DNA from: a virus
Taxonomy: Duplodnaviria; Caudoviricetes
Direction: 5' to 3' (one strand)
Length of the DNA stretch: 56,309 nucleotides
Virus record (IMG/VR): IMGVR_UViG_3300031957_003334
Span: 1-56,309 of that record
A program made the position numbers and the translations under genes. The first letter of the stretch is position 1; every line of letters starts with the position of its first letter. The notes under the pieces are model-generated. The model had not been told where the DNA came from, did no database searches, and was given only the letters and a program-made list of their open reading frames with translations. Shown here piece by piece: positions 1-56,309 of this stretch.

Positions 1-562
1 CTCGGAACTCGTTAACATATTTGTCACGGTCGTCAATCAGAAGTCCTTGTTTTCCGTTCCAAACTCCGTAGGGTTTCTTGCTGTCAGACAAGTTGACTTT
101 TTCTAACGGGACACCCAGTTCCCGCTGGACCCAGATTTTCTTGCCGAGCTTGGAGCCCTCTGCCATCGGAGCCGACAAGATCTCCAACCCTGGGATGTCT
201 TTGATGTAATCCCACAGTTCTTTGCCGCCACGCTCCCAGCCGAGGTTAGCCCAGAGAGAAGCGTTGTCTTCAACCAGTCGGTACATAAAGTCTCGGATCC
301 GCTTGTTGCGTCCGAGGCTGCCTTCTTGGTCAGAGCGAGCGATGTGCCACCTGTTGATCTCTACGTCCCAGCCGCCAAGTTCTCTGGCTGCTGCTCGGGC
401 AAGTTTGTAGAGCTTGTAATCAGGGCTGCCAGAGCCTTTCAGGGCTTTGTACTTTTCCTGATTGTTCGCAATCTCTTGGAACTTCTCGTTCATATATTCT
501 AGAACACCGCCCTCAAAGTTGACGAGGACGCCATCCATATCGCTAAAGACTTGGTACTTCAT
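1..562 (-). CDS. HAD-superfamily 5'(3')-deoxyribonucleotidase-like protein (3' end runs off the window)
   Basis: Not in the ORF track; translated by hand from ATG at 562: MKYQVFSDMDGVLVNFEGG...EILSAP...K...GLLIDDRDKYVNEFR. Shows HAD motif I (DxDGV), motif II (S) and motif IV (DD). SD GGAGGT lies upstream. Confidence 0.8.
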   Translation of the reverse strand, partial: MKYQVFSDMDGVLVNFEGGVLEYMNEKFQEIANNQEKYKALKGSGSPDYKLYKLARAAARELGGWDVEINRWHIARSDQEGSLGRNKRIRDFMYRLVEDNASLWANLGWERGGKELWDYIKDIPGLEILSAPMAEGSKLGKKIWVQRELGVPLEKVNLSDSKKPYGVWNGKQGLLIDDRDKYVNEFR

Positions 563-584
563 AGGAGCACCTCCCTTCAACATC

Positions 585-612
585 ATAATACCACTAGTTT
601 TTACGAAGTCAA
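585..612 (-). promoter_or_regulatory. Sigma70-type promoter for the HAD gene
   Basis: Minus strand reads TTGACT-16 nt-TATTAT, with TGG directly before the -10 (extended -10), followed by a GGAGGT SD and the ATG. Confidence 0.6.
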
Positions 613-617
613 GAAGT

Positions 618-1055
618 TTATTTATCTTCTTTTGCGTCAAGATAGGCTGCTATAGCCATCTGTTGCTTTTTCTTTTTTGATTTGCCCTTGAACTGCGGGG
701 CATCGGAATCTTGAAAGTCTTTGACATAATCGCCTGCTGTGGCATTTTTGTCAAGTTTCTCTCCCATAACGTGGTCGTACTCAAGGTAGTGTTTGACTGC
801 GCCGATGTAGTCTGCTATCTTTGTCATCTTACTTTGAATCCAGGCTGGGAACTCATCATCATCGCTAATGTTATCAAATATCTCAGCGGCATACTGGGCT
901 GTTTTAAACATCTGGCGTTTTGCCATACTGCCCTCGTGGTCATCGTCGTCGTTATGATTAACGTTCATATCGATAGATTGCATGCTGTGATCGCCGCACA
1001 TTTCATCAATTTGTTCTTTAATCAGTAGGCGAATAATATCTTTCGAGATCTTCAT
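618..1055 (-). CDS. Hypothetical phage protein, possible internal head protein
   Basis: 145 aa. N-terminal MKISKDIIRLLIKEQIDE, then HEGSMAKRQ...PAWIQSK and DFQDSDAPQFKGKSK segments that I recall from T4-like/large phage hypothetical proteins. Confidence 0.55.
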   Translation of the reverse strand: MKISKDIIRLLIKEQIDEMCGDHSMQSIDMNVNHNDDDDHEGSMAKRQMFKTAQYAAEIFDNISDDDEFPAWIQSKMTKIADYIGAVKHYLEYDHVMGEKLDKNATAGDYVKDFQDSDAPQFKGKSKKKKQQMAIAAYLDAKEDK

Positions 1056-1067
1056 GCCTTATATAGT

Positions 1068-1703
1068 TTATTGATCACCAATGTAATCCATTTTTTCTAA
1101 AAATGGTTTGTCGTTTTTTACTTTGATTGCAAATTCGCCAAAGCGTGCTACAACAACAGCATCGGCTCGGTCGTCTACACCTGTGGCATAATTTTTGCCA
1201 CCACGATTAAATGACCATTCAAATTTGTCTCCCTCTTTCTCGACTACATTTTGTACAATAATCCTTTTTCTTTCCGGGGATTTTGCTCTGCGAGGAAAGG
1301 ATATACCGTAAGTTGACCTTGCTTTGCCGGCTGCAACCGGAATAGCCTTAACTTCCAACACATCATAACAAGCCCAACGAACCAGACCATTAAACATCGC
1401 TAATTGCAACAAAATTCTTATGTTACTATTCCTGGCATGGAATGTTCCCTTAACGTGCTCCTCGATATAGACATCAGTAATCTCATATTCAGATCTTATG
1501 GTTGACAATTCAGCCATAACCACTTCCATTTTAGATTCCATATCAGGATATTTTTTGGTATCAAGATCCCAATACTCAGTTAGCAAAAGTTCTCGTCGCT
1601 TTTTTGGAACAATAGAACCATTCACGTTTATAGGAGAATCTATCGGGTCGCTTAAAATAGCAACACCTATTTTAGTAGTTGAGACGTCTAATCCTAAGAT
1701 CAT
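1068..1703 (-). CDS. ruvC: RuvC-like Holliday junction resolvase
   Basis: N-terminal ILGLDVSTTKIGVA (catalytic D), VYIEE (catalytic E), C-terminal DDRADAVVVA (catalytic DxxD). Confidence 0.8.
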   Translation of the reverse strand: MILGLDVSTTKIGVAILSDPIDSPINVNGSIVPKKRRELLLTEYWDLDTKKYPDMESKMEVVMAELSTIRSEYEITDVYIEEHVKGTFHARNSNIRILLQLAMFNGLVRWACYDVLEVKAIPVAAGKARSTYGISFPRRAKSPERKRIIVQNVVEKEGDKFEWSFNRGGKNYATGVDDRADAVVVARFGEFAIKVKNDKPFLEKMDYIGDQ

Positions 1704-1714
1704 ATCTCATATTA

Positions 1715-2935
1715 TCACATATCTAGTTTTAGTTTAACAGTAAAAGAGTCAGATTCTTTTTTAAGCACTGGGTTGGCTAATTTTGCGATTGCTAACAGAT
1801 TACGCTCTTCATCAAAAATACCCACCTGATCAACAAAAACTTGTTTTTCAAATTTGTCCTCGTAGTCACAATACTGACTTTGTATAGTATTCTTTATAGG
1901 GCTTTCGGTTGGCTCTACATAACTTCCAGAGTTATAGCGAATATCACTTCTCCAATTCAAAACCGAAGAAGACACCCATGTTGGGTTTTGTGAATTGTTG
2001 TACAAGCCAGCGTCTAAATTTGTGAACATAGTCAGAACGGGTATTTTGTGGGTTCCCTTAAAAGATACAGAACCTAGGCTTGCCGTTGCATAGGAGCCAG
2101 CAGACCCTCCAACCACTGCATTTGAATATGCTCCAAAGAAAGTCCAATTGGCATTTTTTATAACGCCTGTACCTGTATAATCATCTTTTGCATATTCACC
2201 GGCTTGAGGTATTGTGACAGATGATGTTAATAAAATTATACCCTCATTATAGAGAACCATCCCTACGGTTGACCCGCTAGTGCCCCTCATAGTTGAAATT
2301 AGGCGTCCATCCTTGTTGGAGTCTTTTGCCTCATCTAGTAGAGACCCAGTGTAGTAAAATTTAAGACTAACAGATCCTTGGTGGATTTTGGAACCATACA
2401 TCACAGATGGAATCTGAATCATATTTACTGTACCTGTGTCAATCCAAGAACCAGAGTAATCGGGTGATAAAGGCATATTATAATAAAGAGTGTTCTTTAA
2501 GGCTAGCATTTTTTTACGAGTATTGAAGTAACTGTCTTGATCCGTGGTGAAGGTTGACATTGCTACAGGAGATATATATTCCCGACTAACAGTTGCACTT
2601 AAAGGCAGAGAACCAGTAAGCACATCCCCATAAGAAGCAGAATTAAACTCGCTTGTACTAATCGAAGAAAAAGATCGATAAGTTCCATCTTTTACCAAAA
2701 ATCGATAAATCAAAGAACCAGGGTGTTCAGCCGTGCCTGCTCGATCAACATTCATTTCAAACAAACTTATTGTTCCGCTGGGGATATTTACCCCCTGAAA
2801 TCTTCTGTTGTTTATTAATACGGTCGGATCAGCAACCCCCTGCTTACCAGGGTAGAGGAGGACCTCGTACTGAGGTCTTGTCTCCATTCTGTTTATTAGT
2901 TTGTCGTCAGGTCCGAACTTTCGGAGGTATGCCAT
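1715..2935 (-). CDS. Virion structural protein with C-terminal tail-collar (DUF3751 C-half-like) motif
   Basis: 406 aa, S/T/G-rich. C-terminus VDQVGIFDEERNLLAIAKLANPVLK. Paralogous to 2948..4084. SD GGAGGT. Confidence 0.6.
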   Translation of the reverse strand: MAYLRKFGPDDKLINRMETRPQYEVLLYPGKQGVADPTVLINNRRFQGVNIPSGTISLFEMNVDRAGTAEHPGSLIYRFLVKDGTYRSFSSISTSEFNSASYGDVLTGSLPLSATVSREYISPVAMSTFTTDQDSYFNTRKKMLALKNTLYYNMPLSPDYSGSWIDTGTVNMIQIPSVMYGSKIHQGSVSLKFYYTGSLLDEAKDSNKDGRLISTMRGTSGSTVGMVLYNEGIILLTSSVTIPQAGEYAKDDYTGTGVIKNANWTFFGAYSNAVVGGSAGSYATASLGSVSFKGTHKIPVLTMFTNLDAGLYNNSQNPTWVSSSVLNWRSDIRYNSGSYVEPTESPIKNTIQSQYCDYEDKFEKQVFVDQVGIFDEERNLLAIAKLANPVLKKESDSFTVKLKLDM

Positions 2936-2947
2936 AACGCACCTCCA

Positions 2948-4084
2948 CTAATAGTCTAATCTTACCCGCAAAGTGAACTCATTAGATGAAGTCTTCTTCA
3001 AAGGTTCGCTCAGTTTCGCAGAAGCCAACAATTCATTATCCGCCCCATAAAGACCAACCGTGGTAATATAAGAAATAGGCTGATCAGTTGCCACTTCTTT
3101 CACTCGGATTTGGCTAGCGGTGAGATAAGTAGGGTTACTGCTATAATTGAATTCTCCAGCATTAGCCCTACAGAAATAGATCGTAGAGTTCAGCTCTGTT
3201 GTATTTGCGAAATAAATATTGTGAATACGGTGACGCAAAGAATCAGCAGCGGTTTGGATAGAAGCACTAGCAAATAACCAATTAAAATTGTTGGCTGGTC
3301 CTTTTGTTCCGTAACTATTGGCAACATATCCTTTTTGGTTTACCGCCTGAGAAGCAGAGGGAGCAGTTAAATACCCATTCACACTGGATCCGGTCATAAA
3401 GAGGCTACTAGTAATTGCAACAACTCCTGCTTGATAATATATCAAACCACACACAGCCGTATTGTCCATGTTGATAACAGTAGAGGAGGCACTAGCATAC
3501 AAAAGACCATATTCTCCAGCCGGTGAATCTGTTCTATAAGTTGTTGACCCAGAAGCATCAACAACCCTGACCCTTCTCGAACTGAGGGTTGCATCAGTGA
3601 CATAGTTAGCCCCGACACCCACATCCATATAAAAGGTGCCTTTTTGTATTTCATCTTTGCCTAGCAAGCGAGCAAAGTTAATAAAATACAGGTCGGTCAT
3701 ATTCACGCCCGAAGAGGTTGAACCAGATAGCGGAAAAGGCTTGATTGTGCCGTCAGAGTTGTAGCCCACCAACTGTTGAGCCATATTATTATAAATTTGA
3801 AGTTTTTGTGGATCTTGAGTATTGGCAGCAACAGCATTAACGGAGGAAGTGTGATACCCATTGGTGATGTCAAAAATATGATTTGCCGAGGAGCTTAAAT
3901 AAGGGTAGTCAAAAACCATCTGGAACATACCGTGCGCTGGATTCTTAACGTTTGTTGGAGCCAATGCGTGAGAATAGGTTCCCGAAACAATCGTGCCTGT
4001 AACTGGGATTGCTTCGTGAAGGTTTGTCCTGTTCCGAACGATATCAGAACTAGGAGTTAGGGTTTTATAAGTCTGGTTTGCCAT
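2948..4084 (-). CDS. Virion structural protein with C-terminal tail-collar (DUF3751 C-half-like) motif
   Basis: 378 aa. C-terminus ITTVGLYGADNELLASAKLSEPLKK...FTLRVRLDY. Shares the N-x-S-x-NPT-aromatic and GxxxYxxG motifs with 1715..2935. Confidence 0.6.
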   Translation of the reverse strand: MANQTYKTLTPSSDIVRNRTNLHEAIPVTGTIVSGTYSHALAPTNVKNPAHGMFQMVFDYPYLSSSANHIFDITNGYHTSSVNAVAANTQDPQKLQIYNNMAQQLVGYNSDGTIKPFPLSGSTSSGVNMTDLYFINFARLLGKDEIQKGTFYMDVGVGANYVTDATLSSRRVRVVDASGSTTYRTDSPAGEYGLLYASASSTVINMDNTAVCGLIYYQAGVVAITSSLFMTGSSVNGYLTAPSASQAVNQKGYVANSYGTKGPANNFNWLFASASIQTAADSLRHRIHNIYFANTTELNSTIYFCRANAGEFNYSSNPTYLTASQIRVKEVATDQPISYITTVGLYGADNELLASAKLSEPLKKTSSNEFTLRVRLDY

Positions 4085-4087
4085 GTT

Positions 4088-5134
4088 TTAGATCTTCCTA
4101 ATAATTTGTAACGGTACAGTAACTCGATAGCCAGTGGTGTATCCTGTTACTCGGGCAACAGTGTCAATAGCATAGAAGTTAGCCCCAGTAACGCCATATG
4201 TTTGTCCTGTTGTTCTTCCAAGTTCTGTAAAGAGTCGAGTGCTTAATTGTATAGAATCTGACGATATCAACTTGAATCCAAACCTAGTTCCGTACTGTCC
4301 TGTGTTGGTGTTAGGATTACCCAAGACAGAATTCGAATCAGCTTCGCCATTGGGACCTAATTGATACGCTGGAAAAGCATTGTCTCCACCAGCAGTGGGG
4401 AAGAAGCCCTGGTCAGTATTTATCGACAAAAAGTAAGAGGCAATATTATCATCATCAATAAAGGCAGGAGATACAGGATTGCTGGACCCCATCGCTGGTA
4501 CTAGTTTCAAAAAGCGATTGTCTAGTTCTACCAAGTATTGAGTCTCTCTACGAGGATCGCCATCACGAAGCATAGCAGAAACAAGATCTGTGGAGTCAAG
4601 ACCTTGGTCAAACAAAAGAGGCGTTTGCGCCACTTGGACACCCGCCCCAACATAGCCGTCTTTTATCCCTAGTGCATTACCAGCATAAGGAGTATTAGCA
4701 GCAGCCAAAACAGAGGTTGCCGAACTTTTGTTAGCGGTTATAATATAGCCTCCATTTGGAGCATAAGAGCTTATGGTCGCATTGTCATTTGCCGTTCGTC
4801 TTCCGTCGCCTTTGTTGTTCAACTTGATAACAGGCAGATAAAGCCAGTCATTACGGCGATAACTCACAAGTTTAGAATTCATTGTGGAAGTATTATTTGT
4901 AAAAGCCTCTAAGATTGGCGTTTGAAGAATATTCAGATCATAATAGGCTGATCCCGAAGGGTGCCTGCCTGCACTGTTGTTATTATTCCGATAAAGAGCG
5001 TAATCAATTTCGTCATCACCAAGAGCAAATTTTACAATGCGAAAGCTCCCATCTCCTTGTGCTAGTCTCTTTCGTCCTTCGTCAGTAAGGACAGCATCTA
5101 GTATAATGTCGCCTGTGTTATCCAAAAAGGCCAT
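4088..5134 (-). CDS. Virion structural protein with N-terminal tail-collar (DUF3751 N-half-like) motif
   Basis: 348 aa. N-terminus DAVLTDEGRKRLAQGDGSFRIVKFALGDDEIDY. Confidence 0.6.
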   Translation of the reverse strand: MAFLDNTGDIILDAVLTDEGRKRLAQGDGSFRIVKFALGDDEIDYALYRNNNNSAGRHPSGSAYYDLNILQTPILEAFTNNTSTMNSKLVSYRRNDWLYLPVIKLNNKGDGRRTANDNATISSYAPNGGYIITANKSSATSVLAAANTPYAGNALGIKDGYVGAGVQVAQTPLLFDQGLDSTDLVSAMLRDGDPRRETQYLVELDNRFLKLVPAMGSSNPVSPAFIDDDNIASYFLSINTDQGFFPTAGGDNAFPAYQLGPNGEADSNSVLGNPNTNTGQYGTRFGFKLISSDSIQLSTRLFTELGRTTGQTYGVTGANFYAIDTVARVTGYTTGYRVTVPLQIIRKI

Positions 5135-5168
5135 TGTTAATTTCCCCTTATCTTGTTGATTGATTTCA

Positions 5169-5193
5169 TAAATATCGAATCATTTTTAATTAG
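5169..5193 (-). promoter_or_regulatory. Two putative late-promoter motifs (CTAATTA and ATATTTA)
   Basis: CTAATTA at 5193-5187 and ATATTTA at 5175-5169 in the AT-rich gap upstream of 4088..5134. The same TA[ACT]TTA core recurs in other intergenic gaps. Confidence 0.4.
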
Positions 5194-5239
5194 TGTTGTA
5201 AACCGTTATTTTTAAATTTTAATGTTACTTTGCTTTTCC

Positions 5240-7951
5240 TCAGGAGTCTGGTATTATATCCTTAGAAGTAAAGCTAAGGTTTATATCAAATTTTCTAGCC
5301 GTATCTAGCGAAGTAACTCGAACAACAAATTTATTGTCCAACACTTGTTCTTCTGCCAGTCCTTTTTGTCCAAGTTGACGCTCTTCGTCGGTTGGTGCGA
5401 ATAGTGGCTCATATACTTGTGTCTGTATATCAGAGGCTTTAACCTCAAGGAATCGAGCGAACTTCTTTTCTTTTTTAGTCTTTGGAACAATGGGCGGAGT
5501 AAACACATCAATTCTTGGTATATAAATTCCATCCCTATAAAGTAACTCTACTTCCCACACCAATGAGGGGTTCGAACGGTTGCCGTGAACATCTATTGCC
5601 CTGACTGTGTAATAGTACTTCTTGTTGGGCTCAAGCGTATCTCTAAAGTCAAACCCTAGTGCTCTCTCTTCTTCTGGGACGAGAGGGTTTCCAGAAGTAT
5701 CTAAGACTTTGTGAAGATGTCCGCCGAACAAGCGATAAAGATCCCTTGTGTTACCAAGTTCTGCCGGCAAATCATCTTCTTGTATTCGCCAGATTTCCAT
5801 CCTGCGGACCTCAGCACCACCTTCATCTGAAAACTCCATCTGCGGGTAAGCCAAACTATAATTTTCATATTGTTTTTGATGACGAATTATATCATTAATA
5901 CTAGTTGTGTCGCCAGAGGCTAGATCTTCGGGCTCAATAATATACCAAGGTCTCGCTCTGTCGCCCACAAAAGGAGATACTTCACCCCCACCAGACTGTA
6001 TATTTATCAAAACCTGCCGAGGATTATTTTGATATGGGTGAACCTGAAACGACGGTGGCATCGGTGGACGATCCTTAACCGCTATTGGTCGGTAGTTTAT
6101 TCCGTAAAGTTTAAGCCCTGCCTGTAGACTATTAAAGATTGGGTACTCAACTATTTTTGGGCACGGGGATGATTGTATGTTAACCACCGCCCCAATGGGC
6201 TCAAATTCAGTTTCTCCACGGGGTACAAGACTTAAATTTGTTTGATTTTCGTTAACCCTAAAACTAAACTTAGTTCCGTAAACTACAGCATATGCGTACA
6301 ATTCAAACGTATATTTTTTATTGTATTTTACTTGTGTATCAACATATTTGATAATATCTTCTTGACTTGTGTTTGGAAAATAGAAATTCTGAATAACGTT
6401 ACCTTTTGTTCCGTTTTCGGTAGTTTCGCACTTTGTAAGTTTGTATGCTATTGTTTCATGTTGACACATACTATTATCAAGATATTCTTGATAGGTTTTA
6501 CTATTAGTTTGTGCCATATTTTCAATCATATTTTCAATAGCCCTTAATCGGGCACGGTTTACAAAATCATCACACCCAAGTTGCTGATCTTGTTCAGGGT
6601 CACCCGACATAATGGCGGCGTCTACATCCTGTCGGACGCCAGCGAGCCACTGCTGGTAATCAATTATCTTTAAGTTTTCCGTATAAGAAACTTCAATAGG
6701 CTCGGATGATAGGAGGTCTCGGGCTCCAATACCAAACCAGATAAGTTCTGCTTCTTCGGGTTCTGAGCCAAGAGCATAATACATCCAAATGGGGTCGTCT
6801 TCTAACCAGTTTCTTAATCTCTGGTTGTTGAAACGAGTTCCAATCCCTTGAGTGGTCAAGCACATATCTTCATTAATCGACTGAGCGTTTGGGCTAAATA
6901 ATCCGTTTACAAAATTTACACTAGTGTTTGTACTCTCGATAGCCCTACCCAAATTTCCAATTGGCAAGGTGGGGAATCCCATTTCAATATACATTGGGAA
7001 GGCATTCTTGTGAAAATTAAATCGAGAATAAATATCCATTTCAGATGCCGGTGTTATTGAATTATAATACTCAGAGGCAAATTGGCTTGTCATATCAATC
7101 GAAGCATTTTGTGCATTTTGTGCATAATTTTGAAGCCAAGTTTGATCTCGCCAGCAAGCCTGGGGTCCATTGTCTACGCAAGAATAAGCAGGCAATATTG
7201 TCTCTTTAAACTCAGACAGTTTTATTAATCTGTCAAAACCTCGGAGGGTTTCATTGTCGGATTCTTGCCACCCAGGAGCACCAAGATCATTGTCACTAGC
7301 AAAACTATAGATATACATATTTGGCAGAACTGCCTCTGGTATATTTGAAGATGCCACTGCCTTTTCATATTCTGGCACATAAAAATTATACTCAGGGTTT
7401 ACAGTTCCAAATTCTAAAGTTGGTGTCAGGTCTCGTCCTAGTACTGCTTCTCGGGCTTCATATCCTAACATTGCCAAACTAGAAAAATAATCAGCAAGCC
7501 AAGGTACCTCTGTCTGAAAATTATAGGCTTCAAATTCTACTCCGTCTAAGGCACCGAGAGAACTCAAAAGATTAAACTCCATCTCGTTGGCATCTTGACA
7601 ATTTCTAAATTTCCAGCGTAGTCGAGCAGGTCCTTCTACAGGTATATCGTCTGTATCACGGGTTGCTCCCTCATGAGCATCTTCATAGGTCCAGTCGCCG
7701 CCGCCACGGAATCCTCTAGGTACAGGATTTCTTGCCTCTCCTTCAAAACCTGCCCAAGACCAATCTACGTTTATAGAATTAGGCACATCAACAAATTGTT
7801 CCTCGCTCACACGAAGATAAGGCGGCAGCACTCCTTGTGCTACAAAAGGGTTGCTAATTCCACGAAAAGAAAAATAATTAGAAATAGGGTCACGGGTACT
7901 TCGATTCCGAGATACTTTTAATGTTCGCCTAAAAGGTACTTGTCTTGGCAC
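5240..7951 (-). CDS. Large acidic structural protein with fibronectin type III-like segments
   Basis: 903 aa. YVDTQVKYNKKYTFELYAY and FRDTLEPNKKYYYTVRAIDVHGNRSNPS resemble FN3 C-terminal strands. GTG start, located in the tail module. Confidence 0.55.
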   Translation of the reverse strand: MPRQVPFRRTLKVSRNRSTRDPISNYFSFRGISNPFVAQGVLPPYLRVSEEQFVDVPNSINVDWSWAGFEGEARNPVPRGFRGGGDWTYEDAHEGATRDTDDIPVEGPARLRWKFRNCQDANEMEFNLLSSLGALDGVEFEAYNFQTEVPWLADYFSSLAMLGYEAREAVLGRDLTPTLEFGTVNPEYNFYVPEYEKAVASSNIPEAVLPNMYIYSFASDNDLGAPGWQESDNETLRGFDRLIKLSEFKETILPAYSCVDNGPQACWRDQTWLQNYAQNAQNASIDMTSQFASEYYNSITPASEMDIYSRFNFHKNAFPMYIEMGFPTLPIGNLGRAIESTNTSVNFVNGLFSPNAQSINEDMCLTTQGIGTRFNNQRLRNWLEDDPIWMYYALGSEPEEAELIWFGIGARDLLSSEPIEVSYTENLKIIDYQQWLAGVRQDVDAAIMSGDPEQDQQLGCDDFVNRARLRAIENMIENMAQTNSKTYQEYLDNSMCQHETIAYKLTKCETTENGTKGNVIQNFYFPNTSQEDIIKYVDTQVKYNKKYTFELYAYAVVYGTKFSFRVNENQTNLSLVPRGETEFEPIGAVVNIQSSPCPKIVEYPIFNSLQAGLKLYGINYRPIAVKDRPPMPPSFQVHPYQNNPRQVLINIQSGGGEVSPFVGDRARPWYIIEPEDLASGDTTSINDIIRHQKQYENYSLAYPQMEFSDEGGAEVRRMEIWRIQEDDLPAELGNTRDLYRLFGGHLHKVLDTSGNPLVPEEERALGFDFRDTLEPNKKYYYTVRAIDVHGNRSNPSLVWEVELLYRDGIYIPRIDVFTPPIVPKTKKEKKFARFLEVKASDIQTQVYEPLFAPTDEERQLGQKGLAEEQVLDNKFVVRVTSLDTARKFDINLSFTSKDIIPDS

Positions 7952-7969
7952 TATCTTTTCTCCATTATA

Positions 7970-7976
7970 TAAGTAT
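7970..7976 (-). promoter_or_regulatory. Putative late-promoter motif ATACTTA
   Basis: GATACTTATA upstream of the GGAG SD and GTG of 5240..7951. The identical 10-mer occurs upstream of 12198..13115. Confidence 0.45.
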
Positions 7977-7986
7977 CACATACTTT

Positions 7987-10900
7987 CTAATATGAACTTC
8001 CGCCAAATCTTAGCCCAACCCCAGGTCTCGAAATGGAAATGGGGAGATCTGGAGGTATAAAGACAGCTGGTGTAAAGTCTTGCCCTATGAGTCCCCCAAG
8101 GTTAGGGGGGCTTGTCTCAGGAGGCGGATTAATTTGTGGCTCTGGAAGGTCCTCAGGGTCTGGGCGGCGACGAGGTGGCTCTTGTTCATCAGCCGGCGCT
8201 GCCTGATCAGACGGTTGTAAAATAAAATATTCGTTATACACTGGTAACTCAAACATTTCGTTAGTCTCTAGTACATCAATTTGCTCGGATGGCTTAAATG
8301 GTGCTGGAGGCGGAGACCCCACTCCCTCAATTGTATCTTGATCTGGACTTGAGGCGTTCGGAATAACACTTCTTGGTAATGACCTGGCTATATCTTCCTG
8401 GGTTAAGGTTCGAACTCTACAGATTAATCCGCCGCTTTTTAGGCGAGACATCGCAGTTTCATCTAGGCGTCGCCACTCTGGCATACTGACTTTCGACTTT
8501 GAGATAAAACCATCTTTAAAATTGTTTGGAGCCGATCGATTTAGATTTTTAAAAGTCTCCAGATATTCAACAACACACAATTGCTTATAGTTCATCCAAA
8601 AGGTCAACATCTTAGCATAGACTTTCATCGGGTCCTTAGTTAAGGAATATACAGGATCATTAGGCATACCTGGCTCATAGTATGAAACTTTTTGATTTTC
8701 TTGTGAATCGTCTTGGTCAAGCAAAAGAATTCTTCGAGCCTCTATATTTGGCGTCAATTGAACAGGGTCTGGTGTAGTGGCACAAACCAACATAGATTTA
8801 AGTTGATTTGGAAGAGGATTCAAAGGACCATCTATAGAAGCAGCAACATTAGCAAAGTTAAGTCCAAAGTTGTCCCGTAATCTAACCATAGAATTAAGAG
8901 ACATTTGTTCATACACGGGACTGGCAGTCGCTGCTATTTCAGGATTCAGCTCTAGTTCTCCTAAAATTCCAAAAGTTAGTTTAAGAGGTGGCAAGCCTGG
9001 TGGTGGTGGCTTTTGTGGTGAATCAGGTCCTTGTGCGCCAAAAATCGACTCTAAGTTATTCAATGTTTGACTATTCAGTATACTTGTGGCTGTTGGGTTA
9101 TCATCAAGAATTCCACCTTCGATTGCTATCTGTGCAGAGTACGTAAATAGTTCTGATGAAATTTGTATAGTCGATCTGGGTTTTTTAGACAAAGATGGCT
9201 TAAGTTGTTCTATTTCATCTAAATATTCTCTCTCTTTGCCAAAAATTTGAACATCGCATTCGTGTTCAAGTCCGAGGGAATTTAATACAGATGCATAAGT
9301 CGGATTACCATCCTCAAAATCTTTTTCTCCCCTATAAAAAACCCGATTAAGATACTTCATCTTATACTTGTACTCTATGATATCTGCAAAGAGATCGGCA
9401 TATTCATTCACATTATACCCAGCAAATTGAGCATTTACTATGTAACTTGGCTGAACAATGGGTGAAGTTTGCTCTGACTTAGGATCATTGTCTATTGGCG
9501 AAGATCCCCTAAGGATAGTGTGGGGCGTAAAATAAGAATAACCTGACTTAAGATACGGCTCACTAAGTGCTACTTGAGAAATGTTCGCAAGATCTCCCTT
9601 CCCTGTGATAAAATACTTATTAAATTCTTCGACAATCCGACGTTTATAGTAGCCATGGGTTATGCGAGCGAGACCATATTTTCCATCGGAAGCCCCAGGC
9701 TCCTCTCCTCCAAACTGATTTCCTAACAAATAACTGTATCCGTATTTGTTTTTTATGCCGTAGGTAAAAGTCTCATTAAAATAATGCTTATGTCGCAACA
9801 AAATTAACTTACGCTGGCAAATGCCCGCTTGCTCAAGAGTTGATTTTGATTTTGTGTTATCAGCAGCATTTAAGTCATTGAAATAAGATGAAACTACCGT
9901 CTCTAGTGAAGAAGATAAAAGATCTACTGCTTTAGCGATTTCCAAAATAATCTGAGGGTTTAAGGTCGGAGCGGATATGGCTTCGTATAAACGCTGCTTT
10001 AACTCGTCGTAATTTGGAACAAGATTACCATCTGCATCCATCATAAGAAAACGACGTGTCATCTGCGCTTCATCAATAGTCTCGATAAAGTTAGGAGAAT
10101 TGTTTTGAAATTGGATTTGTAATTTTTCTAACAGTTCTACATAAACACATATCTGATCTTGAAGAATTTTTTCTACAGTAACTGAGCCTTCATATTCGAT
10201 AAAGTTTAGTTCATACGTACTTCTATTAGGATTATAGATAATACGGCTTAGTTCAATTTTTGTTTTTCCCGTTTCATAATCATACAGCCCTCGACCATCT
10301 TTCACTAAAGGAGGATAATTAGTCGTGCGAGGGGGAGAATTCACAATCATATCATAAATTCCGAGGATAATTTCTCGTGAATTTTCTATCACTTCATAGC
10401 ATTTTCTAAGATAAACAGGAGCGCCGTCTACAGCAACCACCTCAGCCCCATATTGATATTTTGCCACACTTTCTGGTAGAAGTTTGTCGCCAATTAAAGG
10501 TCGGTCTCCACTATATAATTCAGTAAAAAAATCGCTTCCTTCGTATGTGTATACACCATTCGTTGGTCCGGGTCCCACCGGAAGCCCTATATCTTCTCCC
10601 CAACTCAACAGTTTGGGAGCGTTGATAACATATTCGGGGTAATCCTCAGATGGACCAATGGTCTTTGAATTATTTAAACTTGGCAAATCATTTGAAACCG
10701 ACTGGGCAAGAAAAGATGTTTGGCGGCGGTAAATGTTCATGTCCATAATTTCAGTCTTGGTTTCAAGGTCTATATTTATAGGAACGTTTCTGAAGTGTAG
10801 ACGACCCTCTTCTATGAGATCACGAGCAGTAGAAACATCTCTATAAAGTTTTGGAAAATGGCTTCTTTGCGCCATATAATCTACCAGATCAAAATGAAAC

Positions 10901-12195
10901 AAGAAGCGGGCATTATCCCCTAATCCCCGAGACAAATATAGGGAAGAAAAAGAGTCATCACGGTGAACACCCCTTAGTGCTTGTTGATCTAATGAAGAAC
11001 CCTCCAAACTATTGAATATAGTATCATAAAAATTGTAAACAATATTCTGAGGTGATAAGTCCTCTGCAAATCTTAGGTCCTGTAAAATTCTTCTGTCTGG
11101 AGAATCTATCGGCTCGCTATTGGGGGTAAAGTTAGGTCCAGATTCTGCTATTATTGAAGCCTGGACCAAAAGCTGCGGATCAGGAACCAAGCGGATTCCT
11201 TCCTCGGGAACGAATGGTAAATCTATATTCCCTCTTTCATTCTGTGTGTCTCCCAACAGTCTCCAGTCTGCTGGCTCTTCTTTTAAAATAATTTCTGGAA
11301 ATTTGTAGCCATTTCCTAGAACTGTGACGCAAGAAACAGGACCCATACCCCCATTAAGCATATAAAAATTTGGTTCTGGTCCCCGCTCCCCAGTAAGACT
11401 CTTTAAAAATCGTGGATAATCTAGGTACACAACAGCGTGAACACTCAAATGATTACCAACCACCTGAGGTATTCCCGCAATAAGATCTTGTTGACTGGGT
11501 AGTCTCAAGGTAACTGGGCTTATTTCTAGTGCATCAGAAAAAAACTGCGTGTTTCTACCAGTTCTTCGAGAAATATTAGTGATATTAGCATCCGTTTCTG
11601 GATCAAATGGCAGCAAATCTACCAGTGCTCTATCAAAGTAAACTAAGTCCTGATATTCGGGAGATAAATCAGCACCACGAGGAATAGAAGCATCAGAAGG
11701 AAAATAGAAGCCATCCACGTTAGCCATAAGATGGACGTGTTCTGACGTATAATAAGGACTTATTGGTCTGATAGATTGATTCAATAAATGCGACATTGGT
11801 GGCTGAAAGTTTGAGAGATACTCACTTTCCATCATATCGTTAAGGTCGGCTGGCGTCAGAGGAATATCCTGCTCTCCTTGACCAACTCGACCCATTGTTC
11901 TAAGGACTGGTTTACTAGACATTAAATATGCATTGTACACATCCTTAATATAATAAAGACCTTGTGTTTGTGTCTCGCTGAATGAGAAGATCAATCGTAA
12001 ATTTAAGAAATTTAAATAATTTGTGTCTTCGTACCAACTTAATGTGGATCGACCTGTGACACGTTCAACAAAACTTCCCTCAACGGTAATGAGATCAGAA
12101 TTCTGGTCTCTATTTGTTTCCAGGGTAACTTGTTCAATAGCAAATTCTGGTGCTATTAAGTCCGTCCCGCATATTATTCTACGACCTTCTGTCAT
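7987..12195 (-). CDS. Large hypothetical (probable virion) protein with Pro-rich C-terminus
   Basis: 1402 aa uninterrupted ORF within the tail/baseplate module. No domain recognised. Confidence 0.6.
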   Translation of the reverse strand: MTEGRRIICGTDLIAPEFAIEQVTLETNRDQNSDLITVEGSFVERVTGRSTLSWYEDTNYLNFLNLRLIFSFSETQTQGLYYIKDVYNAYLMSSKPVLRTMGRVGQGEQDIPLTPADLNDMMESEYLSNFQPPMSHLLNQSIRPISPYYTSEHVHLMANVDGFYFPSDASIPRGADLSPEYQDLVYFDRALVDLLPFDPETDANITNISRRTGRNTQFFSDALEISPVTLRLPSQQDLIAGIPQVVGNHLSVHAVVYLDYPRFLKSLTGERGPEPNFYMLNGGMGPVSCVTVLGNGYKFPEIILKEEPADWRLLGDTQNERGNIDLPFVPEEGIRLVPDPQLLVQASIIAESGPNFTPNSEPIDSPDRRILQDLRFAEDLSPQNIVYNFYDTIFNSLEGSSLDQQALRGVHRDDSFSSLYLSRGLGDNARFLFHFDLVDYMAQRSHFPKLYRDVSTARDLIEEGRLHFRNVPINIDLETKTEIMDMNIYRRQTSFLAQSVSNDLPSLNNSKTIGPSEDYPEYVINAPKLLSWGEDIGLPVGPGPTNGVYTYEGSDFFTELYSGDRPLIGDKLLPESVAKYQYGAEVVAVDGAPVYLRKCYEVIENSREIILGIYDMIVNSPPRTTNYPPLVKDGRGLYDYETGKTKIELSRIIYNPNRSTYELNFIEYEGSVTVEKILQDQICVYVELLEKLQIQFQNNSPNFIETIDEAQMTRRFLMMDADGNLVPNYDELKQRLYEAISAPTLNPQIILEIAKAVDLLSSSLETVVSSYFNDLNAADNTKSKSTLEQAGICQRKLILLRHKHYFNETFTYGIKNKYGYSYLLGNQFGGEEPGASDGKYGLARITHGYYKRRIVEEFNKYFITGKGDLANISQVALSEPYLKSGYSYFTPHTILRGSSPIDNDPKSEQTSPIVQPSYIVNAQFAGYNVNEYADLFADIIEYKYKMKYLNRVFYRGEKDFEDGNPTYASVLNSLGLEHECDVQIFGKEREYLDEIEQLKPSLSKKPRSTIQISSELFTYSAQIAIEGGILDDNPTATSILNSQTLNNLESIFGAQGPDSPQKPPPPGLPPLKLTFGILGELELNPEIAATASPVYEQMSLNSMVRLRDNFGLNFANVAASIDGPLNPLPNQLKSMLVCATTPDPVQLTPNIEARRILLLDQDDSQENQKVSYYEPGMPNDPVYSLTKDPMKVYAKMLTFWMNYKQLCVVEYLETFKNLNRSAPNNFKDGFISKSKVSMPEWRRLDETAMSRLKSGGLICRVRTLTQEDIARSLPRSVIPNASSPDQDTIEGVGSPPPAPFKPSEQIDVLETNEMFELPVYNEYFILQPSDQAAPADEQEPPRRRPDPEDLPEPQINPPPETSPPNLGGLIGQDFTPAVFIPPDLPISISRPGVGLRFGGSSY

Positions 12196-12197
12196 TT

Positions 12198-13115
12198 TTA
12201 ATCCTCGAACTCAATCCCTGCTTCTTCACAAAGTCTTACTATTTGTGCTTCATAATCGGACCTATACAACAACGAACCTTTTCGTTCTAGCCCTTCATCT
12301 ATCTCTCCATCAACATTTACAGATAGAAAATAATTAACATATTCTGGTGTTAGATCTGGGAATGCCTCGCCTATGGCTGGGTCGGTTCCACCGATATGGT
12401 CTTCGAGTCCAGCCTCACGGGCGTCTTCCTGTCTTTGACTAGAGTAAGATCCATCAATCAAGAATTTCAGAGGAACCAAGTTATCCTCTTGTCCGGGCAT
12501 TCTGCGAAAAACTTCGATTTCATAATTCGCACTACCTTTAAATACTGTATTAAGCTCTAACACATCCAGTAACAGGCGCTCATTTTTATGTAGAGAAAAT
12601 TCTACGTATGTTTGTTCTTCGCCTTCATCGTCAACATACGGTATTTCTTTCTTGTTATATTCAATTCCCAAAGAGGCAGTAAAAACAGGAATCGCCAGGT
12701 TTGACCGAAAAACATAATTTCCAGCAAACCCATTGCTGTCCTCTATATTATTTATCAACCAAGATGGAGCATAGTCTGACCAAGGGCTATTTCTACCTAA
12801 GAACCTGAAAAACTGGGCATTTGCTTCTGTGACATTATCAAATTGGTACTCTTGTATGTCTACAATGTTTTCTTCTGATGCCGAGCCTGTAAAATTTGCC
12901 TGAACTCGTAATCGGGGTGTTTGTTCCTTTATCCTTGTTACGATATTGTTTTGGGTCTCACCGTAGATTCCAGCGTATCCTGAATCATAGACGATATCAG
13001 TATCATAGAACCCATAATAGATTGGATTAAACAAACCCTGAGCAAACTTGCTTTTTCCGTAGGGAGTAAGCTGCAAGTCTATGACATCTTCTTTTTGATT
13101 AAAAAACTTTACCAT
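12198..13115 (-). CDS. Structural protein, N-terminal paralog of 4088..5134
   Basis: DLQLTPYGKSKFAQGLFNPIYYGFYDTDIVYD aligns by eye with DAVLTDEGRKRLAQGDGSFRIVKFALGDDEIDY. Confidence 0.55.
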   Translation of the reverse strand: MVKFFNQKEDVIDLQLTPYGKSKFAQGLFNPIYYGFYDTDIVYDSGYAGIYGETQNNIVTRIKEQTPRLRVQANFTGSASEENIVDIQEYQFDNVTEANAQFFRFLGRNSPWSDYAPSWLINNIEDSNGFAGNYVFRSNLAIPVFTASLGIEYNKKEIPYVDDEGEEQTYVEFSLHKNERLLLDVLELNTVFKGSANYEIEVFRRMPGQEDNLVPLKFLIDGSYSSQRQEDAREAGLEDHIGGTDPAIGEAFPDLTPEYVNYFLSVNVDGEIDEGLERKGSLLYRSDYEAQIVRLCEEAGIEFED

Positions 13116-13119
13116 ACTA

Positions 13120-13126
13120 TAAGTAT
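13120..13126 (-). promoter_or_regulatory. Putative late-promoter motif ATACTTA
   Basis: GATACTTATAGTATG: the motif ends 4 nt before the ATG at 13115. Confidence 0.45.
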
Positions 13127-13143
13127 CTTCCTATCATAAAATA

Positions 13144-16100
13144 CTACAGAGTTGGTCGGGGCATTGATCGCTGAAGCGATAAATTAGAAACGTCTGAGGG
13201 GTCAATTGTTGGAGGTCTAAAAATAAATCCTTGCCCTGGTAACTCTGTAGTTATTGGTCTTCCGTCCTGTAGTTCTTTTTCCATATCTGGTCGGAATCCA
13301 ACCTTAGTATTAATTTTTGCAAGTTCTACCAAAGAACAATAATCATATGGCCAGTTATACCCTGGGGCGTGATCCACTTGATATTTTAATTCTTCCCAGG
13401 TTCTTCTCTGTTCCTCTGTTTGTTCTGCTCTTATTCCAAATCTTGCCTCTGCCTGACGAACCAGGGCATCAAAAGTCAGGTTGCTTACTCCCTCTACTTC
13501 GTTTTGTATTAATTCAGTATAACTCCTAACACCTCTTTCCTTGACCTTAAACACCATCCAGCGAATCTTAGGTTGGAACCCGTTTGAGCCAAACGAAGTA
13601 TCCAATAAATCATGTCTTGGGACCCCTGTGCGATCAACTCCCAAGATTTCTTGGGCTTTCAAGACCTCTGGAAAAACGTTTGCGCCGATGCCTTCCGTCT
13701 CTTCGGCTGGCATATAGTGATCAATAGCAACCATACTCTTTTGCACCCTTGTAGACGAATTGGGCATTATACCTTGCCAAATGTCTGCCAAGTCTTGTTC
13801 TGAAAAATTAACTGTATGCTCCATCAAATATATAACGGGAACCGCAAATTGATCCTCGGGAGGAGGGGCATTACTAATACTATCAAAAGTGTCGGGTCCG
13901 AAGGGGTTAATAATATTTGGAACATCTGGGTAACCTGATGGTACCATTGGTTTTAGTCTTTCCATCAGCCCTGGCGGGAAAGAATATTTTGTAAAAGATC
14001 TTCTAAACTCTTTGACCTTTGGTCCCAGGATAGAATAATCACCTCTTAAAGTCATCAACCTAACAATGTTATCTTTATCTCTGTAGAACGGAATTGCTAC
14101 TATACCTTCAGAGAATGTTTTTTGGTTTGTTCCGGCGTCTTGAAGTTCTCCGAGACGTTTTGCCCTGCTGGGGTCCCAACCTCCTCGCATAATTTCACTC
14201 TCATCAAACCCTACCAATGTAGCCAATGATTCAATAGGCGGATTGTCTCCAAGTCTATCATAAACATATTTAGGTACTTTAGAGCAGAACCGATATCGAC
14301 CTGTGCTTGATGGTCCTGCGCTTGGGTCGCCGACCAGTCTATAGTCTAAATCTTTAAGAGAGACATCTCTCAAAAACAGGTAGATACCCTCATTGTCTTG
14401 CGGTTTTTGACCGCTGGTGTGCCACATCCCAAAGGTTTCTGAGTTGAACGCCCCGACCTCGACAGATGAGGAAAAATTCCATTTACCAGCAGCAGTTGTT
14501 GAGGTATTTCTGTGATCTAAAATAGGACATTCCCACTTAGGCATAATTACCCACTTATTAGGATCTAGTGTAACATAGGTCCCATTATCAGTTGGAAAAA
14601 TATTATCAATAACTATAGATCGATCGATATCCATCCGATTTTGCCACGCTCGATTCCAGTTATATGGAGGTGTTCCGGTAGTACTCACATAAGCACCCTC
14701 ATCAGGGCACCAAAAGGAACCAGACGAAAAGTCATAATAGCTACCGCTTTCATTTATGAATTCAACAAAACTTTGATCTAATATCTCCTGTAAAGATACC
14801 TCTGTGACGCCGGCTTCAGGAATATAGGTAAACCTTGCTATACTTGGTCCATAATAGTACGGTGGCGTAAATGGCGCAAATTCTCCACGGTGGTGGGGCC
14901 ATTCGGCTTCCTTTGGTCTCTGCCCATTGGAACTGACTGCCTCGGTGGCTATACTGTATCCTGTAAAGGTGGTCCCTGTTGATCCTGTTGCCGTTGGCAC
15001 ACCAAATGCATAAGGGTTGCTGTACAGGTTCATATTTGAAGTTTTTTGTAGTCCAACTTCCATCATATAAGCCACATTTTCATTTACTTGGACTTTGTTT
15101 ATGCCTCCCTGTAGTTGGTCTCCTGTTCCTGTAAAATCCTTAGGATTCCCAAATTTTGCCACAAATTTGGTCATATACCCCGCCTCAGCGTTAGCGGTTT
15201 CTTTCTTTTTCAAGAAGAATTTTGGTGTTGCACCTAAAAAGTTAGAAATGGCATTTCGATAAAGAGTGTCTTCCGAACCCTCTTTGGTAGACCCTGAAAC
15301 ATCGTTGAACAAATACTCATTAATATCAGACAACAAAATATCAGCGCTATTATTCCTTTTCAAAAATTCTTCAGGATTTAATATTGATTCGAAGGGGAAT
15401 CTTTCGGACCACCAAAAAGCAGCCAAATCACTGCCAGTAAGATTATCAGCAAAATTCCACTGGGCATAGGCATCTGTTGCCGACGGTCGGCGAGTGTTGC
15501 CCGGAATATTACCCGCAGTTATAGCAGAACTCAAGGATCCACTCTTAATCCCCGAAAGTGGCTGTGTAGCAGGGATAGGGTATATTGTCTGGCTTTGATT
15601 TCCATCTCGAAGCACTGGATAATCAACTGCTATACCCGACTTGATTGAATTATACATAATACCAGGGGCAAAGAATGGTCTTAGAAGAGTCCGCCAGCGC
15701 ATACCAGAACTGCCGGAAGCCCCCGAGAATATAGAGGAGGGACTATAAGAAGAAGAAAACAAAGTAGCGATTTGCAAAGATCTATCCTGAGGATAAAAAC
15801 CATCGTAAGGCAGGAACTTTATTAGGGCATCTGAGCTTATCTCTAGGTGTTTAGGATACTTGTTAAACAGCAAGTCAATCCCATGATCCATAAAGTCTTC
15901 CAAATTCTCGACGTGATCGGTATAGACATACCTTTCATAAAAATCATCAAAAGAACTGTTATAATTGTCGTGATTAGAGCCAGTAATAGACAAGGTTGAT
16001 GTTACTCTATTTAGAGGATCCCTGTTTGATAAGTAAGTTGGGTAATGTTCGCTAACCCTGTATTCTGGAACTATTGTATATTCTTGTCCGGCGAGGCGGG

Positions 16101-19100
16101 TATCTTTATGATACTCCTCATAAGAATTGTAAAAAGGATATTGTCGAGCGACCGCATTTCCATAGATACCAACTCGGCTTCGACCCGCTGACCAAAATGG
16201 TCTAGATATTGGTCCGCCAGGTGCATGCCACGCTGGAGAGTAATCATAACTCTTGCCTGTGTTGATAAGGCGAGAAGGAACGGTGTAAACATACTGACTG
16301 CTCACTGTGTTTGCTCGGGTTACCTGCTGCGGAGAAGTGAGTGGTGCTGCGGTATTGTACGCTGTGCCATAATGTGTTAACAGCAATTCTCCGCAAGGCA
16401 AACCACCAGCAGCACCTGCCAAATCCAAATATAAGGATGTGCCATCAATATTGTTAAATTCAGAAAACAACCAACTGTCTAATGGCCATATTGAACCTGT
16501 CCCAGCCCCTGTCGGCACAATGCTACCATAAGGCTGTTGTTCCGAGTTTTGAAGCACGTATCCTTGAGAAGTTGTGAAGGCAGATTTCCAGCGATTTTTA
16601 TTTCTGCTAACAATTGTCTGGTTTCCCACAGAGGAAAGGTCAGTGACACTTGTGAATCCTGCCATAAGAGAGGTAGCATAAGAAGTATTTATGTTTACAT
16701 CATCTTTCCAGAAGTTTATTTTGAAATTTTGTCTAGCCCTAGACTCTGAAAAATATGTATATATTTCTCTTGGATAAATTGTTTCCTTATAACTGTTCAT
16801 TTGAACTGTCTGAACACCATCTACAACAGCCAATACATTTTGCACATAGTGATCTCTTAAGATCTCATAAGGTCTTTTTATTTCCCCGTGCTGCCACTTC
16901 CATCTCTTGAAATGACGGTTGAGTGGGCGATTTGCAAACCCCATCAAAACGTTACCGTAAGAATAATCCACAGAAACATTTACTTCATCTTGCCTCCCGT
17001 ATTGAGTTTGTGCAGCGGTACCTGGGTTTGTTTTTATGAAACTTCTCATTGGTTTATAGCGAGAGGTTATTGGCGTTTCCTTGTAAGAATTTGCGAAACG
17101 GCTAATAACAGAACCACCTACTCGATTAACATAGGTGCTTTTTTTCGCCCCTTCTACTACAACAATCCCCCCGTTATCTGGATTTTCATCCGGTCGAAGT
17201 CTTCGAGGATTTAAAGGCAGACGGTACATAAGGTTTTTATTTAAACGTCGAGCAGCCTTTATTTCTCCAGACCTAAGTTGAGAAAAGACTGAATAAAAAG
17301 GCTGCCGAGCCCACAAATATCTAACAGATCCTGCGGAGCCAGTAAATGCACTTCCAGGGAACCCAGGAGAGGTTCCAAGACTACTAGTATAAACAGTTAA
17401 ATTTTCAGGCAACATAGTGCCGGATAGGATGTATTCTTGGTAACTTGGATTATTGCTGCCAGATATTGACCATAGCCACAACATATTATCTGCCGCAGGG
17501 ATAGGACGAGTAACAAAACCATTATCCCTTACAGATCCAGTCTTATACAACCAAGGGTCTGAGGCAGGAGTGCCCTGCCAGACATCTATAACTCGTCGAA
17601 GAGTGGTATTTCTTTGTGTTTTATGTAGGGCTGCTAGCCCTCCGCCATTCATAGGAAATTTAGCAGAAAATCTATAATAACCATCACCACGAGAAGCATT
17701 TATTATATTGGGCTCTGATATAGGAGGAGTAAATGTTAGAGAATATCCTCCATTATTAAACCAAGATAGTGTATTGCCGCCTTTTACCGCACTAGTAAAA
17801 TTAAATTCTGTGGTAGAACTCCCTATTGTTGAGTTAACTAAATTTTGCTGGAATCCACCCCACCCCGTATAAATTTTAAGGTATCCTTGTAGTCCAGCAC
17901 CGCCCCCAAGTGACTGCCCCATTGTTCTATTTGTTATGTTTCCAACTCGTCTGACTGCTTCATTTCTAAAGGGCAGGGCATTATTGGGAGAAAATTGATC
18001 TGTTGGTATATCACGAGTCTGTTGGCTTGAGTCCTGCTTACTGCCGGGCGAAGCAAACTGGTTAGCAATAATACTCTTAGTTATACGACGACCCGTTTTT
18101 TGGCGAGGAGAAGAGTATATAAATGCACCAAAAATACCAGAACCAGAAGGGGATGCGGTCAACAGTGTCCTAGAAGATGGTGGCGTAACAAATATTGTAG
18201 GCATCGCAGAAGCCGTAGTTGGAAGCGATGACTGATCTAAAGAATAATCAGAGGTTTGATAGATAAAATCAACATTGGCTAAGGTTCTGTCTCCGCCTTC
18301 AATGACTTCATAATTTTCAGAAAAGTTGCCGACTGGGAGAGCACCCTCCCAGGCTTGAATAGAGCCTGTAAAAGTTCTAATGTTCTCTATATTTACAGGG
18401 GACTTTGAGGCTAATCCTCGAAGATAATTGCCCTTGGGCGTAATCCCGGTCGTAATGCGATTTAAAGCAATCTGGTCTGTGCTAAGTGCGAGTGTATGTG
18501 ACTCAAGTCGAGGAAACGTAGAAATAAACTTCCTCATTGGATTCGCATGGCGTGCCTGAATTCCACCAACGTGCTGTTGGGTAAAAGGACCCTGCATAGG
18601 AACACTATGCTCTACAGGATGAATACTATCTTCGTGAAGGTTTGTTAATTCTACATTTGTTATCCCGTGAGATACCAAGGCTGCTTTGTAGTCGTTGACG
18701 TTTCCTACAGTTGCCGAAGAGGAAAGTGCAGTAAATGGAGACAACAGTTGTCCTTTATAATTCTGATATCCATCGGACGCCTTAAAAGATACGCTCTTTT
18801 TTTGAAGTTCGGGTGGTGTCAGTGGATCGTCACATGCTTCTTGGTCAAAGGCAAACTCAGTATAGATAACGTCTTTGACGTTTCTTTTTTTGTTAAGATA
18901 TTGGTTTATTCCACCTACTATTGGGGTCTCGAATTCTCCACTAAAACAGTAGACATTACTGGCGGTGTGGAGTGTCTTAACCGCTCGTAAAATAGAAGTC
19001 TTATCTGAGTTGACCCCCGTTACCGAAGATGATATATTAATGTTATTTCTTTTTGCTTTTGTTCTCCACCACCAACAATTTTCAGACTGACTTTGTATTC

Positions 19101-22100
19101 CGGCAGTATTTGGCAAAGGTGCGTGATTATATTTCCAGCCTGGAACGTCCGGGCATACACTGCCGTCATTATTTTCTATGGTTGCTGTTGGGCTCTTAAC
19201 ATTTCTTTTAAATTGTCCTGGGTATCCAAACCGAACTTTTGGTCTCTCCAGTACGTGGCTTTCTACGACTGTCCGAACCTCTTTAGCAAAACGAGCGGAA
19301 GCAGGGAAAAGTTGCTCAATCAATTCCGACATCGATGTATCGATCCACTTATAGAAATTAACATATTTTTCAAAATCTATTATACGAGTATCAGAATTGC
19401 GGAAAAATATTTCCCTCATTTTTTCTAGAGACTTATAGTCTTGTCGATATTTGTATACGGGCTCACCAATTAAATTGTTCATCTCCTCAATGGATGCGAA
19501 AAGTTGTAACATTCTTTCAGATATGTTTTTGTAGAGGCTCTTTTCTACTGCATAAAAGTAAGATACAGGTCGTTGACTACGGTTAAATACTTCATCATCA
19601 CTTACTACAATATTTACCATATCGCTGCTGACACCGTATTCTGGGACCTGAAGTTTTTGAGAATAGGTATATTGTTTTAAAGCCGTAGTTGAGTTGGGTT
19701 GGAAAAAGTCTCCACGACCCGTGTGCTGCCTGAGATTTAACTTAGAGAAATTGTCTCCCTGATAGTTACTCAAATAATCAGTGGAGTTTGAACCAGATGA
19801 AAAATCGTCTACCCAAAATCTACCAGATGCGTCACTTCCTGTTACATTATTAAAATCCCAATTTAAAGCAAGTGTTTGAATCTCTGGAACAAACACGCCT
19901 GGAGCGTTGTTTTGAAATTTATAAGCGTTTCTGTACGGATTTAGTCTACCAAAACTATCTGTTTCTTTTGCGTGTAGGTCCACTGTCCCAGTCGGAAGGT
20001 AATCTGTCCAATACCTGACACTAGAGACTCTTACATCACTTGTAACGAGATAAGATCCTGTAAAGTCTGTTCTTTCGGCTCCCGCATAAATTCTTTTAGC
20101 AAGGTTAAGATACTGAGAGCCTGAAATATAACTTACTTGCTTTTGTTCTGTGAAGCTATTTCTTAGTAACCCAGTGTTATAATTATAGCCGCACAACTCT
20201 ACAGTATAAGAACTTGAGGCAATAGAAGACCCATCGCTAATATCTGTACCAAAAACTCTTTGAGCGAAAGGATATTTTGGGGCTCTAACACTGAGTGCTA
20301 GGTTCCATTTTTCATTTTCATACACGTTTTGGAAAATACTACTAGTAAGGATTACATTATTGTTTCTGTCCAAAACCGCAAAGTAAACATCTTTTACCTC
20401 GCTTGTAGGCGAAAAAATCTCAGCATATGTACTTGGTGACCTAATTGCTTGAACTCTTAGACCGAAGTCCATATATTGTGTCGCCCATTGTAGGGCTGTA
20501 GATTTGGGGGAATTATATTGGGGTGTATGAAACCCAAAAAGCGACGAAGTTTCAACAACTGGTACAGTGTATGATAATGTGTCTTTGGTGCTCTTATCGG
20601 GAAAAACAACTTCGCCTTCAAGGGTAAACGCAAATTCATTAAAAGTGGTTTCGTGACTTCCAGTGGGAGATGATCCAGAAATTAACCCAAAAGAAGATTG
20701 TGGTCTAGAAGAATCATAATACTGATACACTGTGCCGAAGGCATCTTGCTGGTTTCTCAGCCCAGAAAAGTCAACATACTTTTTATTACTTACACCATCC
20801 AAATAATTGCTTCGAAGAATAAAATCTTCATTGTTTGGGTAGATGTTAACTGCTACAATATTTTCACCAACACCGAGACATCGAATAAAGTTACGAATAG
20901 CCTTCTCGGTGCCCTTTGATTTGTAGATATAAACTAAGTTATTATATATGTTTTTGTAGATTGAGTTTTTTATGGAGAACAACGCCTGGTCAAAATTGAT
21001 TTGCTCATCTCTTTGAATAAACTGTCCTAAAGTTCCAATGTTTTCGAAAAGTTCTGGTGCTTCTGTCCCTAGTGTTTCGATGAGTCTGTCATTATAAGGA
21101 AATTCGTTAAGACTCCCCGTTTGACTCCCGCTTGCATATGTGTTGTTTCTTAACTTTGAAACCGCACTTATTTGAGCATGTAAAACATCAAAATAGTTCG
21201 ATATAACCTGAACCAAGTCTCCTAGTTCTTGAGAGTTTTGATTGTCTTGTTCTCTAATCCACTTTGGAAAGGTGTTAATAAGACCGGCTGAGTTGTTCAA
21301 GTCATAATAATTTCCGAGGCTTATTAGTGAATTTTTGTTGGTGTCATACGGGATAGTTTGACGAACCGCCGGGTCCTTAGTTTCGAATTTAGATGTCAGT
21401 GACATCTGATCAATAGCGGAAGAGGTGTTACGAGTCAGCGTACTGCTATAACCTGTAAAGGAGCCATTTGATATACGACCCGAATAATCGAGAACAACCT
21501 TATCTACACTTCCAGTTCCCGTAATGCCTTCATTAAACTTATAATATAGACCTAAAGCAACGTTTGCGTCATACTTGTTTGTGCCGCCATTTACGTGCGT
21601 AAACCAATATCTACCGATATCTTCTGCGCTTCGATTGGTCTTCCAAAACCTGAACTCGTCTAAAGACGCAGATAATTTACCTTGACCCACCTGATCGGCG
21701 GCGGCACCAAATTGATCTGCTAGCGCATAAGTTGTAGACGAAGTGACAAGTGCTCCAAGGTTTGCCCTTAAGGATCCTGTAACTAAGCCTATTTCAGCAC
21801 CGGCAACAATATCCTTTTGAAAACAAACACCATCAACATAAAAGTCAAGTTTTGGCTGTTTCAGACTTGTGTCAAAAGCAAAAGCATAATGATGCCAACT
21901 ACCACTCGATAAATCAAGCCCACCTGTGGTCGGAACTGGAGTAGAAAAATAAGGAGCCGGTGCTGTTGCACCAGACTGAACAGTTACATAAAACCTATCT
22001 TGTGCCCCGCCATTACTAGCAGATATATAAATCTGAAAACGACCATAAGAATTTGAACTAGCAGTAACTCCGTTCCATAGGTCAAGTATGACCTGGCGGT

Positions 22101-22674
22101 CGGAAGAAACTGTGGTGTCAGTAATCGCATCTTTTTTAAAGAAAAATTCAACAGTAGACCCGCTAGGACCGCCAAATTCTAAGTTGTTTGTCCTATCCTG
22201 AGCAACACTGTAAATGGTGCTTTTTTGAGGTCCGCCCTTAACGTTAATATACTCAGGATTAGAAGAAATGTCATACCCGTTTACTCCCGCAGTTATAGAT
22301 TCCGCCGCCGAGTTGGCTCCAATAGTAACAAATCCTGTAGATCCTGGGTATTGTTCGTCGAAAATGTATTTTTCAAACAAATTTAAATCATTATAAAATT
22401 TTTCTTTTTCGAATGCCGAGCCATCATAAGGGTAATATCCTTGGATGTATTCAAAAGAATCTTTATAATATTTTTCTGCTGATCCAAACTTAGCAAAATT
22501 TTCTGGCTTTGAATAATCGACAGAAGGGATGAAAGTTTCTCTCTTTTTAAAACTTTCAGAAAGATGCCCGGCTGATTCCATACCGGGACCTGGGCTCCCA
22601 ATGTCACTTTTCTTCAGATATTTACTAACAACAGTAGTTTGTTTGTTTTTCTCAAATAACCTTTTTATGGTCAT
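13144..22674 (-). CDS. Giant baseplate/tail protein (gp7/P2 gpI-like segment plus LamG/concanavalin A-like domains)
   Basis: 3176 aa. LamG signatures (STVEFFFK, WHHYAFAF, FYVDG, LDEFRFW, YYKFNEG), wedge-like IYNNLVYIYKSKGTEKAIRNFIRCLG, and a second LamG-like region (WNLALSV, VSSVRYW). Lies downstream of gp25/gp6-like genes. Confidence 0.65.
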   Translation of the reverse strand: MTIKRLFEKNKQTTVVSKYLKKSDIGSPGPGMESAGHLSESFKKRETFIPSVDYSKPENFAKFGSAEKYYKDSFEYIQGYYPYDGSAFEKEKFYNDLNLFEKYIFDEQYPGSTGFVTIGANSAAESITAGVNGYDISSNPEYINVKGGPQKSTIYSVAQDRTNNLEFGGPSGSTVEFFFKKDAITDTTVSSDRQVILDLWNGVTASSNSYGRFQIYISASNGGAQDRFYVTVQSGATAPAPYFSTPVPTTGGLDLSSGSWHHYAFAFDTSLKQPKLDFYVDGVCFQKDIVAGAEIGLVTGSLRANLGALVTSSTTYALADQFGAAADQVGQGKLSASLDEFRFWKTNRSAEDIGRYWFTHVNGGTNKYDANVALGLYYKFNEGITGTGSVDKVVLDYSGRISNGSFTGYSSTLTRNTSSAIDQMSLTSKFETKDPAVRQTIPYDTNKNSLISLGNYYDLNNSAGLINTFPKWIREQDNQNSQELGDLVQVISNYFDVLHAQISAVSKLRNNTYASGSQTGSLNEFPYNDRLIETLGTEAPELFENIGTLGQFIQRDEQINFDQALFSIKNSIYKNIYNNLVYIYKSKGTEKAIRNFIRCLGVGENIVAVNIYPNNEDFILRSNYLDGVSNKKYVDFSGLRNQQDAFGTVYQYYDSSRPQSSFGLISGSSPTGSHETTFNEFAFTLEGEVVFPDKSTKDTLSYTVPVVETSSLFGFHTPQYNSPKSTALQWATQYMDFGLRVQAIRSPSTYAEIFSPTSEVKDVYFAVLDRNNNVILTSSIFQNVYENEKWNLALSVRAPKYPFAQRVFGTDISDGSSIASSSYTVELCGYNYNTGLLRNSFTEQKQVSYISGSQYLNLAKRIYAGAERTDFTGSYLVTSDVRVSSVRYWTDYLPTGTVDLHAKETDSFGRLNPYRNAYKFQNNAPGVFVPEIQTLALNWDFNNVTGSDASGRFWVDDFSSGSNSTDYLSNYQGDNFSKLNLRQHTGRGDFFQPNSTTALKQYTYSQKLQVPEYGVSSDMVNIVVSDDEVFNRSQRPVSYFYAVEKSLYKNISERMLQLFASIEEMNNLIGEPVYKYRQDYKSLEKMREIFFRNSDTRIIDFEKYVNFYKWIDTSMSELIEQLFPASARFAKEVRTVVESHVLERPKVRFGYPGQFKRNVKSPTATIENNDGSVCPDVPGWKYNHAPLPNTAGIQSQSENCWWWRTKAKRNNINISSSVTGVNSDKTSILRAVKTLHTASNVYCFSGEFETPIVGGINQYLNKKRNVKDVIYTEFAFDQEACDDPLTPPELQKKSVSFKASDGYQNYKGQLLSPFTALSSSATVGNVNDYKAALVSHGITNVELTNLHEDSIHPVEHSVPMQGPFTQQHVGGIQARHANPMRKFISTFPRLESHTLALSTDQIALNRITTGITPKGNYLRGLASKSPVNIENIRTFTGSIQAWEGALPVGNFSENYEVIEGGDRTLANVDFIYQTSDYSLDQSSLPTTASAMPTIFVTPPSSRTLLTASPSGSGIFGAFIYSSPRQKTGRRITKSIIANQFASPGSKQDSSQQTRDIPTDQFSPNNALPFRNEAVRRVGNITNRTMGQSLGGGAGLQGYLKIYTGWGGFQQNLVNSTIGSSTTEFNFTSAVKGGNTLSWFNNGGYSLTFTPPISEPNIINASRGDGYYRFSAKFPMNGGGLAALHKTQRNTTLRRVIDVWQGTPASDPWLYKTGSVRDNGFVTRPIPAADNMLWLWSISGSNNPSYQEYILSGTMLPENLTVYTSSLGTSPGFPGSAFTGSAGSVRYLWARQPFYSVFSQLRSGEIKAARRLNKNLMYRLPLNPRRLRPDENPDNGGIVVVEGAKKSTYVNRVGGSVISRFANSYKETPITSRYKPMRSFIKTNPGTAAQTQYGRQDEVNVSVDYSYGNVLMGFANRPLNRHFKRWKWQHGEIKRPYEILRDHYVQNVLAVVDGVQTVQMNSYKETIYPREIYTYFSESRARQNFKINFWKDDVNINTSYATSLMAGFTSVTDLSSVGNQTIVSRNKNRWKSAFTTSQGYVLQNSEQQPYGSIVPTGAGTGSIWPLDSWLFSEFNNIDGTSLYLDLAGAAGGLPCGELLLTHYGTAYNTAAPLTSPQQVTRANTVSSQYVYTVPSRLINTGKSYDYSPAWHAPGGPISRPFWSAGRSRVGIYGNAVARQYPFYNSYEEYHKDTRLAGQEYTIVPEYRVSEHYPTYLSNRDPLNRVTSTLSITGSNHDNYNSSFDDFYERYVYTDHVENLEDFMDHGIDLLFNKYPKHLEISSDALIKFLPYDGFYPQDRSLQIATLFSSSYSPSSIFSGASGSSGMRWRTLLRPFFAPGIMYNSIKSGIAVDYPVLRDGNQSQTIYPIPATQPLSGIKSGSLSSAITAGNIPGNTRRPSATDAYAQWNFADNLTGSDLAAFWWSERFPFESILNPEEFLKRNNSADILLSDINEYLFNDVSGSTKEGSEDTLYRNAISNFLGATPKFFLKKKETANAEAGYMTKFVAKFGNPKDFTGTGDQLQGGINKVQVNENVAYMMEVGLQKTSNMNLYSNPYAFGVPTATGSTGTTFTGYSIATEAVSSNGQRPKEAEWPHHRGEFAPFTPPYYYGPSIARFTYIPEAGVTEVSLQEILDQSFVEFINESGSYYDFSSGSFWCPDEGAYVSTTGTPPYNWNRAWQNRMDIDRSIVIDNIFPTDNGTYVTLDPNKWVIMPKWECPILDHRNTSTTAAGKWNFSSSVEVGAFNSETFGMWHTSGQKPQDNEGIYLFLRDVSLKDLDYRLVGDPSAGPSSTGRYRFCSKVPKYVYDRLGDNPPIESLATLVGFDESEIMRGGWDPSRAKRLGELQDAGTNQKTFSEGIVAIPFYRDKDNIVRLMTLRGDYSILGPKVKEFRRSFTKYSFPPGLMERLKPMVPSGYPDVPNIINPFGPDTFDSISNAPPPEDQFAVPVIYLMEHTVNFSEQDLADIWQGIMPNSSTRVQKSMVAIDHYMPAEETEGIGANVFPEVLKAQEILGVDRTGVPRHDLLDTSFGSNGFQPKIRWMVFKVKERGVRSYTELIQNEVEGVSNLTFDALVRQAEARFGIRAEQTEEQRRTWEELKYQVDHAPGYNWPYDYCSLVELAKINTKVGFRPDMEKELQDGRPITTELPGQGFIFRPPTIDPSDVSNLSLQRSMPRPTL

Positions 22675-24179
22675 GGCTCTTCTTCACTTATCCTAAACTT
22701 GAAAATTTCTGGCTGTATGACGTATTGTCCGTTTAATTTGTACGCCACTTGAATCCCATATGAGTATCCCTTGTCTAGATATGAAGTATCTAGATCAAAA
22801 TAATTACCACTAACGTCATAAGACATAAGGGTTGAGTTCGTGCTCCCTGTACCAAAAGCAATCACGTCACTCTTGTCTATTGTCCTAAAAACTCGATAAT
22901 ACGCATTTTTTATAACCTCTGGCTTTACAGTGGCTACAGCGATATTGTATATATTTGGGTTCCAGTCATACGGTCGAACAAAAACACGAAGTCGAGGTTG
23001 CTGTCCTTGTGTGTATGTGGTATCTAAATTAGTTATAGCAGAAACTTTTCGGTCTTCGTAAATCACAGCCGAAGCCTTTACAACTTTCGGCTCATATGAC
23101 CCCGTAAAATATTGAACAGGAGAGGAAGAAAAATCAGGTCCTCCAGAGCCTGTGTACCACACATCATACAGTACATCTTGGGTGCCCGTGGAAGCAAAAG
23201 AGGCTGTGTAAATTCCTGCAACATCGTTACCTCCTTCGTGGAGGAGACTTGCTGTTACATACGTTACACTATTGTTATTTGAGTCCACCAGTAATGTAGG
23301 CGTGGCAGAGTTACTCAAAGCCGTATAGACTGCTACTCGGATGCGATTTCTCTTAATGTGTGGAATGTTTGTCAATTGTCCGTTGATAACATTGTAGAGG
23401 TACAGGGTGTTAAGGTTATCGGGTCCTGTTAACAAACTGCTGCTAACAAAAAACCTTCCTCTGTCATCCTGCCTACTACTATTCCACTCGGCTTGAATGT
23501 AAGGTCTTTTAAGAAAGTACTCACTTGTTCTTCCAAAGAATTTCTTAGTATAAAATGTCCCCAAGGCACCTGATATGGCTTGGTCACTGTTCTTAATTAA
23601 GAATCCGTAGTTGTTTACTCCACCGCCTCGCCAGCGATCCATAGCAAAACCAACATCAACTGTCAGGTCTTCTACGCCCCCTGAGAAAAAATAACTTGCT
23701 GATCTTGGGACATTTGTGAAATCTGTGTCTCTATAATAATCTCCGCCAGCGGTGGTCCAGCTTGTATTTACTTTTCGTTGCCCCCAGTTAGAAGCCCCGA
23801 TATCAGTATAATTATCCATATCAAGTCCACGACCCTCACTCCACTCTGTTTTGGCTATAGCAACGTCCAAACTGTAGCTCAAAGGGGTTGTTCCTGCGTG
23901 AGGGGCATTGAACATTTTCAATGTATATGTAACACTCGAAGAAGGAACGATACCATTAGAGATATCGCTGATTATTTTATCTACAGGAAATTGTATTAGG
24001 ACTCTAGATTGTTCTGCATTGGTCGCATTAATTGAAGCCGAGGTTTGACCGTGTATGACAAAAGCCTCTAGAATATCAGCAGCGCCCATATTAGAACCTG
24101 TACCACGGGTAATTAAATTGTTCTTATACGCATTGGTTATCGTATTGTCAATAGTAGCATAATATCTTTTTATAGCCAT
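22671..24179 (-). CDS. Baseplate-associated structural protein (DNRLRE/CBM96-like N-terminal domain)
   Basis: 502 aa. SRVLIQF, WSEG, SW..AGGD, NYGFLIK and RPYIQAEW motifs. Overlaps the start/stop codons of both neighbours. Confidence 0.5.
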   Translation of the reverse strand: MAIKRYYATIDNTITNAYKNNLITRGTGSNMGAADILEAFVIHGQTSASINATNAEQSRVLIQFPVDKIISDISNGIVPSSSVTYTLKMFNAPHAGTTPLSYSLDVAIAKTEWSEGRGLDMDNYTDIGASNWGQRKVNTSWTTAGGDYYRDTDFTNVPRSASYFFSGGVEDLTVDVGFAMDRWRGGGVNNYGFLIKNSDQAISGALGTFYTKKFFGRTSEYFLKRPYIQAEWNSSRQDDRGRFFVSSSLLTGPDNLNTLYLYNVINGQLTNIPHIKRNRIRVAVYTALSNSATPTLLVDSNNNSVTYVTASLLHEGGNDVAGIYTASFASTGTQDVLYDVWYTGSGGPDFSSSPVQYFTGSYEPKVVKASAVIYEDRKVSAITNLDTTYTQGQQPRLRVFVRPYDWNPNIYNIAVATVKPEVIKNAYYRVFRTIDKSDVIAFGTGSTNSTLMSYDVSGNYFDLDTSYLDKGYSYGIQVAYKLNGQYVIQPEIFKFRISEEEP

Positions 24180-25972
24180 TACTTCACAACTCCCTTGACA
24201 TCCACATCGGGTATCAATATTTCTGCAACTGAGTCATGCGGAATAACCACAAATCTTCCATCATCTGAGAGGTTGGAACGAACATCAAAAACATAGTCGC
24301 TATAGACTCCTCCAGATTTGTTTTCAAATTCAACGTTAGTGGTGTCTGTAACACCAGGGACGTCATTTAAGAGCTTGTAAATCTCTGATATATAAACTGG
24401 TTCTCCTATATCTCTTTTAACATTTAAATAATTGTTTTTGAGATATTCGACACAATCTTGCAAAACCTTATAACGATTAACATCTAAATCAGCGAGGATC
24501 TCAAAGTTAATCCCAAGATTAATAATCTTTGCATCTAGGATATCAATTGTATCATTTACCATACGGTATCGGTTGAGCCAAACTTTTAAGTTGTTACGCA
24601 AAGTATCATTAGGCGCAACAAAATTTCCTGACGTATTCTCGCACAAGGTATAGATATTCAAGTTTCTCTTGAAAGAACTAGGGTCTTGTATCACGTTTAC
24701 TCTTTTTAGTTTACCAAACTTTGATGGCATGCGATAACACAAGTTAATGTAATCGCTGCGAGTAACCGCCCTGTTCTGGGTAGCAAAAGTAGCATACGCT
24801 CGGGTCCTAATCTCGTCTCCTGTAAGCGTGCTACTATCTCCCAAGATGGGATTCTCGTTATCTACTTCCAGAGAGTCTTGCACTGTAGAAACTAATGTTG
24901 GGTCTAAGTTTCCTTGATTTTGAAAAGTAAAACGTGGAAAAGATGGAGTGACAACAGTTCCGACTGGAGCATTTACATTTTCAGAATCATTGGCAGTATA
25001 CTCAATGGTTAAGGTAGTGTTTACTGGTACAACACCAAACTTATCAGACGTTATTAAATTTGAAGGATCAAAAGTCTCGTCAGCAATATAAGATCGCCCA
25101 GTAGTTTTAAGAACCACGTCTGAAGGGTCAGCAATAATATCGCCAGTTAAATTATCCGCAGAGCCATAACCAAATTGCAAGGTTGTAGTTCCGTCTACGC
25201 CGTGTTCCACTGTAAACCTTCTGGGGACTGGCATTGCGGTCAAAACATACGGAGTCACACTCATATCAGAATTAAAGTTGGGCTGCTCTTTATAGACAAT
25301 ATCTTCAGTTAGATAGTTGACCTCGAAGTATTCGTTACCTTGAGAATCTTTAACAGATAATATTTCTGATATGTTTTCTGCTTCTATAAAAACTCGTCTA
25401 AATCTTTGATAATCTCCCACCGTGACATTGGTTTGAAATCTTCTCCCGGAAATGACTTTCCCATATGCCTTGACGGCAAAAGTTAGAGGAGCACCAGTTG
25501 TTGTATCGACAGTTGCTACTGTGACCTCGTTTGTGCTTTTTGCAAAGTCTACATTCTCTATCAGCGTATAGCTAGCACCTCCGTTAGAAGTCAGAATACT
25601 ACCCCTTTGCAAAATAGGAAAATAAGATAGATCAGGTCCACGAGATGTAGCATTAGCAGGAACTGTCACATAGAAAGAACAGATTCCTGTAGAAACTGCT
25701 GCGCCTGGGTTCTTGTATCCCAATTGTTGTGCAAGCCGAGAAATATTGGAGAATTCAATGGCACTATCTAAAAAACTTTCATTTGCTTGATAATCTGTAT
25801 AAAAAGACAACTGGTCGCCGACATACGCCACCATATCCAACATCAATGAACCAAAGGATGCTTCATTGAAGTCTTTAAACGTTGTTGGATAGTACCGCTT
25901 GGCGTAATTCACCAAGTCATTTTTAATAGTTTCGAAATCTCGACTAGTATAATTAATAGGTCTTTTGGTCAT
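24179..25972 (-). CDS. Baseplate wedge protein, T4 gp6 / baseplate J-like
   Basis: INYTSRDFETIKNDL...FKDFNEAS.GSLMLDMVAYVGD.LSFY.DYQANESFL and QNRAVT.SDY motifs. Adjacent to the gp25-like gene. Confidence 0.85.
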   Translation of the reverse strand: MTKRPINYTSRDFETIKNDLVNYAKRYYPTTFKDFNEASFGSLMLDMVAYVGDQLSFYTDYQANESFLDSAIEFSNISRLAQQLGYKNPGAAVSTGICSFYVTVPANATSRGPDLSYFPILQRGSILTSNGGASYTLIENVDFAKSTNEVTVATVDTTTGAPLTFAVKAYGKVISGRRFQTNVTVGDYQRFRRVFIEAENISEILSVKDSQGNEYFEVNYLTEDIVYKEQPNFNSDMSVTPYVLTAMPVPRRFTVEHGVDGTTTLQFGYGSADNLTGDIIADPSDVVLKTTGRSYIADETFDPSNLITSDKFGVVPVNTTLTIEYTANDSENVNAPVGTVVTPSFPRFTFQNQGNLDPTLVSTVQDSLEVDNENPILGDSSTLTGDEIRTRAYATFATQNRAVTRSDYINLCYRMPSKFGKLKRVNVIQDPSSFKRNLNIYTLCENTSGNFVAPNDTLRNNLKVWLNRYRMVNDTIDILDAKIINLGINFEILADLDVNRYKVLQDCVEYLKNNYLNVKRDIGEPVYISEIYKLLNDVPGVTDTTNVEFENKSGGVYSDYVFDVRSNLSDDGRFVVIPHDSVAEILIPDVDVKGVVK

Positions 25973-26001
25973 ATTTTAAAATTCCAACGAATTATTATTT
26001 G

Positions 26002-26008
26002 TAATTAG
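26002..26008 (-). promoter_or_regulatory. Putative late-promoter motif CTAATTA
   Basis: Overlaps the gp25-like stop codon, about 30 nt upstream of the gp6-like start. Confidence 0.35.
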
Positions 26009-26406
26009 TCCCCTGCGGAAGTAATTTGTAGGGTGTCTTGCAAGTTCAGGCTGCCTATGTTATACTCTATAGAAACCTTCACTTCGTTGGCGTCCAAAAG
26101 ATAGTCTGTTTCTGCGGTGCTGAACCTTACAGCCAGTATGTCAATAAATGGCATATATCTTTCTGTTTGCTCGTAAATTCTTGTCGTTATTTCCTGATAA
26201 GTCTTGCCTGCCATTGGTTCAAACAACATCTGATATAATCCAACCCCAAACTCCGGAAGCATAATCCTTTCGCCTGGTACAGTCAGAATAAGATTTCTAA
26301 AATTTTGCCTGACGTTTTCGCCGAGGGTTTTGTTTAGAGCATAGGGACCATCTTCATTACTATACGAAAGTGGTAATTTAACTGCTATTCCTTCCATTTT
26401 ACTCAT
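26005..26406 (-). CDS. Baseplate wedge subunit, GPW/gp25 family
   Basis: NFRNLILTVPGERIMLPEFGVGLYQMLFEP is the gp25 signature. SD AGGAG. Confidence 0.9.
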   Translation of the reverse strand: MSKMEGIAVKLPLSYSNEDGPYALNKTLGENVRQNFRNLILTVPGERIMLPEFGVGLYQMLFEPMAGKTYQEITTRIYEQTERYMPFIDILAVRFSTAETDYLLDANEVKVSIEYNIGSLNLQDTLQITSAGD

Positions 26407-26420
26407 ATTTTGTCTCCTAT

Positions 26421-29400
26421 TTATATATCACCAAAAGCTGCCTGTTGCTCTCTTATTGACTGAACTAGGTCCTCTATCTGTTGTACTTCTTTGTTCTCCT
26501 TTGCTACCGCCCGACGGAAATCGTCCGGAGTCCTTGGTTCATCCCCTGGTTCAACCCCTCTAGCCTCGGCGTTAGCGTCTGCCTCCGTATCAATAATAAC
26601 ATCGTAGGAATATTCCACAAAATTTTCCTGCGCTAATTTTCTTACACTCGTAGCATATTCTGCATATAACCTAAACTGAGTCATAAGATTTGTGTATAAA
26701 TCATTGATGGTGTTTTGAACTTCTTCAGGCTCGCCCAGTCTGGATATATTTCTTCCTGCTTTTACGGTATCACGCAAAATTCCAGAAGTCTGAAATTGGG
26801 TCAATTTCCTGTCGTTCCCGATTAGACCTAAAAATGCTGCTGGCTCCAGAACTGTATCTAACATATCTTCAATGTCTAATTTTATAATTCTCTTTGCATA
26901 ATTGTGCCACTGTTGTATAGCAACAATGTTCCCGTTGGTACCCTGACGGTCTTGATCTAGGACACCGCCGAGGGTGGGGATCCACCGGAGCCACTCCGCA
27001 GGATTAACAAGCCTATCAGCGATGCCGGCAGTTCTTGCTGCTTGATCGACCAAATTTTGTGCTTCCAGGGCTAATCGTGCTAGTTCGGGTCGCTGGGCAT
27101 TTATCTCGTCTAAAATTTCATCCATACGCTGTATGGCAGCATTTCCAGCAGCAGCCTCTTGTTGCTGTTCGGCAAGATAATTTTCTAGATCCTCCATAGT
27201 ATAAAAAGTTATACCCTGAATAAATACTGGGAAACCTTGGTATCCGACAGAATATACAGGTAACCGAGTAGGATTAACCGCAGACAAAAAAGAATCGTCA
27301 GCAATTGCTATCTTTGAATTTGTTTCGAATTTGTATTTTCGATACCTGTCCATTATGTTAGCAATTTTGTCGTACATAATAATTTGTAAAGCCGTAAACA
27401 AAGGAACTGGAAGGTAATATAACGCATCGTGAGAAAACCAGTTTTCTGGGGTGTGGTCAAAAATTGCTTGATTGTTTACAGGGTTTTCTCTCCACCCTGG
27501 ACCGAGAATATAATCTTTTTGCTCGTCGGTGGCTTCAACCATTTGTTGCGGAACTGGAAGACCTGCTGCTCCGTAAAGCCATCCGCCCATTCCACGATTG
27601 CCAACAATAGAAATCAAATCATCACCGCTATTCAGCATATTTTCTTTCAATTGCAGCAGCATAAGTTCTGCCATCTGTCTATATCCGTTCTCTATGTTTT
27701 CGAAAAAATTACTATTAATAGCACTATAAGGGGTAGTATCTTGTCTTCTTATTACAAGGGATATAGACTGGACAATTGTCTCCCGAAATTTATCCTCGGC
27801 ATTCATGTCGTTTGTGAATATTATTTTTTCGTTAGAAAATTGTCTCTGTTCATACTCTTGTGTGGAAACACGACCAAAGACTTTTTCTACTTTGTCTATG
27901 TTTTGTAGAAATACTCCATATAACTTTTTTTCTTCAAGCTCTTTTTTGATTTTTTCAAACATATAAGAGCCTATCGCCCGAACAGTGTCTGGAGTGTTCC
28001 AAAACAGATACATTCTCATCAAAGGAGCAACGTTCATAAAGAATTTAGCCACTCTTTTTTCAATAGAACCCAACAATGCCTTGGCAATTGCCTCCTCAGG
28101 AGTTGTAATACAATCATCGTCATTCGCTACAAAATAAGGTTGATAAAATGATCTAATAGTAGAAGGCAGACGAGTTCTGCCTATTGGAGAAAAGTAAAAA
28201 GTTGATATGTTCTCATAAAGAGTTTCGCTAGCATTGGCTGCCACTTTTATAGCATTCTGCGAAGCGTCCACATTGGACCAGTTAAAAGTTCTGAGAGTGG
28301 TATTAAAAAGTTCAGGGTACACTTCTGGCAAATTAACCCTAAGTTCTGGTTGAGGAATTAAAGAGTATCCTGGGGCATCTTGGCTTGGAAGGTTTGAAAT
28401 CTCCAGGGGTGCTTTGAGGATTGTTTCTGTTTCGCCATCTGGTAGCATAATCTCGTAATCATAATCTTGTTGGAAAAGATTTAATTTAATTCTTCCATCT
28501 ACTGGTGATGGCTGCCCTTCGGCAAACGGCGTCAGCATCAGTCGCACGCCAGCGCCTAATTCCACAAATGCATCACCGTCTGTTGCCGCAGTATTGCTTA
28601 AAAATGCACGATTCCCATTATTACCGCTAAATAACAGATTTTCTGGTATTGCTCTTCTAAACAGACCAAATTTATCTCTTTGGTCGAACAATTCACCCCC
28701 AAATGCTGATTGATAAAATGCTGGTGCTCGGGGTTGTGGAACTCGGTCATCGTCATTAAACATATCGGAAATAGAAGCAGCAGCAGCATTACTTAAATCA
28801 GCAATCCACCGAAGAATAGCATCATAAATTCCTGCGTTTGGAATGCTATCTAGAAAATCCTCAAGCTCAAGTTGAAAATTAAATTTTCCTTCCAACATAG
28901 AACAAAGACTAATGAGTTCTAGCCTTTTCGAGTTGACTGCCTCTTCCATTTGTTGCTGCTTTTGCACATCTGAAAGGTCAAACTCCCAGCGCAAATCGGG
29001 AGGCACAGCCTCCCTATCGTCACAATATGATTGAATCGCAGTTATGGGATCTTCTCCGTAGAGTGCCTCTCTTGCTCCCTCTGACAATTGGTTTCCTATT
29101 TCACCAAAGTAGTTTACTATATTATCCTTATCAAACCCCAACACAGCGTATCGAACATCTGGCTGATCATATGGTGGGTCTGCTCCTCTTCGAGGACTTA
29201 AAGATTCTTGATACATGCTAACAACTATTTTATCGTCCCACTCTATTTGTGGTCTTTCGTTGAATAGTGCCTGGGTATCTACCTCTCCCGCATTTATCAT
29301 TTCATCAATAGTGTTTATAAGAACTTCAGAGGCTGTACCATCAAGAAGTTTTCCTAATTCGGTGGGAGTAACAATAGTAGAAACGTCTCTGTGAAGTTGT

Positions 29401-31874
29401 AGAAGCTGATCTTGTCGAGGAGGGGAAGTTATTACCCGTCGATCCTTATCTTCATTGTAAGAAACTTCTTTGTTTGTGAGATTTAAATCCGTAGCAATTT
29501 CTACAACATCAATACCTCTAATAAGATCATTGAGCATGATGCGACCATAGTTTACGCCCTTCCTAGAATCTGCTAGTCCAGCAGCGGCATTATATGGATC
29601 ATCTGGTCCACACCCTAACGCAGCCTTGAAAACATCCTTAAGAACACCCAAAATTAACTGCTTTATAAATGCTATAAGCATGAGTTGAATTTGTTTTTTC
29701 CAGAGCGACCAAAGATTGCTGTTAAACCCTTTTTTAAAACTAAATCTTAGTGGGGGATTTACAATTCCTCGTGTTACTAATTTATTAATTTCCTTTGGGG
29801 TACCAGCAGGCTTAAGGATTTGATCTTCAATAGCAGTTCCAATAAGATCAGTGATACAAGATATCTCACTATTAACCCAGTTCTCAGCATCTCTGGCTAT
29901 AGCAGATGGATCTTCGGCATAGCGAATGGCATCATTTAATCTCTCTTGATTTATTTTTTCTTTTATAAGTTCATCACGCACCAACAAGGCAGCATACTTT
30001 GTGAGGCTCCAAACTGGCGCTCTACCATTAATTAATCTATAGATGGTAAATGCTTCCTTGAGAAGCGTTGATTGCACGCTGTCACACGAGCCCATAGCAC
30101 TGGTTACAGAATAAAAAAGATCCTTCTGGCTTACCGCCATCCGAGATAAATCGCCGGGGGGTGGGTTGTCTGTTAACTGATCTATCTTTTGAAAGATATT
30201 AGGTGGTTTAGCAATTCTAAAATCTTTTCGGTCTCTTTTCCTTTGTTGTGTTGTCGGGGAAATCTTAATTTTTGGAATAACATAGGTGCTTAAAAATTCA
30301 TCCCACAAAGGTCTCTCTGATTGGTTTTGGGTACCTATTACATTATCAATCAACAAACTGTTAAAAATAAACCCAAAAGTTCGATTTCCAAATGTAGCAA
30401 AAACATCAACTGCTTTCTGAGAGGTCAAGGGGGCTTCTTCATCAACCAAAGACGAGGGAAGAAGAAAGGTGGCACCTAAACCCTTTGAATACAAAACTCC
30501 ATCAAGAATGATATAAGATATTCTCATATCCTCTCTAAAAACAAATTCAATTAAATTTGATAAATCATCATCTGTGGTTATATCGTTATACAGAAAAAAC
30601 GAACTCAAGCTGTCGTAAAAAGTTTCTAGTTTTAATATCTCTCTTTCAATGTCAAATCCCGAAACAACATCTGGTGTTATTTGTTCCGCTATCATAATAT
30701 TTTCATAGTCTTTTAATACTCTAATGGTTCCTCTGATTGATTCTTGTAATCCTCTTAGCGTAAACGTACTATGTCTTAGGCTCGTATTTTTATCAGGGTC
30801 TATTAAAAGTTCTGCCTTTTGGTACGGCTCAAAATCAATATCTTGAGTTGATTCATTCTGCGCCACGTCCTCCAAGAGATCTCCATCGATCATCGCCTTT
30901 GGAATAATAACAGCATAAACCCAACGAGAGGATGGTCTTTTGTTAAGGTATGTTCTCACCTCTACTTCATTGCGAGGAATCAATGTGAAATTTTGGGAGG
31001 AAAACTTTCCTACTAGTTTCAGTATTTCTTCAATTCCTTTCTCTTTAGCAGAGGCAATAGCGTTTCGGGTCGCTTCGCTTGAGTCTAAGAGTCCAAGGTC
31101 ATATGTTTGTTTGTTGCGAGTATTTGTTCTTTTTACAAAATAATAGTTTTCATCATTGGGGTTATAATAATATGTTTGGGATGCTTCGCCAGGCAATGCA
31201 TTATTGTACCAGTTGTAAAGATCGATCGTATCAGACTGCCCCCTAAAAGGTATGACATTTTGGTCTTCGACTGTAGAGACCGTTGGTTCAAGTAGCGATG
31301 TGATAGGGTTCCCAAAGGAGGCTCTTATTTTTCTTCGGCGAGATATTGAAAAAGTATAAGGAATAGAAATCAATTGAGAAGTGGTTTGTTTTAATAGGTT
31401 CTCTTCAGAGACATTGAATGGAACATCTGCTCTGTTTAGATCGTCGTCTATTAGGTGTTCAACCCCACTAGATCCAGTGATGGCTGCTTGGTTTTCAGGA
31501 TCTTGAGCCTCCTTGGATGTTGGAGATGTGTAGGCTTCCTCTCCACCGATGTTTAAAATTGCGCTAGAAATACGATTGAGTTGATTTATTGCTTCATTGT
31601 CTGATAGCATGTCCAAAGAAGAGTTTCCAACTCTGGCGTTTTGCGGGTAAACAGAAACATACGCTTGTATGTCTTGTATTTTTATAGAATCACCTTCGGG
31701 GATAATTCCTGGCTCCGCAGAAATTTCTAGACCGACTTCTGGGAAAAAACCAAAGTTAAGATAAGTGTCTTGAATGCCTGCCAAAACCCATTGGTTTCTA
31801 ACATTAGACCAATCATATTCAAATTGGCTGTAGAATGGGTTTATGATATTTTTTTGTCTGTTGGTTAGTGCCAT
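26421..31874 (-). CDS. Large acidic hypothetical (probable virion) protein
   Basis: 1817 aa ORF between the spike/hub genes and gp25, with a helical, coiled-coil-like C-terminus. No domain recognised. Confidence 0.6.
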   Translation of the reverse strand: MALTNRQKNIINPFYSQFEYDWSNVRNQWVLAGIQDTYLNFGFFPEVGLEISAEPGIIPEGDSIKIQDIQAYVSVYPQNARVGNSSLDMLSDNEAINQLNRISSAILNIGGEEAYTSPTSKEAQDPENQAAITGSSGVEHLIDDDLNRADVPFNVSEENLLKQTTSQLISIPYTFSISRRRKIRASFGNPITSLLEPTVSTVEDQNVIPFRGQSDTIDLYNWYNNALPGEASQTYYYNPNDENYYFVKRTNTRNKQTYDLGLLDSSEATRNAIASAKEKGIEEILKLVGKFSSQNFTLIPRNEVEVRTYLNKRPSSRWVYAVIIPKAMIDGDLLEDVAQNESTQDIDFEPYQKAELLIDPDKNTSLRHSTFTLRGLQESIRGTIRVLKDYENIMIAEQITPDVVSGFDIEREILKLETFYDSLSSFFLYNDITTDDDLSNLIEFVFREDMRISYIILDGVLYSKGLGATFLLPSSLVDEEAPLTSQKAVDVFATFGNRTFGFIFNSLLIDNVIGTQNQSERPLWDEFLSTYVIPKIKISPTTQQRKRDRKDFRIAKPPNIFQKIDQLTDNPPPGDLSRMAVSQKDLFYSVTSAMGSCDSVQSTLLKEAFTIYRLINGRAPVWSLTKYAALLVRDELIKEKINQERLNDAIRYAEDPSAIARDAENWVNSEISCITDLIGTAIEDQILKPAGTPKEINKLVTRGIVNPPLRFSFKKGFNSNLWSLWKKQIQLMLIAFIKQLILGVLKDVFKAALGCGPDDPYNAAAGLADSRKGVNYGRIMLNDLIRGIDVVEIATDLNLTNKEVSYNEDKDRRVITSPPRQDQLLQLHRDVSTIVTPTELGKLLDGTASEVLINTIDEMINAGEVDTQALFNERPQIEWDDKIVVSMYQESLSPRRGADPPYDQPDVRYAVLGFDKDNIVNYFGEIGNQLSEGAREALYGEDPITAIQSYCDDREAVPPDLRWEFDLSDVQKQQQMEEAVNSKRLELISLCSMLEGKFNFQLELEDFLDSIPNAGIYDAILRWIADLSNAAAASISDMFNDDDRVPQPRAPAFYQSAFGGELFDQRDKFGLFRRAIPENLLFSGNNGNRAFLSNTAATDGDAFVELGAGVRLMLTPFAEGQPSPVDGRIKLNLFQQDYDYEIMLPDGETETILKAPLEISNLPSQDAPGYSLIPQPELRVNLPEVYPELFNTTLRTFNWSNVDASQNAIKVAANASETLYENISTFYFSPIGRTRLPSTIRSFYQPYFVANDDDCITTPEEAIAKALLGSIEKRVAKFFMNVAPLMRMYLFWNTPDTVRAIGSYMFEKIKKELEEKKLYGVFLQNIDKVEKVFGRVSTQEYEQRQFSNEKIIFTNDMNAEDKFRETIVQSISLVIRRQDTTPYSAINSNFFENIENGYRQMAELMLLQLKENMLNSGDDLISIVGNRGMGGWLYGAAGLPVPQQMVEATDEQKDYILGPGWRENPVNNQAIFDHTPENWFSHDALYYLPVPLFTALQIIMYDKIANIMDRYRKYKFETNSKIAIADDSFLSAVNPTRLPVYSVGYQGFPVFIQGITFYTMEDLENYLAEQQQEAAAGNAAIQRMDEILDEINAQRPELARLALEAQNLVDQAARTAGIADRLVNPAEWLRWIPTLGGVLDQDRQGTNGNIVAIQQWHNYAKRIIKLDIEDMLDTVLEPAAFLGLIGNDRKLTQFQTSGILRDTVKAGRNISRLGEPEEVQNTINDLYTNLMTQFRLYAEYATSVRKLAQENFVEYSYDVIIDTEADANAEARGVEPGDEPRTPDDFRRAVAKENKEVQQIEDLVQSIREQQAAFGDI

Positions 31875-31885
31875 ATTGTTATATA

Positions 31886-32782
31886 TTAATTTGTCGTGTT
31901 GTGGTCACTATTAATATATCCCTCTCCCCAGGGAAATAAGTAATTATTTACCCAATTGAATAGATTCTTTTCGTGGTTTTGCATTTTAGCAGTTAAAATA
32001 CCTAGACCCACAGATTGTCCTACTGATGCACCTTTTACTACTGGATCGACTGCACCAGCAGCCATAGGGGTAACCAGTGCTGTATATTGAAGCATAAAAT
32101 CTGTTAACAAAGAGTGGGTATCAGAAATAAGTTCAGCCATTTCATAAAGGGCGTGCTGAAGAGAATCTCCTTTAACAAGAGGCTCTTGATTGGAATCATC
32201 ATTGCCGGCAATAAGATCTATACCCTGAACTGTGTCGCTAATATTAAACCCTGGGGAATTATAAACATTTCCGCCAGTGACAAGTTTTATCCCCTGTCTT
32301 CCCACTATCCTAACTCCATCTGCTTTTATGGCTATGCCAGAGCCTCCTCTCATATTCCCAATGTTTCCGTCTACAAGAGAAAAGTTATCATCAATGTTTG
32401 TTTTCTGGCTTATGTAAATGCGAGCGGCATCTAATTCCGGACTTTTGTCCGTTACAACTGCAATTCCATCTTCTTCCTCACGACACATAATGCCGGTCAT
32501 TCCTGCCACTATATCAATACAACCAGCATGAGTATGTCCATTTCCCCCATAGCCACTGCTTTTTCCTCTTGGTCGGTCTCTGCCTAATATGATAAAAGTG
32601 TTATTGTTGCCCTGGAAAACTTTTTCGATGGGCGTACTGTTATATATTGGATTTGGTTCGACTATGTTTTGATTATAAAAACCACTGTTATACGAATTGG
32701 GAGAAGATTGGTCTCTCAATTGAGATCTTTTTTGTTCGCTTATATTGTCAGGTATGTTTTTTCTTTGTTTTCTGCCGGACAT
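31886..32782 (-). CDS. Probable baseplate spike / gp5 C-terminal-like protein
   Basis: 298 aa. Short beta-repeat-like stretches (IAIKADGVRIVGRQGIKLV), EPLVKGD motif typical of spike C-termini, and translational coupling to the muramidase gene. Confidence 0.4.
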   Translation of the reverse strand: MSGRKQRKNIPDNISEQKRSQLRDQSSPNSYNSGFYNQNIVEPNPIYNSTPIEKVFQGNNNTFIILGRDRPRGKSSGYGGNGHTHAGCIDIVAGMTGIMCREEEDGIAVVTDKSPELDAARIYISQKTNIDDNFSLVDGNIGNMRGGSGIAIKADGVRIVGRQGIKLVTGGNVYNSPGFNISDTVQGIDLIAGNDDSNQEPLVKGDSLQHALYEMAELISDTHSLLTDFMLQYTALVTPMAAGAVDPVVKGASVGQSVGLGILTAKMQNHEKNLFNWVNNYLFPWGEGYINSDHNTTN

Positions 32783-34188
32783 TACCTATTTTTCCTCCAG
32801 AAATTGTACATCTTTACGTCATAAGCATTGACTGCATAATTTGGACCATTATAAATCTTTGCAAATGCCGCAAAATTAGGAGGACTACTGTTAGCAGCTC
32901 GTTTGGCACGGGGATTCTTGTTCATCCAAGCAATCAGCATCAAATCTGATGCTTCGGCAGGATTGTTTCGGAACCCGTCCCAGGCTTTTTGAGGGTCTCC
33001 ACCATATGCATCTAAAAGAGCCCAACCCATAACCTGATACAATCCAAACGATGTACATTCTATCGCCATTGCTGGATCAAGTTCGAATGCCCGAGCGAAT
33101 GCTAATTTTCCCGTCTCTGACGCTGTAGTAGAAAATCCTTTTGATGGGTTTCGAGTATAAGGAATCCTATCCCTTAAATCTGGGCGGCGGCGGTGCCATA
33201 AATGTGGCTCAAACCTAAGAGCGCCGGGATTTCCTCGGCTTTCTACATGACGAACTGCTGCCAAAACTGCACAAGGAATCCCTGCTTTTTCACAAAGCTG
33301 ATCATCGCTCAAGGACCGTTTTGCGCTTTCAGAGACAGTATATTTAGGACCACACCCAGGAATCTCAAGTTGTGGTAACGGAGTTGGAGACTCAAGGGGC
33401 GCTTTTTTAGTTTTTTGCCCAGGCTCTGGGGTAGAAGCCTTAGCAACTGTAGTTGTTCGAGGGGGTGAATCGGAGTATGAGGAGGGTGTCTTTTTGGGTG
33501 TTTTTGGTAATATGCCCCAAAATTCTCCTGCTGTTTGCACGATATCAGCAGTTACTTCCGATGCAGAATCAAAAGCAGAAGAGGCAGCGTCTAGAGCAGC
33601 AGAAGTTTTTTCTAGCGTCCATTCGGCTACACTAGGTTCCGGCTTTGTATCCTCGCAAGGGTTTTTGAAAACTCCTTTCGAGGTTTTTTTATTAGTGCCG
33701 TTAACACTATCATTTTCTAACCCCGCTACACCAGTTTTTATAACCTCAACAACCCGACCACCAATGGCTGGGTTGTGTTTATCATACAGGGTAACTACCA
33801 CATAATCACCGGGCTCCGGTGTTTCTAGCCCTACTCCTGAAAACTCTCCGGGCATAGTATCTTTTATACCTGAAACGTTTTTTATTCCTGGCGGCAAATC
33901 ATCGGGAGACAGCAAATGAGGAAATAAAGCCCTAAGATCTATTTTTACAGAATACGCTTTAGTTGTAGGTGGAAGAAAAGAAGCATACCAAGGAGAACTA
34001 GCAACTTGAGAGTCAATAACTCTTGCTCTAAATTCTTGTGTACCCTGGTGAACAGTGCTTACGTGTGTTTTTGCTTGCGCTAATTTTGAAGCGTGGGCGT
34101 TACTAGATAAACCAGGGACGTATGCCGGTTTGGACGCTGGGCGGTTAGGATTAATTCTCTTTCTGGTATTGTACTTGGGGACTGCCAC
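32782..34188 (-). CDS. Baseplate hub protein with C-terminal N-acetylmuramidase (DUF3380/Muramidase family)
   Basis: C-terminal AVRHVESRG...RFEPH...SFGLYQVMG...FAKIYNGPNY.VNAYD matches the DUF3380 pattern. N-terminal PEPGDYVVV is gp5 OB-fold-like, followed by a P/T/S/K linker. Start moved to GTG 34188 (SD AAGGGGG). Confidence 0.8.
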   Translation of the reverse strand: MAVPKYNTRKRINPNRPASKPAYVPGLSSNAHASKLAQAKTHVSTVHQGTQEFRARVIDSQVASSPWYASFLPPTTKAYSVKIDLRALFPHLLSPDDLPPGIKNVSGIKDTMPGEFSGVGLETPEPGDYVVVTLYDKHNPAIGGRVVEVIKTGVAGLENDSVNGTNKKTSKGVFKNPCEDTKPEPSVAEWTLEKTSAALDAASSAFDSASEVTADIVQTAGEFWGILPKTPKKTPSSYSDSPPRTTTVAKASTPEPGQKTKKAPLESPTPLPQLEIPGCGPKYTVSESAKRSLSDDQLCEKAGIPCAVLAAVRHVESRGNPGALRFEPHLWHRRRPDLRDRIPYTRNPSKGFSTTASETGKLAFARAFELDPAMAIECTSFGLYQVMGWALLDAYGGDPQKAWDGFRNNPAEASDLMLIAWMNKNPRAKRAANSSPPNFAAFAKIYNGPNYAVNAYDVKMYNFWRKNR

Positions 34189-34189
34189 T

Positions 34190-34486
34190 TTAGTCCCCCT
34201 TAATGAGATCAAAAAGTTCTTTCTTATCTAAGTCACTAAGAGAGCCATCTTTTGCGGCGGACTCTTTTTTATAGACAAGGGTGGCTAACTTAACCAATTG
34301 TTCATTGCTGCGCTGTAAAGTTTCTACGTACTTGGCAGCAATAGGTCCAGAGTCTGAGTATCTATCTTGGTTTCCTGGGACTCCCATATACTCTTTTAAT
34401 TCTTGGAGCAAAATCTCTGTTTCTTGACGGTCATTTTTTATGTTGTCAAGTGCCTGCTCTATGAGTGATTCTAAATCTTTACGCAT
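34190..34486 (-). CDS. Hypothetical helical phage protein
   Basis: KYVETLQRSNEQLVKLA helical segment. Start moved to the second Met (SD GAGGGGGG). Confidence 0.6.
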   Translation of the reverse strand: MRKDLESLIEQALDNIKNDRQETEILLQELKEYMGVPGNQDRYSDSGPIAAKYVETLQRSNEQLVKLATLVYKKESAAKDGSLSDLDKKELFDLIKGD

Positions 34487-34508
34487 ATAGTAGCCCCCCC
34501 TCATACAA

Positions 34509-34515
34509 TAAATAG
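34509..34515 (-). promoter_or_regulatory. Putative late-promoter motif CTATTTA
   Basis: In the short gap right after the sigma gene, at the head of the hub/baseplate genes. Confidence 0.45.
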
Positions 34516-34519
34516 ATCG

Positions 34520-35209
34520 TCAGTGAATTTCTCCGTTGTCCCATTTGTTTTTAAACGTTTTGTATCTTTGCCGCATTTTATTCAAACAGCTCACTATTTG
34601 TTTAGTATTGAGTCCCGTTATTTCTCTCATATAAAGATAGATTGCTTTCTTGTTAAAGATTTCTATTTGCTCTATGTTTGTCATCAAAGTTAGAACAGCA
34701 TCTAAAACCTTCTTTTCATTTTCTTTTAGTGCTAGACGATCCCAACTTTCAACCTCTCTGAGCAACGTCAACCAAAACTCTTTTTCCTCTTGTTCTTCCA
34801 GTGCATCTTTGTTGTTGTCCTGCTCTATGGCTTCAACTTCACGTAACATAAGGTCATAATTTATTTCACGTCTATTTTTGACGGCTTGTTTTTTTGCCTT
34901 ATGTGTGAACCAGTTCTTGGTTACTACCGAAAAGTAAGAGAATGCTTTTGTCCCTTGGTCCGGATTGAATTTCCCCAATATGGTCGTAAGCCATATTTTA
35001 CACTCATCCCTAAGTTGGTCAATGTTTTGGAGATTCGTAAATTTATACGTATAAACAATCTTATCAACTAATTCGTTAAAAGCAGGTTGGATTTCTTCTA
35101 CGTACAATTTTGTTCGGATAGTATTATCAAGAGTAGAACAGTATTTTACAATTGCTTCTTCCGTAGCAGTAGTAAAATAGTATTTTTTATTCTTCGCTTT
35201 GCGGCTCAT
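34520..35209 (-). CDS. Phage late-transcription sigma factor, T4 gp55-like
   Basis: KYYFT...EEAIVKY and KFNPDQGTKAFSYFSVVTKNW resemble the gp55 region 2 motif (FDPEK..AFAYFT). Helix-turn-helix-like C-terminus YMREITGLNTKQI. Confidence 0.65.
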   Translation of the reverse strand: MSRKAKNKKYYFTTATEEAIVKYCSTLDNTIRTKLYVEEIQPAFNELVDKIVYTYKFTNLQNIDQLRDECKIWLTTILGKFNPDQGTKAFSYFSVVTKNWFTHKAKKQAVKNRREINYDLMLREVEAIEQDNNKDALEEQEEKEFWLTLLREVESWDRLALKENEKKVLDAVLTLMTNIEQIEIFNKKAIYLYMREITGLNTKQIVSCLNKMRQRYKTFKNKWDNGEIH

Positions 35210-35489
35210 CTAAACTATCTCCTTGGAACAAACTAAAAATTTGCTTATATTCTCTTATGTCACTCCTCATGTCCTTTGTGTGGCGTAGTAAATTTTCTAA
35301 GGTACCATCCCCGTAATACGCTTCCATATTATAGACAACATCTAGGTGATCATGATATTGGGTTACTACAGACAACAATTTGTCTGAGATTTGTGAATGA
35401 TAGCGGAAGCGAACCAAAAGTTCACGGATATACCAAACACAAAATATGTTCAAAAAAACGCTTACACAAAAAATTCCCCACCAAATCAT
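35187..35489 (-). CDS. Small protein with N-terminal transmembrane helix
   Basis: MIWWGIFCVSVFLNIFCVWYI hydrophobic stretch followed by a helical soluble part. Confidence 0.55.
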   Translation of the reverse strand: MIWWGIFCVSVFLNIFCVWYIRELLVRFRYHSQISDKLLSVVTQYHDHLDVVYNMEAYYGDGTLENLLRHTKDMRSDIREYKQIFSLFQGDSLDEPQSEE

Positions 35490-35746
35490 TTCTTGTAAAC
35501 TCTCTTTTTCAAGTTCTTTTTCAAACCAGATAGGGCGTGACGATTATCCTCAATGTGTTCTTCTACAACTTCCCCAGTTTTTTTGTTTTTTGTTTGATTT
35601 TTTTTGTTTATTTTTATAGGGGACATAATCTTCTTAAGCGAACCAGAAGTTTCACATTTTTCACAATCCGTAAGCGTGTCACGATATGAGTGCGTTTTTT
35701 CAAGCACTATATCACAACTTATACACCTGTAGGAATATCGAGGCAT
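35486..35746 (-). CDS. FmdB-family zinc-ribbon protein
   Basis: MPRYSYRCISC...CEKC...LKKIMS pattern. Confidence 0.8.
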   Translation of the reverse strand: MPRYSYRCISCDIVLEKTHSYRDTLTDCEKCETSGSLKKIMSPIKINKKNQTKNKKTGEVVEEHIEDNRHALSGLKKNLKKRVYKK

Positions 35747-35943
35747 TATTCAGTCTCAAAGACTGGCTTCGTATTATTTGTATTCAATTCAAAGGCTGGT
35801 GGATTAGTCACAATGATTTCAGAAGTATTGTCATCTACTTCAAGGTTCCAGTCTTTTAACAATTCTGTAATATCTGTTTGTTCCGCCAAACACTTTTGCA
35901 GAGTCATCAGGAGTGCCCCGACTGCTTGATTAGATAATTTCAT
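35746..35943 (-). CDS. Hypothetical phage protein
   Basis: 65 aa, coupled to both neighbours (1 nt gap and TAATG overlap). Confidence 0.55.
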   Translation of the reverse strand: MKLSNQAVGALLMTLQKCLAEQTDITELLKDWNLEVDDNTSEIIVTNPPAFELNTNNTKPVFETE

Positions 35944-35944
35944 T

Positions 35945-36349
35945 TTATTCCTCCAATAGGTATTTTTGAACTAAAGTGTGGATAGAACCATCAACAATGT
36001 TCTTCCACGAATCATCCTCATTGATAATTTTTTCCCTGATACTTGTCGCTGAAATAAATCCTATGTCCTTGGGTGGTACATGTTCATTGATTGCATACCC
36101 AACCCCTCTTCCATAGTTTACGCTGGAAATATCTGGGATAGCCATAACGACAACATCTTGGTCTCTATAGACTTGCTCAATCATTTCAATAGTTTGTTCT
36201 GTGGTGAAGGGGTTTTTCTCATCGGGCGGAATATCTCGAACAGCAATAAGAACAGGGTCGCCCTCGGATAGCCTTTGTTCTATTAGCCATTTATGCCCAT
36301 CATGAAAAGGTTGCCACCTTCCCACAAACATTGCTCTTTTAGTAGTCAT
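35945..36349 (-). CDS. HxGH-superfamily (cytidyltransferase-like) nucleotidyltransferase
   Basis: GRWQPFHDGH and ISATSIR motifs in 134 aa. Confidence 0.8.
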   Translation of the reverse strand: MTTKRAMFVGRWQPFHDGHKWLIEQRLSEGDPVLIAVRDIPPDEKNPFTTEQTIEMIEQVYRDQDVVVMAIPDISSVNYGRGVGYAINEHVPPKDIGFISATSIREKIINEDDSWKNIVDGSIHTLVQKYLLEE

Positions 36350-37292
36350 TTCTTTCTTCTCCTAAGATATCGGTAAGTGTCTTTTTCCAAGTTTTAAATG
36401 TATATCCTCGATCATCAATATAGATGTCAGCAGGTATTTTGAAATTAGATATTTCATCAAAATAGTGGAGCATATCATTGTCCTCAAGCCACTTCTCAAT
36501 AACAACAGCGGGTCTGGATGACATAACCACAAGACGCTTACCAGCGAGTTTTAACTTTTCGAAGGACTCTCTGGCATTTTCCATTGGCTCATCATAGGCA
36601 TTGAACAGACCCTTAAAACCTTGACTATATTTGTGGATAACTCCATCAAAATCTACAGCGATAGTTCTTTTCTTTTCGAGCACGTTAACTTCATTTACAC
36701 TTGAAAAATAATTATTTTTTTCCAAATAATCAACAATCATTGTAGCGCATTGTTCAATTGTATTAAGCGACGTATTCACAGTTATTTCCGGATCATACGG
36801 TTGTTCATAAGGAGCACTAACTCCTGTAAAACTTGGTATTTCGCCAGACCTAGCCTTTTTATAAAGTCCTTTAGGGTCACGCTCCTCGCAAACTTCTAGC
36901 GGCGCATCCACATAAACCTCTATAAAACAATCACCGATTACTTCACGAGCGGCGAGCCGGTCCTCAATATAAGGGGATATAAACGCTGTACAAACAATAT
37001 CGCCGGATTGCGCAAAAAGATTAGCAACTTCAGAAATACGGCGAATATTTTCTTTTCTATCCTCTGGTTTAAATCCTAAGTCTTTATTAAGACCCATTCT
37101 TACGTTGTCTCCATCCAACAGGTGTGTCTTGCACTTCTTCCTATGAAGCAGGACTTCAACAGCGTTTGCCAGCGTTGATTTACCTGAACCGGACAGTCCA
37201 GTAAACCACAACACAGCGGGCTTATGCGTGTTTTGCAGGATCTTGTCTTTAAGGGATACCGAAGTTTTGTGATAATGCAGATTTTTGTTCAT
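36339..37292 (-). CDS. cysC: Adenylyl-sulfate (APS) kinase fused to a C-terminal HAD-like domain
   Basis: WFTGLSGSGKST, LDGDNVR, RKENIRR, RDPKGLYKKAR and FTGVSAPYE. C-terminal IAVDFDGVI...MSSR...K..ADIYIDDR. Start moved to ATG 37292 (ATGA overlap). Confidence 0.9.
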   Translation of the reverse strand: MNKNLHYHKTSVSLKDKILQNTHKPAVLWFTGLSGSGKSTLANAVEVLLHRKKCKTHLLDGDNVRMGLNKDLGFKPEDRKENIRRISEVANLFAQSGDIVCTAFISPYIEDRLAAREVIGDCFIEVYVDAPLEVCEERDPKGLYKKARSGEIPSFTGVSAPYEQPYDPEITVNTSLNTIEQCATMIVDYLEKNNYFSSVNEVNVLEKKRTIAVDFDGVIHKYSQGFKGLFNAYDEPMENARESFEKLKLAGKRLVVMSSRPAVVIEKWLEDNDMLHYFDEISNFKIPADIYIDDRGYTFKTWKKTLTDILGEERNDY

Positions 37293-37498
37293 TTTTTTTC
37301 TACCCCGAACTTGGATAGATTGTACCATAATCTTTCATGTCCGTAATATAAAATTATTTTAGTTATCAATTCTACAGCACCTATCTTAACTCCAACCATA
37401 GGATCTCCAGAGATTAGCCAACCCAAAAGAATCGTGTCGAGCGTACCAACTATGCGCCAACTTATTGCTTTTGCTAAATGTCTTTTACGAGCAACCAT
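37289..37498 (-). CDS. DUF2061 small membrane protein
   Basis: KRHLAKAISWRIVGTLDT...E.ITKIILYYGHERLW signature. Start moved to ATG 37498 (TAATG overlap). Confidence 0.85.
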   Translation of the reverse strand: MVARKRHLAKAISWRIVGTLDTILLGWLISGDPMVGVKIGAVELITKIILYYGHERLWYNLSKFGVEKK

Positions 37499-38331
37499 TA
37501 TTCTGTAACCGCCCTTCCTTTTAAATTTTCCCAATCTTTCTGCGGTCTTACCTCAAGATTTTTTTCCCAGACCGCACTCATAACCAATGGATTAATATCA
37601 CAGTCTCTCATTACCTTAATGATGGCATTGACATCTTTAGGAAAACAAGATCCCCCAAAACCATACTTTCCATCTGGTCCCGGCGTAGATAAGTGTGTTT
37701 TCCCGATTCTATTGTCATAAAGCGAATACTCCACCACCTTATCATAATCAATGTTTTTTTGTTCGCAGATTTGTCTCATTTCGTTAGCAAAAGAAACCTT
37801 GGTAGCCAAAAAACAATTACAAAAATACTTTACCATTTCTGCTGTTTTTGATCCAGTCTTTAAAATAGGTGTTGACGGGAATCTTTTGCGATACAGATTT
37901 TTAACGATCGTTGTTGCAGGTCGTGGTCCCCCTACTATAATTCTGTCTTGATTTTTAAAGTCTTCAATAAAGTTAGCCTCAGTTAAAAATTCAGGGTTAA
38001 AAACAATTGAGAGGTTTTTGTAATTCAAGGATAGCCGTTCAGTAGTTCCAGGGGGGATAGTTGACTTAATCACAGCAATATGACCTTTAGAGAGGTGGTT
38101 TAGGTCTTTTAACACACTTTCTACAATGCTTGTGTTACATCTACCGTCTTTGTCCATCGGGGTTGGAACACAAACAAAAATAACTTTAGATTTTTTGCAC
38201 AACTCTTCTAGTGTGCCACAAGTAGATTCTTTACTGATATCATAAGTATGAACATTAAATACGCCCTCAAAACCAACTCGCACAGCAGTACCGACAAAGC
38301 CCTGACCTACAACTCCAATGTCATTTTCCAT
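37498..38331 (-). CDS. UDP-glucose/UDP-GlcNAc 6-dehydrogenase family (no C-terminal UDP-binding domain)
   Basis: GQGFVG, CVPTP, KSTIPPGTT, NPEFL, AEMVKY..N.FLATKVSFANE and GFGGSCFPKD. Start moved to MENDI at 38331. Confidence 0.9.
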   Translation of the reverse strand: MENDIGVVGQGFVGTAVRVGFEGVFNVHTYDISKESTCGTLEELCKKSKVIFVCVPTPMDKDGRCNTSIVESVLKDLNHLSKGHIAVIKSTIPPGTTERLSLNYKNLSIVFNPEFLTEANFIEDFKNQDRIIVGGPRPATTIVKNLYRKRFPSTPILKTGSKTAEMVKYFCNCFLATKVSFANEMRQICEQKNIDYDKVVEYSLYDNRIGKTHLSTPGPDGKYGFGGSCFPKDVNAIIKVMRDCDINPLVMSAVWEKNLEVRPQKDWENLKGRAVTE

Positions 38332-39199
38332 CGATCTCTTCCTTAAGTTTTTTAAAACATTGATGAATTCCGTCCACAATATTTACTTCGGTTTCCCAAC
38401 CGATTGATTTTAAAGAACTAGGTTGGGCTTTTGTTTCCATAACATCCCCAGGTCTATCCTCCACATAGTCAAAAACAATATCAGGAAAATATTGCTCAAC
38501 TATTTTTCTCATCTCATTTAAGGAAATATTAGTTCCAGTCCCGGTATCATAAACAGCGCCTGAGAAATTGCCCTTATATTCCATAGCAAAAATATTGGCA
38601 GATACGGCGTCCTTCACATTCAACATATCTCTTCGTTGCTCACCATCACCTGTGATGAATGGATTTTTTCCTTGTCTAATATATTCCATCCAATTTGCCA
38701 CTGCTGTAGCGTATGCTCCCCCCGCTTTTTGGTCCGGCGAATAAACGTTAAAATACCTCAAACAAACTGTATCAATACCATACAGTTTAGAATATAGAGT
38801 TGTTTCTATTTCCGAGGTTAATTTCTGCAATGCATAAGGGCTCTCTGGTCCATCTCCGTTACCCACAACAGAAGAAGAGCTGGAATAAATTACTCTCTTA
38901 CAGCGTGCCTCTCTAGCAAAATCTAACACAACTGAAGATGATACCACATTATTTATCATAGTTGATAGCGGGTTCTCAACACTATATGCCACTCTGGGCC
39001 AACAAGCAAGATGAAAAATTACCTCTGGCTTGAACTTCAAATACTTGTCCCTTTTGCCCGGAGTAAGAATATCTTTGATATCTCCAGAATTTTCATCATC
39101 AAGGTCAATTCCTAAAACTTCATAGCCTTTGTTTTTAAGGGCTGTATAGAGGTGGTTTCCAATATAACCTTTATAGCCAGTTACAAGACATCTAGTCAT
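38321..39199 (-). CDS. NAD-dependent nucleotide-sugar epimerase/dehydratase
   Basis: TGYKGYIG, FHLA, YSSSSS, SPYALQK (YxxxK), LRYFNVY and GDGEQRRD. Confidence 0.9.
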   Translation of the reverse strand: MTRCLVTGYKGYIGNHLYTALKNKGYEVLGIDLDDENSGDIKDILTPGKRDKYLKFKPEVIFHLACWPRVAYSVENPLSTMINNVVSSSVVLDFAREARCKRVIYSSSSSVVGNGDGPESPYALQKLTSEIETTLYSKLYGIDTVCLRYFNVYSPDQKAGGAYATAVANWMEYIRQGKNPFITGDGEQRRDMLNVKDAVSANIFAMEYKGNFSGAVYDTGTGTNISLNEMRKIVEQYFPDIVFDYVEDRPGDVMETKAQPSSLKSIGWETEVNIVDGIHQCFKKLKEEIDGK

Positions 39200-40034
39200 T
39201 TTGTGTTTCCTTTAGGAGTGTTAAAAACATTTTATGTGATTCGTAGGCATCTATAGGAGGGTTATCTCCCAAGAAATATAAAAGCTCTTCCAAGAGAGGA
39301 GAGGATTTTTCCACGAATTTTTCCTCTGTTGAATTTACATATCCCTCAGAGATTGAATATTTCATTACCACCTGTGAAGATAGGTCGGCAACAAGATTGC
39401 AGTTTCTTTGCCTAACACATATTTTACGCTCTTTATAAAACGTTTCATTGCTCCAAATAAAACGAATAATTTCTCCACTTAACATATTAAGTGTTAGACA
39501 AAAAGTGTTCTGATTATTGAGTATATGGGTGCTTTTGACCTCATCGCCCGAATATAGCTCACAAAAAAGATCTAAATCATGGATACCAACGTCCACAAAA
39601 CTACTGACATCCATCCGTGAAACTGGTCGTGCTGAACATCTTATAAAATCAATACTGATTGCTTCTTTCTTATTCCAATTTTGTACAAGGGTTTTAAAAG
39701 AAGGATTAAATCGCTCAACCATCCCAACAGATACTCTTGGGTCTTTCAATAGTTCTATGTTTTGCGGATGTATGACTCCAGGCTTTTCTACTAATATTTT
39801 CCCTCGATAATCACCATCTAATAGCGTCTGTAAATACTCGTCGTGGGTCTCTGTCGGTGAAGCAATGATAATATGAGAAAAATCCTGAACTTCATCAAGA
39901 CTGTTGATTCTTCCTGATATTCCAGACTCAGGAACATAAGGATCATACCATTTAAACCCTTGACCAATCTTATGTAAATATTTTTTATGAAGTGATCCCA
40001 TTTTTCCAGAACCAATCAATAAAACGTTATTCAC
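39192..40034 (-). CDS. Gfo/Idh/MocA-family oxidoreductase (WbpB-like)
   Basis: IGSGKMGSLH, IASPTETH, LVEKP, VGMVERFNP and DVGIHDLD. Start moved to GTG 40034. Confidence 0.85.
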   Translation of the reverse strand: MNNVLLIGSGKMGSLHKKYLHKIGQGFKWYDPYVPESGISGRINSLDEVQDFSHIIIASPTETHDEYLQTLLDGDYRGKILVEKPGVIHPQNIELLKDPRVSVGMVERFNPSFKTLVQNWNKKEAISIDFIRCSARPVSRMDVSSFVDVGIHDLDLFCELYSGDEVKSTHILNNQNTFCLTLNMLSGEIIRFIWSNETFYKERKICVRQRNCNLVADLSSQVVMKYSISEGYVNSTEEKFVEKSSPLLEELLYFLGDNPPIDAYESHKMFLTLLKETQND

Positions 40035-40690
40035 TAGTAGCATTCTCCAGGGTTTATATTATACCACCACACAGGATGTGTTAATACATATATTTTATTA
40101 TGTTTACCTATGTGCTGATGTAAGCACCCCTCTCTCCAATTACAACTACTGTCAGAGATATATTTGTATTCTTCAAATATCTCACCATCATAAGCATCGT
40201 ATAAAACATTTTTGTTGTTTTTCAAATGCTGAATAACACCGGCTTCAACCTTGTTGTTTCTACTGGGCTCGTGGGGACAAATACACCTAAAAGTATTTTT
40301 CCCAAAAACGGTTCTTAGTAAATCTAGAGTATGTTCCATATACTGTATATAAGACTCGGTATCGTGGATATACCTTTCGTAGTGAAGACCTACTTCGTGC
40401 CCCATCTTAAGAATTTTTTTAACTGTGTCTATTCCCTCCCAAGAAAGCAAGTTGTAGTTTCTAGCAGAGATTCTAAAGAAGTATGTTGAAACAACCCCAC
40501 GTCTTTTTTCTAGGGATGCCATATTCATAGCCAAATCTAATTGATGATCAACATCATGTCTCATCATTAGTGTCTTGGTGTGGTTATTTTTACAAAAAGA
40601 GTCAGACATTGTAATAAAAGAATATCCCTGTTCTTTTGCCTGCAATAAACACTCTTCATAGTGTCTTAGGGTAAAATTACATTCGCTCAC
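40034..40690 (-). CDS. Polysaccharide deacetylase-like protein
   Basis: MRHDVD, STYFF, GHEVGLHY, YISDS and LTHPVWW motifs. Confidence 0.7.
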   Translation of the reverse strand: MSECNFTLRHYEECLLQAKEQGYSFITMSDSFCKNNHTKTLMMRHDVDHQLDLAMNMASLEKRRGVVSTYFFRISARNYNLLSWEGIDTVKKILKMGHEVGLHYERYIHDTESYIQYMEHTLDLLRTVFGKNTFRCICPHEPSRNNKVEAGVIQHLKNNKNVLYDAYDGEIFEEYKYISDSSCNWREGCLHQHIGKHNKIYVLTHPVWWYNINPGECY

Positions 40691-41391
40691 AACAGATACT
40701 CCTTTTGATAGTCTTTACATATGGAGTGAAATTGTTCTGGCGTATCGTCACCGTAGATCGATATAAAATCTAGAATGCCAGACTTGCCGGGGTCCAGATC
40801 AATCTCTGCAAGTCCAATGGGTCTATAGTTGTACTCTTCAAGTGATTCAGAACTCATATAATTTGCAGCACCGCTTCCGCTAATATACTTTGTAATATTT
40901 AGAGAATCACACAGGTACCTTATAAGTTCTTCGCCAGATTTTTCACCTAAATTCAGGATATCTGATGATTTTATAGTTTTGGTATTTGTGCCTAAAAAAC
41001 TACAAATTTGATCTACAAGTTTAATATTGACAGAACACAAACTTTCTGTTTCTAGGCAAAGCGCCTCTACATTTTCCAAAATATTCAAAACATTTTTAAA
41101 ACCATCCCTTTTGGACCACTTATGATGAAGTGTTGTTTTTGTTTTTCTGAAAACAGATTTCCAATTCTGGGATATTCTTACTCTATGAATGGGCAAAGAA
41201 CTATCCTTTTTAACAACGGGCATTGTTATGTATGTGTGCTTCTCAGAGTCTAAAGAAACAGAGCACCTATTTGTCCAGCCATTCTTAGAATACTCTACAT
41301 GATCTAAGTGAATATGGAGATCTGCAACGGCAATCTTTACAAAGTAAGGAACCCACGGGAGAAAGTTAGGTTGGTGGATGGAGCCGATCAC
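40687..41391 (-). CDS. wbqC: WbqC-family protein
   Basis: IHQPNFLPW..YF.KI..AD....LD.VEY.K..W.NR and YISG.GA..Y. Start moved to GTG 41391 (GTGA overlap). Confidence 0.85.
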   Translation of the reverse strand: MIGSIHQPNFLPWVPYFVKIAVADLHIHLDHVEYSKNGWTNRCSVSLDSEKHTYITMPVVKKDSSLPIHRVRISQNWKSVFRKTKTTLHHKWSKRDGFKNVLNILENVEALCLETESLCSVNIKLVDQICSFLGTNTKTIKSSDILNLGEKSGEELIRYLCDSLNITKYISGSGAANYMSSESLEEYNYRPIGLAEIDLDPGKSGILDFISIYGDDTPEQFHSICKDYQKEYLL

Positions 41392-42242
41392 TTTTTCATA
41401 TTCCGAATATCTCTTGCTGCCTTTTCTGCATTGGGGCAATCTCCAGTTATCCCAAGTCTTTTATAAGCAGGCTGCTCATAAACAACATTGGGATAATGTC
41501 CGTGAGACTCGTCCCTCATTCCAAGTTCGGCAAGATATGCTTTTTCGTGAATTTTTAAATTCTCTAGTCCTAAAAGGCACAGCGGTTCAGCCAACCTAAA
41601 ATTGAAACCCACATATTCATGGTTATATTTACCAACTTGCCCCTGGTCGCAGATGGAACGTATTTTATCGCCATCCAGCATAGAATTTTCATTAATAGTT
41701 ATCATACCCCCTTCAAACGTAGAAAAGTTCTTTGTCTTGTAGAAACTAAAGCACCCAACATCACCCATAGTTCCTGCCAATTGTCCATCGGGATCCTTGC
41801 AGGGGTAACATTTTTGTTGTCCTGTTTCAAAACAAAAATTACATCTGGCTCCTAAAGCCTGTGCTGTATCTTCAATAACTACCAAATTATGCCTCTTGGC
41901 TACTTCCATTATTTTGGGCATGTCACAAACCCGACCATACAAATGTACTGGTATGATTGCTTTAGTTCTCGGAGTTATGGCTTCTTCTATTTTGTTGGCG
42001 TCTATCAATTTAGTAACGGGATCTATGTCCACAAAAACAGGTGTTGCACCAGCGATAAGAATAGCATTAGAAGTTGCTATAAAAGTAAATGGTGTTGTAA
42101 TAACCTCATCCCCAGGCTTTAAGTCCATAGACCACAAAGGGGCGATCAGCGCACTGGTTCCATTGTTAACCGCAATAGATTGCTTAACTTTAAACCTTTT
42201 TGTAAATTCTTCCTCAAATATTTTTCTAACTATTGCTGGCAT
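41388..42242 (-). CDS. DegT/DnrJ/EryC1/StrS sugar aminotransferase (WbpE-like), shortened
   Basis: NNGTSAL, PGDEVITTPFTFIAT, PVHLYG, EDTAQA, SFYKTKN (PLP lysine), EGG and GFNFRL. Confidence 0.9.
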   Translation of the reverse strand: MPAIVRKIFEEEFTKRFKVKQSIAVNNGTSALIAPLWSMDLKPGDEVITTPFTFIATSNAILIAGATPVFVDIDPVTKLIDANKIEEAITPRTKAIIPVHLYGRVCDMPKIMEVAKRHNLVVIEDTAQALGARCNFCFETGQQKCYPCKDPDGQLAGTMGDVGCFSFYKTKNFSTFEGGMITINENSMLDGDKIRSICDQGQVGKYNHEYVGFNFRLAEPLCLLGLENLKIHEKAYLAELGMRDESHGHYPNVVYEQPAYKRLGITGDCPNAEKAARDIRNMKK

Positions 42243-42699
42243 CTTTTACCTCTCCTTGAATCTTAGCTGGGTTGCCATAAACTAAAGTGTTTTTTGGTAT
42301 ACTTCTAGTGACTACACTGCCGGCACCTACTAAGGATTTAGAACCTATCGTAATTCCACACAAAATCGTGCTGTTTGCCCCAATACTAGCACCTCTACAT
42401 ATTAGAGTTTTACGAAACCGATCTTTCCAATCTCCAACTGCTCTGGGATATATGTCGTTTGTTGTTACAACATTTGGACCGATGAAAACGTCATTTTCAA
42501 CTTTGACACCTTCATATATTAAGGAGTGGTTTTGAATTTTTACATTATCCCCGATGACCACATTTGGACCAATGTATACACCTTCTCCAATCACACAATT
42601 TTTACCGATTTTTGCCCCTTGGCATATATGAGAAAAAGCCCAAATTTTAGTGTTGTTTCCAACTTGTTCTGTTTCTACGATAGCAGTTTGGTGTATCAT
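42226..42699 (-). CDS. Hexapeptide-repeat sugar N-acetyltransferase (WbpD/WlbB-like)
   Basis: IHQTAIV, TKIWAFSHI, VKIQN, FIGPNVVTTNDIYPR, GASIGAN and YGNPAK. Confidence 0.9.
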   Translation of the reverse strand: MIHQTAIVETEQVGNNTKIWAFSHICQGAKIGKNCVIGEGVYIGPNVVIGDNVKIQNHSLIYEGVKVENDVFIGPNVVTTNDIYPRAVGDWKDRFRKTLICRGASIGANSTILCGITIGSKSLVGAGSVVTRSIPKNTLVYGNPAKIQGEVKDASNS

Positions 42700-43442
42700 T
42701 TTCTCTCTCCATTTAGAACTTGATATATTCTTTCTGCCTTCTCAAGACTTACAGGATACGAAAGTTTAACTTTTTTTTGCTGTTCTGTATAGTAAAAAGG
42801 TCTAGGCCACGGAGGGGGAAGAGCCCTTGATAAATTATAGATGTCAATGGGGTTCATATTTTTAGTTATTTCTCCATCTTTATCCGACCTTTTTGAGCAT
42901 TCAAAAATTATTTTTTCTTTGCTTTGTTCCACGGGATGTAAATCGTTGTCTCGATATTTTTTTAAAAACACGTCCCACATTTTACAAGATGTTGTTACCC
43001 CTTTTCTTAAAACATCGTTAGCATCCTCGTCAAATTCTATTTGAAAATCTTTCTGTAAGAAGATCTTTCCCCCGTCTATTTTATTTGTTAGTTCGTGAAT
43101 AGTTACGCCACTAACATTCTCTCCGTTTATTAATTGCCAATTCAAAGCATGGCTTCCAGCATAATCAGGTAGCAACGATCCGTGAAAGTTTATTGATAAA
43201 CGGTGTTTATCTAGAAGCGTACTTTGTATGACCCTGTTATAGTAAAAAGATACTAAAATATCGGCAGAAAATTTAATACACTCTTGTTTAAAATTTTCAA
43301 ACCCCTTGTCTTTGATGCGTGGGTGATTATTAGGATAAACTATTTTGAGAGTGCAATCTTCTTTTAACTTATCAATAAAAGGAAAATAATGCTCATTATT
43401 TTTGGTAAATAAAAGTACTTTTATGGGATCATTTTTAGGCAT
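42696..43442 (-). CDS. N10-formyl-THF-dependent (sugar) formyltransferase
   Basis: INFHGSLLPDYAG, SGVTIH, IDGG and RALPPPWP. Confidence 0.85.
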   Translation of the reverse strand: MPKNDPIKVLLFTKNNEHYFPFIDKLKEDCTLKIVYPNNHPRIKDKGFENFKQECIKFSADILVSFYYNRVIQSTLLDKHRLSINFHGSLLPDYAGSHALNWQLINGENVSGVTIHELTNKIDGGKIFLQKDFQIEFDEDANDVLRKGVTTSCKMWDVFLKKYRDNDLHPVEQSKEKIIFECSKRSDKDGEITKNMNPIDIYNLSRALPPPWPRPFYYTEQQKKVKLSYPVSLEKAERIYQVLNGERK

Positions 43443-44563
43443 CTTTTTAACACATATTCACAATGATCCTCCATTGAATATGATCCCCATTTAAATGTAT
43501 TGATATAATCAGGACTTCTAACTATATCGATACATTTTTTTAGTTGTTTGTTTAAGTCCTGCTGTTTTTCCTCGTCGTAAATTAAACAAGATTCTTGATA
43601 GTAAGATGGTACTGTAACTGGCTTATTGCATAAAGTAATACATTTTGCGGCGATGCTTTCTCCCAATGTTCTTGGGTACCCTTTTGGCTGACCATATACT
43701 CGCATATCCATTGGTATAACAGAAATTTTTGAAAGGTATTTAACTTCACGAGCAAATTTTTTGTTGACTTGTCCAAGTATAAAGTAATCTATTTTTTTCT
43801 GCTCGCATATGCTTATTATGTCTTTTACATATTCGGCGTCCCGCAAAGGACCCATAAAAACTAAGACATAATCACTACACAATGTTTCATCGAGGTCTTT
43901 TATCATTTGTAATTGATTCTTTACATACCACATTGTCCCGCTGACTAAAATGATGTTTTCTTTTTTGTGTTTCGATAAAAATTCTACACACTGTTCTACG
44001 TAATCCGGACTTGCCGGAGGACACATATCTTCTTCTTCGAAATAGTAATCGGCATTTTTCAAGTTAGGTGCATAGGACATTGTTTTTATATTGACTCTGC
44101 AACCGCTTTTCTCCCAAACTTTATTATCATACGGTCTGCTCTTCATCGTATTAAAAACCGCTGATCTTCCGATGATAATATCATACGCTTCATTTAATGT
44201 TTCTATGGGGTTGATTTTTGTTTCTTGTATTTCATACCTGAATACATTTGTACCCCCTTTATCGTAGGTAAAATGTATCTTTGAATTTGGCAATACCTTA
44301 GAAGCATACAGCGGCAAACCCAAGGCTTCCATCTCTGCGTCCAGTGGGGAAAAGTGAGCAAATAACAGGTTGTATTTATGAAGGGATATTGTCTCTGCTG
44401 TGATACTGTTTAATAAATCAGAAACACAAAAAGAGTTGCAACCAAGCCTCTCTTGATTATATTGGCGAGGAGTTAATCTAAGTTCTGGTGAGTTTTTCCA
44501 ATGATGTAAGGCGGCATACTTATTAATGAACGCCGATAAATTATTAGAAGTGTTTATTCTCAT
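43421..44563 (-). CDS. Divergent GT-B glycosyltransferase-like protein
   Basis: C-terminal half GTMWYVKNQ...FMGP...GYPRTLGESIA resembles the GT4 donor-binding domain. Confidence 0.5.
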   Translation of the reverse strand: MRINTSNNLSAFINKYAALHHWKNSPELRLTPRQYNQERLGCNSFCVSDLLNSITAETISLHKYNLLFAHFSPLDAEMEALGLPLYASKVLPNSKIHFTYDKGGTNVFRYEIQETKINPIETLNEAYDIIIGRSAVFNTMKSRPYDNKVWEKSGCRVNIKTMSYAPNLKNADYYFEEEDMCPPASPDYVEQCVEFLSKHKKENIILVSGTMWYVKNQLQMIKDLDETLCSDYVLVFMGPLRDAEYVKDIISICEQKKIDYFILGQVNKKFAREVKYLSKISVIPMDMRVYGQPKGYPRTLGESIAAKCITLCNKPVTVPSYYQESCLIYDEEKQQDLNKQLKKCIDIVRSPDYINTFKWGSYSMEDHCEYVLKRCLKMIP

Positions 44564-45318
44564 ATTGTTGTGAAATATCTCTTAAAAATATTCTTTGTAT
44601 CATCAGACAGCATAATTTCCTTTGCCCTGCGTAGGTCATCCATATCGGTCTCAGAATCATTCTTGTTTAAGGTTTTTTGAATATGGAGTAACCATTCGGG
44701 ATCTGTCTCTAATCCAAGCCAACTGTTTATGTTCTTGGTGGTTATGCTAAAATCGTCTAAAAGGTCCTCATAATAAACCCTTAAATACAAATCAGGGTCA
44801 ATATAATCTTCCACAGTAGAAGCAAGAATAGAATCATCTAAAACTTTTTTACAAGCCTTTTCATAGGTTTCAAATCCGTGAGATTTCATATAAGAACGAG
44901 CAGCAACAGCAGGGTTTCTAATCAGATGCAAAAAATAGAATTTATTTTTCGTGACAAAATCTAGGAATTCTTGCTTATGTTCCCTAAAGATAGAAGTGGT
45001 GCCGCCGGCTTTTTTGTCTCCTATTACCATGATTTCTTTTTTATTGAATTCTGGTAGTTCTGACAAGTGTCCCATCTCTTTCCATCTTTTTTGGTACTGG
45101 GACATTTTATACCCTGTGTTTTCTAATCCACTCTCAAACTGCCTTGTTGCCTCTTCATATAGATGACTAAAAGCCAAATCAGTAGAACACTTTTGTTTTA
45201 CAACTTTGTCTAAAAATCGAGACTCGTTGGAGATCAAACAATTTGGGTGATAGTTTAGTACTTGACCGAGGAAGGTGCTTCCCGTTCTTCCGCTCCCTAT
45301 AAAAAACAAGTACTTCAT
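44560..45318 (-). CDS. PAPS-dependent sulfotransferase
   Basis: IGSGRTGSTFL (5'-PSB loop), LNYHP, IRNP....RS (3'-PB motif) and YEDLL. Confidence 0.8.
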   Translation of the reverse strand: MKYLFFIGSGRTGSTFLGQVLNYHPNCLISNESRFLDKVVKQKCSTDLAFSHLYEEATRQFESGLENTGYKMSQYQKRWKEMGHLSELPEFNKKEIMVIGDKKAGGTTSIFREHKQEFLDFVTKNKFYFLHLIRNPAVAARSYMKSHGFETYEKACKKVLDDSILASTVEDYIDPDLYLRVYYEDLLDDFSITTKNINSWLGLETDPEWLLHIQKTLNKNDSETDMDDLRRAKEIMLSDDTKNIFKRYFTTI

Positions 45319-46056
45319 TTAATACTCCATAAAATTGTTTTTACAAAACATCAGCGCCTCTTCCAAAGATCCTACCTTGTACTGTCCTTGGTTTATTTTG
45401 GGGTCAGCGTGCATATGATATATTCTTGGTTTTAGATGAGATTCTCCGAATTCATGTTTGAATTTGTTTTGTTTTTCCCTATTGCCTCTACTTCGGATGT
45501 TATATTCAACAGGAAGTATATAATACCTCATATTTGAATGCCACAGTGCCGTTCTAAAAGTTGGTTGCTCGTAAGGCCATCGTGAAAAATAATGATAAAA
45601 TAAATCCCTCCACGATTGGAAAAAATCCATAACTGGCTTTGATTTTTTAAATACCATAACACCAGGGTTAACTTCAGGGAAAGCGTATGGAATCGCAGCA
45701 TATTCCGGTATTTTAGCAGAGATACTTTCTCTTTTTCTGGCTAAATCGTGACAAATGGCAAAATCAAATTTCTCTAGTATACCAAACATCTCCTCTATAT
45801 TGTGATCAACAATAGTATCAGTATCTAGAAAGATAGTTTCATCGTAAGGTGTTTGATCTACATAATCTACTTTTGCTCGTATATGATTAACACTAATAAC
45901 TCGACAGTCATCTACAAATTCTGAATCTACTAACCTGTCGCTATAAAAGGTTACTGGAAGATCTGGGCAGTTCTTTTTGACAGATTCCGCAGAGATTAAT
46001 GCCTCTTTAATAAACGGCTCGTTGAAAGCAATATATAATACTCCTCTAGATGTCAT
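45319..46056 (-). CDS. GT-A glycosyltransferase (GT8-like)
   Basis: GVLYIA, EALISAES, TPYDETIFLDTDT (DxD), NPGV, EQP.FR and LPVEYN. Confidence 0.75.
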   Translation of the reverse strand: MTSRGVLYIAFNEPFIKEALISAESVKKNCPDLPVTFYSDRLVDSEFVDDCRVISVNHIRAKVDYVDQTPYDETIFLDTDTIVDHNIEEMFGILEKFDFAICHDLARKRESISAKIPEYAAIPYAFPEVNPGVMVFKKSKPVMDFFQSWRDLFYHYFSRWPYEQPTFRTALWHSNMRYYILPVEYNIRSRGNREKQNKFKHEFGESHLKPRIYHMHADPKINQGQYKVGSLEEALMFCKNNFMEY

Positions 46057-47041
46057 TCCGAATCTCCTTTATATTATCATACAGTTTTTTTGCCCATTTT
46101 ATAGGGTCATATTCTTGGTCAAATTTATTTTTAGCGGCTGTTGCTATTTTATTTCTTTTGTTTGCACTCGACAGAGATCTTAAAGCATTCAACCAACTGT
46201 CTGTATTATGGGCTACATAGCCGCAATTTTCGTCACCAAGAATATGAAAATTACTTGGTGTAATATCTGCCACAACAGGGATCCCTACTTGGTGAAAAAC
46301 AAACGATCTTCCTGCATTAGACTTATTTTTAAACCTAATAATGAAGTCTGTTTCATATAGTCCCATTTCTGGGTTTGTTTTTATACCCATAAACTGGTTT
46401 GGGGTTATAGATGTTATATTGGGGACTAACCCAATGTCGCACTTCTTTATTTCTTCTACAATAGTATCTTTGTTCCAGTGAGATAGTTGTATATTTTTTA
46501 TTCGTGGAACGCCAATAGACCACCCATTATAGCCTGGGGATGTTATTACCTTCAATTCAAAAGGCTGCTCTTTTTCAAAGGATTCAAGTGCTAACGATAA
46601 ATACGGTGAAAATTTACTTAAATGAGTAAAACTACCATGATACCCAAGAGTTAAAATTTCTTTGTCTGTATGTTTTTTAATCTCAATATTTTGAAACATA
46701 TCTTCAATCAAAGGGTAATAAAATACATTTGGATAACGAGAAAGACTTATTTTTTCTTCTAAGGATCCTACGATTACAAAATCACACAAGATGTTTTCTT
46801 TATCCGCTGCAAGATTTGTAACTCCTATAATTTTATCTGGATATTTTCTCTTTAAAATGTCTGCCCACTGCCAATCATTCTTGGATAAAATGATTACGTC
46901 TGCCTCTTCTATGTTGTCAAGAGATTCAATAAATTGTGCATCTATTCCTGCAATTTTAAAGTAGTTACATAAATCATTACACCAAATACGATAAGAACCA
47001 ACCTTAATATCCCTCACGGTACTGTAAAAACGAATATTCAT
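46046..47041 (-). CDS. GT-B glycosyltransferase-like protein
   Basis: GSYRI, LGYHGS, CDIGLVP, KSN, GIPVVA and W..AL..L. Confidence 0.6.
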   Translation of the reverse strand: MNIRFYSTVRDIKVGSYRIWCNDLCNYFKIAGIDAQFIESLDNIEEADVIILSKNDWQWADILKRKYPDKIIGVTNLAADKENILCDFVIVGSLEEKISLSRYPNVFYYPLIEDMFQNIEIKKHTDKEILTLGYHGSFTHLSKFSPYLSLALESFEKEQPFELKVITSPGYNGWSIGVPRIKNIQLSHWNKDTIVEEIKKCDIGLVPNITSITPNQFMGIKTNPEMGLYETDFIIRFKNKSNAGRSFVFHQVGIPVVADITPSNFHILGDENCGYVAHNTDSWLNALRSLSSANKRNKIATAAKNKFDQEYDPIKWAKKLYDNIKEIRNDI

Positions 47042-47044
47042 ATC

Positions 47045-48286
47045 TTACATACGACCAAAAATAATCACTTGATGAGTGGGATTTCCAGATGCTGTTTTTC
47101 CAACATTGTGGACTCGATAGTTTTTCTTCATCTTACAAATTCTTTCAATATCATAATAGCATCCAAATCTTTCATCATAATCATCTAAAACCCAGATAGG
47201 GTTTTCGGATTGGAATTGTTTAAGGTTGATTATGTCTGCTATAACGGCTCCCTTATCGTGAGAGGCATCAATATAAAATAAATCTACATCTTTAACGTTG
47301 TGTGATTCAAGATGTTCTTTCAGGTCTTTTGAAGTCCCGCTAACAAAAGTTGTATTGTTTTGAAATTTTTCAACATATTTTTCATTTCTAACATCTCTAA
47401 TATCAGCACTCCAAACATGCCCTTCTGTATCTGACAAACCCTCAGCAAAAGTGTAAAATTGCCAACCTTCGGCTGTTCCCATTTCTACTATTTTTTTACA
47501 CCCTGCTATCTTAGCCAAAGATGACAAATAAAATCCACGTTTTGGCAGAATCTCTAAACACTCTTTTGCGGTTTCTTCAGTAAGTTTATAATTTTTTGTT
47601 TTTTGTATCTGTATGAGAAGATTAATATCATCCCATATTTGTTTATATTCTGAAGGAACTGTGAGTTCTTTTATTTTTCCAACTTTTTCATATGTTTTTG
47701 AAAGTAAATCGTTTTTTTCCAGGACTATTTCCCAGTTCATACCAAAAACATTTCGAGGTATTGATTCGTTTTTGATACATAAACTCTGATGAAACAAGGG
47801 CAACAGATCATGATCTGGCTTATTAACATAAAATTCTGTATATTCATCTTGGTCTACGTCTATCTGAAACTGGAAGAGTGCCTTGCCTCCAACTTTTAAC
47901 ACTCTTTCAATTTCAGATGCTTTTTTTTCAGGGTAAAGCGAATGATCATAGACGTTGCTAAATACAAAATCAAATTCGCCGTCTTTATATTGAAGATTGT
48001 GCATATCCCCCTCGACGACGTGCGGAGGACACGGGACAATATCTATACCACAAGCGTCTACGCCCAATTCTTTTAATGCTACCACTTCTTGACCAGTTCT
48101 AGCACCTATACATAGTGCTCTTTTGTTTCCCGTGTCAAGACCGTGGCGTACAAACAACTCCTTAAATCCCTGTAACTTGAGGTTCCATTCTTCGTTGAGC
48201 CATTTTTGGCGACGGACTGGATCTTCTGTTTTTGTTTTTTGAAACCTTATATACTCTTCATAAGATTTATGCCTACCTGTCGTCAT
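47045..48286 (-). CDS. Two-domain class I SAM methyltransferase
   Basis: Domain 1: LCIGARTGQE, GID, GDMH, FDFVFSN, RVLKVGG. Domain 2 (Methyltransf_24-like): IVEMGTAEG, DLFYIDASH, LDDY. Confidence 0.8.
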   Translation of the reverse strand: MTTGRHKSYEEYIRFQKTKTEDPVRRQKWLNEEWNLKLQGFKELFVRHGLDTGNKRALCIGARTGQEVVALKELGVDACGIDIVPCPPHVVEGDMHNLQYKDGEFDFVFSNVYDHSLYPEKKASEIERVLKVGGKALFQFQIDVDQDEYTEFYVNKPDHDLLPLFHQSLCIKNESIPRNVFGMNWEIVLEKNDLLSKTYEKVGKIKELTVPSEYKQIWDDINLLIQIQKTKNYKLTEETAKECLEILPKRGFYLSSLAKIAGCKKIVEMGTAEGWQFYTFAEGLSDTEGHVWSADIRDVRNEKYVEKFQNNTTFVSGTSKDLKEHLESHNVKDVDLFYIDASHDKGAVIADIINLKQFQSENPIWVLDDYDERFGCYYDIERICKMKKNYRVHNVGKTASGNPTHQVIIFGRM

Positions 48287-49184
48287 TTGTTTGCTCCGTT
48301 ATAAATTTCAAATACGCTTGAGATACTTTTTTCATATCATACTCACTATCATAAGAATTTTTAAGTTTTTGTGAAAAGTCTATCTGTGGGGGAGAATAGA
48401 GACGAACAGGCTCTAGGTCCCATTCATCTTCTTTTATGACAACGGCACCAATCCCAGCAATCTCTTTTGTTCCTCCAGAAGAGGAGCAAATAACTTGCGC
48501 ACCGCACGCCCTAGCATCAACTACAACATTTGGACAATGATCAAGCCACGCTAAATGGATAAAATAATCAGATGCCTTCAATATAGTTAAAACATTTTCA
48601 TATTTTAAATTCCCTAAATATCTTATCCTAGGGTCATCAATTGGTTTGTCATCGGTTTTCCCCATTACAAACAAAACGTCATTATCGTGACTGTGTTCTA
48701 GGAAATACCTTATATTCTCTTGTAGTCTTTTGTGGGGTCTCCAATGAGAAGCACAGGACCATATTTTGTTGTGTTTATTTTTTATGTGTTCTGGGACATC
48801 TGGAATTGATTGTATCAGCTCAAGACTGGCACCATTGTGAATAATCGTGCTGCTCTTATGTTCGCCAAAATATTTGGTCACTAATCTTTTATTAAAATCA
48901 CTCTGAAAGATTACACCATCTGCAACCTTATACGTTTCTAATATTGGTTTGTTTTGTTGGGTATAGTTTTGTTCTGAATTAAAATATATCCCATCTAGTC
49001 TTTGGAATAGTTTTCCAGATGATGGAACTTTGATTTTCTGAATAAACGCCAACGTTGCCACTGGGTCCTGTAAGGCGTTGAATGTAATTCCCTGGTTCCT
49101 CAGGCAATCAAAAAGTTTCCTTCCAAAACAATTGGGACCGGAGTTGCTCGTAAGATCTACGTTCTGGAGATGAATGTTTGTCAT
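48273..49184 (-). CDS. GT4-family glycosyltransferase
   Basis: SGP..F, QRLDG, ADGVIFQS, IIHNG, HKRL and DHCPNVVVDARACG...GGTKE. Confidence 0.8.
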   Translation of the reverse strand: MTNIHLQNVDLTSNSGPNCFGRKLFDCLRNQGITFNALQDPVATLAFIQKIKVPSSGKLFQRLDGIYFNSEQNYTQQNKPILETYKVADGVIFQSDFNKRLVTKYFGEHKSSTIIHNGASLELIQSIPDVPEHIKNKHNKIWSCASHWRPHKRLQENIRYFLEHSHDNDVLFVMGKTDDKPIDDPRIRYLGNLKYENVLTILKASDYFIHLAWLDHCPNVVVDARACGAQVICSSSGGTKEIAGIGAVVIKEDEWDLEPVRLYSPPQIDFSQKLKNSYDSEYDMKKVSQAYLKFITEQTNDDR

Positions 49185-50812
49185 AGGCTTGCCCGAGAGT
49201 ATTTGTTTTTTGCTCTAATTTCTAGCATATTCTTGTGCTGTTGCTCTTGGGCAGTCTTATTAACAGCATTCGGATTTCCTACGTTATAAACGCACAACAC
49301 CTCTTTAACATAAGAAGATTTTTCTCCTGCCATTTCTAGTGCAGGTAACATTATGGCTTGATCATAGGATGATTTAAAATATTCACCAGTTGAATTTAAA
49401 AAATCTCTTTTATCTATATTTTTCCAGACCTTAAACTTTAGCGTCTTTAGGTGAGATGCTCTCCAAGTATCGTCTCTAAAACTATTCTCGACAACAACCT
49501 CATCGGCGTATTTACTTGATTCTTGTCCTACTCTGCCAGTTGGAAACTCAATAAAACTCCCATAAGTCACCAAAGACCCATTATCATAATGCTTATCTAA
49601 TACATCCAGTACATATTTATTAGACAACCAATCATCACCATCTAAAATAACAATAACCTCATCATCTTCAGGGGCGGCTAGATCTACTAGATCACTAATA
49701 TTTTTCAGTGCATATTTCTTTTCTTCGTTTTTAACTAACACAAAGCGAGGATCGTCTCCTATCAACTCTTTGGCATTATTAAACGTTTTATCCGTGGATA
49801 TATCGTCCCCTACATAACATCTCCAACGTTGCTTCTTCTGATCTTTTATGCTTTTGAGTGCGTGAGATATCCAAGACTCAGAATTATAGACAGGCACAAT
49901 GAAGACATATTTTGTATTACTGTCTTCTTCACTAGGCTTTGGGACCAAGGATGCATTTGTGTTTTGGTGTAATATTTCCCAAAAATAGTCTGCTCTGCTT
50001 CCCAAGTAATTACATATCTTTGATGGATCTGTATCCTTAAACCAATCTTCATTTTTGTGTTGAACATTGTTATTAAGTCTTAGATCACATCCGAGCAAAG
50101 CTGCCTCAATCACTAGTCTTGGGCAAGTATCTGACCCTTTGGGTAAAAAAATCAACCCTTTATGTTGAGATATTTTTTGTAGCATATTGTCATAAGGAAT
50201 ACCTTGTACCACTTCATATTCTAAGTTATTTTCTGTAGCATACAATATAGCGTCCTCAGTTCCCTTGATCCAAGACTGTGAACCCATTATAAGGTAAGAA
50301 TTTTTCTTATCTTTGGGCGTCTCTCTGAGGGTGCTTAACTTGTCTAGCAAATCATCATTAAAAATAGAACTCAAAACATAATTTTGCTTGTTTCTCAAAA
50401 CTGGAAACCTGCTAAAGTATTTTTCGCTTTGGTTTTTGCTCATCCAAAAAACACTTGATGCTTTTGCTAAAAAAACAGCAAACAACTTTCCAAAAGAGCT
50501 ATTTTCACATCTACATTCGCCTTCTACTTCTTCATGTTTCTCAACAGATCTCATAGAGCAAAATTTATAATCAAATTCAACTACAGAGTAATTTAATGTT
50601 TTTATTGCTTCCAAATAACAATTTTTTGCCATAAACGAAGTGTTAGTAAAAACCCAATGATAATCTTTCAGAGAATTTATTATGTCGGGAGTTACTTGTG
50701 CAGAATACAAATTAATTATCGGGCTCCAAGCCTTATCTAGAAGACCCTGTGTTGAAAGTTCTGCCCCTCCAGTGTAGTCTTTTAAGAAGGCATCCGAAAC
50801 AAATACATACAT
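49181..50812 (-). CDS. Bifunctional glycosyltransferase (N-terminal GT-B, C-terminal GT2)
   Basis: N-terminal GGAEL, KGT and DTCPRLVIEAALLGC. C-terminal IVPVYN, DDISTD and LDGDDWL. Confidence 0.8.
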   Translation of the reverse strand: MYVFVSDAFLKDYTGGAELSTQGLLDKAWSPIINLYSAQVTPDIINSLKDYHWVFTNTSFMAKNCYLEAIKTLNYSVVEFDYKFCSMRSVEKHEEVEGECRCENSSFGKLFAVFLAKASSVFWMSKNQSEKYFSRFPVLRNKQNYVLSSIFNDDLLDKLSTLRETPKDKKNSYLIMGSQSWIKGTEDAILYATENNLEYEVVQGIPYDNMLQKISQHKGLIFLPKGSDTCPRLVIEAALLGCDLRLNNNVQHKNEDWFKDTDPSKICNYLGSRADYFWEILHQNTNASLVPKPSEEDSNTKYVFIVPVYNSESWISHALKSIKDQKKQRWRCYVGDDISTDKTFNNAKELIGDDPRFVLVKNEEKKYALKNISDLVDLAAPEDDEVIVILDGDDWLSNKYVLDVLDKHYDNGSLVTYGSFIEFPTGRVGQESSKYADEVVVENSFRDDTWRASHLKTLKFKVWKNIDKRDFLNSTGEYFKSSYDQAIMLPALEMAGEKSSYVKEVLCVYNVGNPNAVNKTAQEQQHKNMLEIRAKNKYSRASL

Positions 50813-52059
50813 TACTCTAATTGAGAGAAAAGATTCTCTATTTCCTCATCGGTGGTATCGACCTCTAAAACAGAATCTACATACTTTTTATAGATATTTT
50901 CTTCTGAAAACTCTTCATCTAAATATTCTTTGAGTTGTTGAGCCATCTTCTGCTTGGAGTTAATTGCTTCATAAGAGTTTCTCAGTGCTTTTTTGTAAGA
51001 GTCTTCTTCAACATAACACCACTTTGTACCTTCATTGATAACGCCTTTCCAAACAGCCGCCGGCTCAACTTCTTTCAAATCATATTTGATTTTTGTAAAG
51101 AGGGGCGTTTTTTTGACTTTTCCAGATTTTTCATTTTTAACAGGAGCATATAGAAAATCTACCTGCCCTGACCATGCCGGTGCAACAACTGGTAAGCCAC
51201 TATAAGCCGCCTCAAAAATAGGCAACCCGTACCCCTCTCCGTGTGTCGTAGTAATATAGGACTTAATCCCAGGATGTTTATAGAGAGAATGTATTTCTTC
51301 CTCAGAGAGATTACCGTGAATTAGATAAACTTGACACTTACGGTCTGGATATTTATCACACCAGCCTTTGACTTTTTTTGTTGTCATAGCATCATCAATG
51401 ATCGAGTGGTTTCCTGTGTGAAACTTCAAAACAAGACCAATCTCTTCGTCATCGTGAAATTCCTCAATAAATTGTTTTACAAGGACACCAACATTTTTCC
51501 TTGGCGATATTTGGGCTATAGCAAGAAAGTTAAAATCAGTATCTAGCTTTATGTCAATATCTACTGTATTTTTTTCTTTTACTGGGTATCCAATAACTTC
51601 TACAGGTGTTTCTAAATTAAGAATTCCTGATTCACCTGTTTTGGTGTTTTGATAAGGGTATGAAACATTCATCGATGTCTTGGAGTGCTCAGAAACTACA
51701 ATAATTTTATCAACTTTGTTGCACGCCTGGAGCCATTCCGGAGATATTTTGTCCGTTTCAATACCAGCCGTTACACCGATATTAACTGTAGCATGATTCT
51801 CCCATTCTGTTGGCACAGTTACCTGCAACGACACATCAAACTGACCGTTTGTATGTGCCATTTTATTCATACACTGCAATATGTCCTGTACTTCTGGGTC
51901 AGAAACGTTTATGGGCCAATTTGAAACGCCCCATTCAATAGGCACCACATACAAGTCAAATTTGTCTGGTCGGCTCTTTAATGCTCTATACACTAATCGA
52001 GCGTGTTCACCGTACCCGCTTTTACTTAGGATTGGTCCTTTTAATAAAACTCGAATCAT
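50812..52059 (-). CDS. GT4-family glycosyltransferase
   Basis: SGYGEHAR, SEHSK, RKNV and THGEGYGLPIFEAAYSGLPVVAP.WSG. Confidence 0.85.
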   Translation of the reverse strand: MIRVLLKGPILSKSGYGEHARLVYRALKSRPDKFDLYVVPIEWGVSNWPINVSDPEVQDILQCMNKMAHTNGQFDVSLQVTVPTEWENHATVNIGVTAGIETDKISPEWLQACNKVDKIIVVSEHSKTSMNVSYPYQNTKTGESGILNLETPVEVIGYPVKEKNTVDIDIKLDTDFNFLAIAQISPRKNVGVLVKQFIEEFHDDEEIGLVLKFHTGNHSIIDDAMTTKKVKGWCDKYPDRKCQVYLIHGNLSEEEIHSLYKHPGIKSYITTTHGEGYGLPIFEAAYSGLPVVAPAWSGQVDFLYAPVKNEKSGKVKKTPLFTKIKYDLKEVEPAAVWKGVINEGTKWCYVEEDSYKKALRNSYEAINSKQKMAQQLKEYLDEEFSEENIYKKYVDSVLEVDTTDEEIENLFSQLE

Positions 52060-53321
52060 AACTTTTTAAATCTCCATTTAATGTGATTTTTTCTATTCTC
52101 CCAAGAACCATGCTGCTCGTATATATTAAGCATACATTGGACCCACTTATTGCCAAAATCAGAGAAATTATAGTTTTCCTCAACGTGTTTCCTGCCGGCT
52201 TTTCCAAGTTTTTGGCGCTCCTCAGAGGATAAATCATAAATTTTCTTAAGGGAGTTAATAAAATCTTCTTTAGAAATCCGGTCCTCGTAGATCCAAGGCA
52301 CCTGCTGTGATCCGATTACTGATTTTGAAGTTGGCTCAATACCTACACCAAACCAGTCTGTTCCGTTTGTGACCTGCTCTTGAAGTCCTCCAGTCATATT
52401 TACAATAATTGGAGTTTCGCACGATAACGATTCAAGAGTTGCTAAACCAAAACCCTCAGCATCTGATATGTTAATAGTACAATCTGCAAGATTATAGAGC
52501 ATCGACAAGTCTTGAGGAGACATCTTGTTTATAGAAAACCCTATCTGACCATCTCGCAGACCTAAGTGTTCAGCAATAACGCCCAGTGGCTGTCCGTGGG
52601 GATCATCTAGATCTGTGTGCATCAAAAGGGTGGCTTTATCATGACCTACTTCATCTAGAAATTCTTTAAACCAATAGATAAGCGTTCCAGACTGTTTTCT
52701 TCGGGCGTTACGATTATTCCAAAAAAAGACGACCTTGTTTTCCATATTATATTGTTTGCGAATATTTGAAATAATGTCTCGGTCTTCTTGGGAAAACCTT
52801 CTCTTGAAGATGCTTAAGTCCACAGCGTGAGGAATATATTGTTCATCCACGTTAGGACTAACAGTTTGTACAATATCGCTAGTGACCTTAGAGATGGTCA
52901 CTATTTTATCATTCGAGTTATATTTTGACTGATTAAACGTTGGGTAAGGGTAATTGTCCCAAACGTGATAATAAACCATCGGGACATTCTCTCTAATTTC
53001 ATCCTCCATATGCCACAACCACTCATAAAAACGAGGATCAGTCATAAAATATAAAATGTCGGGCTTAAACTGTAGCATAAAGCGGCGAACATCCTGCTGG
53101 GTTCCATACCCTTTTACAGGGAAAATTAGCCAATCTTCGCCGTATCCATCTACCTTAGTAGGTTCATATGATGGGTGGTCTACAGCACCACCAAGAGATA
53201 TAACTTGAAACTTTCCAGACTTTAGAAGTGCCTCAATTACATACTTTGTTTGTGTTCCAACCCCAGATGGCAAAAGAGGGTGGTCACTAATCGTTAAAAC
53301 TTTTATTTTCTTGTCGGACAA
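52056..53321 (-). CDS. GT4-family glycosyltransferase
   Basis: SDHP..PSGVG, IPHAVD, RNARRK and EGFGLATLESLSCETP.I...TGGL. Start moved to TTG 53321 (SD AGGAGG). Confidence 0.85.
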   Translation of the reverse strand: MSDKKIKVLTISDHPLLPSGVGTQTKYVIEALLKSGKFQVISLGGAVDHPSYEPTKVDGYGEDWLIFPVKGYGTQQDVRRFMLQFKPDILYFMTDPRFYEWLWHMEDEIRENVPMVYYHVWDNYPYPTFNQSKYNSNDKIVTISKVTSDIVQTVSPNVDEQYIPHAVDLSIFKRRFSQEDRDIISNIRKQYNMENKVVFFWNNRNARRKQSGTLIYWFKEFLDEVGHDKATLLMHTDLDDPHGQPLGVIAEHLGLRDGQIGFSINKMSPQDLSMLYNLADCTINISDAEGFGLATLESLSCETPIIVNMTGGLQEQVTNGTDWFGVGIEPTSKSVIGSQQVPWIYEDRISKEDFINSLKKIYDLSSEERQKLGKAGRKHVEENYNFSDFGNKWVQCMLNIYEQHGSWENRKNHIKWRFKKL

Positions 53322-53332
53322 AATTGTTCCTC

Positions 53333-54172
53333 CTACGAACAGTATTCCGTCTGGTAAAACTCGCAAGTACCGAATCGGTCTTTACAGTTCGTACAAGCAG
53401 CACGGTTTTTAATATAGTTCTCTTTGTTAATATTATGCAACGCTTTTGTTAAGGCGTTAAGAGCATCTGTTGTTCTTTTTTTCGCTGCCGTCACCCGCAC
53501 GAACTCGGCTTTCTTTCCAGCCTTCGCAGTTCGTTTGAGCAAAACGAAGTGACAGTCAACGTCTTTCGGGTCAACTTCATACTTCTGGGCATAGAAGTGT
53601 TTATAGAATACGAGTTGGTAGGCGAGGATCTTGTCGCTCTTCTTTTCACGACGCCATCCCCAGGAGCAGGTCTTCCAGTCAATCAGGTGGATTTTCTCAT
53701 CCTTCTTGGAGTAGACTACAAGGTCAATAAAGCCTTTGAACTTTTTTTCTGCTTCCGTGAATTCTGTGATGGGTTCGTAGAGTTGCTCTTCGGCTGCCAA
53801 CACTTCCCAGTCCTCACCCAGTTTACCGAACTTGTCGGCAAGGCAGCGGTAAAGGTCGGGAATGATTTGAACGCCATTTAGCAGCCACTCTTTGAGGGCG
53901 AAATCCCTTTTGGCTTCTAGTTGGGCATCATCGGGCAGGGCGTTAAGTTCGGCGATGAATTGCTCTTTAACTAATGCCTCAATCGTGCCCGGCTCTCTGT
54001 ACTTTTCGGGGGAAGTCAAAGTAAATTCACAAACAGTGTGAATCGCCTTCCCAAAAGCAGTGTAGATATTGCCCTCAAACTGGGCAACCTTGTCAATGTA
54101 AGTGAGTTTGTGGTAGTGAGGGCAGATGTGCCAGTTCTTCCACTCGGAGTAGGAAATGTGTTTGCCAGCCAA
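53333..54172 (-). CDS. PD-(D/E)XK nuclease, RecB/Cas4-like
   Basis: ISYS.....CP, FGKAIH, E, GFIDL, IDWKT, QL.FY and the C-terminal Cys cluster CTNC.....CEF....C. Confidence 0.85.
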   Translation of the reverse strand: MAGKHISYSEWKNWHICPHYHKLTYIDKVAQFEGNIYTAFGKAIHTVCEFTLTSPEKYREPGTIEALVKEQFIAELNALPDDAQLEAKRDFALKEWLLNGVQIIPDLYRCLADKFGKLGEDWEVLAAEEQLYEPITEFTEAEKKFKGFIDLVVYSKKDEKIHLIDWKTCSWGWRREKKSDKILAYQLVFYKHFYAQKYEVDPKDVDCHFVLLKRTAKAGKKAEFVRVTAAKKRTTDALNALTKALHNINKENYIKNRAACTNCKDRFGTCEFYQTEYCS

Positions 54173-54196
54173 TGTAACCTGCTTTCTTACTTATTC

Positions 54197-54868
54197 TTAT
54201 TTATTATAGAGATCTTTGTGTATTTCGTCAATTTTTAAATACAAAAATGGGCTAATTTTTTTCAATGAATCTTGCTTGTCTAAATAGTATGCCTCAAAAC
54301 CAGTAGCAAAATATTCCCGTAATGATACCGCAGCATACGGTCTAATAAAGAGACCAGAAGTGAGCATTTTTAACATACTTTTTCCAACCCTTTTGTACAA
54401 GAAATTGTCAAAAGCCGTAGAAAACCTAACGTCACTAAAATCAAATTCATCAGTCCAATATCCCTCGGACCTAATTTCATATTCTAATTGCTTTCTTTTT
54501 TTGAGAAATTCTTTCTTAATACTTTCGTCGCCATATATCTTTTCAAGATGGAGTGTCTCAAGATGGTGTGCAAATTCGTGGACGATATCATCCAAAATGT
54601 CCTGATGATTGTCTTGTTGATTTGTTATATGGAGATAACCATCTCGGTAGAGAGCGTTAACTTCTCTTTCGTCGAAGTCTTTCAGGTGGTTGATTTTTAT
54701 ACCTTTCACTCCTTTGAAATAATGAGAAGGAAAGTTTTTCTCTAAAGCCTTGAGTATATGGTCTAAATTTATTCCATTAGGTAAAAGATCTATCTCTTCT
54801 ACTTCAATCCCCCCAAGACGAAATCTTTTTGGGCTGTTTTCCATTTTTTCTAAAATATATTCTCTCAT
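54197..54868 (-). CDS. Zincin-like HExxH metalloprotease
   Basis: IVHEFAHHLE followed by YAAVSLREYFATGFEAY (third-ligand E pattern as in lethal-factor-like zincins). Confidence 0.65.
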   Translation of the reverse strand: MREYILEKMENSPKRFRLGGIEVEEIDLLPNGINLDHILKALEKNFPSHYFKGVKGIKINHLKDFDEREVNALYRDGYLHITNQQDNHQDILDDIVHEFAHHLETLHLEKIYGDESIKKEFLKKRKQLEYEIRSEGYWTDEFDFSDVRFSTAFDNFLYKRVGKSMLKMLTSGLFIRPYAAVSLREYFATGFEAYYLDKQDSLKKISPFLYLKIDEIHKDLYNK

Positions 54869-56172
54869 AGTATTTCCGCAGCCAATGTTGCTAGTTTTGA
54901 TCTTTCTCCCTTATAAAGAGTGACGTGACCAGAGATTTGAAATTCTTTAAACTTTTCAACAGCATGAGTTAATCCATTCGAAACAGCATCCACATAGGAA
55001 TTATCGATTTGTTGAATATCGCCTGTCAAAACTAACTTAGTACCGTGACCAACCCTTGTTATTATAGTTTTTAACTCGTGGGCTGTTAAGTTTTGTGCCT
55101 CATCAACAATCATAAATGCGTTTGAAATTGATCTGCCTCGGATATACGTCATTGCCTCTATTTCTACTACTCCTTGTTCTATTTGCATATCTAGAGCAGT
55201 CTTGTCTCCAAATAGATATTCTAAGTTATCACGCAAAGGGGCAACCCAGGGCATCATTTTTTCTTCCAGGGTTCCTGGTAAAAATCCGATATCTCTACCC
55301 ATTGGTTGAACTGGTCGTGTTATGATTAACTTGTCGTATCCGCCTTGAGATCTGGTACTATGAAGGACTTGTTCTAAACCACAGGCGGCTGCGATGAGTG
55401 TCTTTCCAGTGCCGGCTTGTCCCGTTAAAGATACGATATGAACATCTTTATCGAAAAGCAAATCCATAGCAAATTTCTGTTCTTTATTGTTAGCAGACAA
55501 TCCCCAAATATCTTTATAGGTAAGAATCTTTTTTAGGGGAGAATTTTTATTTGTAAATCTGGCAATGGCTGACTTACTTTCATTAGATTCTGATTTTAGA
55601 ATCAAAAAATGATTGGGATAAAGTTTTGTTTTTTGTTCAGGTAAGTTTATTTCACCACCATTATAAAATTTGTCAATTTGGTCGTCCGGCAAAAAAATCT
55701 CTGAGATTCCATCATATAACTTTTCTACCGACTTGACGGCTTGTTGTGGTTGGTAATCATAACACTCGATCCCGAAAGAATCACATTTGACCCTCATATT
55801 CAAGTCTCTGGATATGATTGCTACATCATGTCCCTCTAATTTTAGTCTTAGTGTGACGGCAATTATTTTATTATCTGCATCATTTGGTTCCATTCCTGCT
55901 GGCATATATCTTGGATCATATTGTGCTGCAAAAACTCTTCCTTTGCCACTTCCAAGTGGAACACCTGCAAATAAACTTCCTTTTTTTCTTAAATTGTCCA
56001 AAACACGATTCATCATCCTGGCGTTTAAACCGGCTGTATCCTGTCGATGTTTGTGTTTATCTATCTCGTCGAGAACCATTGTTGGAATAGCGATATCGCT
56101 GCGACCAAAAGAGAACAACGATTGAGCCTCTGTTAAGTAAACATTTGTATCTAGTATTAGAGTTTTAGTCAA
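54865..56172 (-). CDS. phoH: PhoH-family ATPase with N-terminal PIN domain (PhoH2)
   Basis: PIN: LDTNV, LDEID, ADNKI, SRDLNMR. PhoH: GQAGTGKT, GFLPG, RGRS, DEAQN, GDIQQID. TTG start with SD AGGAGG. Confidence 0.9.
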   Translation of the reverse strand: MTKTLILDTNVYLTEAQSLFSFGRSDIAIPTMVLDEIDKHKHRQDTAGLNARMMNRVLDNLRKKGSLFAGVPLGSGKGRVFAAQYDPRYMPAGMEPNDADNKIIAVTLRLKLEGHDVAIISRDLNMRVKCDSFGIECYDYQPQQAVKSVEKLYDGISEIFLPDDQIDKFYNGGEINLPEQKTKLYPNHFLILKSESNESKSAIARFTNKNSPLKKILTYKDIWGLSANNKEQKFAMDLLFDKDVHIVSLTGQAGTGKTLIAAACGLEQVLHSTRSQGGYDKLIITRPVQPMGRDIGFLPGTLEEKMMPWVAPLRDNLEYLFGDKTALDMQIEQGVVEIEAMTYIRGRSISNAFMIVDEAQNLTAHELKTIITRVGHGTKLVLTGDIQQIDNSYVDAVSNGLTHAVEKFKEFQISGHVTLYKGERSKLATLAAEIL

Positions 56173-56199
56173 AATTTCGTGCCTCCTAAAGGCTTATAG

Positions 56200-56206
56200 T
56201 AAATAG
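56200..56206 (-). promoter_or_regulatory. Putative late-promoter motif CTATTTA
   Basis: Lies between the terminator and the phoH SD. Same 7-mer as at 34509. Confidence 0.45.
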
Positions 56207-56218
56207 ATTCTTTAAAAT

Positions 56219-56240
56219 AAAAAAGCCGCCCGAAGGCGGC
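56219..56240 (-). terminator. Rho-independent terminator after the RNA gene
   Basis: Minus strand GCCGCC-TTCG-GGCGGC-TTTTTT: 6 bp GC stem, cUUCGg tetraloop and U tract. Confidence 0.9.
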
Positions 56241-56309
56241 TGGTGGAGGTAGGGAGAATCGAACTCCCGTCTTGTCTAGTTCCGCAGAAAGGTCGTTCAC
56301 AAGGTTAGG
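56241..56309 (-). ncRNA. ssrA: tmRNA, 3' end only (5' part outside the window)
   Basis: Minus strand ...TAACCTTGTGAACGA...GAC GGGAG TTCGATT CTCCC TACCTCC A CCA: T-arm, acceptor 3' strand with U at the position equivalent to 70 (Ala G3.U70), discriminator A and encoded CCA. No canonical anticodon arm upstream. Confidence 0.7.

What the first reader, a model, noticed from the sequence alone, without database searches (positions are those of the whole stretch)
35945..37498. Compact PAPS module with a possible minimal, undescribed ATP sulfurylase
Seen: DUF2061, CysC(-HAD) and a 134 aa HxGH nucleotidyltransferase are translationally coupled, and a sulfotransferase lies in the same operon (44560..45318). 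No Sat or CysDN is present in the window. Established: PAPS synthesis needs ATP sulfurylase and then APS kinase; Sat-type sulfurylases belong to the HIGH/HxGH nucleotidyltransferase superfamily; DUF2061 often neighbours cys genes. Inference: the small GRWQPFHDGH protein is a stripped-down sulfate adenylyltransferase supplying APS, rather than a cytidylyltransferase or NMNAT.
Basis: partly seen in the sequence, partly recalled or inferred. Interest (0 to 1): 0.75.

Follow-up and report, generated by a model that had tools for sequence, protein, structure and literature searches.

The report
Likely third kind of ATP sulfurylase
A 134-residue enzyme beside the APS kinase gene of a marine phage belongs to a large unstudied family that probably activates sulfate, in place of the two known ATP sulfurylases, in phages, archaea and abundant ocean bacteria.

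Summary
On the minus strand, DUF2061 (37289-37498), CysC-HAD (36339-37292) and a 134-aa HxGH nucleotidyltransferase, here "NT" (35945-36349), overlap start to stop. A sulfotransferase lies in the same gap-free gene array. The record holds no Sat or CysD.

- **Fusions:** NT is fused to APS kinase in both orders: 112 of 120 longer homologs, and 52 of 150 representatives of 50%-identity clusters.
- **Viral neighbourhoods:** 31 of 33 close viral loci have cysC next to NT, despite shuffled gene order.
- **Dadabacteria-type phylum (120 genomes):** 78 have NT, 18 Sat and 15 CysD, with no overlap. 74 of the 78 NT genomes have CysC. Five of five checked also have CysH, sulfite reductase, NadD, CoaD and RibF.
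- **Halobacteria:** five genomes have a CysC-NT fusion and no Sat. Four have plain CysC with Sat just upstream.
- **SAR11:** Sat is found in 6 of 151 genomes. NT sits beside aprBA in 9 of 61 loci.

NT is closest to NadM-type NMNAT and to PPAT, but about 30 residues of NadM are replaced by a conserved YGRxVGY loop. It is not a member of the Sat family. I found no paper describing it. Confidence that it is an ATP sulfurylase: about 0.7.

The parts
35945..36349 (-). NT: a 134-aa minimal HxGH (HIGH-type) nucleotidyltransferase, proposed to be an ATP sulfurylase that makes APS
   Evidence: PF01467 scores 35.7 bits. The best NCBIfam hit is NadM-type NMNAT at 61.3 bits, below its cut-off of 127. The AlphaFold2 model has mean pLDDT 96.1. 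Family-conserved residues are G10 R11 H16 G18 H19 R38 P47 P72 D73 G80 R81 V83 G84 Y85 I99 S100 T102 R105.
36699..37292 (-). APS kinase (CysC) domain of the CysC-HAD protein. Start taken at the ATG in the ATGA overlap with DUF2061.
   Evidence: PF01583 scores 222.5 bits. TIGR00455 scores 254.2 bits against a cut-off of 138.7. Junction read.
36339..36698 (-). C-terminal cap-less HAD phosphatase domain fused to CysC. Substrate unknown; a PAP 3'-phosphatase or a pyrophosphatase is my guess.
   Evidence: Invariant D16 F17 D18 G19 V20 ... R62 K87 D95 in 52 aligned sequences. Model pLDDT 89.3. The best fold match is the uncharacterised BT_0820 (2obb), TM 0.69. HAD is present as a domain or a separate gene in 14 of 33 close viral NT loci. 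A natural HAD-NT fusion exists, P0122.
37289..37498 (-). DUF2061 small predicted membrane protein, first gene of the coupled trio
   Evidence: PF09834 scores 76.6 bits. Present in 13 of 33 close viral NT loci. Natural DUF2061-NT fusion P0067.
44560..45318 (-). Sulfotransferase, the presumed consumer of PAPS
   Evidence: PF13469 scores 51.3 bits against a cut-off of 27. Same strand, in a gap-free gene array.
37498..53366 (-). Context: a glycan biosynthesis and modification cluster. It holds a UDP-glucose-dehydrogenase-like gene, an epimerase, a GFO/IDH/MocA oxidoreductase, WbqC, a DegT aminotransferase, a hexapeptide acyltransferase, a formyltransferase, several glycosyltransferases (GT1, GT2, GT8-like) and a methyltransferase.
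   Evidence: Pfam and PHROG hits
35746..35943 (-). 65-aa ORF 1 nt downstream of NT, no family found

Best explanation
NT is a sulfate adenylyltransferase (ATP sulfurylase) of a new, minimal type. It is derived from NadM/PPAT-like adenylyltransferases, not from Sat or CysD.

**Proposed pathway in the phage**
1. NT makes APS from ATP and sulfate.
2. The translationally coupled CysC domain phosphorylates the 3'-OH of APS to give PAPS.
3. The sulfotransferase at 44560-45318 uses PAPS to sulfate a glycan built by the adjacent cluster.
4. The HAD domain may remove PAP or pyrophosphate, and DUF2061 may tether the module to the membrane.

**Shown here:** the genes, their coupling, their family memberships, and the genomic linkage of the NT family to APS metabolism.

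**Inferred:**
- The catalytic activity.
- The roles of R38 and of the G80-R81-x-V-G84-Y85 loop as the sulfate site.
- The roles of HAD and DUF2061.
- The glycan target.
For: 1. **Fusions.** Of the 120 listed homologs longer than 235 aa, 109 are CysC-NT and 3 are NT-CysC. Of the 150 best representatives of 50%-identity clusters, 40 are CysC-NT and 12 are NT-CysC. A FastTree of 131 NT domains needs 25 fused/unfused changes (shuffled labels give a mean of 40.6 and a minimum of 32) and 7 changes of orientation. Single fusions also exist with DUF2061, a HAD domain and a Sulfotransfer_2 domain.
2. **Neighbourhood.** 31 of 33 viral loci with NT at 68% identity or more carry cysC within about 2.2 kb in several gene orders. 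A CysC-type kinase lies in 144 of 159 NT loci.
3. **Displacement, replicate 1.** In the phylum holding the Dadabacteria-labelled MAGs (120 genomes), 78 have strong NT, 18 have Sat and 15 have CysD, with no overlap. CysC is present in 74 of the 78 NT genomes and 15 of the 18 Sat genomes. Several NT genomes are single-contig chromosomes.
4. **Pathway complete except the first step.** Five of five NT genomes checked have CysH-type PAPS_reduct and NIR_SIR sulfite reductase, and no true AprA.
5. **No housekeeping role left over.** The same five have NadD at 159-186 bits against a cut-off of 112, and three further PF01467 matches besides NT, which by size I read as CoaD, NadD and RibF. NT is therefore not needed for NAD, CoA or FAD.
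6. **Displacement, replicate 2.** Among 151 sampled Halobacteria, five have a CysC-NT fusion and none of these has Sat. Four have plain CysC and all four have Sat immediately upstream. None of the nine has a true CysD.
7. **Other lineages.** Five candidate-phyla-radiation (CPR) genomes, one Woesearchaeota genome and *Halocatena pleomorpha* carry NT/CysC fusions without Sat or CysD.
8. **Related phages.** Five related viral records (CheckV 71-100%) have neither Sat nor a PAPS_reduct-fold gene.
9. **SAR11.** The cluster short kinase-NT-TENA-like-U263-AprB-AprA lies in 9 of 61 held loci. AprA is present in 5 of 5 NT-positive and 0 of 5 NT-negative genomes, which I picked by hand. One paper notes that most SAR11 lack ATP sulfurylase (passage read).
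10. **Structure.** NT is an adenylyltransferase-type fold, closest to PPAT and NMNAT with query-normalised TM-scores (TMq) of about 0.7. About 30 residues of NadM (roughly 77-108 of MJ0541) are replaced by a short loop carrying the family-specific G80 R81 G84 Y85, and R38 is also family-specific.
Against: - There is no biochemical evidence of any kind.
- The closest sequence and fold relatives are NMNAT and PPAT. No Sat chain appears among the roughly 40 top Foldseek rows printed, to rank 50. The only PAPSS hit by sequence has E = 0.11.
- The phyletic exclusion follows clades, so it reflects few independent events.
- The tools gave no completeness values for the cellular genomes.
- Three CysC genomes in the phylum (G046, G053, G103) have none of NT, Sat or CysD.
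- Exclusion fails in places. 5 of the 6 Sat-bearing SAR11 genomes also have NT. A Nitrospinaceae MAG and a Thermoplasmatota MAG have CysD as well as NT.
- In the Dadabacteria-type genomes NT sits among housekeeping genes, next to a class-I glutamine amidotransferase, not among sulfur genes.
- A phage could simply take APS from its host.
- One NT fusion partner is a cupin/mannose-6-phosphate-isomerase-like domain (P0123), which hints at sugar chemistry.
Confidence: 0.7

Rival explanations
1. NT acts on APS or PAPS but is not an ATP sulfurylase. It could be an ADP-forming APS:phosphate adenylyltransferase, an APS-hydrolysing or APS-editing enzyme, or a non-catalytic APS-binding partner of CysC.
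For: All the linkage evidence shows association with APS-handling enzymes, not the direction or nature of the reaction. In SAR11, NT lies beside aprBA, where APS is consumed rather than made.
Against: Genomes with CysC, CysH and sulfite reductase but no Sat, CysD or AprA still need a source of APS, and NT is the gene that tracks that gap. The same holds in Halobacteria. The HxGH and ISxTxxR motifs, which bind NTP in this superfamily by established knowledge, are nearly invariant. That argues for catalysis with ATP.
Confidence: 0.12
2. NT is a nucleotidyltransferase that activates a phosphorylated sugar, polyol or amine for the glycan cluster, as TagD, LicC or HldE domain II do. It is linked to CysC only because both serve glycan decoration.
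For: NT lies at the end of a roughly 17-kb glycan cluster. PF01467 is the only Pfam family above its cut-off. Its size resembles TagD, which I recall as about 130 aa. One fusion is to a cupin/MPI-like domain, P0123.
Against: The conserved partner across phages, CPR bacteria, archaea and SAR11 is an APS-kinase-type protein, not glycan genes. In Dadabacteria-type genomes and in SAR11 the neighbourhood is not glycan-related. The profile hit to glycerol-3-phosphate cytidylyltransferase is only E = 0.12, against 6.6e-18 for NMNAT. This reading would not explain the exclusion with Sat.
Confidence: 0.06
3. NT is a shortened NadM-type NMN adenylyltransferase used for NAD salvage during infection.
For: The best named matches are NMNAT families (NF002243 at 61.3 bits, TIGR01527 at 50.6 bits) and the archaeal NMNAT structure 1f9a (E = 6.6e-18). 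Phage NadM-Nudix genes give partial hits.
Against: The scores are far below the curated cut-offs of 127 and 181 bits, and the match covers only the N-terminal ~90 residues. About 30 residues of NadM are missing. No NadV, Nudix or other NAD gene lies beside NT in the window. Five of five NT genomes checked already have NadD. NAD salvage gives no reason for fusion to CysC in both orders.
Confidence: 0.04

Closest known systems
Sat-type homo-oligomeric ATP sulfurylase (Pfam PF01747), including the bifunctional Sat-CysC / PAPS synthases
   Same: The proposed reaction is the same. NT has the same functional partner (APS kinase) and the same habit of fusing to CysC in either order. It occupies the same genomic slot: Sat lies upstream of CysC in four Halobacteria, while five others have a CysC-NT fusion. 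By established knowledge, both belong to the broad HUP / HIGH-motif nucleotidyltransferase superfamily.
   Different: NT gives no PF01747 match and has no PUA-like N-domain. It has 134 aa, where I recall about 380-400 aa for Sat. Its motif is GRWQPFHDGH rather than the QxRNPxHxxH that I recall for Sat. No Sat chain appears among the top Foldseek rows printed.
CysDN heterodimeric, GTP-driven ATP sulfurylase
   Same: The proposed product (APS) is the same. The two are mutually exclusive in the Dadabacteria-type phylum: 78 NT genomes, 15 CysD genomes, none with both.
   Different: A different fold family (PAPS_reduct / ATP pyrophosphatase). No GTPase subunit is associated with NT.
NadM-type archaeal NMN adenylyltransferase (TIGR01527; PDB 1f9a, 1ej2)
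   Same: This is the closest relative by sequence and fold. It shares GRxQPFHxGH, NPFT and ISxTxxR.
   Different: Scores fall below the family cut-offs. About 30 residues are missing and replaced by the conserved YGRxVGY loop, and R38 is new. The genomic context is APS metabolism, not NAD metabolism.
PPAT (CoaD) followed by dephospho-CoA kinase (CoaE)
   Same: The best fold matches include PPAT, with TMq 0.71-0.74. The logic is parallel: a small adenylyltransferase makes an adenylylated product whose ribose 3'-OH is then phosphorylated by a P-loop kinase. This analogy is my own.
   Different: The acceptor would be free sulfate rather than 4'-phosphopantetheine. The five genomes checked have a separate CoaD-sized PF01467 protein.

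Membership tests
Sat ATP sulfurylase (PF01747) | Match to the ATP-sulfurylase catalytic domain profile | tested here: not met
   hmmscan at E <= 0.01 lists only PF01467, PF05636 and PF08218 for NT. The own-record search for PF01747 finds nothing.
Sat ATP sulfurylase (PF01747) | Fold closest to Sat catalytic domains | tested here: not met
   The top Foldseek PDB matches printed (about 40 rows, to rank 50) are PPAT, NMNAT and NadM, with no Sat. The profile hit to the PAPSS1 Sat domain (2qjf) has E = 0.11.
Sat ATP sulfurylase (function, not family) | Catalyses ATP + sulfate <-> APS + PPi | not testable with these tools
   Only genomic inference is available.
HIGH-motif (HxGH) nucleotidyltransferases, PF01467 CTP_transf_like | Profile match above the gathering score, plus the HxGH and ISxTxxR motifs | tested here: met
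   35.7 bits against a cut-off of 21. H16-x-G18-H19 and I99-S100-x-T102-x-x-R105 are conserved in 86-98% of 131 sequences.
NadM-type NMNAT (NF002243 / TIGR01527) | Score above the curated cut-off over the full length | tested here: not met
   61.3 bits against 127, and 50.6 bits against 181.2. Only residues 4-92 align. About 30 residues of NadM are absent.
APS kinase CysC (TIGR00455) for the neighbouring gene | Equivalog-level score, with P-loop and LDGDxxR | tested here: met
   254.2 bits against 138.7. G32, G37, K38, D60, D62 and R65 are invariant in alignment A4.
DUF2061 (PF09834) | Profile match | tested here: met
   76.6 bits against 23.1
HAD phosphatase superfamily for the CysC C-terminal domain | Motif I DxDx(T/V), motif II S/T, motif III K, motif IV DD; Rossmannoid fold | tested here: met
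   D16-F-D18-G-V20, K87 and D95-D96 are invariant or nearly so. The fold matches cap-less HADs. Pfam HAD families score below their cut-offs.

The most novel reading that the evidence does not exclude
The whole mini-NT family, not only the phage and CysC-fused branch, is a third class of ATP sulfurylase. All subfamilies share R38 and the YGRxVGY loop.
- With a full or shortened APS-kinase partner, it forms the smallest known PAPS synthase in phages, CPR bacteria, DPANN archaea and haloarchaea.
- It is the sole sulfate-activating enzyme for assimilation in the Dadabacteria-type phylum.
- In SAR11 it is the long-missing enzyme that turns the APS made by AprBA into sulfate and ATP. That would close the sulfite-oxidation pathway of the ocean's most abundant bacteria.
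Probability: 0.5. Interest if true: 0.92.

Novelty: new variant of a known kind. Interest (0 to 1): 0.85.

Why it matters
Textbooks describe two unrelated enzymes for sulfate activation, Sat and CysDN.

A third, 130-residue solution would change how sulfur pathways are read from genomes. Genomes now scored as lacking sulfate activation could in fact activate sulfate. These include the Dadabacteria-type phylum, some haloarchaea, CPR and DPANN lineages, most SAR11, and many marine phages.

It would give a candidate for the gap noted in print for SAR11: AprBA is present, yet 'most SAR11 lack ATP sulfurylase'.

It would mean that viral cysC 'auxiliary metabolic genes' often come as a self-sufficient PAPS module.

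It would also offer a very small enzyme for PAPS regeneration in biocatalysis.

Tried and rejected
- **Complex prediction.** Complex prediction of the window's CysC domain with NT returned 'no answer', score 0.00. This is no evidence either way.
- **Literature.** Nine of my ten successful searches looked for such an enzyme and found no description. The terms were: APS kinase with cytidylyltransferase and fusion; DUF2061; Dadabacteria with sulfate; 'novel/alternative ATP sulfurylase' phrases; phage sulfotransferase; haloarchaea with PAPS; 'lack ATP sulfurylase' phrases; SAR11 with aprA; and Pelagibacter with APS reductase. The tenth sought NMNAT structure papers. The library omits most subscription journals, and supplements were closed.
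- **Papers checked by passage only.** PMC2211403 and the preprint 'Pelagibacter, resolved' say nothing about NT. PMC8305020 has no passage on sulfate activation.
- **Isolated phages.** No close relative: tblastn gives at most 42.5% identity. The phage lineage and host stay unknown, with only 26-31% identity to Flavobacterium and Microcystis phage proteins.
- **HAD domain.** No informative solved relative by sequence (best E = 0.02). By fold, the best match is an uncharacterised protein, so its substrate stays open.
- **ESM Atlas.** It only names the clusters 'cytidyltransferase family protein'.
- **Active-site geometry.** I could not check where R38 and R81 sit in the model, because model coordinates are not exposed.
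- **SAR11 exclusion.** I expected NT and Sat to exclude each other in SAR11. They do not: 5 of the 6 Sat genomes have NT.
Full report
**1. What is in the window**

The window is an IMG/VR viral record of 56,309 bases that CheckV rates 31% complete. It carries:
- a baseplate-wedge homolog;
- three very large ORFs of 1402, 1817 and 3176 aa;
- a PhoH-like gene;
- a minus-strand glycan gene array about 17 kb long.

The finding lies at the downstream end of that array.
- **DUF2061:** 37289-37498 from its ATG; PF09834 scores 76.6 bits.
- **CysC-HAD:** 36339-37292 from the ATG in the overlap. PF01583 scores 222.5 bits. TIGR00455 scores 254.2 bits against a cut-off of 138.7. A C-terminal HAD-like domain follows.
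- **NT:** 35945-36349, 134 aa, motif GRWQPFHDGH; PF01467 scores 35.7 bits.

The junctions are TAATG, ATGA and an 11-nt overlap. A Sulfotransfer_3 protein lies at 44560-45318 in the same unbroken array. Neither Sat (PF01747) nor the CysD/CysH fold (PF01507) occurs in the record.

**2. What NT resembles**

By sequence its nearest named relatives are NadM-type NMN adenylyltransferases. The match covers only residues 4-92, and the scores are far below the curated cut-offs: 61.3 against 127, and 50.6 against 181.

A profile of 72 family members finds the archaeal NMNAT MJ0541 (1f9a) at E = 6.6e-18, then PPATs. The alignment jumps from chain residue 76 to 109 across only four profile positions. So about 30 residues of NadM are absent.

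The AlphaFold2 model is confident (pLDDT 96.1). Its best Foldseek matches are PPAT and NMNAT, with query-normalised TM-scores (TMq) of about 0.7. No Sat chain appears among the roughly 40 top rows printed, to rank 50. NT is therefore an adenylyltransferase-type minimal HIGH-motif enzyme and is not a member of the Sat family.

Across 131 diverse domains the conserved positions are G10 R11, H16 G18 H19, R38, P47, P72 D73, G80 R81 V83 G84 Y85, and I99 S100 T102 R105. Every subfamily I aligned shares them, including the SAR11, freshwater-viral and Xylella/Stenotrophomonas-phage forms.
- R38 and the YGRxVGY loop have no counterpart in the NadM alignment.
- That they form a small oxyanion site next to the ATP alpha-phosphate is my inference. 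I could not inspect model coordinates.

**3. Linkage to APS kinase**

The family is large.
- 2594 near-length homologs, mostly from marine metagenomes.
- 1658 clusters at 50% identity with E <= 1e-3, of which 481 have E <= 1e-10.

Fusions to APS kinase dominate the longer forms.
- Among the 120 listed homologs longer than 235 aa, 109 are CysC-NT, 3 are NT-CysC and 1 is HAD-NT. The other 7 have other or no partners.
- Among the 150 best cluster representatives, 40 are CysC-NT, 12 are NT-CysC, 1 is NT-DUF2061 and 97 are NT alone.
- A quick FastTree of the NT domains needs 25 fused/unfused changes, against a shuffled mean of 40.6 and minimum of 32. It needs 7 changes of orientation. This is rough: branch support was not assessed, and partial metagenomic ORFs may count as 'alone'.
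- Single fusions also join NT to DUF2061 (P0067), to a HAD domain like the window's (P0122), to a Sulfotransfer_2 domain (P0168) and to a cupin (P0123).

Gene neighbourhoods agree.
- In viral contigs, 31 of 33 loci with NT at 68% identity or more have cysC within about 2.2 kb on the same strand.
  - The gene orders differ: DUF2061-CysC(HAD)-NT, NT-CysC, CysC-HAD-NT and CysC-DUF2061-NT.
  - Of the two exceptions, one NT sits at a contig edge and one has only HAD upstream.
  - Several of these loci are near-duplicates of each other.
- When a shortened APS-kinase-like protein is counted as well, a kinase lies in 144 of 159 NT loci. This protein has about 135 aa and keeps the P-loop, D62, R65, R79, P107 and R112, but has a cut-down lid.

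**4. Displacement of Sat and CysDN**

*(a) The Dadabacteria-type phylum.* I searched the 120 genomes of the phylum that holds the MAGs titled Dadabacteria or Thermodesulfobacteriota.

| Gene | Genomes of 120 |
|---|---|
| NT, strong match (132.9 bits or more) | 78 |
| Sat | 18 |
| CysD | 15 |
| None of the three | 9 |

No genome has NT together with Sat or CysD.

CysC (E <= 1e-20) is present in 92 genomes:
- 74 of the 78 NT genomes;
- 15 of the 18 Sat genomes;
- 0 of the 15 CysD genomes;
- three further genomes (G046, G053, G103).

I checked five NT genomes whose matches all lie on contig C1 at coordinates up to megabases.
- They have CysH-type PAPS_reduct (147-157 bits) and a NIR_SIR sulfite reductase.
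- They have no true AprA.
- They have NadD above its cut-off, plus other PF01467 proteins that by size I read as CoaD and RibF.
- So assimilatory sulfate reduction is complete except for its first enzyme. NT has no NAD, CoA or FAD role left to fill.

*(b) Halobacteria.* I sampled 151 genomes.
- Five carry a CysC-NT fusion and none of these has Sat.
- Four carry plain CysC, and each has Sat immediately upstream.
- None of the nine has a true CysD (best 34.9 bits against a cut-off of 396.6).

*(c) Other lineages.* Five candidate-phyla-radiation (CPR) genomes, one Woesearchaeota genome and *Halocatena pleomorpha* have NT/CysC fusions and neither Sat nor CysD.

*(d) Related phages.* Five related large viral records (CheckV 92, 71, 100, 95 and 83%) have no Sat and no PAPS_reduct-fold gene.

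**5. SAR11**

I sampled 151 Pelagibacteraceae genomes filtered at 80% completeness or more.
- NT (about 41-45% identical to the window's) is found in 95 of 151.
- Sat is found in 6 of 151. Five of those six also have NT, so there is no exclusion here.

Other evidence still ties NT to APS in SAR11.
- In 9 of 61 held SAR11 NT loci the order is short kinase-NT-TENA-like-263-aa unknown-AprB-AprA-116-aa unknown-(TauE).
- AprA was found in 5 of 5 NT-positive and 0 of 5 NT-negative genomes. I picked these by hand, and the result is probably confounded by clade.
- A preprint passage states that 'most SAR11 lack ATP sulfurylase' although they use AprAB.

In other SAR11 loci the kinase-NT pair sits among unrelated metabolic genes.

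**6. Reading**

The simplest account of fusion, adjacency, displacement and the aprBA context is that NT interconverts ATP + sulfate and APS + PPi.

In the phage it would feed CysC and then the sulfotransferase, giving a self-contained sulfation module for the glycan made by the neighbouring genes.

The HAD domain is a cap-less HAD whose best fold match is uncharacterised (2obb, TM 0.69). A role as a PAP phosphatase or pyrophosphatase is a guess. The role of DUF2061 is unknown.

**7. Weaknesses**
- There is no assay.
- The phyletic pattern follows clades.
- The tools gave no completeness values for the cellular genomes.
- NT in the Dadabacteria-type genomes is not next to sulfur genes.
- NT coexists with Sat or CysD in some genomes.
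- A phage could draw APS from its host.

**8. Novelty**

I found no description of such an enzyme in the searches I could run. Databases call the family 'cytidyltransferase-like', or wrongly 'adenylylsulfate kinase'. The paper library is partial, and supplements were closed.

I rate NT as a new variant of a known kind: a known reaction carried out by a new enzyme family.

**9. Confidence**

| Reading | Confidence |
|---|---|
| ATP sulfurylase | 0.70 |
| Other APS-linked role | 0.12 |
| Glycan-precursor nucleotidyltransferase | 0.06 |
| NMNAT | 0.04 |

Noticed in passing
L163:5895-11723 (genome handle G353); also L020, L023, L025, L027, L032, L035, L037, L075, L076: A conserved SAR11 cluster: short APS-kinase-like gene, NT, TENA/THI-4-like gene, 263-aa unknown, AprB, AprA, 116-aa unknown, TauE/SafE. 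NT sits where sat would be expected in an apr cluster.
   Followed up: partly
L001:4160-5336 (Xylella phage Bacata); L002:4593-5324 (Stenotrophomonas phage DLP_6): Isolated siphophages encode a short-kinase-NT fusion of 243-246 aa, annotated 'kinase' or 'adenylylsulfate kinase'. In Bacata it lies directly after a NADAR-domain gene. It keeps all the NT family residues.
   Followed up: partly
L124-L162 (viral contigs): A subfamily of NTs of 116-121 aa, at most 49% identical to the window's. All 39 loci carry a short APS-kinase-like gene, and in 32 it lies within 300 nt of NT. Neither full-length CysC nor DUF2061 was detected there.
   Followed up: partly
window 7987-12195, 13144-22674, 26421-31874: Three very large minus-strand ORFs (1402, 3176 and 1817 aa) near a baseplate-wedge homolog at 24179-25972. 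They are presumably tail-fibre or host-recognition proteins. I did not scan them against any family library.
   Followed up: no
window 37498-38379 and 41388-42242: The UDP-glucose-dehydrogenase-like ORF (293 aa) matches only part of the N-terminal domain and the central domain. The DegT aminotransferase ORF (284 aa) matches profile positions 28-236 of 360. Both look shortened relative to their families.
   Followed up: no
P0204 and P0237 (metagenomic proteins): NT fused behind a Cys-rich N-terminal region of about 190-240 aa with repeated CxC...C patterns. This is possibly a nuclease-like or zinc-binding module. No Pfam family is on record.
   Followed up: no
window 54865-56172: A PhoH-like gene (phrog_2765, 369.7 bits) lies just upstream of the glycan cluster on the same strand.
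   Followed up: no
L003:7078-7833 and L007:8505-9251: In two Dadabacteria-type genomes a class-I glutamine amidotransferase lies next to NT, on either side. Whether this link is functional is unknown.
   Followed up: no
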